NCBI GenBank assembly: GCA_002269645.1
Contig: NIVC01002068.1
Span: 143,342 to 207,341 of the forward strand
Length of the DNA stretch: 64,000 nt
Direction: 5' to 3'
Source of the DNA: Macrostomum lignano
Lineage: Eukaryota
How positions within the stretch are numbered: position 1 is the stretch's first letter; every line of letters starts with the position of its first letter. Made by a program: the position numbers and the translations under genes. The notes under the pieces were generated by a model that had not been told where the DNA came from, did not search any database, and saw only the letters and a program-made list of their open reading frames with translations. This document shows, piece after piece, positions 1-64,000 of this stretch.

Positions 1-465
1 ATCAAAGACGATCAAATGCTTTCTCCCCTTTTCTAGCTCATCTGGTTGGGGTAGAAGTTTGGTCTTTGGATCAGCCTGTGGATCTCCATAGGTGAACACT
101 TTAATGTTCTGCCATTTTTCATTGTCTTTGAGGTGCTTTGAATATTCAGCAGCTACAATTTCTGGGTTACTGGGAAGGCTCATTTGGTTATTAAAACATG
201 CAATAATGTCCTCTTTGTTCAGCTTGTTTTGAAACCCTGCAATCAACATTCTATACTCATCTTGATACAGTGTGGGAGAGTAGATGTGCAGAGTGTCATA
301 GTCGATAAAGCCAGGTCTAAGAAGCATGTTAAAGACTCTGAATGTTTTACCTGAACCTGATGAACCAACAACAATGCATCTGAAGTGACTCGGAATTGAC
401 TCGTGATGAGAAAACTTAATCTGATTACGCGTCCAGTGAGGATTGAAGTCGTTTGAAAAGTCCAT
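1..465 (-). CDS. A32/FtsK-like DNA packaging ATPase (N-terminal 155 aa; truncated by window edge, absent from ORF track)
   Basis: Manual translation from ATG at 465: MDFSNDFNPHWTRNQIKFSHHESIPSHFRCIVVGSSGSGKTFRVFNMLL...ELEKGRKHLIVFD. Walker A GSSGSGKT after a hydrophobic strand; Walker B HLIVFD at the window edge. Confidence 0.9.
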   Translation of the reverse strand, partial: MDFSNDFNPHWTRNQIKFSHHESIPSHFRCIVVGSSGSGKTFRVFNMLLRPGFIDYDTLHIYSPTLYQDEYRMLIAGFQNKLNKEDIIACFNNQMSLPSNPEIVAAEYSKHLKDNEKWQNIKVFTYGDPQADPKTKLLPQPDELEKGRKHLIVFD

Positions 466-497
466 TTTTTCTATGACAAAAATTAAATAATAAGTCA

Positions 498-645
498 TTT
501 AGATGTGTCATTTCGGGACTTGAATGTGTCGTTTTGGGACTTAGATGTGTCATTTTGGGACTTGGATGTGTCATTTTGGGACTTAGATGTGTCATTTTGG
601 AACTTAAATGTGTCATTTTGGGACTTAGATGTGTCATTTCGGGAC
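498..645 (+). repeat. 21-bp tandem repeat (AGATGTGTCATTTTGGGACTT, ~7 copies) in the viral intergenic region
   Basis: Read directly; it explains the spurious repetitive ORFs 425..691 and 534..1076. Confidence 0.9.
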
Positions 646-671
646 TAGTCTTGTACCCTCGGAAAGTACCT

Positions 672-1061
672 TTAGTCAAATTTGAAACCACTTCCTTTTT
701 TAATGCTTGCTCTCATCTTCTCATAGACTGCAGGGTCCACACTGTCTGGGTTTGGGGCCAGCGGGGCCAGCGGGGCCAGTGGAGGTTGAATCTCTTGTTT
801 AGGTGTTACAGTATCCTTTATCTTTTTGGCTGCTGTGGCTACACTGCCAGCCACTTCGGCAACGTTCTTGATGTTCTCTTTGTTCTCTCCAATGACCTTA
901 AAAATCTTAGCCCCCTGAGCGATCAAATCAGCAAGGCCATTCCCAGAGCGTTCTTTTCTTGGATAGTGGCCTGCAGGGAAAAGTCCAGATCCGCGTTTAA
1001 TGAGATTAAGTTCCTCTTTGTCATAGTATTTGTCAATGTCTTTTTCGAAAATAAGAGGCAT
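672..1061 (-). CDS. Small Polinton virion core / membrane-lytic candidate protein (129 aa) with GxG motifs
   Basis: Likely start is ATG 1061 (MPLIFEK...), preceded by the same AT motif as the neighbouring viral genes, not the longer 1184 start. Contains KRGSGL, RSGNGL, KKGSGF and an amphipathic LADLIAQGAKIFKVIG helix. Confidence 0.7.
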   Translation of the reverse strand: MPLIFEKDIDKYYDKEELNLIKRGSGLFPAGHYPRKERSGNGLADLIAQGAKIFKVIGENKENIKNVAEVAGSVATAAKKIKDTVTPKQEIQPPLAPLAPLAPNPDSVDPAVYEKMRASIKKGSGFKFD

Positions 1062-1077
1062 TTTTACTTGAAATAAA

Positions 1078-2324
1078 TTATTTTTTGTTGAACCGCGAAA
1101 GCAGAAGCTCTCTCGCCCTCTTATCGATGTATTTTCTCTCAAGCATTTTGTCCAGGATGTTGACAAATTCTTTTCTATTTTCATCTTTCATTCCGGTCTT
1201 TGCCGCTCCTAGAAGAACCGCTACTCGCTTGTAGATTTCAGAAATTCCTTTTCCAGTTGAGGGCGGTTGGTCTTGGGGTTGTGGAGTTGGTTGGGCTTGT
1301 AGCTGCTGGGGAGGTGATGCAAAAGACTGCTCACTTTCAGAGATGGAACTGTCATGTGGTGCCTGTCTTTGTTGAGGTGTGAAAACTCTTTGATTGATTC
1401 TTTCATTCGATCTGGAGAGTGTTGTTCTAAGCGTTGCCAGTCTGTTGGGTTTTGTTTCTTATATTCAGCTACTTTCAAAGGGTCTAACTGCTCGAGTTGA
1501 CTGAGTACTTGTTCTTCTGTGAAATGTTGCTGCTGTTGTGGCGGTCGTTGTTGTTGTTGTGGTTGCTGTTGCTGTTGTTCTAGATATTTCATCTGATCAA
1601 TGACTTCCCCCTGATCTGGCAAACCAAACCATTGTTTAAAGTGCTTGTACTTTTTGAATTTAGTCAGGTTGACACCGCCATTGTACATGTGTTTCAGAAC
1701 TTCTGGGACCTTTAGTATTTCTATATCTCTAGCAAGAGAAAAAGTCACTAGATCTCTGTAGTTCTTTAGCTGCTTGTCCGAGATTCTCTCTTGGTTCTTG
1801 GTCATAAAAGTCAGTAAGGCGTCTGTGAAAGGAATTTTCATAGCTTCTGAGCCTTTGACAACAGAAATATTTTCCTTATTTATGTCGATATAATATTCCA
1901 CTGGTTCATTATAAATGTTTTTTCTCCACATACTTATTCCAAATACATATTTCCCATCATGTTCGACACGCTCTACTGGTCCAAAAATGTTATCTGTCAC
2001 TTTTAGTTGCTGTTGTGGTTGTGATTGTTGTGGTTGTGATTGTTGTGGTTGCGGTTGTATCTGTCGTTGCGGTTGTATCTGTGGTGCTTCTGGAATTTTT
2101 CCCAAAGCCTTTTGCACCTGGGTTTCCTGTATGTCGTCGATAGTTTCTTTGACCTGATCAATATTTTTCTTAGCTTCTCCATACCCGGGTTTATGAAACT
2201 CTGTGGCTGCTTGGACAAACTCATTGTAGGATTGTTGCTCCTTATTTATTAGCCTGGTAACTCTCTTTTCTGCCTGCGCCAGCTTTTCTAGTTCAGATAT
2301 CTGCTGTGTACTTTTTCGCTTCAT
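1078..2324 (-). CDS. Conserved Polinton-type putative core protein, Q-rich, with a -1 frame break between ~1460 and ~1300
   Basis: Central DNIFGP...FTDALLTFMTKNQERISDKQLKNYRDLVTFS resembles the Polinton DxxFG...TxGLxELxxxKxP...DLxxYxxIL motif. The -1 frame, open from ~1460 to TAA at 1078-1080, encodes STGKGISEIYKRVAVLLGAAKTGMKDENRKEFVNILDKMLERKYIDKRARELLLSRFNKK, matching the typical Polinton C-terminal GxG...ELxxRLxLL...AG...EIxxILxxL helix pair. Confidence 0.7.
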
Positions 2325-2354
2325 TTCTTATTTTATTTTATTTTTAGTTAAAAA

Positions 2355-3650
2355 ATGAACGACCCACTGACACCAGTTTTCTACAAAATTAACAAGCCTA
2401 TTTTGAGTGATGATAGCACAATCAAAGCGACTCAGGTAAGAGTTCCCAGTCAGGAAAATCAGAATGAAACTAATCTTGGTCCTGGCCAAACACTGACATT
2501 TACATACAATGGATGTTCGTCTTTGGTCAGTGTCCACAGTCTAAGGAGCGGCTTCTATATGACGTTTCAATTCAAAACTAAAGGAGGCGCAGACGCCGCT
2601 CATGCTAATGATGATCTACACAATGCGGATGTCGCACTAACCAGTAATTTCTGGGCTTATATGTTCAAAGAGTTTAATGTGTCCAATGGAAGTACAGAGT
2701 TGGAAAGAATAGCAAACTTTGGTGTGGTCTATGATACCCAGTGCTTGATTGAGAACCCGGATTTTATTCAGATGGGGAGCGGTGCTGGATTCATCCCCAA
2801 TGAACAGACAGGAGATGAGAATGACCCTGGTTACAAAAAGAGAAAGGAGAGATACAACTATGCTCTTGCTGGTGAGAACGATGCTGCTAAGAATCCGCTG
2901 TTTAGGTCTGTAGATATTTTTGTACCTTTGAGGTTTATGAGTGGTTTCTGTAATAGTTTCAATCGGTTGACAAGCAACTTTAGCTACACATTTAGACTGA
3001 CTAGAGATGATCGGAACAGAGGAATTTGGTCGGGGGCCAATCATACATCGATGGAGATTAAGCTAACTGGTGTGGAGCTGTACTTAGAAATTATTGAGCC
3101 CAAGACTGCACTCAAAGCTGAATACTTGAAGGCGATTGAGAAAGACATTGATGTTGCTTATACAGCTTATATGTGCAGAGATGAGCGGAATGACGCAAGA
3201 CACAATATTTGCATTAAAGAAGGCTCCTGTAGCAATCCAAGGTACATTATTGTCACTATGAGGAATACAACTAATGTAGGTAGATATCTACATGGAAACA
3301 TTCGATCGATTCAACATGAGATCAGTGACAATTTATACCCTGCATTGCCACAAAATGGGAATTTCTCGGAGAACAAGATTAGTAAGTTTTACAATGAACT
3401 GTCGGACTTGGCTGTCAAAGAGAATAACGGTATTGTTTTGACAACCTTGCAGTATAAAAAACTATATCCAATATTTGGTGTTGATGTGACTGCTAGACAA
3501 ATGCCTACAGACAATAGCCCTGTTAACATTGTGACTAATATCGAGCGGAAAGAATTTGGTGCCGCAACGGCTGTTGATCTGTTTATTATCTATGCATTTG
3601 AGAGGAAGATCAAGGTCAATATGATCAATAACTCGTCTAGTAAAGTTTGA
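2355..3650 (+). CDS. Major capsid protein (double jelly-roll, Polinton/adintovirus hexon-like), 431 aa
   Basis: Intact beta-rich ORF of MCP size with Polinton MCP-like motifs: IFVPLRFMSGFCNSFNRL...FRLTR, PRYIIVTMR, LYPALPQNGNFSENKISKFYNEL, YPIFGVDVT. It lies directly upstream of the penton gene. Confidence 0.88.
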   Translation: MNDPLTPVFYKINKPILSDDSTIKATQVRVPSQENQNETNLGPGQTLTFTYNGCSSLVSVHSLRSGFYMTFQFKTKGGADAAHANDDLHNADVALTSNFWAYMFKEFNVSNGSTELERIANFGVVYDTQCLIENPDFIQMGSGAGFIPNEQTGDENDPGYKKRKERYNYALAGENDAAKNPLFRSVDIFVPLRFMSGFCNSFNRLTSNFSYTFRLTRDDRNRGIWSGANHTSMEIKLTGVELYLEIIEPKTALKAEYLKAIEKDIDVAYTAYMCRDERNDARHNICIKEGSCSNPRYIIVTMRNTTNVGRYLHGNIRSIQHEISDNLYPALPQNGNFSENKISKFYNELSDLAVKENNGIVLTTLQYKKLYPIFGVDVTARQMPTDNSPVNIVTNIERKEFGAATAVDLFIIYAFERKIKVNMINNSSSKV

Positions 3651-3672
3651 ATAATTTTTTTTCAATAAAAAA

Positions 3673-4530
3673 ATGGAAGCCATAGCCGAAAGACTGAACA
3701 ACATTGTTTCACACTCTAAGGAGAGCATTCCAATCACTGTAGCGGGTCGCATTACTGAGTCAAACGGAATCTTCATTCAAAAATTGGAGCAACCACTTCG
3801 TTTGGATCCCGAGGCGAATTACCACGTCTATCTCAATGATTTCACTGGGTGGTCAAATGTTCCCAATGTGACAGCGGAAAATAACAAGTTTTATTACAAA
3901 TGGAAGCGTACTACAACAGAGGTTGTGATATTTCCTGTCAGCACACAGAGCGTGGATACTTATAATTACTTCTTGGAGAACGTCTTCACTAAACGAAAGC
4001 ATTTTGAGATACCGGATGAAAGCAAACCAGAAAATAAACTGTTCCCTGTTAGATTAACTTATGATCTAACTGTCATGAGAGTTGTCTTGCAAGTTCATAA
4101 GGACGCAGAGGTAGAGTTTAAAGATGGCACTTGGTATCGCGAGTTGGGATTTGAAAAGAGAGTTTATGGTGGCGCCACAGACCAAAGCCCGCTGCAGGCG
4201 CCTGGCACTGTTGCTGTGTCCCGGCTAATATCCGGTATGTACTTGGCGCCAAATATCGCTGACATTGTCAAAGGTTTGAATATATTAATTCGCAGCAATC
4301 TGAGCCATGATTGGATATTCAAGGGCAAACGAAGCAACATACTTTTTAAAATTTCAAACTCTGTTGCTGGTGGCAAAATGCTTGTGCAAAAGCCAAACCC
4401 CGTGAAAAGAGTGATTCTGAGTAATAGAGAGATACATGAAATCATTCTGCAGTTTGAAACAGAGGATGGCGTTGGTGTCGATTTTAACGGGGAAGAGTTT
4501 GTGCTAACAATTATTATTGAGAGAATGTGA
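3673..4530 (+). CDS. Minor capsid protein (penton, single jelly-roll), 285 aa
   Basis: Motifs LEQPLRLDPEANYHVYLNDF, NVPNVTAENNKFYY, ILIRSNL, and C-terminal IHEIILQFETEDGVGVDFNGEEFVLTIII typical of Polinton pentons; 22 bp downstream of MCP. Confidence 0.88.
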   Translation: MEAIAERLNNIVSHSKESIPITVAGRITESNGIFIQKLEQPLRLDPEANYHVYLNDFTGWSNVPNVTAENNKFYYKWKRTTTEVVIFPVSTQSVDTYNYFLENVFTKRKHFEIPDESKPENKLFPVRLTYDLTVMRVVLQVHKDAEVEFKDGTWYRELGFEKRVYGGATDQSPLQAPGTVAVSRLISGMYLAPNIADIVKGLNILIRSNLSHDWIFKGKRSNILFKISNSVAGGKMLVQKPNPVKRVILSNREIHEIILQFETEDGVGVDFNGEEFVLTIIIERM

Positions 4531-4591
4531 GTCGTCTTCAGACTTGTAAAATTACGATATAAGCCGCCAGGTACAACCGTGTAGTTGGCTA

Positions 4592-4828
4592 CTACAACTG
4601 CCTTATAACTTCAGCAAAGTTATAATAGCTGTCAAAATTGTTAATGACTACTCCGTGTTTTTCAAACCAGTGAGATTTAAGTGCTTGATTAATATTAGGG
4701 ACATTGATATCAACGTCGGGCCAATATTTTCTCATGTATTCGCTGCATTCTAGTTTGCATTGGTACTTGGATTTGTACAATGGATGAGGCTGAGTATAAT
4801 AGGAACCTGGAGAGACAACTGGAAACAT
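4592..4828 (-). CDS. Small hypothetical viral protein (78 aa)
   Basis: ORF convergent with penton, preceded by the shared TAATTT..TCAATAAAAATG motif; no recognisable domain. Confidence 0.55.
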   Translation of the reverse strand: MFPVVSPGSYYTQPHPLYKSKYQCKLECSEYMRKYWPDVDINVPNINQALKSHWFEKHGVVINNFDSYYNFAEVIRQL

Positions 4829-5028
4829 TTTTATTGAGAAATTAATTTTTTTTCAAAGGGTAAGGACCCTGCGCTGATGATTTAAAGTATTTGGGATCTG
4901 GTAGCACGTTGCGAATTGAATGTGGGCCCCATGGGGAGAAGAATGCAGATTATTTTCTGATTGTTTCGAAGATGCTATGGGTGGATGTCAGTGTCAGTGA
5001 ACATAACAGGTATCAGTGGACACCTGCT

Positions 5029-5244
5029 CTGATTCTGTCAGGGATAATATGGATGGATTTAATGGGATTATGGAGGACGTTTTGTGAGCGAGTGCGACCC
5101 CCCTTTTTTTCTGATTCTGTCGGGGATAATATGGATGGATTTAGGTGGATTATGGAGGACGTTTTGTGAACGAGTGCGACCCCCCTTTTTTTCTGATTCT
5201 GTCGGGGATAATATGGATGGATTTAGGTGGATTATGGAGGACGT
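5029..5244 (+). repeat. 82-bp direct repeats (~2.6 copies) in the subterminal / probable TIR region of the Polinton
   Basis: Units start at 5029, 5111 and 5193 (CTGATTCTGTCGGGGATAATATGGATGGATTTAGGTGGATTATGGAGGACG...). Confidence 0.9.
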
Positions 5245-5976
5245 GAAAAATTTTGTCCCAAAAGCCCCCTCATGCCTTCTACTCCCCTCAGACAAACCCC
5301 CCTCAGGCGCAATGTACATGTACAAATTAATCGATAAAATAAGAGTATCGTGCCAGAATACCATAACGTCAATACATGTACATAGATGCATGGAACTACT
5401 TTACGAGAAATAATACACAATGCATGAAATACAATTAATGAAATAAATACATACGAGGCTACAAAAACAAAGTATTCAACAGTAACGTAAGCGCAATAAT
5501 AATACGTATAGATTGTTGTTACAATGAAAGAAAGAATACAAGTGGTACGGTGTGCATGCGAGATAATCGAAATACGATACATATGCTTTCTACGAATTAC
5601 ACTGTCACACATATACTACTGGACTTTTAGACACAACATGATCAAAACAGCTTTACGGCGTATCAAGATTAGGCTTGTATTCTTTTCAACAAAACTTTGA
5701 TCGCATCTGATTGTCCTTTCGTGCAGGTTTATAATTATTGCATACATAAAAAACAGCCAAGTTTTTTACTCTTTCTTCACTTTTATGAAAAATATATTCA
5801 TAAGCGCTAGGGGCCTCATCGTGGTTCAAATCATCATGCTTGGCTTGGCCAGGCTTATTCAGTCAGCCAGGCTAAGTGGGCAGCAGCAGTGCATCGATCA
5901 ACCAAGCTCGCTCAAGGCCTCACTGTACCGCTAGACTACTGACTTAGGTAACACTGACAGCTTAACCAAAGCCGGC

Positions 5977-6141
5977 ATGCAGGAGATTATCACCATCCAC
6001 ATTGGTCAGTGCGGCGTCTGCGTCGGGCTCAAGTACTGGGAGAGCCTGGCCGACGAGCACGGCCTGGACTGTCAGGGCCAGTTTTTCGGCTCCAGCCCGT
6101 TGCAGCTTGAAAAGATCGGCGTGAACTTTGCGGAGTCGGGG
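5977..6141 (+). pseudogene. Divergent beta-like tubulin N-terminal fragment (~55 aa)
   Basis: MQEIITIHIGQCGVCVGLKYWESLADEHGLDCQGQFFGSSPLQLEKIGVNFAES aligns by eye with beta-tubulin [34 protein letters not shown]...LQLERINVYYNE. Similarity stops at ~6141 and no downstream tubulin exons were found in the window. Confidence 0.75.
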
Positions 6142-6145
6142 TCCA

Positions 6146-9100
6146 TGAGAAATGCCCGCAGACGAATTGCCTGCCGAGATTTGCCCACAGGAGATTTGCC
6201 CGTGGAGATTTGCCCGCCAAGCTTTATGTAGTCTCAGTGACAAGTACTTAAATAATAAATCAAGACACAACATCTTCCCCCTCTCTGAGAGGTTCACCAG
6301 CCGTAACGTTGCACCGGTCGCCACTGACGGTTCGAACGTCTCAGCGGTGGAGTCGCAGGTCCCGAGGCTGGTCCTAGTATTTGAACGTTGGTCTCTCCGC
6401 CGCATTGTGCAGGTTGTTGCCTTTGAATGTCCACGAGGGGGGGTCAAGCTCGTTTGGCCCTGGTGGCTCAGAATTCGGCCGCAAAGACGTTGGTACAAGC
6501 GCCTGCTGATTCCAGGTGCTGCCGTCCGTTAGTCTACACACGGTGTTCGTTCTCTTGACGATCTGTAGTGGTCCAGAAAGCCGCGTCCCCAGCTTTCCCT
6601 TTCGAACTGGACGATGCACTCGAACCCAGTCACCGGCGCACAATGTTGGTGGTCGCACCCCCGCCGCCGGTCGGTATAAGCTGCCGTTCGCTGCTGTCTC
6701 TCCTAAATTCGCTGGGCGATATCTGGTTGTGCCGCCGTGGTGTCCTTAAACGGGCCAGTAGAGACAGTGCAGTGCGCCAACGTCTTCTTAGCATCAGCTC
6801 CGCTGGACTCTTGCCAGTCAGGGCGTGCGGCGTACTGCGGTAGGTCTCAAGGAATTGCAACAGCGCGTCTTTCATTGGGACATTCTCTGCCCTGGCCGCT
6901 CGTATGCTGTCTACCAGAGTCCGGTTGAGCCTCTCCGTCTGGCCGTTCGTGCTCGGACGGTACGGGCTGGTCTTCTGATGCTGGATGCCGCGCTCCCGCA
7001 GGAACCCCGTGAGCGCATTGCCGAACTGCGGTCCGTTGTCCGTGAGCACCGTCTTGCAGAGACCCCAGCGAGCGAACAGGCTGCGTAACACTTTGCAGAT
7101 CGTCTCGGTGGTGATGTTTGACGTTGCAAATACTTCCGGCCATTTACTATGCAGATCCGTAATGACCAAAAGGAATCGTGACGATGCTGGTGCTGCCTGT
7201 AGCTCACCCACGATGTCGATGGCGATCTGTGTCCACGGCCCATCTGGCCACCGCAGAGGCTGCAGAGGAGCCGGTCGCAATTTGAAATTCTTTTCTGCGG
7301 TCTCGCAGGCACTGCAGTTTCTGACAAACGTTTCGACGTCGAAGTCCATCTTTGGCCACCAGGCAAACTCGCGGAGCTGCTGCTTAGTACGAACCACACC
7401 GGATGTCCGGCGTGCGCCGATTCCAGTAGGTTACGCCGCAGCTGATGTGAATGACTGCTCGCTCTTGGAAAGCCAGGCAATGTGCCATCCTGCCAAACGC
7501 TGAGGTGCTCTCTGACTTTGAAGAACGGGTGCAACTCTGTATCCTTCGTTGAGCCCCAGTTGCCGCTAGTCACTCGCTTAATCACCTCGCGCAGAACCGT
7601 GTCCTCGGCCGTTGCTGTCGCTAGCTGGGTAGGTGTTACTACTCGGACTCGAGGCATCGCAGTGTCCGGTAGCTGTACGATATTCATGTCCGACCCACAG
7701 CTCCACATTGACAACATGTCGGCCACGAAGTTCCGATTGCCTGGCGGATATTTACGTGGAAATCGTACTGTTGAAATCTGTCACACCAGCCATGGATGCG
7801 CAGCGGCCGATGTCCCGTGCCGCTGGGTCCCAACAGTAGTTGACGTACCGCTTGATGGTCTGTTCGCAGCTCAAAGTGACGCCCATATAGGTAGTAGTGC
7901 CACTTCTCCATGGCCCACAGACTGGCCAATGCCTCCTGCTCATTTGCAGCGTATCGCTTCTCGGTGTCGGTCAAGGCTCGGGCGGCAAAGGCGATTGGAC
8001 GCTCGACGCCGTCTTGGATCTGGGACAGGTTTGCACCGAGAGACTCCGCACTGGCGTCGCTGGTGACAATCGTCTCGGCCTCTGGGTCAAAGTGCGCCAG
8101 GATTGGTGGATTACAGATTGCTGCTTTTAGCTCTTGGAACGCTCTTTCGCAGTCCGTCGACCACTCGAACTCCGCATCCCCCTTCAGTAGGGCCCTCAGA
8201 GGCGCTGTGACTTCAGCAAATTTGGGCACAAAGCGCATCAGGTAGTTTGCAGATCCTAGGAACGCCTGCAGCTCCAATTCCGGTTAGACGGTGAGCGCAA
8301 CTGGCTGAATGCCTTGGTCTGGGACTCTGAAGGTCGCATACCGTCGGCTGAGAAGATGAGGCCAAAAAATTCTACCTCCGTCTTGCGTAGCAGGCATTTG
8401 TCCTTATTGGCCGTTAGGCCAGCGTCGTTCATACGCCCTAATAGCGCTCGCAGTCTTGAATCATGTTCAGTCATGTTTGCTCCGAAAACAAAAAAATCGT
8501 CCAGAATATGTTCGACCCCATGAAGTCCGGCTACTAAGTCGTCCAACATCCTTTGGAAGGCTGCTGGCGCTGACGCTAAGCCGAAAGGCACTCTGCAATA
8601 CCGATACAACCCCAGGTGCGTGATGAATGCTGTCAAGTCACGCGATGCCTCATCCAACTGCATGTAGCCAGCTTTGAGATCGATCTTTGAAAATACGCGG
8701 CCACTTTCTGCCTTGATCTTTGCCGAAATCTCGTCCAGCTGAGGCATCGGATGTCGATCGATTACAAGCGACTTATTCAGCTCTCGCACGTCGATGCAGA
8801 TTCGAATGTTGCGTCTTTCTTGTTTGCGACAACCATGTTGGATATCCATGGGCTGGAGTTTATTCGTTCAATGCGGTCAAGTTCTCCATGCGGTCAAGTT
8901 CATTGCCTATTTTCTGTTGCTTTGCGAGGGGAAGGCGGCGCAGCGGCTGCTGCACTGGTAGCACAGCTGCATTTACTCTCGGCTTGTGCACCGCCCCTTT
9001 GCAGAGTCCGATTAGACCACTGAAAACCGCTGGGAACTCCTCCGCTATGTCTACACTGGCGATACTATTCTCAACCTCCGGAGGCTGCAGTTGTACCCGG

Positions 9101-9260
9101 AATCCATGATGCTGGGCCTGACTGCCTGCGTCCGGTTTCCTGGACAGCTAAACCTCAGTCCGGGCAAACTGGCAAGCGCGCTGGTGCCCCTGCCCAGTGC
9201 GACCGGCTGTGCAGTCTCTACTGCGAGACCGCGACTGCCTGAGCCGCGCACCCAGCGCAT
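6146..9260 (-). mobile_element. Ty3/Gypsy LTR retrotransposon pol (partial protease/linker, RT, RNase H, integrase), multiply frameshifted and 5'-truncated, with PPT and start of 3' LTR
   Basis: EFPAVFSGLIG...PVQQPLRRLPL linker (~9080-8900); RT FSKIDLKAGY, VPFGL, HILDD (8256..8849); RNase H TSDAS, WAMEKWHYYLYGRHFELRTDH (7684..8277); integrase H-H/CSAC, IDIVG, TDNGPQF, NGQTERLNRT (6630..7397). The left boundary of the LTR remnant is uncertain; no gag or 5' LTR seen. Confidence 0.92.
6273..6287 (-). promoter_or_regulatory. Polypurine tract of the Gypsy element immediately preceding the LTR start (TGTTGTG at 6272)
   Basis: Minus strand reads CAGAGAGGGGGAAGA followed by TGTTGTG, about 90 bp after the integrase C-terminal stop. 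Confidence 0.75.
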
Positions 9261-9576
9261 AATTTTGTTTAAAACATGAAAACTAAAAAAGTCTGGCTGA
9301 GTTGGGTAAATTTGGATGCAAAGCGTCATCTGAAGTAAAACTATAGACGGCTCAAAGCAGAGACCGAAACGCTCCATTCGTTTCTTTTTCAATTTCAAAC
9401 TGTTTTCTCCGCGTTTAGTCTTTTATTTGACAATACTGGTGGTCTTGCCAGGAAAAGAGCTGCTGAATAACGTGAACTTGTCTAATGACTTGTCCAATGG
9501 GCACTTAAGGAGCATCTTTACCAATGGGGAGAACTATAAACAGAATTAAGGACATCTTTATGAGTGAGAGGACATT

Positions 9577-10113
9577 TCCAACAGTTTGGGAACATGTCTA
9601 ACAGTTTGGGAACATGTCCAACAGTTTGGGAACATGTCTAACAGTTTGGGAACATGTCCAACAGTTTGGGAACATGTCTAACAGTTTGGGAACATGTCCA
9701 ACAGTTTGGGAACATGTCCAACAGTTTAGGAACATGTCCAACAGTTTGGGAACATGTCCAACAGTTTGGGAACATGTCCAACAGTTTGGGAACATGCCCA
9801 ACAGTTTGGGAACATGTCCAACAGTTTGGGAACATGTCCAACAGTTTGGGAACATGTCCAACAATTTGGGAACATGTCTAACAGTTTGGGAACATGTCCA
9901 ACAGTTTGGGAACATGTCCAACAGTTTGGGAACATGTCCAACAGTTTGGGAACATGCCCAACAGTTTGGGAACATGCCCAACAGTTTGGGAACACGCCCA
10001 ACAGTTTGGGAACATGTCCAACAGTTTGGGAACATGTCCAACAGTTTAGGAACATGTCCAACAGTTTGGGAACATGTCCAACAGTTTGGGAACATGTCCA
10101 ACAGTTTGGGAAC
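9577..10113 (+). repeat. 20-bp minisatellite (CCAACAGTTTGGGAACATGT, ~27 copies); resumes at ~10503-10578
   Basis: Read directly; source of all ORFs from 9598 to 10207. Confidence 0.97.
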
Positions 10114-10502
10114 TGTTATTAGGACGTTAGGAGTTGGAGCACTGATCGGCCCAAGACTGCAGCAGAGCTATCGCTGCTCTTCCCTGTCCCCCGGATGCTT
10201 CGGGTAGACGTCCGGCTTCGCGGCCGGAACGCTCGCCTGTTCTGCGCGTACGCGCCACCTGCCACCCGCCCAGATGAGGCTCAGGACTTCTTCGAGCAGC
10301 TCTCTGCGCGCGTGGAGGAGACTGCGCAGCGCGACACGGTGGTCGTACTCAGAGACCTAAACGCAGTTCCGCGTAGGTCCGAGCGGTCGCTGTTTGTGAC
10401 GCCCCGCGAGAACGGCAACAACCAGGTGCTGCAGGACTTCCTGGAGAGGCAGGATATGGTGTCGGCCAACACCCGCTTCCGCAAGCCACCCAGCAGGCTC
10501 GC
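10114..10502 (+). mobile_element. Non-LTR retrotransposon (LINE) APE-type endonuclease fragment
   Basis: GVGALIG (one frame), then LFCAYAPPA...QDFFEQL...VVVLRDLNA...NGNNQVLQDFL...SANTRFRK: the YAP, GDFNA-like, NxNG and NTxF motifs of L2/RTE-type endonucleases. Frameshifted and flanked on both sides by the 20-bp satellite. Confidence 0.85.
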
Positions 10503-11502
10503 ATTTGGGAACATGTCCAACAGTTTGGGACATGTCTAACAGTTCAGGAACATGTACATCAGTTGGGGAACATGTCCATAAAAACTAATAAAAGGTGTCG
10601 GACAGGGCAAAAGCATGCAGATAAAGAAACACTTCGTTGCATGCATGACAAACCAGCAGTTTCTCAGGAACTGGTGATTGTTTTAGGTTAATGTTTGATT
10701 TTTGGTAAAAGAAAGTATAAGCCAGTTAATCAAAGTAGATTAACTTTTTCAGCAAAAAATATCGTATTAAGGCAGTCTCTTTGACTTTGTATTAATTTGA
10801 ACAAATAATGGAAACACAGATAAAACAGGACAGATCGGGTGCCAGCAGTGATCAAATAATCGCAAATCAGAGAGAATTCTTGAACTATCAAGAATACATC
10901 GCTTAGTTTGTACTGTTAACAAAAAGACAAATTTATAAAAAAATTATCCAGTAACAGTTTAAAGTTAAAAATGCGATAAAAATCGTGCAAGATTAAATTT
11001 TTTATTAGACTGTCTGTTGAGTTGATTGCTAGTTACAGAATGTTGCTTCAACAATCTCTAAAATAAGGTAAGGCTAAAAAAACACAACGGTTGCAGTGAT
11101 GTCACTTGATAATTTTAAGAGCTTGGTACAGAAAAGGGCTGAAAAATATCTGGGATTTTTTTCTGTGCTAAAGAGTCCAATAAGCAGTAAAATATGAGCA
11201 CGAGTGGTAAATAAAGGAGATTAGAGTTTGAGTAAATAGAGGTAAAAAAATTAGCAACTCCGACAGAAATTGAATTTAAGTGGCAAGCGGATAGGTGAAG
11301 GTCAAGTAATTTCTCATTAAATCGGTATTTAATTCAATATCTGCCATCTTCATTCGCATACTGTGTCTGCCTTGATGGATTGCAAATTTTCGAATGAAGT
11401 TATAATGACAGCTTGACCAACTTAACCAGAGTGCAATCAATAAGGCAAGGCGCACGGTCAGGTAAGCTTCAAGACAGCGAGTCACATCAAGGAAATTCAG
11501 CA

Positions 11503-11627
11503 TCAGATATCTGGCTGCTGGCTGTCGCACTGCGCCTTGTAGCGCAGCAGGCACTGCGCCAGGAACTCGATCGGGTCCACGGGCCTCGCGTTCGCTACCT
11601 CGGCCATTGAGCTGGCCAGTGCTGGCT
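11503..11627 (-). CDS. Terminal exon encoding a Dpy-30 dimerisation/docking motif (not in ORF track)
   Basis: Acceptor CATTCCAG at 11628; with the phase-1 donor at 12184 the join reads [47 protein letters not shown], matching the Dpy-30 consensus YLxxxxxPxLxxGLxxxxxxRPxDPIxFLAxYL. Confidence 0.85.
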
Positions 11628-14600
11628 CTGGAATGAAGAAATGGGGGGAATTTTGTAGTGCTCAACGAGTTCCGTAGGGTAAGGAATCTAAAGACACCAC
11701 TATAGAAAGGACTCTGAAGACACCACACTCTGAGAAGGATCTGAATACACCACTCTCGGGGAAGGACCCTGAAGACACCGCTCTCTCAGGAGGCTGAAGA
11801 CACCGCTTTCTGAGCAGGACTCTGAAGACAATACTCTGAGAGAAGGAACCGGAAGAAATCATTGTGGGAAGGACTTTGAGGACACCAATTTGGGAAGGGA
11901 GGACTCTGAACACAGCACTGTGGAAATGACTTTGAGGACACCAATGTGGGAAGGACCTGAAGATACCAATTCTCTGAGAAGGACCCTGAAGACACCACTG
12001 TGGGAAGGAATCTGAAGGCACAATTTTGAGGATTCTGAAAAATCCCACTGGGATGAAATAAGATCAGTAACTTCCCTCAGCGAAGAATCCCAACTTCAAT
12101 TAAGCCTTCCGGAATACATCTAGGGCAATAACGCCTATTAACTACCACGTATTAAGTTGTAATCAACAACCCCTTGAATCTCACTCAGCATGTCCAGGTA
12201 TTCCGGTCTTGGACCAGGTGCTCTCGCCGGCGAACCGACACTCGAGTCTGTATTCGCCTTTTCATCAATCGCCTTCATCGAGTGCATCTGGGCAGCTCCA
12301 TCAGCAGCAACTAGCGGTTGCGGGTCGTGAAGCTCAAACAGCATGATTGGTGCGTTATGCGTCAGCACCAGCAGGTCCCGACCATCTTCCCCAACCAAGC
12401 AGAGTCCGAAAGGATCCGACTCAAACAGGTAGTTTGCAACGCGGCGTCCATCACTGATTACATAGACCTGGAGTGCAGAAATTAAACGCAGTCATTGAGA
12501 AAAGGCATCTTTAGATCGGATTCTTATAAGCGTAAGCATTAAAAGATTTGCCATTCCCAATAACAATCGTTGCTAATCTCACCTGCAAGCCTCGAGGCGG
12601 AACAATTGCGAACATGTCCGAATTGTTCATGGATTCGTCATCGAATACGGCGAACTCCACCTCGTAGGCGGGAAAGTACACCTGGCCAACAAGCAGGCTG
12701 CAGTCTGGCGTGGCCTGCAGTCTAACAAAGTACAAGTCCTCGTCCTGGCTGAGACAGCGGATCACTTCGCCTTTCATGTAGTCCACAATTTGAAGCTTGT
12801 AGTTGACCAGGTGCTGGTTGTCGTGGAGGAAGGCCACTGCGGGTCCCATGTCGAACACTTTGCCGATGGAGTGCTGGAACTGCATCTCGCTGGTCGGAGT
12901 TCCTTTCTCCACGTCGCTGTAGTCGAGGCGCACAACCGCGCCGAGCCAAATCGGAGGAACTCCGACGCCGACGCGAATCTCCTCGGACGCTTTGAGGTGT
13001 TGGCTGAAGGCCAGGTTGAGCGTGCACTTCTCTGGCAGGAACTGAATGTCGACAAGGTCATTGCGATTATTCAATCGCTTTTTTAGAAACTTTTCTTCCT
13101 TCGCTTTCTTAGCCGCTTCCGTCAGCTCTTCTTCATCGCCTTTGGTTTCGGTTGAATTCTCTTCCCTGGTCTCCTGGTTTTCGGAAGGCTCCTTCGTCTC
13201 TTCCTTCTTGTCTTTCTTCCTCTTTTGCTTTTTACTGCCTTTCTTCTTAGATGTCGCCTTTAGACCGCCATAAATGACCTCTGAAAACTCTGAGAGCCTG
13301 TCTAGCTGAATCCACGCTGTGCAAACTCTCTTTGAAGCTGTACTGAACGTGGCACTTAAGTGAAATTAAGCACTGTCGAGATTCATCAAGAAATCCTAAT
13401 TCTAGAGAATTTGATCCATGCGAAATCGGAGTCTGGGCGAAGATGTTGTTCTTTGAGATACGCAGTGAAGCCTGTAGTTCCATTTCTTTGTCACTCGATT
13501 CGTTTTCTGCGTCGACGTGAAATTTGAACTCGACCCCTCCAACTGATTTGGACTTACGACTTTGAAGGAGTTCCTCCTTTGATGTGCTACCAAAAACTTT
13601 TTCTACCAGCTGGTTGCTGATCACTGAGATGCCAACAGAAAAAGGAGCTTTCGGATCGCGGCGAAGCTCAATAATGGGAGGTTTATCCGACAGCCTGAGC
13701 GTCTCTACCTGATCGTCTTCTTTCGAGTCGCGTGAAGAGGACTTCTTAACCACCAGTGTCCGAGTGTTCAATGAAATCAGAGCCTCATTAGTGCGAATGT
13801 CAACCGTGTGACAATCGGTGAGCGCTGTCGCATTCTTACACGGCTTGAACTGAGTATACATTGGAAGCAGTGCATCCTCTTCGCTGTGGTGACTAAGCTT
13901 GTCGGTGAAGTGTTTCAAATTGTACACCTTAGTCATGATGAACATTCGCTCGTCAGAGTCGCCAGCAGACTCGTCAGGAAAATGGCAGATAGTGAAGAAG
14001 TCCGTGCCTTTCGGCTGGCCACAAAGAAAGCTTTCGGCCGTTCCCAGGGAGATTCCTTCCAAAAGTTCGCCAGTTTGCACGGACCACACAAGTAGAAGCA
14101 CCTTAGAACCAGACGTAACTAGCAGTCGCTCGTCTTCGGTAAATTTAGCCTGCGTTCCGTCACCAAAACTTGATGCAGCCTTTTTGAACTTGTCTTGCTC
14201 AGGTGATATTGTCATCCCAACAGCGCGCTTTTCGTCACAGTCATACAACAGACCGCGAAGAACGCTTGTTTGACCGTATAATCTGGACTTTCTCTTCAGA
14301 AGGAAAGTCATTCGACGACGACTTGGGCTTACGAAATTCTGACTGTACTTTATATCGAAGCTTTCCTGAAGGTCCACAATACAAATGGGCTTGAGGCTGT
14401 CAGAGATGGCGAATGTAACGAAAAAAGTACTGTCTTGCTTCCCACTGCCTTCTTCAGCAGATTTTGTTGCGTTTACAATAGCAACGATGTTTCCCTCATG
14501 ATCAATGAGACAGGAGCTAGCAGAAACTTCTTCAGCTTGCTGAAGTAACTCGATGGTCTTCGATTTCAAGTCGGCTTCACTCGCTGCCGGACTTTCGTCC

Positions 14601-17600
14601 GCTTTTGTCTTCTCGTCATTTTCATCCGGTGTCTTTTCTTCTTTCTTATTGTCAGGTTGCTTTAGTGGTGAGTGGCGCCACATGGACTCAAGTTCCGCTT
14701 TGTCAGCTGACTTGAAGATGTCAGGCAAAGAACCTCGAACGATCTCTTTCGTGTTTAAGTTCATGAACACGAGCAATGTTGAGTGGTTGCTGCCTGCCTC
14801 GATCCCAAAGCACAGCAAGTTGTTTTTGCTATCGAGGTTTTGGGTGCCGATTCTTGACGTTCCGCTTGTATTTTCTTCATAAAGCGCAACAAACTTCTTC
14901 TCTCCGAGTGACAGCAGTCTAAGAGTGCTTGTTCCCGTTGAGTCACTCTTTCCCTTGCAACAAAGCACATAGTCCTTTGTCACATATTCTACGTCATCAG
15001 ATGACACACTCCATGATGGGTCCAGAGTCATCAGTTTCGTCACCCTGCCGTTCATGAAGTCGACTCGAACGAGATCTTGCGACTTCTGCGCCTCTTCCTC
15101 TCCAGATATCATCTTCTTCATCATCCCGTCTACGTCCAGCTTCTCCATGATGCTGTCTGGAATCTCTCCAGCGTTGAGCGATTCCATCATGTCTCGCAGC
15201 TCTTGCGGCACATCCTTGTTGCACGCTTCGTATTCTTCGATCTCCTCTTGGATCTTCTTCCGACCCATGTTAAGGACAAGCGCCTGCATGTCGTCCTCGG
15301 TGACACCGGCATTCTTCGAGCGCATCGATAGCACGTGCATTACGCAGTCGCCTGGGATGTATCCAGTCGACATGTACTTCATGCTGAGGAACAGGTTGTA
15401 GTCGGAGCTGAACCGTTTGATCTCATTTCCCTCGATGTCGTACCAGGTGACTTCGTTGTTGATGAGTGAGAAGGACACCAGCTGACCGTTGGGCATGACC
15501 AGTCCCATTCCGAGTCCGAGATCAAAGCTGGAGTAGAGAACTCCAGACCCGGAGTCGAAGCACTGCACCTTCGGGATGAGGCAGCAGTTGCTGAGAGCCT
15601 GTTTCGACTGGCGACACTGGTTGAGCAGCAGCTTCACTCGAGGACAGTCCTTCTCGTACATGATGAGCCGACCGATGAGATCAACGCTCAGATTGACAGG
15701 GTCGTATACGAGACTCTGAGCGGAGAGTCGGATTGCATTGTACACGAGCTCGGCCTCTTTGATGTACTCGACACCGAGCTTCTGCGGGAGGTCGAGGTCT
15801 CTCAGCAGCAGGTACCGAGACGTGCCCTTCAGCTTGTTGAACATGAAGTCGTAGTCAAACACAATGTAGTCGTAGAACTCGTTCACTCGACCGGACTTGA
15901 TGAGGTGCCACGGCAGCTCGTTCAGCTTTCGCAGGTTGTACTGAGCAGTGCCGTCCTCATCTTTGCGGAGCACGAATGGCTGCTCGGGAACGGCTCGGTC
16001 CTCCATTGAGAACTCGGGCAGGTTCTGGAGTGAGAACGAATGCATGAACGGCTCAGTAAGTCGGTTCAGAGAACAGATCAATTTCAGTGCTCATCACTTA
16101 CGAGCTTCTTGCGCAGATAGGCTGGGTACACGAACTTCTTTCTCCTGCCGCTCCACAGACCCAAGAAGTAGTCTGCCATGATAGAGTGAATGTCCCGTCT
16201 GGTCTTTTCGTCCGACAAGAAGTACTCCTGAGCCACCTCGATGAACTGTCGGTGGTACCAGAACACTACCCGGATGTTGTCCGCCTCTCTCTCGACCAGG
16301 TAAGAGCCAATGTCGTGACGCAGTCGAGCCCAGCAGATCGGCGGGATGCGGATGAAGGGCGGCAGGTGATGCTGAAACACGTCAATGAGGACGGCGTCAT
16401 CCAGACTGAGCAGATCCTCCAGCTCCGACTCTGACAGTCCGTTTCTCGATGCAGTGATAAATGCCAGGGCGTGAGAGGTCTGGAAAAACAAATGAGCAGA
16501 GAGAGTCATTCTGACTAGAATAATCCAATCACTGTAGATAAGTGGATAGTTGTGGAATATTCTCACTAGCCTGGGCTACAGTAACTAACACGAACGAAAT
16601 ACTTACAAAAAGCCTGCCGTGCTTCAACTCGAGTTTCTCGAACAGCTGAAATATTGCCTGACGAACGGTGTAGCGCAGAGACGACTCATCTACCTGTTGG
16701 TAAGAGCGCCATCTCAGAACCTCGTGGTACAGCAGGTGAACATAGATTGGCAGTGAGCACTTGGAGAATGCCTGCTCGACCAGAGCCCATTGCTGCTCGT
16801 TCAGAGTGCGACCTTGTTCGCTGAGCAGAGCCGACAAAATGCTGGTGCACAGACTGGTCTCCAGTGGCGTCACCTCCACGTAGATGTCTGGGTTAGGCAG
16901 CTTCCCTTTGAATGTCTTCAGCAAATCGAACATGTTGGGCAGAGTGGACACAACCATCTTCACGTTGGCAGGCAATGGCGTCCGCACCCACGTCAGATGG
17001 TAGGCACCGTCAGAGCTGTCCAGCTGATCAACACTGTCAAGGAACACCAAGATTCTCCTGAACTGGCCCATGCGTTCGAGCATGGAGTAGAAGGTGTTCA
17101 AGATCTCCTTGAAGTCGTCGAGTGACTCGCACTTTTCCTGGTCGTCCTCGTTGCCGAACACAGCGAGCTGACGGCACAGATACTTGAGTGTCTGTCGAAT
17201 GCTCGACGTACCGGGACTGGTGCCGAGGAATCGCAACAGCACGATGGCATCTTTGGAATCGGACTCTGGCAACCAGCTTCGCACCAGACTGGCGGCCTTG
17301 CCAAGTAGAGAGGTCTTGCCGCTGCCCGAGTCGCCGTACACCACCAGAGGCTCCGTTGTGTTGCTCGCTTGCACATAAGCTTTCACCTTGTCGATGATCT
17401 CTTGCCGACCCTGGAACTTCTTCACGTAGTTGACGCATGCAGTCGAGTGCTGCAGCACCTCCGAGTAGAGGTCGTCCGATCGGAGCCGCATGCTCTCCCG
17501 CACGGATTCGGCCACGAGGCGCTTCACATTATCGCAGTAGTCGCTGCCAAACTTTTCCAGATAGTCTTTGTGGCTACTCATGCCCACACCCTCAGCGTCA

Positions 17601-18779
17601 TTGGTCCATTTTAGTGAGTAAGTGAAGGAATTGGATCCCGCCATTCGAGTCAGAACGTGTCTGTTCAACTCCTTGACCATCGCGTTCACAGCTTCATCAA
17701 GAACCTTTACTGCCTCGCCATCTTCGTTCAAAGAGTCGGTCAGGTCGATGAACTTGAACATCTTTCCTCGAGAGAAGTCGCGCTGAGACTCCAGATCAGA
17801 GAATTCTCTCACGAATGCGAGAGCCTGAGCCAACTTTTGCGGAGGTTTTGACAATATTCCGCTGATCACCTCCATCTCGGTGACAGACGCCGTGAACTTC
17901 TTCATTGTCGCGTGCGAGATCAAAGTCTTTTGAAGACACAACTCGGCACCTCTCTTCATGAGTCCGATGATGGAGTCTTGGACAGCTTCCCACCGCTGTC
18001 GAGCAGCTTTCAAGAGCTCCTTGTCCGCCTGGAACAATGAATTACGAGATTAGAGGTTATTAAATTTATCCTTTTGCAAACTCTGAAAAACAAGCGCTGC
18101 ATTAATCGTTAAAAATCACACTTACCGCCTCTGCTAGAGTTGCAATCGGTCTCAGCACGCAGATTGGTGGCTTGTTGTTCTCATCGATCGTGTACCACTC
18201 GTGTAGACACGAGACGTCGCGTCCGTCCTCCTTCAACGCTTCCACGATGTTGTTGAAAACGTCGACCTCGACAAGGGCTGCAGGCGGCTGGTTGCCATAG
18301 CGCTGACCCAGCAGACAGATGAAGTAGGGGCCGGCTGACATGATGAGCGAGTTGTCGATCTCTTGGTAGCACATGTACGGACCCTGGTGGTCGAGCTGTA
18401 CCTCGTCACCGACTCCCCATCGCATGTCGATGGTTTGAAACTCGAGTCCGAAGGAGTCGCGGCAGAACTTTTTCAGCCTTGGATTGACGTGCTGCATGAG
18501 GTAGTTGCGCTCCGTTCCCATGTCCGAGAAGGTGGACGACAGGAAGATGCGCACGACGCGGCTGTTCATGATCGGCAGGTCGTCCAGACGGCCTTTCATG
18601 ACTTTTAGGTAGACTGCTAATGGGTCAAACTCGGTGAGCGCTCCTATCATTTCCGAGTGTTTGGTCAGCCGTTTGTGCAGCGCAGGCCGCTTGGCTGACC
18701 GCACTGGCCGCGAGTGGCGGCTGTGAGCTGAGCCGATCCGTTCGGCCCCTCCCACATCGGAGGGCTCTCGTGAATTCAT
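11503..18779 (-). CDS. NACHT and WD-repeat-type (NWD1/NWD2-like) protein, ~2100 aa: DUF4062-like N-terminus, NACHT NTPase, helical region, divergent beta-propeller region, C-terminal Dpy-30 motif
   Basis: Predicted exons 18779-18126, 18028-16607, 16479-16102, 16024-12583 (frame break or unresolved small intron near 13370), 12467-12185, 11627-11503; all placed junctions are GT-AG with matching phases. Motifs [12 protein letters not shown]...TIDMRWGV; Walker [12 protein letters not shown]; Walker [10 protein letters not shown]; [27 protein letters not shown]; LVFWYHRQF-like; EDRAVPEQP...[13 protein letters not shown]. Confidence 0.85.
11690..12050 (+). repeat. Degenerate ~22-25-bp minisatellite (GGAAGGACTCTGAAGACACC core) in the last NWD-like intron
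   Basis: Recurring GGAAGGAC(T/C)CTGAAGA(C/T)AC units. Confidence 0.75.
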
Positions 18780-21700
18780 GCAAAGGTTTAGTAGCTGTTA
18801 TTGATTTTTAGATGGTAAAACAGAGGAATTAAAGAATTTTAAAATAGTTTGCCAATCTACGATGGAAATAAAGGTTCAAATGGTTTTCCAATTTTATAAG
18901 TCTAAAATATGTATTTTTACTAGGTTCACGAGTGGATTGCACAGTTCGAATGTTTGTTATTTGTATTAGCTATTAAAATTCTGTTTATCAGATACCTACT
19001 TAGATCCTATAAGGAAATTTTAGTTATCCATAGTAATTATCTAGATTAAATAGATTTATTATGGATGAGCTACTTTTTCTCGCAGCTCCAAGGAAGACAT
19101 TAAAAAATTATGCATTATATGTACTTAGTTAAATTGAAATTTGTCAAATAATATGATTTTTGTATTACCTGCTTATTATATCTAAATTTTATGTTTCAAG
19201 GCAAAAATCTATGGAATTGAAAAGGAAAAATTAGATTTTAAAAATATTTCTCTTAATTTATTTTCTCTTAATTTTTAAAAACAAAATATTGGTGTTGGAA
19301 TCTTTTGTAATTAACACGAGAATTTTAGTAAATGCTTTGGAACGAAAGTAAATTTTAGATAGTCTGGTCCCTTCTGTATTCGACTTTAAAAGCCAATAAA
19401 AATTTTCTGAGCACAATTTTTTGTGACAGTATAATTAAAATTAGTTAAAGTTAATTCTGGTTCTTTGAATTATGTCAATTGTTTTGTTGTACATAGATAA
19501 ACTGTTGCAGTAAAAAATATGAGTTAAATATGATTTAAATCGATTAAAGGCAAACTTTCAATACTTAAATTGATGTTTTTGTAAGAAGTAACAATATTCT
19601 TTTTTTAAGAAATAAGAAGAATTAGGAAGTGAGAAAAACTGCAATCTATAAATATGATAAGACTTCGTTGACCTCGATTACGACTTTACTTGGATTTCAA
19701 AATAGTAAACCTTCATGGTTACTTGTTGTCATTAGTTTTACAGGAGGTCTAAAAGATCGTTGTGAAAAAAAGTGTAATATTTATCTGCATTGCACTGTTA
19801 TTGAAATTTTTACTGTGGTTTCCCCATTATCAAACTAGTATTTTTGTTATAACTAAAACAAATGTTATTGCGTATTGAAAAACCCCTTTCCACAGATAAT
19901 AATGCTTTAATCAATACAATACTGCTGGACGGACAATACAATGCAATACTGGAGGACTTGTAGAACTCACAACATTAATAAAAAACTCAAATGATCAATA
20001 TTGGGCTTTTATTCTTTTCAACAAAAATTTGTTTGCATTTTGATGATTTTCACGTTATTGGCGTAGAGGCTATGACCCTTAGAAGGGCCGTTTTACGAGT
20101 TGTCGTAAGTCGTAGTCCCAAAATGAATCGAGTCAAGTCTTGAGAAGCGGATTGTGTAGCGGAGCACTTGGCGTACTAGGCAGGTAACTGCCGTAGTTGT
20201 TTTATTCTTGAGATCAATATTCAAATTGGTTAATGTTAATACAGAACTTATTGCGCTTTTGGGACACTGGCGGCTGCAATAATGGTTTTGAATTGAAGGT
20301 GAATTAGAAATTGTAGTCGAGTGGTAGGCGAGTGATGCAAGGCGATGCAACGTGGTGAGTAACGGCGATGAGCACAGCAATGGCGGATGCGTAGTGGTGA
20401 GATTGGCGTTAGCCGTGGCAGACAGTGGCAGGCAGTGTAAACAGGCTGGCCCAGACACAGGAGCCGTGGCGAGAGATAAGGAGGCAGACAGAAGGCAGGA
20501 GAAGGGGCAGAAATGAGGAGCCCGCCGCCAGGCGGGGGTTAATAAAGAGCGCAGAGGGCTAGCAAAATACACGCGGAGATTTTTCATTGGCTGGCGAGAG
20601 AACTTGAAATTATCGATCGTGCCAAAATTCACAGACGAGCGCAAGGCCTACCAAATACACAGTGAATTAGCAGTTGATACAGATTATTTGCACGCTACTA
20701 CAAGTAAACGTTAAAATAAACTATTGGAGAAATTAAAACGAGAAATTGCAAGGGAAACTATAGTCCAACGGCCCTTTTGCGGGACCACTTAAACTAGCAA
20801 CGTCACAATGATGTCATCTTTCATTCGGGCTTATATTTTTGCATGCAAGCAACCAGTTTTTAATCCTTTCTTCACTTTATGAAAAATTGTTAGGAATATA
20901 TTCAAACTCGCATTTTTCTTGCATTTTCATGCATGTATAAAACCTACTTTCACATACCACTTAATGCATTTAAAGAAGGCAGCTTATAGATGCGACTTTA
21001 CGTTAGTGATCAATTGTCAATCAATATATACATATATACATGTACAATAACAGTTAATTTTTCTCGCAGTATTTTGTTATTTGTTTATTTAGCTCATGGA
21101 TTTGGTTTTTTGCAGTAAAAGCTGAAACTATATGCCTTCTTGTTTGAAGTGTTTAGACTTTTATGCCGTGTTTTCACGTTCATCCGCGTAAATAAATTAT
21201 TTTCGCTTCGCAATTCGAAAAAAACAAATCGCTTAAAACAAGCACATTTTATTAACTTTATGATATGGTACCTGAGTGTCAGATCGGTGTGAAATATACA
21301 TGTAATCGCTATATGATTAAATAGATCACTAATCGATACTATCACTTGCCTTGTAGTACATGTAGTACATGTAATGGCCGCGCCCATATACTGTATGGCT
21401 ACGACTAGAGCCCTTGGCAATAGCGGCCTTTGTACTGGTGCCCACGGCGCTTTCCACGAAATCATAAATCAGCGTAACATGGCTCATCTGGCTTTGACAC
21501 CCATGCTAATTAAATGGCGCGTCACCTGCTGGGTCAAATCGTCGTCTCTATGATGGCTGCTACCAAGGAGAGAAATCCTGGAAATTTAACACAGAGCACA
21601 GGCTAAATTTTTCTACAGGGGTGCATCTTCATGTCGGAGCTATTATAGTGCCTCCACGTACAGTCAGTCAGCCTTAAATGCTTTCAACCCAAGAGTATCG

Positions 21701-21865
21701 CATGCAGCTCTGTACTCGCCACCACTCAGATAACAATGGAGCCTATTCAAGCTGAGCCAGCATTTTCACTAGCCGAATTCAGTTTATACATCTTATTTAA
21801 CCCACCCATCTCTGCTAGATTTAATCTTCTATGTTGTACGCTTAAGCACACTTTATAAAAGTAAG

Positions 21866-37095: not shown

Positions 37096-37868
37096 AGTCG
37101 GCAACATCAATAAGAAAGAATTTAAATAGCTGACACTTGAATGGCACCCTCGCACGCGGAGGTCAAGCAGGAGACACTCGCAGCGCTCCGAACCATTGCA
37201 GTCAAATAGATTAAATTCTCGCTCGTAGAAAAGCGAGAGTTTAAGGCCAATTTGAATCCAGGAGGAGAAAGGAGACCGGGAGAGTGGCGGGACGCCACCC
37301 ATTCAAATGAGCGGCAGGCAGCAGTTGGGATGCAAAGCAGCGTGAGGGAAGAGGCCTCTGGGATTTTCTTGCTCAGATGAAAATTGCTTTCTTTATTCTA
37401 GCAGGACGCTCACCCGATCCTGCCACTCTCCCTGCCATGTCTCCCAGCAGGCGCTCCACAGTCCAGTCCCTCTGTGTCCCTCCGTTCACAAGCCTAGGGA
37501 AACAATGGCCGCTGCGCGCTGGGCAAACAGGACTGGAAGGGCCATGCGGGAGCAGAGATTTTGCTGTTCTGCTGCTGTGTTTTCTGGGCCTCCCATCCAT
37601 GCCAGCCGGGGGCTTTTAGCCGGCGGTCGGTCGATTGATATTGATACGGCGGGCTCAGGGCCTGGCTATGAGGCAGAGCTCCCCCACCCGGAGCCGCCCC
37701 CGGGGTTAAAGCACTTTTGCACCAACAAATCTGATTACATGCGGTTAGATACGCATTCTGCAGCCTTTACTCATGTCTGTGTCCCTCTCTACCAGATCTC
37801 CCTCCCGCTATCGTCCCCTGCCCAGCGATTTCGTCTCTGGAATTTGCGTGTCTGCAAGCTGGTGGGGG

Positions 37869-39630
37869 TGGCAGAGATGGGGGAGATGCAGAGATGCGGG
37901 AGATGCAGAGATGGGGGAGATGCAGAGATGGGGAGATGCAGAGATGAGGGAGATGAAAGAGATGGGAGAGATGCAGAGATGGGGGACATGCAGAGATGGG
38001 GGACATGCAGAGATGGGGGACATGCAGAGATGGGGGAGATGCAGAGATGGGGGACATGCAGAGATGGGGGACATGCAGAGATGGGGGACATGCAGAGATG
38101 GGGGACATGCAGAGATGAGGGAGATGCAGAGATGGGGGAGATGCAGAGATGGGGGAGATGCAGAGATGGGGGAGATGAAAGAGATGGGAGAGATGCAGAG
38201 ATGGGGGAGATGCAGAGATGGGGGACATGCAGAGATGGGGGAGATGCAGAGATGGGGGAGATGCAGAGATGGGGGAGATGCAGAGATGGGGGAGATGCAG
38301 AGATGGGGGAGATGCAGAGATGGGGGAGATGCAGAGATAGGGGAGATGCAGAGATGGGGAGATGGCAGAGATGGGGGAGATGCAGAGATGGGGGAGATGC
38401 AGAGATGGGGGAGATGGCAGAGATGGGGGAGATGCAGAGATGGGGGAGATGCAGAGATGGGGGAGATGCAGAGATGGGGGAGATGCAGAGATGGGGAGAT
38501 GCAGAGATGGGGGAGATGCAGAGATGGGGGAGATGCAGAGATGGGGGAGATGCAGAGATGGGGGAGATGCAGAGATAGGGGAGATGCAGAGATGGGGGAG
38601 ATGGCAGAGATGGGAAAGATGCAGAGATGGGGGAGATGCAGAGATGGGGGAGATGCAGAGATGGGGGAGATGCAGAGATGGGGGAGATGGCAGAGATGGG
38701 GGAGATGCAGAGATGGGGGAGATGGCAGAGATAGGGGGATGCAGAGATGGGGGAGATGCAGAGATGGGGGAGATGGCAGAGATGGGGGAGATGCAGAGAT
38801 GGGGGAGATGCAGAGATGGGGGAGATGCAGAGATGGGGGAGATGCAGAGATGGGGGAGATGCAGAGATGGGGGAGATGCAGAGATGGGGGACATGCAGAG
38901 ATGGGGGAGATGCAGAGATGGGGGAGATGCAGAGATGGGGGAGATGCAGAGATGGGGGAGATGCAGAGATGGGGGAGATGCAGAGATGGGGAAGATGCAG
39001 AGATGGTGAAGATGGCAGAGAGGGTGAGATGAAAGAGATGGGGGAGATGCAGAGATGGGGGAGATGCAGAGATGGGGGAGATGCAGAGATGGGGGAGATG
39101 CAGAGATAGGGGAGATGCAGAGATGGGGGAGATGCAGAGATGGGGGAGATGCAGAGATGGGGGAGATGGCAGAGATGGGGGAGATGCAGAGATGGGGAGA
39201 TGGCAGAGATGGGGGAGATGCAGAGATTGGGGAGATGCAGAGATGGGGGAGATGCAGAGATTGGGGAGATGCAGAGATGGGGGAGATGCAGAGATAGGGG
39301 AGATGCAGAGATGGGGGAGATGGCAGAGATGGGGGAGATGGCAGAGATGGGGAGATGGCTGAGATGGGGGAGACGGCAGAGATGGGGGAGATGCAGAGAT
39401 GGGGGAGATGGCTGAGATGGGGGAGACGGCAGAGATGGGGGAGATGCAGAGATGGGGGAGATGCAGAGATGGGGGAGATGGCAGAGATGGGGGAGATGGC
39501 AGAGATGGGGGAGATGGCTGAGATGGGGGAGATGGCAGAGATGGGGGAGATGGCAGAGATGGGGGAGATGGCTGAGATGGGGGAGACGGCAGAGATGGAG
39601 AGATGCAGAGATGGGGGATGGGAAAGATGG
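37869..39630 (+). repeat. G/A-rich ~17-bp minisatellite (GATGCAGAGATGGGGGA), degenerate
   Basis: Read directly; explains ORFs 37505..39709. Confidence 0.95.
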
Positions 39631-41446
39631 GGAGATGAGGATATGTAGTCATTTTGCAGTCAGGGAGGTGGCAAGCATTCATGCCCATTCCGCTGGCCCC
39701 TGAGCACACACAGGCTCACGGATGCGTACGCACAGGTTTACAACGGCCCCGACTCTCCTATCGTTAGCATTGTTAAGCCTCGATAGCGATGAAGGATAGA
39801 AGTTGGGCTGAAGAGTAGATAAATTGCCTATAAGTTGAAGCGGAGGCAGATTGGGTCGCGTCTTAAGAGGGATGAGACAGGCCAGTCTCTGTGACATTGT
39901 GGCGACTTCATTCGGGCGCCGTCCTCCAGCCTCCAAGACTCCGCGCTGATGCGCGCAGCAGCTTCCGGTCTGGTTGGCTGCAGAACCAGCTTCATCTCTC
40001 CCCCAGACTCCCGCCCTCATCCATTCCGCGCCAGGGTTTATTAAAACGCACCCTTGCACAAGCCCGTCAAGAGCCTGAAGTTCTACCTTGCAGCTCCACC
40101 TGCAAGCTCAGCTGCCGACTTCCGGATGAAGCACAATATATAATGATGAAGATGGGCCATTCAGCTGCTCTACGGCAGGCTATTATTCAAGCAGTGGGCC
40201 TGTCAGAGGAATAATGAGAACGAAGCGGACGAGCGATAGAGCCAGTAATGAATCTTTATTTTTTATTTATTCTCAAGCAAGTGAAATTCTGGAACCGCCT
40301 GGACTGCGTGGGGGAATTTCTGGGATCGTGCGGGCAGAACTGGAAGGGGCAGAGGAGGCTGGGGAGGGAGTCCGGCGACACGGAACTGGTTAAATGACGT
40401 CGTTAGATATATTTGGGGGGTCCGGGGGGGGGGACAAGAAGCGGCGAGAAAAAGAGAAAACGAGGCCCTGCCCAATGCCCGAGATATCCCGCCCCCGGGG
40501 GCCGCTCAAATGAGATTTGTCCTCCCCCATGGTCGAGAAGTGGGAGATCTCGATGCTATTAGCCGCTGGGCCGGGGCGCGCACTGCCGAGTGAGTTTACA
40601 TACATACACAGTTTTCCCAAACTGGCGGCGGATTACAGCGATTTTTTTCATCAGAGGAGTCCGCAGTCAGTACCTCGCAGGGAAATAAGGAAATCCATTA
40701 GGCCAGAGCTGCCTGCACTCTGGGTCCCCCCGGCTTCCTGCGGGAGCTGCTCGCGGGATCCTTCCACTTGGGAGCTGTACGAAGATTACTCAAATTCCCG
40801 CACTCTGCCGCTGATCTGCTGTTAATCCCCGCTAAACCCTTCGGCTCAGACCTGGGGTCAAGTATCCAGCTGTGCTGCGGTGGAACTCTCCATGACGTCA
40901 CTGGGTAGCGGACGGTCGATCGTGCTGCCATGCTGCCGCAACTCAAGGTGTACAGTCCATTCCGCTGTAGGCAGCGCATAGGGGAGGTGACCGCCGAGGC
41001 TTGAAGATCGATTGAAGATGAAGAAGGAAGAGACTCCGCAAATTTGGGGCCCCAGGTGGCCACCGACCCAGGCCAGCTCGTTGCCAAGATGTGTATTTGC
41101 CTTGAAGCACATCAAGAACTTGCCCTTTCTGGGCAAGATAGGCGAGGACGACAGAATCCTCTCGATGATTGCCGAACAGAAATACAACAGATTTTGAAGA
41201 ATTTGATTTTGCTTAAAAGTTGAATATGTTTTTTTATAAATGACACACGTTTTATTGGAACAGGGGCACGCAAGTTCAATAAAGTTTTAAGAAATGATAA
41301 TTGGCGTGTGTTAAAAATCGTTAAAAAGATGGAAACTGATGTTATTTAAACAAATAGCAAGAGTAAGTTTTTTAAACAGAATATCGTGCAACTCAGTGAA
41401 ATCCAGTCAGGAGTAAAAAATATGATGACAATGTAGGTTTGGAGTC

Positions 41447-42115
41447 TATCTATGTCCGCAAATTGTTTCCAAGAAACCGGAGTCAGTCTATGTCCGCAAA
41501 TTGTTTCCTAGAAACCGGAGTATATCTATGTCCGCAAATTGTTTCCTAGAAACCGGAGTATATCTATGTCCGCAAATTGTTTCCTAGAAACCGGAGTATA
41601 TCTATGTCCGCAAATTGTTTCCTAGAAACCGGAGTATATCTATGTCCGCAAATTGTTTCCTAGAAACCGGAGTATATCTATGTCCACAAATTGTTTCATA
41701 GAAACCGGAGTATATCTATGTCCACAAATTGTTTCCTAGAAACCGGAGTCTATCTATGTCCACAAATTGTTTCATAGAAACCGGAGTATATCTATGTCCA
41801 CAAATTGTTTCATAGAAACCGGAGTATATCTATGTCCACAAATTGTTTCATAGAAACCGGAGTATATCTATGTCCACAAATTGTTTCATAGAAACCGGAG
41901 TATATCTATGTCCACAAATTGTTTCATAGAAACCGGAGTCTATCTGTGCCCGCAAATTGTTTCCTAGAAACCAGAGTCTATCTATGCCCGCAAATTGTTT
42001 CCTAGAAACCGGGGTATTTCCACAAGTTGTCTCCTAGAAACCGGAGTATTTCCACAAGTTGTTTCCTAGAAACCGGAGTATGTCCGCAAGTTGTTTTCAA
42101 GAAACCGGAGTCTAT
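41447..42115 (+). repeat. 38-bp minisatellite (CTATGTCCGCAAATTGTTTCCTAGAAACCGGAGTATAT, ~17 copies)
   Basis: Read directly; each unit has a GTTTC-CTA-GAAAC inverted repeat. Confidence 0.95.
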
Positions 42116-42640
42116 TTATGTTTAAGCGGAGGGATTAGTATTCAGTAGAGGCAGCACATTTTGTAGTCAGCAAGGCAGGATAGTCCAGACATTGTTTTAT
42201 TTCGGTATTGTTTCCAAGAAACCGGAGTCGCAAAGCTCTATTTAGTTTTTCTGCAAGGAAGCGATCAATTACACGCTGGGCAGGCACCGGTTGGCATGGG
42301 GGCGGATCGGTAATGCCAGTGCAAACGCGGGGACCGCAGTTTTTGCACCGAATAAATGTAGAGCAACCTCCAAAGTCGGCAATTCTTTGATCCTTTTTTA
42401 AATTACTTTTCTTCCCAAAATGGCAAAATCTTTCTATCGGCTGAGCAGAACAACGATCGGATCGGATTGAGAAGTGTTGCCTGGACACAGGGAGTTTGGT
42501 GTGAGGAAGGGAGCTCAGCTCGCCCAGACAATTTCCCAACTTCCGGAGGGTTCGCATGTCGAACTGAGGGGGGGACTGTCCTTTTAAATCCAACAACTTG
42601 CCGCTGCCTTCCTTACAAGAAGGGAAAAGAGCGGAGAGGA

Positions 42641-45091
42641 GAGCGGATCAGGGGATCAGGGGATCAGGAAGCGGAGGGGATCAGGAAGCGGAGGGGATCA
42701 GGAAGCGGAGGGGATCAGGAAGCGGAGGGGATCAGGAAGCGGAGGGGATCAGGAAGCGGAGGGGATCAGGAAGCGGAGGGGATCAGGAAGCGGAGGGGAT
42801 CAGGAAGCGGAGGGGATCAGGAAGCGGAGGGGATCAGGAAGCGGAGGGGATCAGGAAGCGGAGGGGATCAGGAAGCGGAGGGGATCAGGAAGCGGAGGGG
42901 ATCAGGAAGCGGAGGGGATCAGGAAGCGGAGGGGATCAGGAAGCGGAGGGGATCAGGAAGCGGAGGGGATCAGGAAGCGGAGGGGATCAGGAAGCGGAGG
43001 GGATCAGGAAGCGGAGGGGATCAGGAAGCGGAGGGGATCAGGAAGCGGAGGGGATCAGGAAGCGGAGGGGATCAGGAAGCGGAGGGGATCAGGAAGCGGA
43101 GGGGATCAGGAAGCGGAGGGGATCAGGAAGCGGAGGGGATCAGGAAGCGGAGGGGATCAGGAAGCGGAGGGGATCAGGAAGCGGAGGGGATCAGGAAGCG
43201 GAGGGGATCAGGAAGCGGAGGGGATCAGGAAGCGGAGGGGATCAGGAAGCGGAGGGGATCAGGAAGCGGAGGGGATCAGGAAGCGGAGGGGATCAGGAAG
43301 CGGAGGGGATCAGGAAGCGGAGGGGATCAGGAAGCGGAGGGGATCAGGAAGCGGAGGGGATCAGGAAGCGGAGGGGATCAGGAAGCGGAGGGGATCAGGA
43401 AGCGGAGGGGATCAGGAAGCGGAGGGGATCAGGAAGCGGAGGGGATCAGGAAGCGGAGGGGATCAGGAAGCGGAGGGGATCAGGAAGCGGAGGGGATCAG
43501 GAAGCGGAGGGGATCAGGAAGCGGAGGGGATCAGGAAGCGGAGGGGATCAGGAAGCGGAGGGGATCAGGAAGCGGAGGGGATCAGGAAGCGGAGGGATCA
43601 GGAAGCGGAGGGGATCAGGAAGCGGAGGGGATCAGGAAGCGGAGGGGATCAGGAAGCGGAGGGGATCAGGAAGCGGAGGGGATCAGGAAGCGGAGGGGAT
43701 CAGGAAGCGGAGGGGATCAGGAAGCGGAGGGGATCAGGAAGCGGAGGGGATCAGGAAGCGGAGGGGATCAGGAAGCGGAGGGGATCAGGAAGCGGAGGGG
43801 ATCAGGAAGCGGAGGGGATCAGGAAGCGGAGGGGATCAGGAAGCGGAGGGGATCAGGAAGCGGAGGGGATCAGGAAGCGGAGGGGATCAGGAAGCGGAGG
43901 GGATCAGGAAGCGGAGGGGATCAGGAAGCGGAGGGGATCAGGAAGCGGAGGGGATCAGGAAGCGGAGGGGATCAGGAAGCGGAGGGGATCAGGAAGCGGA
44001 GGGGATCAGGAAGCGGAGGGGATCAGGAAGCGGAGGGGATCAGGAAGCGGAGGGGATCAGGAAGCGGAGGGGATCAGGAAGCGGAGGGGATCAGGAAGCG
44101 GAGGGGATCAGGAAGCGGAGGGGATCAGGAAGCGGAGGGGATCAGGAAGCGGAGGGGATCAGGAAGCGGAGGGGATCAGGAAGCGGAGGGGATCAGGAAG
44201 CGGAGGGGATCAGGAAGCGGAGGGGATCAGGAAGCGGAGGGGATCAGGAAGCGGAGGGGATCAGGAAGCGGAGGGGATCAGGAAGCGGAGGGGATCAGGA
44301 AGCGGAGGGGATCAGGAAGCGGAGGGGATCAGGAAGCGGAGGGGATCAGGAAGCGGAGGGGATCAGGAAGCGGAGGGGATCAGGAAGCGGAGGGGATCAG
44401 GAAGCGGAGGGGATCAGGAAGCGGAGGGGATCAGGAAGCGGAGGGGATCAGGAAGCGGAGGGGATCAGGAAGCGGAGGGGATCAGGAAGCGGAGGGGATC
44501 AGGAGGCGGAGGGGATCAGGAAGCGGAGGGGATCAGGAAGCGGAGGGGATCAGGAAGCGGAGGGGATCAGGAAGCGGAGGGGATCAGGAAGCGGAGGGGA
44601 TCAGGAAGCGGAGGGGATCAGGAAGCGGAGGGGATCAGGAAGCGGAGGGGATCAGGAAGCGGAGGGGATCAGGAAGCGGAGGGGATCAGGAAGCGGAGGG
44701 GATCAGGAAGCGGAGGGGATCAGGAAGCGGAGGGGATCAGGAAGCGGAGGGGATCAGGAAGCGGAGGGGATCAGGAAGCGGAGGGGATCAGGAAGCGGAG
44801 GGGATCAGGAAGCGGAGGGGATCAGGAAGCGGAGGGGATCAGGAAGCGGAGGGGATCAGGAAGCGGAGGGGATCAGGAAGCGGAGGGGATCAGGAAGCGG
44901 AGGGGATCAGGAAGCGGAGGGGATCAGGAAGCGGAGGGGATCAGGAAGCGGAGGGGATCAGGAAGCGGAGGGGATCAGGAAGCGGAGGGGATCAGGAAGC
45001 GGAGGGGATCAGGAAGCGGAGGGGATCAGGAAGCGGAGGGGATCAGGAAGCGGAGGGGATCAGGAAGCGGAGGGGATCAGGAAGCGGAGGG
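42641..45091 (+). repeat. Near-perfect 17-bp minisatellite (GAAGCGGAGGGGATCAG, ~143 copies)
   Basis: Read directly; only isolated variants (~43596, ~44505). Confidence 0.99.
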
Positions 45092-45984
45092 ATTAGTATT
45101 CTGTAGAGGCAGTACATTTAGTTGTCAGCAAGACAGGTCAGTCCAGACATTGTCTTATTTCGGTATTCGAACTGTGAACGCCTTTGTTGTTGAGTTTGCC
45201 CCAAGGCCAGGTGAGATTAGGCACCTCTGGTTAGCTTTTTTACGCGGGTCAGAATTAGTCCAATGTAGCCGGGTGAAGTGCTAATTCTTTGATCGCTGCT
45301 GTAGGCTGCTGTGGAAATGCCTCAGCCTCCCTAACAGCCCTCCCCATTGTGAGGCCCGCCGCTGTGCCGATCAAGGACCTGATGTGATGTCTTGCAGCGA
45401 GAGAAGGGCAGAAGGGAGTCATGGGGAGCAGCCAGACCGGACAGTGTTGAGCTGTCCGACTAGGCCAGGTGGGTAATTGAATGGCATGGGGCCGCAGTTC
45501 TCTGATTGAGTCCGGAAATGGGTCCCAGCGGAGTTGTTGGAGCGGCTGAGTCCGGGGCCTTTGCCCTCGCTTTTGTCCCCGCTTGAGAAACTTTAACCTT
45601 TGCGCATTCAAGGTGGCCCACAGCCAGCCAGACCCCTGGAGTGGCAGTTCTTCCCCGAGCTGCCCCTTCTCAGACAGCTGTTTTCAGTTTACACCCTGCC
45701 GCAGAATTCGGCCTTTCATCATTTTATGTGAAGTCCCTAATTTCCGAAGCGCCGGTGCTTCACAAGACCGAAATTTTGGCATCGCCAGAAAGTTTTAAAC
45801 ATCCACTTTTGTGTTAAAATGAAACAAAATTAGGCGATGTAAATTGCCCTTTCCAAAGCCCCTTTAAAAAACTGTATATCGATTTTTCTTATCTGTACGT
45901 TGAACCCCATCCAAAGCGCCCTTCCAACCCATACAGCTTCCGTCTACGCTCGTATCGTCAAGTCGTGCCTTGCGTTCAAACCGC

Positions 45985-46410
45985 CCCAGCTTGTTTATTT
46001 TCTGTCTGCCCCGCTATCAGTGCTCCCCCCAACTTGTCTATTTTCTGTCTGCCCCGCTATCAGTGCTCCCCCCAACTTGTCTATTTTCTGTCTGCCCCGC
46101 TATCAGTGCTCCTCCCCAACTTGTTTATTTTCTGTCTGCCCCGCTATCAGTGCCCCCCCAACTTGTCTATTTTCTGTCTGCCCCGCTATCAGTGCCCCCC
46201 CCAACTTGTCTATTTTCTGTCTGCCCCGCTATCAGTGCCCCCCAACTTGTCTATTTTCTGTCTGCCCCGCTATCAGTGCTCCCCTCCAACTTGTTTATTT
46301 TCTGTCTGCCCCGCTATCAGTGCCCCCCCCCAACTTGTCTATTTTCTGTCTGCCCCGCTATCAGTGCTCCCCCCCAACTTGTCTATTTGCTGTCTGCCCC
46401 GCTATCAGTG
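45985..46410 (+). repeat. ~43-bp pyrimidine-rich minisatellite (~10 copies)
   Basis: Unit CCAACTTGTCTATTTTCTGTCTGCCCCGCTATCAGTGCTCCCC with a variable C run. Confidence 0.93.
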
Positions 46411-47130
46411 CGCCCGCTGGTTGATTTTTCACCTCTTAAACCATCGATTTTAGCACCGACAGGCAAGATTTTAGCGCTAATTTAGCGCCGGCAAGTAGTG
46501 CAATAAGTTTGTACTCAAATACCGTAAATTTATATTCAGCTTTAAAGTGAGACCAAGTGGATCAAAGCTCAGTTAACCTCAACTAAACCGAAGTTACGAA
46601 TGTGTCACCCGCTCTGAGAGAGGGGGTCAGTGAGAGCGCGGGTGCTCAATTTGATGGAGTGCATGACGCAGAGAATTAATTTGAAAAAAAGCAACTTTTT
46701 ATTCAATTTTTTATTTGGTTTTTTGAGTTTTGAGTTCGATTGACAGAGAGCTTGCTCAGAACAACGCGGGATCCAACTCAAACCCATTGTTGAACAAGTT
46801 TATGGAGGCCAAGTCATAAATGGGATGATTTTTCCCCGAGAGTTTTCTCTGCAACTGGATTGAAACAATTAAATTCAAACGCATTGAATCGATTTTTAGA
46901 ATTGGGTAAAGCAAAAAATTGCATGCTTGATTGGCAAAAATTGGCAACAATTGATCCATCAATGCAAATTTTAATGGGCTTCTTTATCAACTGGAAAAAT
47001 GAAAAATAGAAATTAAATGAGGAATAAAATGAAAAATTGGCTAAAATGTTTGCGAGGTAAAGTTTAAAATCAAAATTAACTTGCTTGTAGATTCAAAATT
47101 GAATAGCAAACGGTAGATTTAAGCTCGATG

Positions 47131-49255
47131 GTAGATAAGAAAGGGTAGAATAGGATTCAATGGTAGATATAAGAATGGTAGACGCGGATTCAATGGTAGA
47201 TATAAGAAAGGTAGACGCGGATTCAATGGTAGATATAAGAAAGGTAGACGCGGATTCAATGGTAGATATAAGAATAGTAGACACGGGTTCAATGGTAGAT
47301 ATAAGAAAGGTAGACGCGGATTCAATGGTAGATATAAGAATAGTAGACACGGGTTCAATGGTAGATATAAGAATAGTAGACACGGGTTCAATGGTAGATA
47401 TAAGAAAGGTAGACGCGGATTCAATGGTAGATATAAGAATAGTAGACACGGGTTCAATGGTAGATATAAGAATAGTAGACACGGGTTCAATGGTAGATAT
47501 AAGAAAGGTAGACGCGGATTCAATGGTAGATATAAGAATGGTAGACGCGGATTCAATGGTAGATATAAGAAAGGTAGACGCGGATTCAATGGTAGATATA
47601 AGAAAGGTAGACACGGATTCAATGGTAGATATAAGAAAGGTAGACGCGGATTCAATGGTAGATATAAGAAAGGTAGACACGGATTCAATGGTAGATATAA
47701 GAAAGGTAGACGCGGATTCAATGGTAGATATAAGAATAGTAGACACGGGTTCAATGGTAGATATAAGAATAGTAGACACGGGTTCAATGGTAGATATAAG
47801 AATGGTAGACACGGATTCAATGGTAGATATAAGAAAGGTAGACACGGATTCAATGGTAGAAATAAGAAAGGTAGACGCGGATTCAATGGTAGATATAAGA
47901 AAGGTAGACGCGGATTCAATGGTAGATATAAGAAAGGTAGACACGGATTCAATGGTAGATATAAGAAAGGTAGACGCGGATTCAATGGTAGATATAAGAA
48001 AGGTAGACACGGATTCAATGGTAGATATAAGAAAGGTAGACGCGGATTCAATGGTAGATATAAGAAAGGTAGACACGGGTTCAATGGTAGATATAAGAAT
48101 AGTAGACACGGGTTCAATGGTAGATATAAGAATGGTAGACACGGATTCAATGGTAGATATAAGAAAGGTAGACACGGATTCAATGGTAGAAATAAGAAAG
48201 GTAGACGCGGATTCAATGGTAGATATAAGAAAGGTAGACGCGGATTCAATGGTAGATATAAGAAAGGTAGACACGGATTCAATGGTAGATATAAGAATAG
48301 TAGACACGGGTTCAATGGTAGATATAAGAAAGGTAGACGCGGATTCAATGGTAGATATAAGAAAGGTAGACGCGGATTCAATGGTAGATATAAGAAAGGT
48401 AGACGCGGATTCAATGGTAGATATAAGAAAGGTAGACACGGATTCAATGGTAGATATAAGAAATGTAGACGCGGATTCAATGGTAGATATAAGAAAGGTA
48501 GACACGGATTCAATGGTAGATATAAGAAAGGTAGACGCGGATTCAATGGTAGATATAAGAATAGTAGACACGGGTTCAATGGTAGATATAAGAATAGTAG
48601 ACACGGGTTCAATGGTAGATATAAGAATAGTAGACACGGGTTCAATGGTAGATATAAGAAAGGTAGACACGGATTCAATGGTAGAAATAAGAAAGGTAGA
48701 CGCGGATTCAATGGTAGATATAAGAAAGGTAGACGCGGATTCAATGGTAGATATAAGAAAGGTAGACACGGATTTAATGGCAGATATAAGAAAGGTAGAC
48801 GCGGATTCAATGGTAGATATAAGAAAGGTAGACGCGGATTCAATGGTAGATATAAGAATAGTAGACACGGGTTCAATGGTAGATATAAGAAAGGTAGACG
48901 CGGATTCAATGGTAGATATAAGAAAGGTAGACACGGATTCAATGGCAGATATAAGAAAGGTAGACGCGGATTCAATGGTAGATATAAGAAAGGTAGACGC
49001 GGATTCAATGGTAGATATAAGAATAGTAGACACGGGTTCAATGGTAGATATAAGAAAGGTAGACACAGATTCAATGGTAGATATAAGAAAGGTAGACGCG
49101 GATTCAATGGTAGATATAAGAATAGTAGACACGGGTTCAATGGTAGATATAAGAATGGTAGACACGGATTCAATGGCAGATATAAGAAAGGTAGACGCAG
49201 ATTCAATGGTAGATATAAGAAAGGTAGACGCGGATTCAATGGTAGATATAAAAAT
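47131..49255 (+). repeat. 33-bp minisatellite (ATTCAATGGTAGATATAAGAAAGGTAGACGCGG, ~64 copies, 3 main variants)
   Basis: Read directly; explains the ~700-aa ORFs on both strands. Confidence 0.98.
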
Positions 49256-49517
49256 ATAAGCATGACTTCGGCAGTGATGCAAATGGAGACGCAACAAAGA
49301 ATCTTTCGCACCTGCTACGGGTGCTAAACGACGCTTATCCAGTCGAAAATGGGAATTTTATTTTTGTTACATTAGATAGGGGAGCTGTTTCTGTTGCTCG
49401 ACCGAGCGTGCCAGTATGAGATCGATTTGGGATAAATTTCTTTGAGTCCCGCCCTGTCAGTCTACAGACCGGTTATATTGATAATTATTTCTACTCATAT
49501 TTCGTTACCATTGTCAG

Positions 49518-49630
49518 GTAATGGACGGAGTGTGGCCGTTAGCAAAGATTCTGTGCGACCTGTGGATCATGTGCGACGCCTTGTTCTCTACTGCGTCAAT
49601 CCTCAACCTGGTTGCCATTAGCATCGACAG
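49518..49630 (+). CDS. DRD2: D2-like dopamine receptor, exon 2: ECL1 and TM3
   Basis: TTGTCAG|[37 protein letters not shown](R)|GTGAGA; TM3 amine-binding Asp present; phase 0 in, phase 2 out. Not in ORF track. Confidence 0.92.
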
Positions 49631-49697
49631 GTGAGAGACAGAATACGCAAGTGATAGCTTCGCGAGGCTAAGGTAGTAAAACTACTGCGGAAAAAGT

Positions 49698-50570
49698 ACA
49701 GTTGCTATGGTGATGAAACAGTTGCTATGGTGATGGATCGGTTGCTATGGTGATGGATCGGTTGCTATGGTGATGGATCAGTTGCTATGGTGATGGATCA
49801 GTTGCTATGGTGATTGAACAGTTGCTATGGTGATGGATCAGTTGCTATGGTGATGGATCAGTTGCTATGGTGATGGATCAGTTGCTATGGTGATGGATCA
49901 GTTGCTATGGTGATGGATCAGTTGCTATGGTGATGGAACAGTTGCTGTGGTGATGGAACAGTTGCTATGGGGATGGAACAGTTGCTATGGGGGTGGAACA
50001 GTTGCTATGATGGAACAGTTGCTATGATGGAACAGTTGCTATAGTGCTAGAACAGTTGCTATGTGGATGGAAAATTTGCTATGGTGATGGAACAGTTGCT
50101 ATGGTGATGGATCAGTTGTTATTATGATGGAACAGTTGCTATGGAAATGGAACAGTTGCTATAGTGTTGGAACAGGTTCTATAGTGATGGAACGGTTGCT
50201 ATGGTGATAAAACAGTTGCTATGGTGATGGATCAGTTGCTATGGAGATGGAACAGTTGCTATGGGGATGGAACAATTACTATGGTAATGAAACAGTTGCC
50301 ATGGTAATGGATCAGTTGCTACGAGGAAGGTTCATTTGCTATGGTGAAGGTTCAGTTGCTATGGAGAAGGTTCAGTTGCCATGGTGATGGATCAGTTGCT
50401 ACGAGGAAGGTTCAGTTGCTATGGTAAAGTTTCAGTTGCTACGAAGAAGGTTCAGTTGCTATGGCGAAGGTTCAGTTGCTATGGCGAAGGTTCAGTTGCT
50501 ACGAAGAAGGTTCAGTTGCTATGGAGAAGGTTCAGTTGCTATGGAGAAGGTTCAGTTGCTATGGAAGAGT
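49698..50570 (+). repeat. ~20-bp minisatellite (CAGTTGCTATGGTGATGGAT grading into CAGTTGCTATGGAGAAGGTT)
   Basis: Read directly. Confidence 0.93.
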
Positions 50571-50934
50571 TACAAAAAGGGAACAATTCGCGGAACGCAT
50601 TTTTACGATAAAATAAACAGCTTAGATAAAAATTGCTCATCCACGGTGTCCCTACCGAGCTCTCTCACCTCTGGCCCGTGCCTGAAGCCAGTCCGAGTGC
50701 CCGGCAATGAGATTCTGCATACTTTTATCTGATTGTATCCGGGCTGAGGAAATTGCAATCTATCGAATATTTGATCGGATTGGTTCGCCCCCCTCCCGGC
50801 AGTCAAGGTAGAACGGCGTGTAAAAATAAACTCCGGAATGAAATCAGCGCCCCAAACTCTGGCTTAGGAAATTGCATTATCTATGCAAAATCTGCCTGCC
50901 CCGCATTCATTAGCTTAATTGCAGCGGTGTCTTT

Positions 50935-52130
50935 TGCGTGTCTGTGTCTGCCTGTGTCTGTGTCTGCCTGTGTCTGTGTCTGTGTCTGTGTCTGTGTCTG
51001 CCTGTGTCTGTGTCTGTCTCTGTCTGTGTCTGTGTCTGTCTATGTCTGTGTCTGTGTCTGCCTGTGTATGTGTCTGTGTCTGTCTTTGTCTGTGTCTGTG
51101 TCTGCCTGTGTCTGTGTCTGTGTCTGCCTGTGTCTGTGTCTGTCTCTGTCTGTGTCTGTGTCTGTCTATGTCTGTGTCTGTGTCTGCCTGTGTATGTGTC
51201 TGTGTCTGTCTTTGTCTGTGTCTGTGTCTGCCTGTGTCTGTGTCTGTGTCTGCCTGTGTCTGTGTCTGTGTCTGCCTGTGTCTGTGTCTGCCTGTGTCTG
51301 TGTCTTCCTGTGTCTGTGTCTGCCTGTGTCTGTGTCTGCCTGTGTCTGTGTCTGCCTGTGTCTGTGTCTGCCTGTGTCTGTGTCTGCCTGTGTCTGTGTC
51401 TGTGTCTGTCTATGTCTGTGTCTGTGTCTGCCTGTGTCTGTGTCTGTCTGCGTCTGTGTCTGTGTCTGTCTCGATGCCTGTGTCTGTGTCTGCCTGTGTC
51501 TGTGTCTGTCTCGATGCCTGTGTCTGCCTGTGTCTGTGTCTGCCTGTGTCTGTGTCTGCCTGTGTCTGTGTCTGCCTGTGTCTGTGTCTGCCTGTGTCTG
51601 TGTCTGTGTCTGTCTATGTCTGTGTCTGTGTCTGCCTGTGTCTGTGTCTGTCTGCGTCTGTGTCTGTGTCTGTCTCGATGCCTGTGTCTGTGTCTGCCTG
51701 TGTCTGTGTCTGTCTCGATGCCTGTGTCTGCCTGTGTCTGTGTCTGCCTGTGTCTGTGTCTGTCTCGATGCCTGTGTCTGCCTGTGTCTGTGTCTGCCTG
51801 TGTCTGTGTCTGTCTGCGTCTGTGTCTGCCTGTGTCTGTGTCTGTCTCTGTCTGTGTCTGTGTCTGTCTCTGTCTGTGTCTGTGTCTGTGTCTGTCTCTG
51901 CCTGTGTCTGTGTCTGTCTCTGCCTGTGTCTGTGTCTGTCTCGGTGTCTGTGTCTGTCTCGGTGTCTGTGTTTGTCTCGGTGTCTGTGTCTGTCTCGGTG
52001 TCTGTGTCTGTCTCGGTGTCTGTGTCTGTCTCGGTGTCTGTGTCTGTCTGGGTGTCTGTGTCTGTCTCGGTGTCTGTGTTTGTCTCGGTGTCTGTGTCTG
52101 TCTCGGTGTCTGTGTCTGTCTTGGTGTTTG
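50935..52130 (+). repeat. (TGTGTC/TGCCTG)n compound microsatellite
   Basis: Read directly. Confidence 0.96.
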
Positions 52131-52709
52131 TTACTGCCTGTGCAGAAACCAAGATAAAATATTGTAGCCCATTGAAGTGATTACGCTGGCTTCAAAAGTT
52201 TTGCGTACATTTTAAGTAAATCAGGAAAGGTCGTTTCCCTTCTTTGCCAAAACTAAGGACAGTGGGAACTCCTGTTGCGCTCTGAAACTTCTATAAGAAT
52301 TAATTGCTCACTTCTTGGCCGTCAGCCCTGATCGCAGGCTGTCACAGCTGTCTCAGTGACCTGCTGCTCTGGTACCGAGTTGGGAAGGTAGGGATGGGAT
52401 ATCTTCAATGCTCATCATGATTTACAAGCATAGCTGAAACATCAATGTCCTGCCTGCCCATAGCAACAAATCTCGCTCCGACATAGGTAAATCTGATGAA
52501 GCGGGCAGTTAATCAAGATAATTGCAGAGCAAGCAGGTCTGCACACTGTTTGAACTGCTCTCCACGCTACTCGTACAACTATAGGCTTTGCCTGCGCTGA
52601 TTGGGCATCCATATGCGTGTAGCTGCACTGCTTGACTTTCAACTGGCCAAACTGTACCAGACATACTAAAATTAATGCTAAACTAATGACCCAGGTAATG
52701 CAATATCCG

Positions 52710-53798
52710 GTGAGCTACTGACAGTGAGCAGTGAGCTACTGACAGTGAGCAGTGAGCTACTGACAGTGAGCAGTGAGCTACTGACAGTGAGCAGTGAGCT
52801 ACTGACAGTGAGCAGTGAGCTACTGACAGTGAGCAGTGAGCTACTGACAGTGAGCAGTGAGCTACTGACAGTGAGCAGTGAGCTACTGACAGTGAGCAGT
52901 GAGCTACTGACAGTGAGCAGTGAGCTACTGACAGTGAGCAGTGAGCTACTGACAGTGAGCAGTGAGCTACTGACAGTGAGCAGTGAGCTACTGACAGTGA
53001 GCAGTGAGCTACTGACAGTGAGCAGTGAGCTACTGACAGTGAGCAGTGAGCTACTGACAGTGAGCAGTGAGCTACTGACAGTGAGCAGTGAGCTAATGAC
53101 AGTGAGCAGTGAGCTACTGACAGTGAGCAGTGAGCTACTGACAGTGAGCAGTGAGCTACTGACAGTGAGCAGTGAGCTACTGACAGTGAGCAGTGAGCTA
53201 CTGACAGTGAGCAGTGAGCTACTGACAGTGAGCAGTGAGCTACTGACAGTGAGCAGTGAGCTACTGACAGTGAGCAGTGAGCTACTGACAGTGAGCAGTG
53301 AGCTACTGACAGTGAGCAGTGAGCTACTGACAGTGAGCAGTGAGCTAATGACAGTGAGCAGTGAGCTACTGACAGTGAGCAGTGAGCTACTGACAGTGAG
53401 CAATGAGCTACTGACAGTGAGCAATGAGCTACTGACAGTGAGCAGTGAGCTACTGACAGTGAGCAATGAGCTACTGACAGTGAGCAATGAGCTACTGACA
53501 GTGAGCAATGAGCTACTGACAGTGAGCAGTGAGCTACTGACAGTGAGCAGTGAGCTACTGACAGTGAGCAGTGAGCTACTGACAGTGAGCAGTGAGCTAC
53601 TGACAGTGAGCAGTGAGCTACTGACAGTGAGCAGTGAGCAGTGAGCAGTGAGCTACTGACAGTGAGCAGTGAGCAGTGAGCTACTGACAGTGAGCAGTGA
53701 GCTACTGACAGTGAGCAGTGAGCAGTGAGCTACTGACAGTGAGCAGTGAGGTACTGACAGTGAGCAGTGAGCAGTGAGCTACTGACAGTGAGCAATGA
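52710..53798 (+). repeat. 21-bp minisatellite (GTGAGCTACTGACAGTGAGCA, ~50 copies)
   Basis: Read directly. Confidence 0.98.
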
Positions 53799-54344
53799 GC
53801 TTCTAGCTGCAAGTGACACAAAAGCAGCTAGTAAAAATATGGCAGGAGGCAAAATATTCCAATTGCTCATCCAACACGCAAAGCTGTAAAACAGTTTTTT
53901 TGCATCTCAATCGCCGGGATAACCCACATCTGCGCGGTCCCCCTTGGCCCTGAATTTACACGCGACTGTAAAACAGGGCTCTATCGTATTTGCTGCATAC
54001 ACACTGCTATGCTGGAGCTTATGCAAAATAGAAATGGCCGTATCGAATCTGCAGGATGGCATTAAAACCTGCCTGTGCTCAGCGTGAGCTATACCACAGT
54101 GCATTATTACTTAGTATATCCTATATGTCTTCAGTAAAGCATTGGTAACATAAACTTTGGGTCGTGCGAGGCAAAGGCACATAAAATAGTCAACTTACGA
54201 TTGCCTCTTGCCTGAGAAAGGCTTTTGTAGAGTCCGATAGCGTCTAGAGCTGAACTTTTCAAGTCGTTTCCTTTGCTAAGAGAGCTAGTTGAAAAGTTAG
54301 GACCCAACGGTTTAAAAGTGCCAAGTGATTTATGGAGCTTAATT

Positions 54345-54950
54345 AGCTGGCTGATGTGCATTTCGATTGGAGCTCAATAGTCTATGGCCTCATTTTAGCT
54401 GCCTGATGTGCATTTCGATTGGAGCTCAATAGTCTATGGCCTCATTTTAGCTGCCTGATGTGCATTTTGATTGGAGCTCAATAGTCTATGGCCTCATTTT
54501 AGCTGCCTGATGTGCATTTTGATTGGAGCTCAATAGTGTATGGCGTCATGTTAGCTGCCTGATGTGCATTTTGATTGGAGCTCAAAAGTCTATGGCCTCA
54601 TTTTAGCTGCCTGATGTGCATTTTGATTGGAGCTCAATAGTCTATGGCCTCATTTTAGCTGCCTGATGTGCATTTTGATTGGAGCTCAATAGTCTATGGC
54701 CTTATGTTAGCTGCCTGATGTGCATTTTGATTGGAGCTCAATAGTCTATGGCCTTATGTTAGCTGCCTGATGTGCATTTTGATTGGAGCTCAATAGTCTA
54801 TGGCCTTATGTTAGCTGCCTGATGTGCATTTTGATTGGAGCTCAATAGTCTATGGCCTCATGTTAGCTGTCTGATGTGCATTTTGATTGGAGCTTAATAG
54901 TCTATGGTCTCATGTTAGCTGTCGGATGTTCATTTGGGTTGGGGCTCAAT
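54345..54950 (+). repeat. 52-bp minisatellite (AGCTGCCTGATGTGCATTTTGATTGGAGCTCAATAGTCTATGGCCTCATTTT, ~11 copies)
   Basis: Read directly. Confidence 0.95.
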
Positions 54951-55648
54951 GGCCTTTGACTTTGGCCATTTTAAAATATTGTTCAAAACGCGTCCGTGAA
55001 CGGACAGACAAAATCCGTCCGTGAACATTTGCTGTACTATCCAGGTTATTCATCTAATTACCTTCCCGAGACGAGGAGTGGACATTTAAGAGGGGTTCGA
55101 ATTCCTTGGGTTGGAAGACGTGGCGGAGTCGGTGAAGAGGAGTGGGACAGACAGGGGGAAAGTCTGTCTGAGTGGGTTCAGATAGAGCTTCATTGGGAGT
55201 CTGGTTTCGAATTTCAGTGGAGCAGTCAGTGGCTGCAGAAACGAAGTTGGATTTTTCTCTGCATTTTCCTCTCGCTGCTGAATCTCAGATTGCCAAGGAA
55301 ATCTTCTCGATTTTTTTAGTTTGTCTGATCGAGTTCTATTTGAGTAAACCAATCGAAAATATGTACTTCTTATTGCGCACTTTTATCGAACTATAGATGT
55401 TGACTGAACATTCGGTCAGAGGCTGAGGAGAGCCTCTTAAATAATAAGCTGGGTTTGTTGAGCATTTGTTGAGCAAGCTGGTCAAATCTAAACAGTTCAA
55501 AAGTTGTTTCATTTAGCAAAAAATCTAATTATACTACTTATTAAGTCAAAAGTTTAAAATCTATTGTGAAAAGAGTATAACTGCCTAATCTTTTAAATGC
55601 AGTCTATGCCTGACAAAGTGAAATTCGCCCGCATCCACCGCGCCGCAG

Positions 55649-56493
55649 GTTCATCGCAGTGACGCAGCCAATCAAGTACTCGAAGCACAAAAACTCGAAA
55701 CGGACGCGCTTCACCATCGCGGCCACCTGGCTCCTGTCCATCGCCATCGCCTTGCCGATCGGCTGCGGCCTGCAGAACCTCAACGGCATTCGCAACCGGC
55801 CCATGTTCAAGGACACGTGCACCTTTTTCCACGGAGACTTCCTGATCTACTCCAGCCTAGGCAGCTTCTACATCCCCTGCTTCGTCATGCTGGTGCTGTA
55901 CTACCGCATCTTCAAGGTCATCTGGCAGAGAGCCAGACGGGCCGCGGCGGGCAAGCGCGGCAAGATCTACCAGAACCAGAAGGTGGCCGCCGACGAGGAC
56001 AACGACACGGACGGGCTGGATCCGGGTGGCGCCAAGCAGTCGGCGGCGCCAGCCAAGAAGGCGCTGCTGCTGGTCCGCGCCAATCCGAAGCGGCCGAACA
56101 ACCTCAGCGTCAGCGTCAGCCGCGGCGAACCGCGTCGCAGCCCGTCCGGCGTCGTTGATCTTGAAGGCGACGACGATTTCACCTTGTCGACAAATAACTC
56201 GGCACCGCTAAACGAGAGCATGAACTTCGCCGGACCGTCGACCTCCGACAACAGCGGGGCCCAGAGCGACGCTTGCGAGACCCGCCTGACGGAGGGCCCG
56301 GCCGGCAAGAAGCAGCAGAAGCATCAGAAGCAGCAGAAGCAGCAGAAGCAGCAGCCGCAGCAGCAGCAGCCGCAGCAGCAGCTCTTCCGCATGAAGATCA
56401 AAAAGAAGAAGCGAAAGTCGGCCGGCACGAAGGCCGAGAGGTCGGCGGCGCGGTTGGAAAAGAAGGCAACAAAAACGCTGGCGATTGTGCTGG
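55649..56493 (+). CDS. DRD2: D2-like dopamine receptor, exon 3: ICL2, TM4, TM5, long ICL3, start of TM6
   Basis: GCCGCAG|G completes DRF; FIAVTQPIKY...TWLLSIAIALP...FLIYSSLGSFYIP (TM5 catechol-binding serines)...EKKATKTLAIVL(G)|GTGAGA, phase 1. Confidence 0.93.
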
Positions 56494-56999
56494 GTGAGAG
56501 AGCGGGCGGTTGCTGGGCGGGTGGCACCAGTAAGCCAGCTAACCGATTGCATTCCCCGATGAAGTGTATTAAAAAGGCGAATTCCGTGTCAACTTAGAGC
56601 TTACATGTACTGCTACAATGGAAACTGTCACGGGGCAGAGCAGCTCAGCTGAGAAGTGTCTGACTCTCGCCCCATGACCCTTGGCTTGATTTCGTTTGCG
56701 GCCGCATTCGTTTATGGCTCGTGGGCACGGAAGGGACACAGAGTGTACATGCCTGACGATTAGAGAGTCAAAGGGCTGCAGTACACCCTGTGTGAGCGTG
56801 TGTGAGTGCGTGCCTGCTTACAGTATTGGCGCGCTTGTATGTGCTCAGGACTCAGCGGAATGGGCTGAGTTGCCCCAGCGCTGGCTGAAGGACAATGTCG
56901 GCGAAGGCGTTGCGCCAGACAGCCCAGAATCATCCTGCAAAAGTTCATGTCTATTCAACATCTTGAAGCTGTCTTCAAAGATCCAAAGTGGAATTTTGT

Positions 57000-57300
57000 T
57001 GATAGCCTAAGCGGCCACTGAAAGACCGAGAGAGGGACCTGGGCCGCACGTCTGCCCGTCCTCTCTCCAGCCGACTGGTCTCAGCGACAAATTTGCAACG
57101 GACAGCTTAGCCGCAGTGATTGCGCGGGGCATCTGAAGGCTGCGTACGGCTGTTCAGTCCTGGTTGGGACTGGGGGGGGGGTCGCCACACACACCCTCAA
57201 TTACCCCAGCTAATGCTGGCAAATTGTCCCTGTGGGATCGGGAATCGAACCCCCGACCTTTCAGTCGTGAGTCCGACGCTCTGACCACTAGGCTACAGGT
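57000..57300 (-). mobile_element. tRNA-derived SINE (or tRNA pseudogene) in GPCR intron 3
   Basis: Minus strand 57296-57229: TAGCCTAGTGG (A box)...TCGGACTCACGACTGAAAGGTCGGGGGTTCGATTCCC (B box). Acceptor and T stems do not pair canonically; the GC-rich body continues toward ~57000 (end uncertain). Confidence 0.7.
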
Positions 57301-57894
57301 TATTGAAGTGCACTCAGCAACATTGAAAAGTGTCCACCCTTGCGCGAAGGGTCCATGGGCAAGCGCGATCGATGGTTTCACCGCTTGGTTTTGGGCCATA
57401 GACAATCTAGCAAAAAGGGCAGGAAAGTCGAGTCACAGGGAGAGGCGAAGAGGGTGTACCCGAGTTTACTGGAGGCATCTGAGTACGCAGACGGCAACGA
57501 TAGTCCGTGAAAGTGGAAACTTTCAACTGTTGCTGCTCCAAGAGACTCTTGTTTAGCGTTTTGCAAGGCAAAGTTTAGAATACGGACACCTTGAAATTAG
57601 CTTGAAATAGGCAGAAGTCGATGCTCAGTTATAACTATGCAAGTTTGTCTGATAGCTTGTAAAATAGCTTCCTTCCAACTGACGCACTTATCAGTTTATT
57701 GTCTGAATTTTTGTACTGATCATTTTTCTCCGGAATCAACTGGCACTGCAGTCTGCGGTGAGTAGCCCCGCCTCTGCCTTTTTTAAGTTCGTTTGAGTTC
57801 CTTAGCTTGACAGGGGTGCTTACCGTGAAGGAATGTCTTTCACTGGCACCATCCCTGACTGAGCTATCTGTCTCAATTTGATGTTTTACTCGCA

Positions 57895-58505
57895 CAGTCC
57901 GAGTCTCCTGTCTGTGTGACAGCCTCAACCACTCACACAGCCTCAGACTCCTGTCTGTGTGACAGCCTCATCCACACTCACACAGCCTCAGACTCCTGTC
58001 TGTGTGACAGCCTCATCCACACTCACACAGCCTCAGACTCCTGTCTGTGTGACAGCCTCACCCACACTCACACAGCCTCAGACTCCTGTCTGTATGACAG
58101 CCTCATCCACTCACACAGCCTCAGACTCCTGTCTGTGTGACAATCTGATTCACAGCCTCAGTCTCATGTCTGTATGACAGCCTCATCCACTAACACAGCC
58201 TCAGACTCCTGTCTGTGTGACAATCTGATTCACAGCCTCAGTCTCATGTCTGTATGACAGCCTCATCCACTAACACAGCCTCAGACTCCTGTCTGTGTGA
58301 CAATCTGATTCACAGCCTCAGTCTCATGTCTGTATGACAGCCTCATCCACTAACACAGCCTCAGACTCCTGTCTGTGTGACAATCTGATTCACAGCCTCA
58401 GTCTCCTGTCTGTATGACAGCCTCACCCACACTCACACAGCCTCATACTCCTGTCTGTGTGACGGCCTCACACACACACACAGCTCGAGTCTCCAGTCTG
58501 TGTGA
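57895..58505 (+). repeat. ~45-bp minisatellite (CACAGCCTCAGACTCCTGTCTGTGTGACAGCCTCATCCACACTCA) becoming a two-variant higher-order unit
   Basis: Read directly. Confidence 0.92.
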
Positions 58506-59242
58506 CTCTCTAAGAACAATTGTTTCATAATCTTACGCTATAATTTTGAGTTGTCTTATCCTTAATTTGATGACTCAATCTGTGATGCTTCCTTTTTTCT
58601 GTTGAAACTGAAGCCCCATCATTCCTGGTTGATTGACCAGCTGTCTGTAAATGCGACAGTTTCTCAGCTTGACATTATTTATTAGAATTATAAAATTAAA
58701 TAACTAAAATTGCATTCCAAGAGTATATATACAATGAAGGTGTTCCCATTCCGCTTTCCTTACCATTGTGTTTCTCTGTCCGTTGCCTTATTTTTACTTT
58801 CTCATATTTAAAGTACGATTAAGACTACTATTTTGCACTTATACCACTGTTTTGTCGGGAATAGCGCCATGGGATACAAAACAAATGCAGAGCATGGGCT
58901 GCTGAAGTAAAAGAACGCTACACCCGACTTTCTTAGAAATGAGCTGTAAGGAACATGTACTTGTCCGTATCACCAGTGCATTTAATAATGCTCTCGAAAA
59001 ATTGATGCTTTATTAGCGACCGAATTTGTCTATGGCAAAACCCCATCCAGCGCTATGCGCTCCCTAAAGCATACAAAATGCGCTAGCAATACGACAAGTA
59101 TGCGCTCCGTACCGGCCTCCAGTTCATTTCTTAGAAAATCGTGTGTTGCATCTTTTTCCAATGGTGGCTCTGGGTGCGCCGCTAAATCGATTGAAAAAGA
59201 TGACAAAAGTGCTGCATTATTCGATCCAACCACAATCTTCAG

Positions 59243-59475
59243 GCGTGTTTCTCCTATGCTGGCTGCCATTCTTCATCTCGAACCTCATGTGGGCCGCCTG
59301 CCTGAAGAACATCGACGAGGAGCTGTTCAAGAGCCCGCTATGCAGCTACGACAGGAGAATCTCGGTGTTCATAGTCTGGCTTGGCTACGTGAACAGCACT
59401 CTCAACCCGCTCATTTATACCATATTCAACAATGAGTTCCGAAAGGCCTTCAAAAAGTTGCTGCACATCACCTGA
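59243..59475 (+). CDS. DRD2: D2-like dopamine receptor, exon 4: TM6, TM7, helix 8 (spliced product ~531 aa)
   Basis: CTTCAG|GC: [11 protein letters not shown]...[32 protein letters not shown]; short C-tail typical of D2-like receptors. Confidence 0.93.
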
Positions 59476-62082
59476 CCTAATTAGCAGAGGGGATGAATTG
59501 AATTGAGAAGACCTCGCGCGTGTACTCGGGGAATAAACGACTTTGTGACACGCTACTTATTTACATTAATGTGGACGCTTTAGTACGTACATTCGGCTCA
59601 TGCTTCTATTAATCGGATCTATCCCTGCTGCAGCTGCTGGCTAGGCTGGCTAACCAATCACGGTTATTCAGTGGCGAGTCAACCCGTAGTCTTTAGAGCC
59701 TCCTTGTCCGATCGGGCAGCGCTGCTTTGCTCCATAACTAACGCTCGCAGTTCACCGCTCTGTCCAAAATAGTCCGCTATAAGCTATGCTTTCGTTTACC
59801 TGTACCTGCTCTTGGTACACGTTATTGCAGACTTAATGTCGTACTTCGCATTGCAACACTTCCATACTCTAATTTGCACTGAATTCTTTGAAGCTTATCA
59901 TGTCTGCGTATTTTTATCCATGAGATCCCAGATAGTGATCTTTACTCAGCTCCTACATGTAGCGATTATAGCTCGTAGGTTCATTCTCTTTTTCTCGGGC
60001 TACAACTGTCGGATATTTGAGCACAATTACATATTCACGCTGACCATCGATCTTTGTTAACTGTCCATTTTTTTTATTTTTAATTTATGAAATTAAGGTC
60101 AAAATAAAGGCATATATAGAGAACATGGATATTGCCAGCACAGCTCTGTTTAATATTAAAATAAGATCGACTTAAACTTACAGTTTGAATCATTTGAATT
60201 TATGAAAAAATTTCTTGCAAATAGTCATTGTTAGTTAATAACGACAACGAAATGCGATTTTTATTTGTTTGGACTATTGAGGACTACCGACCATGGAACT
60301 GCGTACACATGCATGCAGTACGGCGACTGATTTATACTGTACAATACTACTATTGTACTATCGTCACTGGGATGGCTTCTAAGCCGTACACACAAGAAAG
60401 GAAAAAATGGTGGTCTAAATCATGCCATATACGTATAATAGGCATTATTAGTTGAGAACTCAGAAATTTTGAGTATGGAATGTACATTCAAATTAATCAG
60501 TTACAAGTACACAAGTATGGAAGCCCCAGAATCACTACAAGGTTAGCGACGAATTTATACAAATTGCTGGGTACACTTGCGCTACATAACATTTCAAGAG
60601 GTTGTACTCTTGAAGAGGTTGCATTATAGCATATGGCACAGTTAAATTCTTACTTTTTCAGGTCTTTTTGCATTAACTTGCTTTTAGAAACTTCCACTAC
60701 AGTAGATTGGCAAAAAATTGACATTCTCTAGTAAATTCAATAGATATATGGAAAAAGACGACCAAGATTTTTATGATGACAAATTGATGAAAGACGATTA
60801 ATATGCAGATTTGTAGTCAATAGGTTCGTTCAAAAAGTTATTCTAGTTCTAAAATTTGTTGTGGCTTTTAATTCAAACACATTTTTGTTCCCTTTAACAT
60901 CCATGTTCAAGTTGCTCGCGTGGTAACACCGTATTTTCGGATAATAAACTTTTCTCGACAAATGAAACCGTCTTCAATTTATATAAATGGCTTTCGTATC
61001 TAAAATCTGATCCTTTATCCTCATAACCAAAAAGTCTTTTTTGTCTCTATTTTATTTTGTTTTACTAGTCGTGAACTAATAAAAATAATGAGTTTAACTT
61101 TGATCGCTATTTATCGTAAGCCAACGTTCTGCCCACTTGAATGGTGAGCCTACGAAGATTTAAGAAGTATAAATAACCCATTGTTGTGAATAATCGCGTC
61201 ATGTATATTTGTTGAAAAATTCAGTATCTCTATAGGTTTTGCAGATCCTTATGAATCCAGCGAAAGTTGGAGAAAAGCAGATAAAAATGAACTACTGAAG
61301 TAAAAAGTGAGGTAAGAAATCTTAATAAAAATGGGCTTAGTATTATCATTAATTTGTCTTAAATTACATTAACTAAATATAGCCTTTCACTTCGAAGAAG
61401 TCTAGATGATTCTTATAAACATTTATATTGCTTCAAAAAGTATTCATGTGCAGCTTAACTCAAAGTTAAAAATTTTTTTGAGATCTTTGGTCCATTTATT
61501 TATACGCTCGTAGATTAAAAAATCTCTTTAAAAAGTTTAAAAAAATAGATCTAGAGGTCTTGATAATGGATATTTAGTTATTTTACTTTTTGTCCTAAAT
61601 AAATTGTATAATTATACATATAAAATATGAAAAATGAGAACATATAAAAGAGTCCTTTATAGGGAATAATAAAACTGTGATAAAATAGCAAAGGAGCTAG
61701 AGTTTTAGCTAAAGATATTTTATTTAAAAGAAATGTAAAACAGTAATGTATTTTTAGTGTATGCATTTTTTGCTATTGATCCTTAAGGTATTTTTAAGTT
61801 ATTATAAATCCAGTCAGAGTTACTAAAGTTTTTATTAATGCAATGCTTTTGCTTTTTATTCTGTTTATTTTATAAACTGTCTTTATTTTCTTTCTCGCGT
61901 TTCATATTATTCGCATATTAATCAAAGCTGAAAAAACTATGAGGATATTAATATATGCAATTACATAAACAAGTAACAACGATTCATTAATACTCGTAAC
62001 TAACGGTTTTTGCAAAAAGACCTCATCACATTAATGGCTCAAAACAACATGCAATTAGCCTAAACCACTCAGAAATCTCTAT

Positions 62083-63240
62083 TCAGTTCACTTCCTGAAC
62101 CCCCAGATCCTCAAGATCCCGCCTTCCTGTCTTTGTCGGCAGCAATTTTCTGTTCGGCTCTGAGCTCAAGTTCTGTCCGAGCTGCCGCATCCTTCCCACT
62201 TCTGCATCGCTTGGCCTCCGCCTGTTCCATGCAGGAAGTTTCTTAAGAAAGTCAGTCACACCGCACCCCGGAGACAGCCCCAGCTGGTGTAGGTCGGACA
62301 TATCCATGCCCATCGACACAATGTCAGTCTCCGCTGCCGTTTCTGTTACATATTTAATTGGGGAGCACTTCTGTCTTGGCAAGCCTGCTTCTAGATTGAG
62401 GTCTGCAGGCGAAAGGTTCAGTTAAAGTAAGTCCTGTCACACCAGGGAACACACAGTTTACAGATACTGCCATCAAGTCGCTTCTTATTTCCTTTGTTCC
62501 TGGTCGTCATTACGCGCATTTTACTGTATTCTCATCTCGTGGGTCATCTCCAAGCACTGTATTCACATGAGTCATTTCCACTATATTCACATGGGTCATC
62601 TCCACTGTATTCACATGTCATCTCCCACTGTATTCACATGGTCATCTCCCACTGTATTCACATGGGTCATCTACACGCACTGTATTCACATGAGTCATCT
62701 CCACTGTATTCACATGGGTCATCTGCCTGATGAGTCATTGTTACTAATTGACGCGTTCACTGGTTAATCAGAAGGACCAGAATCAGATTTTCTGATAGTC
62801 TCACAAGAATATTGCCACCTGTCACGCACAGGGAGCCGCTCCGATAGCAGTACAACAGACTGTCGACCCAAATGACTCAGTGGTCGACCGGTCTGACTGA
62901 CAGGGAGGTCTCCTTCATGTCAACGCCTGCGGCAGGCGGCAGTAGCGGAGGATTCACCTGTGCCGCCGCCGTTACTGACTCACCCTCTGGCGGGCCTCTG
63001 CGGCCTCGCCGATATTCCGTTAGACGCTGACGAAACCGACGAGCTCGAGCAGCAAGTCGACGGGGACGAAAACGACGAGGTTGTCGGAGCTCAGGCTGCC
63101 GGCGCCACTCCGGACGAAGGCTGCGCGGCACGGCTGGCTTGGCGCAGGACATCGCTTGCGACATCGCATGATCCGGGCCGCTCTGGCTGTCGGCGGCGGG
63201 GGCATCGGCAGAGTCGGTGTGCTATGGAAACAGAGACAAG
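62083..63240 (-). CDS. Possible exons of an unidentified gene
   Basis: GC-rich blocks with a phase-1 donor (G|GTGAGT near 62980) and a phase-1 acceptor (CCTGCAG|AC at 62402) giving ...GPPEDLNLEAGLPRQKCSPIKY...; the reading frame of the upstream block is ambiguous and no domain was recognised. Confidence 0.3.
62525..62725 (+). repeat. Degenerate ~25-bp repeat (TGTATTCACATGGGTCATCTCCAC)
   Basis: Read directly. Confidence 0.85.
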
Positions 63241-63284
63241 GCGGAGAATAATGGTTAGTACGAGCTAAAAATTAGGACTTGAGG

Positions 63285-64000
63285 GTGTAGAGAGCTGGGA
63301 CTTTGAGGGTACAGAGAGCTGGGACTTGAGGGTAGAGAGCTGGGACTTGAGGGTACGAGAGCTGGGACTTGAGGGTACAGAGAGCTGGGACTTAAGGGTG
63401 TAGAGAGCTGGGACTTGAGGTGTTAGAGAACTGGAGTTGAGGTTGTAAAGAGCTGGACTTGAGGTTGTAGAGAGCTGGGACTTGAGTGTAGAGAGCTGGG
63501 GCTTGAGGGTGTAGGAGCTGGGACTTGAGGGTAGAGAGCTGGGACTTGAGGTACAGAGAGCTGGGACTTGTGTAGAGAGCTGGGACTTGAGGGTACAGAG
63601 AGCTGGATTGAGGGTACAGAGAGCTGGGTTGACTTGGTGTAGAGAGCTGGGACTTGAGGTGTAAGAGCTGGGACTTGAGGTTGTAGAGAGCTGGGACTTG
63701 AGGGTGTAGGAGCTGGGACTTGAGGGTGTAGAGAGCTGGGACTTGAGGGGTAGAGAGCTGGGACTTGAGGGTACAGAGAGCTGGGAGCTTAGGGTGTAGA
63801 GAGCTGGGACTTGAGGGTACAGAGAGCTGGGACTTGAGGGTACAGAGAGCTGGGACTTGAGGGTGTAGAGAGCTGGGACTTGAGGGTGTAGAGAGCTGGG
63901 ACTTAGGGTTGTAGAGAGCTGGGATTGGGTGTAGAGAGCTGGGACTTGAGGGTGTAGAGAGCTGGGACTTGAGGGTGTAGAGAGCTGGGACTTGAGGGTA
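63285..64000 (+). repeat. ~23-bp minisatellite (GAGAGCTGGGACTTGAGGGTGTA), indel-noisy, runs off the window edge
   Basis: Read directly. Confidence 0.95.

Follow-up and report, generated by a model that had tools for sequence, protein, structure and literature searches.

Extent of the element and its insertion site

The window, a 64,000-bp stretch of Macrostomum lignano contig NIVC01002068.1, opens on a cluster of virion genes, which raises the question of whether these genes belong to a complete integrated element, how recently it arrived and whether it may still form particles. Positions 1-5283 make up the right, capsid-bearing arm of a Polinton/Maverick that is complete at 14,944 bp and was inserted recently. 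The features of this arm and its flank are as follows:

1..465, minus strand: packaging ATPase, 5' part (A32/FtsK-HerA type), 266 aa, continuing left of the window
499..646: intergenic 21-bp tandem repeat, 7 copies
672..1061, minus strand: small protein, likely 129 aa, earlier called as a 170-aa ORF from 1184
1221..2324, minus strand: 367-aa ORF with Gln/Pro-rich tracts (ORF call)
2355..3650, plus strand: major capsid protein (MCP), 431 aa, double jelly roll, minority capsid type A (PF21738)
3673..4530, plus strand: penton (minor capsid), 285 aa, predicted jelly roll with an insertion domain (AlphaFold2, Foldseek)
4570..5283: right terminal inverted repeat (TIR), 714 bp, terminus ...TCTACT, 99.6% identical to the left TIR at L011:340-1052
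5028..5244: 82-bp tandem repeat, 2.6 copies, within the TIR
5284..5289, plus strand: 6-bp target-site duplication (TSD) CCCCTC, with its other copy at L011:334-339
5290..5609: not part of the Polinton; right-hand portion of a dispersed repeat of ~0.7 kb, older than the Polinton that inserted into it

The element is taken to end at 5283, where its match with the left-end inverted repeat runs out and the CCCCTC duplication begins. The TIRs (AGTAGA...TCTACT) are long and have AG-rich ends, as in Polintons/Mavericks, and the duplication, of the 6-bp length typical of Polintons, sits inside a 14-bp tandem repeat in the target DNA. A sequence-only reading of the locus had described subterminal repeats ending in ACTACT at 5620, 337 bp beyond the true end. 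A repeat near the terminus does exist in the form of the 82-bp array, and the TIR partner sought to the left is present, with its match starting at 5283 instead of 5620. The ACTACT at 5615-5620 was discarded as a terminus: it lies just beyond the end of the unrelated older repeat, and its 21-mer occurs only three times in the genome, at the present locus and two counterparts. The older repeat has 37 of 40 scored matches at 79-86% identity, mostly ending near 5609. In an empty counterpart locus, which matches at 98.6% over 8.3 kb to the left and 98.5% over 4.7 kb to the right, the repeat at 5290..5609 is uninterrupted; at least one insertion of the family is polymorphic in its presence at the site. 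Together with the TIR identity, the empty locus bears out the recent integration that had been proposed.

Replication, integration and accessory genes

The left part of the element encodes an integrase, a protein-primed polymerase (pPolB), a protease, a phospholipase (PLA2) and a pX-like protein. Those with mapped coordinates are:

L011:1652-2152: PLA2 (PF08398), with no pX match in the same ORF
L011:2183-3139: rve integrase (PF00665, 41.2 bits against a cut-off of 32.6), D-D-E motifs present
L011:3195-3569: pX-like ORF (PF05829), separate from PLA2
L011:5755-7029: pPolB (PF03175, 50.1 bits against a cut-off of 25.8)

The pPolB of the window copy is split into three pieces, and polymerase motifs are present in 35/35 copies. 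Candidate OTU motifs, lacking a Pfam match, are seen in pPolB (Cys in 35/35 copies, His in 34/35); Atlas matches to this region score 0.92-0.95 and fall in mostly arthropod clusters. No relatives of pPolB were found in the viral-contig database. The protease matches Peptidase_C5 at E 3.8e-4 and 20.6 bits, slightly below the cut-off of 21.3, and contains the His, Asp and Gln/Cys motifs of such proteases; it is counted as adenain-like. One accessory slot holds nine divergent proteins across the copies, none of them over the Pfam cut-off. With pPolB, integrase, protease and TIR all located to the left, the reading of the capsid arm as the morphogenesis module of a Polinton/adintovirus-like element is upheld.

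Genes of the capsid arm

The ATPase frame is open from 498, with a likely start at 465. This start, and that at 1061 for the 129-aa protein, are preferred for their A-rich context and because they give the lengths seen most often in the copies (266 aa in 18/44 for the ATPase). Walker A (GSSGSGKT) lies in the window, as had been stated, but Walker B (LIVFDD) falls in the neighbouring stretch, cut off by the window edge. The window fragment stays under the Pox_A32 cut-off (E 0.0024), and the 266-aa ATPase of a sister copy passes it (27.1 against 22.8 bits), identifying a packaging ATPase.

The 129-aa protein, a putative precursor of a minor virion or core protein, carries three G-x-G motifs (in 44/44, 42/44 and 27/44 copies), which resemble protease cleavage sites. 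It has no match in a Pfam search and evolves at a dN/dS of 0.29 (19 open copies). The 367-aa ORF has no Pfam match and no usable Atlas match, and its dN/dS is 0.38 (19 copies). Near codon 308 (~1400) its frame is broken by a single base, a lesion present in 1/28 aligned copies that gives the last ~59 residues a sequence unlike that in most copies and leaves the module less intact than it appears. The earlier description of an almost intact module thus holds for MCP and penton, both uninterrupted as claimed, but not for this ORF. Spacers between the listed ORFs measure 173, 36, 30 and 22 bp, in place of the 16-30 bp first given.

MCP matches PF21738 at 35.4 bits against a cut-off of 27, which places it among double-jelly-roll proteins by profile only; the same domain is present in 14/14 database homologs. 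Its profile has no match among PDB sequences, and a search of the viral-contig database returned no relatives. For the penton, the AlphaFold2 model built on a 136-sequence alignment reaches pLDDT 92.9 and pTM 0.84 (a single-sequence model, at pLDDT 31, is unusable). Foldseek matches this model to the mavirus penton (E 2.8e-9) and to adenovirus pentons, and VIA-align gives Z 13.8 with an rmsd of 7.6 over 236 aligned residues. The predicted fold is that of a single-jelly-roll Polinton/Maverick penton. The jelly rolls expected of both ORFs are accordingly found, by profile in one and by modelling in the other.

A mosaic family of about 200 elements

Exact termini number 440 in the genome, corresponding to ~200 elements, and a reversed control gives 0. 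The element first seen singly is thus real, but it is one of many near-identical copies, whose MCPs are ~1-2% apart. A perfect 6-bp TSD flanks 31/39 two-ended copies, with 29 distinct TSDs, and is absent from the other 8/39. TIR length varies among copies, up to 4.8 kb. Palindromic elements of 11-13 kb consist of arms of 4.7-4.9 kb matching at 99.3-99.9%; they lack the integrase and a full polymerase, and their TSDs are still perfect. They trace to only 2 independent insertions, one of which (C276/C1652) is assembled twice with an identical layout. Mini-elements of 0.6-3.6 kb also bear perfect TSDs. In the palindromic and short derivatives examined, the capsid arm is retained and the replication arm is gone. 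A literature search found no description of a Polinton family from this host or from flatworms, nor of palindromic Polintons. The suggestion of an undescribed lineage holds against the databases searched, which did not include Repbase and Dfam.

There are two capsid cassettes (21-24% apart) and two ATPase cassettes, and every one of the four pairings is present, also in TSD-matched copies. MCP and penton types are completely linked (26/0/0/20), and capsid and ATPase types show no association (18/6/11/7, Fisher p 0.50). Differences of 12-24% between cassettes run through long clean blocks lying only ~2 kb apart. By Mantel tests, MCP retains some linkage to pPolB (r 0.22, p 0.002) and to integrase (r 0.17, p 0.005), so exchange is not fully free. 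One copy carries a patchwork A/B MCP.

Frame breaks and selection

As assembled, the window copy carries six private one-base breaks. An ATG-to-stop pPolB frame of at least 1200 aa is found in 0/35 sampled regions, and MCP, penton, ATPase and protease are all open in 9/38 copies, or 0/13 in the set picked by termini. One-base deletions in pPolB adjoin polymorphic columns at 62/109 sites, against a background of 18.5% (p 5e-19), which shows consensus mixing at the base level; much of the frame breakage in the family has the look of assembly artefact. That the assembly does mix copies is indicated by the imperfect TSDs, the patchwork MCP and some loci assembled twice. Neither programmed frameshifting nor the spread of one defective allele was accepted as the source of the recurrent pPolB deletions, since copies with a deletion have no haplotype in common around it and the deletions fall at SNPs. 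These deletions are not listed in four contig sets, although contigs are no proof of absence. Contigs of run X14, guessed to be RNA, cover 30/30 pPolB bins and are not counted as expression. In termini-picked copies, frame breaks number 13 in 33 kb of capsid genes and 92 in 57 kb of pPolB; special frameshift protection of the capsid genes was rejected, copy sets A and B having been selected by MCP score and the remaining pPolB excess being largely artefact. Should the placing of breaks at columns where copies differ prove to be general, reports of uniformly defective copies in other high-copy genomes might be due in part to misassembly.

The capsid genes are under purifying selection (53 copies). 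MCP dN/dS is 0.11-0.15 within capsid types and 0.09 between them. In termini-picked copies (MCP n=16, penton n=16, pPolB n=15, integrase n=17), pN/pS of shared variants is 0.05, 0.26, 0.10 and 0.07, respectively, and that of private variants 0.38, 0.48, 0.25 and 0.36. Private MCP variants are thus still poor in amino-acid changes (p 7e-5), and MCP constraint equals that of pPolB and integrase, even among copies no more than 1.5-2% apart. This selection suggests that transmission of the family in virus particles probably continued until very recently; capsid selection is taken as an argument for reinfection in PMC8097293. The idea that the element may still form particles gains indirect support at the level of the family but not from the window copy with its breaks. 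Capsids act in trans in a many-copy cell, so the selection may date from an earlier infectious pool and not from spread in this host line.

Proposed life cycle and alternative explanations

This young family probably propagated by a virus-like cycle that depended on its capsids, and copies would have come together in cells and traded cassettes. By analogy with Polinton and adenovirus biology, linear element DNA would be copied by pPolB through protein priming from the AGTAGA ends and packed by the ATPase into a shell of MCP and penton. The protease would mature this shell by cutting pX-like and G-x-G precursors, PLA2 would aid entry, and the integrase would insert the element with a 6-bp duplication. 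Different copies meeting in one cell could exchange gene cassettes. If both ends of a displaced strand paired, TIRs of variable length and palindromic arms of 4.8 kb could result, and copies without integrase and polymerase may, like defective interfering genomes, depend on helpers acting in trans for their movement.

A germ-line self-synthesizing transposon without a particle stage, in which capsid genes hitch-hike under constraint inherited from several earlier founder viruses, is unlikely but deserves weight. The majority of assembled copies are broken, private variants are closer to neutrality than shared ones, and the integrase- or polymerase-less copies and mini-elements with perfect TSDs need only nuclear enzymes acting in trans. 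Against this stand the MCP constraint matching that of pPolB and integrase, the depletion of amino-acid changes even in private MCP variants, and derivatives that keep the capsid arm while dropping the replication arm. Host benefit is a further reading. Virophages inserted in protist genomes guard their hosts against giant viruses, as is known for mavirus, and a host retaining elements as a similar defence would impose capsid constraint. Derivatives here keep and double the capsid arm, and capsid frame breaks are rarer than those in pPolB. The pPolB excess is, however, largely explained by artefacts at polymorphic columns, and the insertions are young, at least one being missing from its counterpart locus, which leaves the defence reading barely probable. 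Nor is it at all likely, if slightly less remote, that mosaic cassettes and palindromes are assembly products of mixed near-identical reads and that the true family is simpler. The clustering of pPolB deletions at polymorphic columns, the patchwork MCP and the TSD mismatches would fit such mixing, but cassette differences lie in long clean blocks, all four combinations lie between matching TSDs, and one palindromic insertion was assembled twice alike.

Beyond the virus-like spread favoured here, it is conceivable, though somewhat doubtful, that an animal Polinton still circulates as a virus in the laboratory flatworm, with two capsid types (divergent in a penton loop) reassorting with two packaging cassettes, integrated palindromic defective-interfering genomes, a hypervariable accessory slot marking conflict with the host or between viruses, and particles that could be caught in untreated cultures. 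According to PMC8097293, Maverick particles were unobserved as of 2021, and a literature search for later Maverick virion work found nothing relevant, which does not prove that none exists. With ~200 near-identical copies, at least one site-polymorphic insertion and constrained capsids in an easily cultured animal, the particle question becomes testable by observation alone, and M. lignano would be a laboratory animal in which to search for Polinton particles. Traces of how Polintons replicate are preserved among the copies as well: TIRs extended to as much as 4.8 kb, derivatives mobilised in trans and exchanged cassettes.

Comparison with known systems

The family adds a new member to the known Polintons. 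It shares with Polintons/Mavericks (Orthopolintovirales), such as the vertebrate Mavericks of PMC8097293, pPolB, rve integrase, ATPase, protease, MCP and penton, as well as TIRs, a 6-bp TSD, a length of 15-16 kb, AG-rich ends and purifying selection on virion genes. It differs in its end motif (AGTAGA here, (AGT)2 or (AG)3 in Mavericks), in gene order, in the presence of PLA2 and pX-like genes, and in copy number, which is ~200 young copies here and has a median of 8 in vertebrates; neither a pair of capsid cassettes existing side by side nor palindromic derivatives were found in the available text of that source.

The penton shares its predicted fold with mavirus and adenoviruses at an identity of only ~10%. 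Adenoviruses are further resembled in the pX-like and C5-like protease similarity but have no integrase; mavirus has one, but no helper giant virus is known for the flatworm Polinton. Environmental relatives (P0001-P0011, P0015-P0026), short contigs without context, are 41-76% identical in MCP and 51-63% in penton, and among them a separate clade unites capsid types A and B (support 100/100 for MCP, 100/99 for penton). Alpha adintoviruses (Starrett et al., PMC8502044) are likened by a PF03175-matching pPolB with candidate OTU Cys/His motifs, an adenain-like protease, an integrase, an FtsK-type ATPase, hexon, penton and an animal host. A parvovirus-type PLA2, characteristic of Alpha virion modules (PMC8502044), is likewise present; the Alpha PLA2X fusion is replaced here by separate PLA2 and pX-like genes, which lie on opposite strands and flank the integrase.

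A complete, young Polinton at the left of the window

The element is a real, complete and young Polinton of 14,944 bp (AGTAGA...TCTACT) with CCCCTC at both sides. In an ORF scan, the left edge of the window falls inside the ATPase gene (-), followed by two (-) ORFs and two (+) ORFs of 431 and 285 aa. The window spans positions 143342-207341 of contig C2068; the remainder of the element lies in L011, the 10-kb stretch directly to the left, where the pPolB, integrase, adenain and TIR that the sequence-only reading proposed to look for were all found.

Features of the element
L011, PF08398: PLA2
L011, left of the window: rve integrase
L011, PF05829: pX-like ORF
L011, PF03175: pPolB, in three pieces
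L011, left of the window: adenain-like protease
L011: two ORFs without assignment
L011: remainder of the ATPase gene
Window 2355-3650 (+): MCP
Window 3673-4530 (+): penton
Window 4570-5283 versus L011:340-1052, inverted: TIR pair, 714 bp, 2 mismatches, 1 gap

Every Polinton feature tested was present, in line with the Polinton/adintovirus-like assignment made earlier. The terminus had been placed at 5620, which is ruled out: TIR and TSD set the end at 5283, and 5290-5609 is a piece of an older repeat (37 of 40 scored matches 79-86% identical). Across all genes of the element, AAAAATG is the commonest end of the A-rich tracts preceding likely start codons.

On contig C2705 lies a counterpart locus (L126-L127), whose identity is 98.6% across 8.3 kb of left flank and 98.5% across 4.7 kb of right flank. 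A search of it with the element's proteins gave no match, and it carries two fewer 14-bp target units than the Polinton-bearing locus. Because this counterpart lacks the Polinton, the element inserted after the two versions of the locus had diverged. A second right-flank contig, C4056 (L115), begins 16 bp beyond the right end of the element and matches the flank at 99.8%; this 0.2% divergence is comparable in size to that between the TIRs. The window stretch was found in 20 of the 24 sequencing runs listed, all 24 of one organism.

Identity of the capsid genes

The 431-aa protein matches the double jelly-roll family PF21738 at 35.4 bits (cut-off 27), a family also present in 14/14 database homologs, and the MCP call is thereby borne out. 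The 285-aa protein had no match in a Pfam scan. Its structure was predicted, as had been suggested, from an alignment of 136 sequences (the query, 10 of 12 close matches and 125 distant ones, short fragments excluded), giving a model of pLDDT 92.9. The top solved-structure match of this model is the mavirus penton (E 2.8e-9, TM 0.41; VIA Z 13.8, rmsd 7.6, 236 residues), with adenovirus pentons also among the best; PLV, adomavirus LO5 and MELD-virus pentons are among the matching predicted viral structures. The predicted fold thus agrees with the penton call.

Family size, capsid types and cassette exchange

The exact 29-bp terminus occurs 229 + 211 times genome-wide (reversed control, 0). The assembly contains certain loci twice, and inexact ends escape the count, so the family is reasonably put at about 200 elements, which supplies the copy count proposed earlier. 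Fifty-three copies were examined: set A (20 of the best MCP matches together with this copy), set B (10 of the 84% MCP matches, 3 chosen for two close MCP genes) and set T (22 copies from the first 100 termini listed, 1 also chosen for a long polymerase frame). Of the 39 copies whose two ends were both visible, 31 (29 distinct) are flanked by a perfect 6-bp TSD; of the other eight, one is cut by a stretch edge, three are one base off and four are mismatched.

Two types of MCP (21% apart in DNA, 84% protein identity) and of penton (24% and 80%) exist, and type A, that of the window's copy, is the minority (1/17 in set T). MCP type always goes with the corresponding penton type (26/0/0/20, one patchwork copy aside). 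The ATPase (21% apart) and a small upstream gene (12% apart) form a second two-type cassette (30/0/0/14). The two cassettes show no association (18/6/11/7, p 0.50); each of the four combinations is seen in copies flanked by matching TSDs. Because duplicated loci are included, all of these counts are slightly non-independent. Mantel tests give a weak residual linkage of MCP with pPolB and integrase. For integrase, pPolB and protease, distance across capsid types equals distance within them. Types A and B are sister to each other relative to outside homologs (4 copies with 13 MCP or 15 penton homologs). Of the 58 A-versus-B differences in the penton, 20 fall within residues 161-190, a segment that also contains the predicted model's single low-confidence loop.

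Frame breaks and selection

This copy has open frames for MCP, penton, ATPase, protease, integrase, PLA2 and the 129-aa gene. As assembled, it has six one-base breaks: three in pPolB and a single one each in pX, the gene that follows the protease, and the 367-aa gene. In none of 35 regions is pPolB open from ATG for 1200 aa, and stop-free frames above 1250 aa appear in 3 of 104 rows. Long-read consensus that mixes copies is expected to produce deletions at polymorphic columns. One-base deletions in pPolB outnumber insertions across copies (157 versus 20), 62 of the 109 sites with a deletion are no more than 2 columns away from a polymorphism (18.5% expected), and at the commonest sites the lost base is a column with two segregating alleles; much of the breakage across copies therefore looks technical. 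At each of this copy's three pPolB breaks, the contigs of four runs disagree with it, a weak indication because they pool copies; the recurrent deletions are not listed in them, though pooled contigs cannot show absence.

Among open-frame copies, MCP dN/dS is 0.15 and 0.11 within types and 0.09 between them, and penton dN/dS within types is 0.23-0.25. As MCP had served as the criterion for picking sets A and B, selection was recounted in set T, column by column with broken copies included. Shared-variant pN/pS is 0.05 for MCP, 0.26 for penton, 0.10 for pPolB, 0.07 for integrase and 0.10 for ATPase; the private-variant values (0.38, 0.48, 0.25, 0.36 and 0.17) are all significantly below 1. Because intranuclear copying needs no capsid, this constraint favours recent passage through particles, as argued likewise for fish Mavericks in the part of PMC8097293 covered. 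The weak point of that argument is that capsids work in trans, and the constraint could instead reflect an infectious pool from which many copies arose.

Defective derivatives, nested inserts and the accessory slot

Palindromic derivatives of 11-13 kb represent two independent insertions, one assembled twice (L056-L057, L054-L055, L101-L102). Each carries the capsid arm at both ends, with an inverted second copy of 4.7-4.9 kb at the left (99.3-99.9% identity), and has a perfect TSD; integrase is absent and pPolB mostly or wholly so. In five other copies the TIR extension is shorter, and the left end carries an inverted stretch of the penton gene. End-pairing during strand-displacement replication would be the likely route by which terminal repeats were extended; adenovirus provides the analogy.

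Mini-elements (L104-L106)
716/640 bp: end sequences only, one insertion assembled twice, perfect 6-bp TSD
3.6 kb: MCP and penton only, perfect 6-bp TSD

Palindromes and mini-elements were presumably integrated by enzymes of other copies. In L058-L059, the right end of one copy abuts protease codon 31 of another, which looks like a nested insertion. A 5-kb insert occupies one accessory slot (L107-L109), its ORFs resembling, by eye, a DIRS-like reverse transcriptase and tyrosine recombinase. The pPolB-like sequence adjoining two copies (L110-L111, L022) is only 25-59% identical, pointing to a second, divergent Polinton family in the genome.

The slot between the left TIR and PLA2 holds at least 9 distinct proteins in either orientation, 13-34% identical, in elements otherwise about 95% identical. 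They share a helical motif and form one apparent family.

Accessory-slot proteins, examples
L029:7759-8580
L062:1366-2040
L034:1641-2321
L016:1494-2228
L036:1686-2306
L023:7598-8362

Their profile has five database matches, all from Macrostomum lignano, one labelled Sigma70_r3-domain and one 100% identical to a sister-copy protein, in keeping with this free-living flatworm as the host. In the window's copy, a 60-bp tandem repeat takes the place of the protein.

Surroundings of the insertion

A tubulin-like N-terminal fragment (window 5977-6125; PF00091 at E 8e-7, under the cut-off) ends abruptly beside a retrotransposon pol region at 6630-8867 (-), whose RT, RNase H, rve order we take to be Gypsy-like. 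Two similar DUF4062 + NACHT/STAND genes, one on each side of the insertion (window 13247-18797, L012:2479-8521), point to a local tandem duplication. Tracts of strong skew in which several frames are simultaneously open (window 32.7-35, 37.3-39.7, 42.3-45.3, 47.1-49.4 and 50.7-53.7 kb) are probably simple repeats. A rhodopsin-family GPCR exon lies at 55614-56597 (PF00001, E 7e-16).

Comparison with known systems

The lineage had been proposed as undescribed. The nearest database MCP is 76% identical and without name, and the literature search found no description of this Polinton family in M. lignano or flatworms, which favours the proposal within the databases covered. The adintovirus supplement has no flatworm term in the part covered. 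Orthopolintovirales-related insertions are reported in Rhabditophora in the part of 10.1101/2025.04.19.649669 covered, whose genome set may include M. lignano. The lineage is thus without name in the databases and literature covered (Repbase and Dfam lie outside) and may be described already.

What makes the case interesting is the population and not the single copy: copies are numerous, their capsid genes are constrained, cassettes are exchanged and palindromic derivatives are defective, all in a cultured animal. Candidate vOTU Cys/His motifs are conserved across copies; the vOTU domain itself is described in the part of 10.1101/2024.03.18.585575 covered. Like Alpha adintoviruses, as presented in the part of PMC8502044 covered, the element has PLA2 and a PF03175-matching polymerase that may be of the Alpha class; its PLA2 and pX are, however, separate genes, and it is therefore not filed with them. 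The element adds a new member to the already known Polintons.

Follow-up and report, generated by a model that had tools for sequence, protein, structure and literature searches.

Results

A seven-exon NWD-type gene on the minus strand

The window analysed here, a stretch of 64,000 nucleotides of Macrostomum lignano DNA, contains on its minus strand, from 18779 to 11503, a single gene for an NWD-type STAND protein of 2008 residues. The model has seven exons, GT-AG borders at all introns and a single terminal stop. Exon 1 (18126-18779) begins with the ATG at 18779, encodes an N-terminal tail and the first part of a DUF4062/TeTIR domain and ends at a GCG/GTAAGT donor (slashes mark splice borders). 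The remainder of the TeTIR domain, including an SVTEMEV motif at 17867-17887, lies in exon 2 (16607-18028) together with the NACHT domain (16820-17350; Walker motif at 17309-17335). The end of exon 2 and exon 3 (16102-16479) jointly encode an NWD1-like winged helix (16207-16663), as placed by Pfam and the splice sites. Exon 4 (13558-16024) completes the NWD1/2-homologous part, which extends to about residue 1022, and continues into a flatworm-specific beta-rich region. It is followed by a putative intron 4 (13281-13557; C/GTAAGT to TTTTCAG/AG), whose reading frame is open throughout, and by exon 5 (12583-13280), which encodes a Lys/Glu-rich insert and then a conserved C-terminal beta module. 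Exon 6 (12185-12467) contributes the last beta blade, a linker and the start of a Dpy-30 motif, PRPEYLDML (12186-12212), and exon 7 (11503-11627) encodes the rest of the Dpy-30 domain up to the TGA stop at 11503-11505.

The original prediction had joined EYLDML to the remainder of the Dpy-30 motif by a GT-AG splice from 12185 to 11627, and this junction was confirmed. The donor CTG A/GTGAGA sets the end of exon 6 at 12185 and the acceptor TTCATTCCAG/AG sets the start of exon 7 at 11627. Intron 6 (11628-12184) is in phase 1, and A plus AG across the junction give a lysine codon. Translation through the intron runs into a stop at 12140-12138, in agreement with the in-frame stop predicted at 12138 for the unspliced reading. 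The intron also holds a 26-bp tandem repeat at 11681-12021.

The N-terminal half is that of an NWD protein

Pfam detected DUF4062 at residues 77-166 (E 2.2e-8), and the N-terminal domain also matched the crystal structure chain of the TIR-like domain of TEP1 (11gz_A, E 8e-11). An RWG motif at residues 120-122 (18414-18422) aligns to the RWG of TEP1. Moreover, SVTEMEV (residues 266-272) aligns to TEMEV of TEP1, with its second glutamate opposite E1008, the catalytic residue of TEP1; this correspondence is our own mapping from R908, R942 and E1008 of TEP1. As judged from these alignments, both the RWG loop and the glutamate mapped to the catalytic residue are retained in the DUF4062/TeTIR domain, which we regard as a putative NADase-type effector. 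That NWD1, NWD2 and TEP1 contain a TIR-like NADase effector is a very recent finding (2026 preprints). In vitro, human NWD2 showed weak NADase activity and human NWD1 was inactive, and given these results the effector chemistry of the window protein may differ. TEP1 itself, a vault and telomerase protein with an active TIR-like NADase, has the order TROVE-vWA-TeTIR-NACHT-WD40; the window protein shares with it the N-terminal domain, the RWG and the TEMEV glutamate but lacks the TROVE/vWA region.

The NACHT domain was found at residues 445-621 (E 3.4e-9; AAA_16 E 1e-10) with an intact Walker A, GDSGSGKTS, at 450-458 and an acidic Walker-B-like motif at 545-555. The winged helix matched HTH_NWD1 (PF25469, E 1.3e-10) with 41.7 bits, where the cut-off is 27. 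In BLASTP alignments to nemertean, chelicerate, annelid and frog NWD proteins, residues 54-1022 were covered across the four, at 32-38% identity to NWD1/NWD2 and with E values down to 0. DUF4062/TeTIR, NACHT and PF25469 are common to NWD1/NWD2 and the window protein, and their last beta blades are remotely homologous. Unlike NWD1/NWD2, the window protein has about 1000 flatworm-specific residues and a Dpy-30 end.

A diverged beta-rich region in place of recognisable WD40 repeats

The gene had been labelled NACHT/WD. The first half of this label is borne out by Pfam, whereas the second follows from orthology and one profile-profile match, WD40 repeats as such not being detectable. Residues 819-1950, approximately, gave no WD40 or beta-propeller match in Pfam even at E<=10, and beyond about residue 1022 there were no Pfam matches to the body of the protein. 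An hhalign comparison of the flatworm C-terminal alignment with non-flatworm NWD2 was positive for the last blades only (Prob 90%, E 1.6e-6). The beta module of exon 5 is conserved among the flatworm homologs. The last 330 residues, modelled with AlphaFold from a 7-sequence alignment, came out beta-rich at a pLDDT of 50, and this model was left out of the fold search. On these comparisons, the long, strongly diverged beta-rich region is probably the descendant of the WD40 propellers of NWD proteins.

The last two exons encode a Dpy-30 domain

Exon 7 alone matched the Dpy-30 family (PF05186) with E 1.2e-8 and 35.0 bits; the spliced tail reached 35.6 bits and the whole protein 32.0, compared with a gathering cut-off of 22 bits. 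For an exon of 40 residues, such scores are far above chance. In a phmmer search of the PDB the tail matched human DPY30 (3g36, E 5.7e-6), in an alignment running from P..YLD in exon 6 through exon 7, and DYDC1/2 were also among the PDB sequence matches. The tail was modelled by AlphaFold as a monomer with helices at 14-34 and 39-56 (pLDDT 86.8). With this model, the best 25 Foldseek matches were all Dpy-30 dimerisation/docking domains, with target TM-scores of 0.71-0.80 (about 0.74) and rmsd values of 1.5-1.6 A. On DPY30 the predicted structure superimposed with an rmsd of 1.6 A at 49% identity. These sequence matches and the predicted fold identify the product of the last two exons as a genuine Dpy-30 dimerisation/docking domain, a motif that the ORF track had missed and that the original prediction had recognised. 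It was also right in assigning the exon to the NWD-like gene: the motif straddles intron 6, and because it spans the splice, the last exon is not part of another gene.

An assignment of the tail to RIIa (PF02197), the dimerisation/docking domain by which PKA RII-alpha binds AKAPs, was rejected. The two belong to the same fold superfamily, with weak matches of 13-16 bits and 4zp3 among the fold matches. However, the tail itself scored 13-14.3 bits, the cut-off being 22.4, and RP.DPIEFLA is a Dpy-30 and not an RIIa signature; the RIIa fold is related only.

DPY30, the COMPASS/MLL subunit (3g36, 4riq, 6e2h), forms the same two-helix hairpin, with 49% identity over 43 aligned positions. It is a free-standing protein of about 100 residues, whereas here a 2008-residue ATPase has the Dpy-30 domain as its final 45 residues. 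In axonemal proteins such as DYDC1/2, NME5, AK7 and Chlamydomonas RSP2/RSP23, a Dpy-30 docking module is likewise appended to a larger protein; sequence and fold matches of the tail included DYDC1/2 and AK7. The axonemal proteins are kinases or structural proteins of the spokes and none is a STAND NTPase. Compared by eye with human DYDC2, the best-aligning free-standing proteins seem to be of the DYDC kind.

The Dpy-30 tail recurs in flatworm NWD proteins

Near-identical paralogs have GenBank models that share the exon 6/7 junction of the window gene. These BOX15_ models were built from a genome-guided RNA-seq assembly, and in BOX15_Mlig023669g3, Mlig021732g1, Mlig013297g3 and Mlig012608g1-3 an NWD body is joined to a Dpy-30 end. 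In M. lignano, at least three NWD paralog lineages, whose identity to the window protein is about 41-43%, carry the Dpy-30 end, with scores of 35-49 bits. A phase-1 intron is located at the same codon in the window gene, in the M. lignano paralog L002 and in Schistosoma mansoni. Trematode and monogenean orthologs have a diverged Dpy-30-like ending, ...V.D/N.RP.DPI..hA..h. Its scores were 23.9 bits in Fasciolopsis, 21.2 in Cichlidogyrus and 17.4 in S. haematobium, Fasciolopsis alone among the trematode tails exceeding the Pfam cut-off. A profile made from trematodes only had Dpy-30 proteins as its sole matches in the PDB (best E 0.003). Cestode models lacked the C-terminal end, and no planarian homolog was retrieved. 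Over the last 330 residues of the flatworm homologs, five of the 21 invariant columns fall within the Dpy-30 motif. Judged by its occurrence in these alignments, in Macrostomum, trematodes and a monogenean, the tail is ancient in the NWD proteins of flatworms and has been conserved among them.

This distribution is based on other homolog searches than the word-index ones, in which the C-terminal 305 residues had a 420-residue M. lignano fragment (P0001) as their sole match and a 15-sequence profile again found P0001 alone; the word index evidently misses long proteins for such queries.

Among the matches listed, PF05186 was absent from all non-flatworm NWD1/NWD2 homologs, for which the expectation that NWD1/2 proteins have no Dpy-30 domain accordingly holds. 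Of these 45 non-flatworm NWD matches listed, 19 end in Cxxx, several with upstream runs of Lys/Arg, and none of the flatworm proteins has such an ending. Our literature search found no paper on an architecture of NWD/NACHT plus Dpy-30 or on the M. lignano and S. mansoni genes. UniProt entries of M. lignano carry an automatic Pfam annotation of Dpy-30, with nothing curated or published. The suggestion of an undescribed subfamily therefore stands in so far as the architecture recurs in Macrostomum, trematodes and a monogenean and no paper was found, and needs qualifying in so far as the automatic annotation exists, which catalogues the architecture in a trivial sense only. From these comparisons the architecture appears as a real, lineage-specific variation within the known NWD family.

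Discussion

The locus is probably best understood as a single NWD-type STAND gene with an old flatworm Dpy-30 tail that would act as a swapped docking or anchoring module. By analogy with DPY30, DYDC1/2, NME5 and AK7, the tail would pair into an X-type four-helix bundle, so that the resting receptor would be a dimer, and the paired tail would dock on an amphipathic helix of a putative scaffold. In the window protein the tail occupies the position that a polybasic stretch and a CaaX-like ending have in many non-flatworm NWD proteins, and for this reason we interpret it as the outcome of a swap of C-terminal anchors, in which a presumed lipid anchoring may have been replaced by anchoring to a protein scaffold. 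The site at which the NACHT-driven oligomer, and hence the TIR-like effector, becomes active would be set by such an anchor. The swap compares two inferred functions, since processing of CaaX endings (prenylation) in NWD proteins was unreported in the literature searched. The original prediction proposed a tether to a scaffold of AKAP-like, axonemal or chromatin type; this putative tether likewise derives from the roles of Dpy-30 domains elsewhere.

The tail might instead act in the assembly of the protein itself, either by pre-dimerising the receptor or by binding an internal amphipathic helix, with auto-inhibition or NACHT oligomerisation as the result. Such a role would suit both the obligate dimer formation that Dpy-30 domains show in solved structures and the activation of STAND proteins, which requires induced proximity of their effector domains. 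However, no candidate internal helix was identified in the window protein, and the place of the tail, where relatives have their CaaX-like endings, hints at localisation more than at assembly. We consider a role confined to assembly unlikely, without dismissing it.

The docking reading can be widened, at present speculatively, to the NWD family as a whole. C-terminal anchoring would then be a general feature, with a polybasic-CaaX lipid anchor in most animals, for which flatworms early swapped in a scaffold-docking Dpy-30 domain. Candidate scaffolds would be an axonemal component of the radial spoke or central pair or an AKAP-like protein, and the effector, cleaving NAD or acting otherwise, would be unleashed at one particular place in the cell. 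We hold this wider version to be doubtful. If the C-terminal end has been swapped in a conserved, lineage-specific manner, this would indicate that receptors of the NWD/TEP1 type need anchoring within the cell for their function. The isolated tail of 45-60 residues is a possible bait for the scaffold in schistosomes and in a transgenic, RNAi-amenable flatworm.

A different objection concerns the state of this gene copy. The window gene may be a degenerating homeolog whose protein ends near 13247 or is absent, its Dpy-30 exon being conserved only through recent duplication. Recent duplicates are numerous in M. lignano, and the open frame of putative intron 4 is homologous to coding sequence in a paralog. 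Compared with this paralog (L001/P0004), which reads straight through the intron 4 junction, indels in the window copy shift the frame near 13300 and a 130-nt Lys/Glu-rich insertion is present, so that a 277-nt splice is needed to keep the frame. Against decay, the strong GTAAGT donor and an in-phase acceptor at intron 4 restore the frame, and the UniProt model P0003, from an independent and slightly different copy, has the same structure and the same junction. Moreover, the other exons of the window gene, about 2000 codons, are without stops. Exons 6 and 7 are 97.5% and 99.2% identical to those of L001, as against about 75% for the adjoining 3' UTR. The 17 differences in 944 nt between the window gene and L001, about 10 of them amino-acid-changing (counted against P0001), are too few for an informative dN/dS. 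In the window copy, joining exons 4 and 5 (13558 to 13280) is a modelling choice and not a certainty, and the copy may be truncated. We judge decay of this copy to be rather improbable, and even if true it would touch one copy and leave the architecture standing.

An origin of the Dpy-30 exon in a separate downstream gene, or a fusion created by annotation or assembly, is barely credible: the ORF track stops at 12138, and the database models P0002, P0005, P0011 (S. mansoni) and P0019 (Heterobilharzia) lack the Dpy-30 domain, but within exon 6 the NWD beta blade runs on into the start of the first helix (P..YLD) and the intron splits the motif, as it does in Schistosoma, the NWD/Dpy-30 junction is found again at four loci with RNA-seq-based models, and the models without the domain are accounted for by intron read-through or a wrong acceptor. 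For annotation this means that several public models lack or mis-splice the final exon. Among them is the RefSeq model Smp_145280 of S. mansoni (GCF_000237925.1), whose missing final exon was located 2.3 kb downstream.

Gene structure and identity of the C-terminal tail

A single minus-strand gene occupies 11503-18779, for which we built a seven-exon model (exon 1, 18779-18126; exon 2, 18028-16607; exon 3, 16479-16102; exon 4, 16024-13558; exon 5, 13280-12583; exon 6, 12467-12185; exon 7, 11627-11503). All model introns are GT-AG and 77-557 nt long, the only stop is terminal, and the product has 2008 residues. Exon 6 ends in ...GAA TAC CTG GAC ATG CTG A, the last intron opens with GTGAGA at 12184 and ends in TTCATTCCAG, and exon 7 begins with AG CCA GCA at 11627. 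This intron is in phase 1 and a Lys codon is formed across the exon 6/exon 7 junction. The phase-matched GT-AG splice from 12185 to 11627 of the original prediction is exact. Left unspliced, the exon 6 frame meets a stop at 12140-12138. The last intron also holds a degenerate 26-bp tandem repeat at 11681-12021 (12.6 copies, 68% matches).

The Dpy-30 motif expected after this splice was borne out by three methods. Against Pfam PF05186, which has a curated cut-off of 22 bits, exon 7 alone scored 35.0 bits (E 1.2e-8), the spliced tail 35.6 bits and the whole protein 32 bits. Among PDB sequences the best phmmer match of the tail was human DPY30 (3g36, E 5.7e-6), in an alignment that starts at P..YLD within exon 6; DYDC1/2, Chlamydomonas DPY30, nucleoside diphosphate kinase and AK7 were matched as well. 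For the last 61 residues AlphaFold predicted two helices from a 30-sequence alignment, with a pLDDT of 86.8, and the first 25 Foldseek matches of this model in the PDB were all Dpy-30 dimerisation/docking domains (rmsd about 1.6 A, target TM 0.7-0.8, 49% identity). The tail is thus a Dpy-30 domain. That exon 7 belongs to a separate gene is ruled out, since the motif spans the exon 6/exon 7 splice.

When the C-terminal 330 residues are aligned across seven flatworm proteins, five of the 21 invariant columns fall within the 40-residue motif. Compared with L001, a close M. lignano paralog locus, exon 7 is 99.2% identical, whereas the 3' UTR directly after it is about 75% and the repeat-bearing intron 6 76-90% identical (557 nt in the window, 1430 nt in L001).

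Support from M. lignano gene models

The nearest proteins are from Macrostomum lignano itself, at 95-98% identity. The GenBank BOX15_ models of the Mlig_3_7 assembly come from genome-guided RNA-seq assembly, and two of them, BOX15_Mlig021732g1 (1841 residues) and BOX15_Mlig023669g3 (a 420-residue fragment whose model begins 1.3 kb from the contig start), contain the exact 46-residue spliced tail string. Between the NACHT region and the stop, our model and the UniProt entry A0A1I8HEY0 (P0003) agree, also at the exon 4/5 junction. The Dpy-30 domain is absent from A0A1I8HIM4 (P0002) only because its model takes a frame-shifting acceptor. More diverged M. lignano NWD lineages, which share 41-43% identity with the window protein, finish in Dpy-30 too (35-49 bits; for example BOX15_Mlig013297g3 and BOX15_Mlig012608g1-3). 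At the Mlig013297 locus a phase-1 intron (ATC C|GTGAGT...ACAG|GT) splits the motif within the codon that is also interrupted in the window. Upstream of BOX15_Mlig013297g3, on the opposite strand (L002 1-302, NIVC01003854.1), lies a second NWD C-terminal fragment. It matches P0122 and shares 59% of its residues with the Mlig013297g3 protein in this stretch, which suggests clustered paralogs.

The window copy carries one caveat. Relative to L001 and the paralog P0004 it has frame-changing indels near 13300, which adjoin a Lys/Glu-rich insertion at approximately 13118-13252 that is shared with P0002 and P0003 but not with L001 or P0004. A splice from C|GTAAGT at 13558 to the acceptor at 13280 restores the frame, and P0003 is modelled likewise. 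Since the 277 nt skipped in this way are coding in the paralog, the window copy may be using a new intron or be decaying. The conclusion on the architecture is untouched by this.

Distribution of the tail

Trematode orthologs close with a diverged motif, ...DYFEESGLTEMMKKAMFDVVDKRPIDPISYIAKSLLKQ, found in six Schistosoma species, Paragonimus, Calicophoron and Fasciolopsis, the last with the full architecture in 2234 residues; a diverged Dpy-30-like tail is also present in the monogenean Cichlidogyrus. Dpy-30 is the top Pfam match of each of these tails, with scores on both sides of the cut-off of 22 (Fasciolopsis 23.9, Cichlidogyrus 21.2, S. haematobium 17.4, Calicophoron 15, Paragonimus 11.9), and a trematode-only tail profile matched only Dpy-30-family chains in the PDB (best E 0.003). 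For S. mansoni, the RefSeq model Smp_145280 (NC_031502.1) reads past a phase-1 GTAAGT donor at its 3' end. The Dpy-30-like last exon that it lacks, (T)EMMKKAMFDVVDKRPTDPISSIAKSLLEQHHSQNN*, is located 2.3 kb further downstream and is preceded by a good acceptor (L003 45362-45472, within 42976-45472 of this S. mansoni locus). Similar 3' end errors were seen in Heterobilharzia P0019 and in M. lignano P0002 and P0005. The Schistocephalus (cestode) models and one Protopolystoma (monogenean) model end ahead of the tail, and no planarian homolog was retrieved in homolog searches.

In an exhaustive HMMER search of the C-terminal 330-residue profile against 1.84 billion representative proteins, the module was confined to flatworms among the top-hit clusters with a source name; the remaining matches were small Dpy-30 proteins aligned over the motif alone. 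We rate the Dpy-30 tail as a C-terminal module that is specific to this lineage of NWD-type STAND proteins. None of the listed non-flatworm NWD1/NWD2-like homologs contained PF05186. Instead, 19 of the 45 listed non-flatworm matches (P0020-P0064) end in C-x-x-x, often after Lys/Arg runs (...KNQKSRACVVS, ...KQKKMKKSCFRCRIL, ...KEQKKKTSQVCHIV), among them nemerteans, Owenia, Tachypleus, amphioxus, Xenopus, many fishes, rotifers and Seison. This ending looks like a polybasic-CaaX prenylation signal, and the Dpy-30 domain thus takes the place of a likely membrane anchor. No literature link between NWD1 and prenylation was found.

The original prediction regarded the protein as potentially an undescribed subfamily. 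We found no description in the literature searched, and two 2026 preprints on TeTIR/DUF4062 mention neither Dpy-30 nor flatworms nor CaaX. In UniProt the combination is on record through Pfam hits assigned automatically to unreviewed entries of M. lignano.

Remaining domains and possible function

Pfam assigned DUF4062 to residues 77-166, NACHT to 445-621 and the NWD1-type winged helix PF25469 to 674-783. The NACHT domain holds GDSGSGKTS (450-458) and an acidic Walker-B-like motif (545-555). Residues 54-1022 are 32-38% identical to NWD proteins of nemertean, annelid, horseshoe crab and frog, and past residue 1022 BLAST matched flatworms only. Of the NACHT/WD label, the NACHT part holds, whereas Pfam found no WD40 or propeller family past residue 1022 even at E<=10. 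Only by profile-profile comparison could the last conserved beta module (residues about 1782-1924) be aligned, namely to the terminal blades of NWD2 from outside the flatworms (Prob 90%, E 1.6e-6), and the 'WD' region therefore appears to be a strongly diverged descendant without a recognisable WD40 array.

According to two 2026 preprints, the DUF4062 (TeTIR) region of TEP1, NWD1, NWD2 and NPHP3 is a TIR-like NADase domain, with in vitro activity in TEP1, weak activity in NWD2 and none in NWD1. The window protein matches the TIR-like chain of TEP1 (11gz_A) with E 8e-11 and retains both RWG loop and SVTEMEV motif; residue mapping places the catalytic E1008 of TEP1 at the second Glu of SVTEMEV.

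The tail is expected to pair into a homodimeric four-helix bundle that would bind an amphipathic helix, as is the case for DPY30-ASH2L, for DYDC, NME5 or AK7 in radial spokes and for RII-AKAP. The effect would be a pre-dimerised receptor, a receptor anchored to a scaffold, or the two combined, and NACHT-driven oligomerisation would then gather the TIR-like domains at a defined site. A purely intramolecular role of the tail, or one in assembly, is a live alternative to such docking.

Surroundings of the gene

An ORF at 2355-3647 (+) encodes a double-jelly-roll-like domain (PF21738, E 9e-9) and another at 6630-7394 (-) a retroviral-type integrase (rve and H2C2 zinc-binding domain). The two ORFs may jointly represent what is left of a Polinton/Maverick-like or LTR element. 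A 312-residue ORF at 55659-56594 (+) matches rhodopsin-family GPCRs (7tm_1, E 4e-13). Micro- and minisatellite arrays are very dense at 29000-54000 and elsewhere, including a 20-mer x27 at 9572-10113 outside this interval and, inside it, (AGAT)x518 at 32811-34885, a 17-mer x102 at 37871-39618, a 17-mer x143 at 42658-45091 and a 33-mer x64 at 47128-49251. The arrays coincide with stretches of strong GC skew and hold most of the long spurious ORFs.
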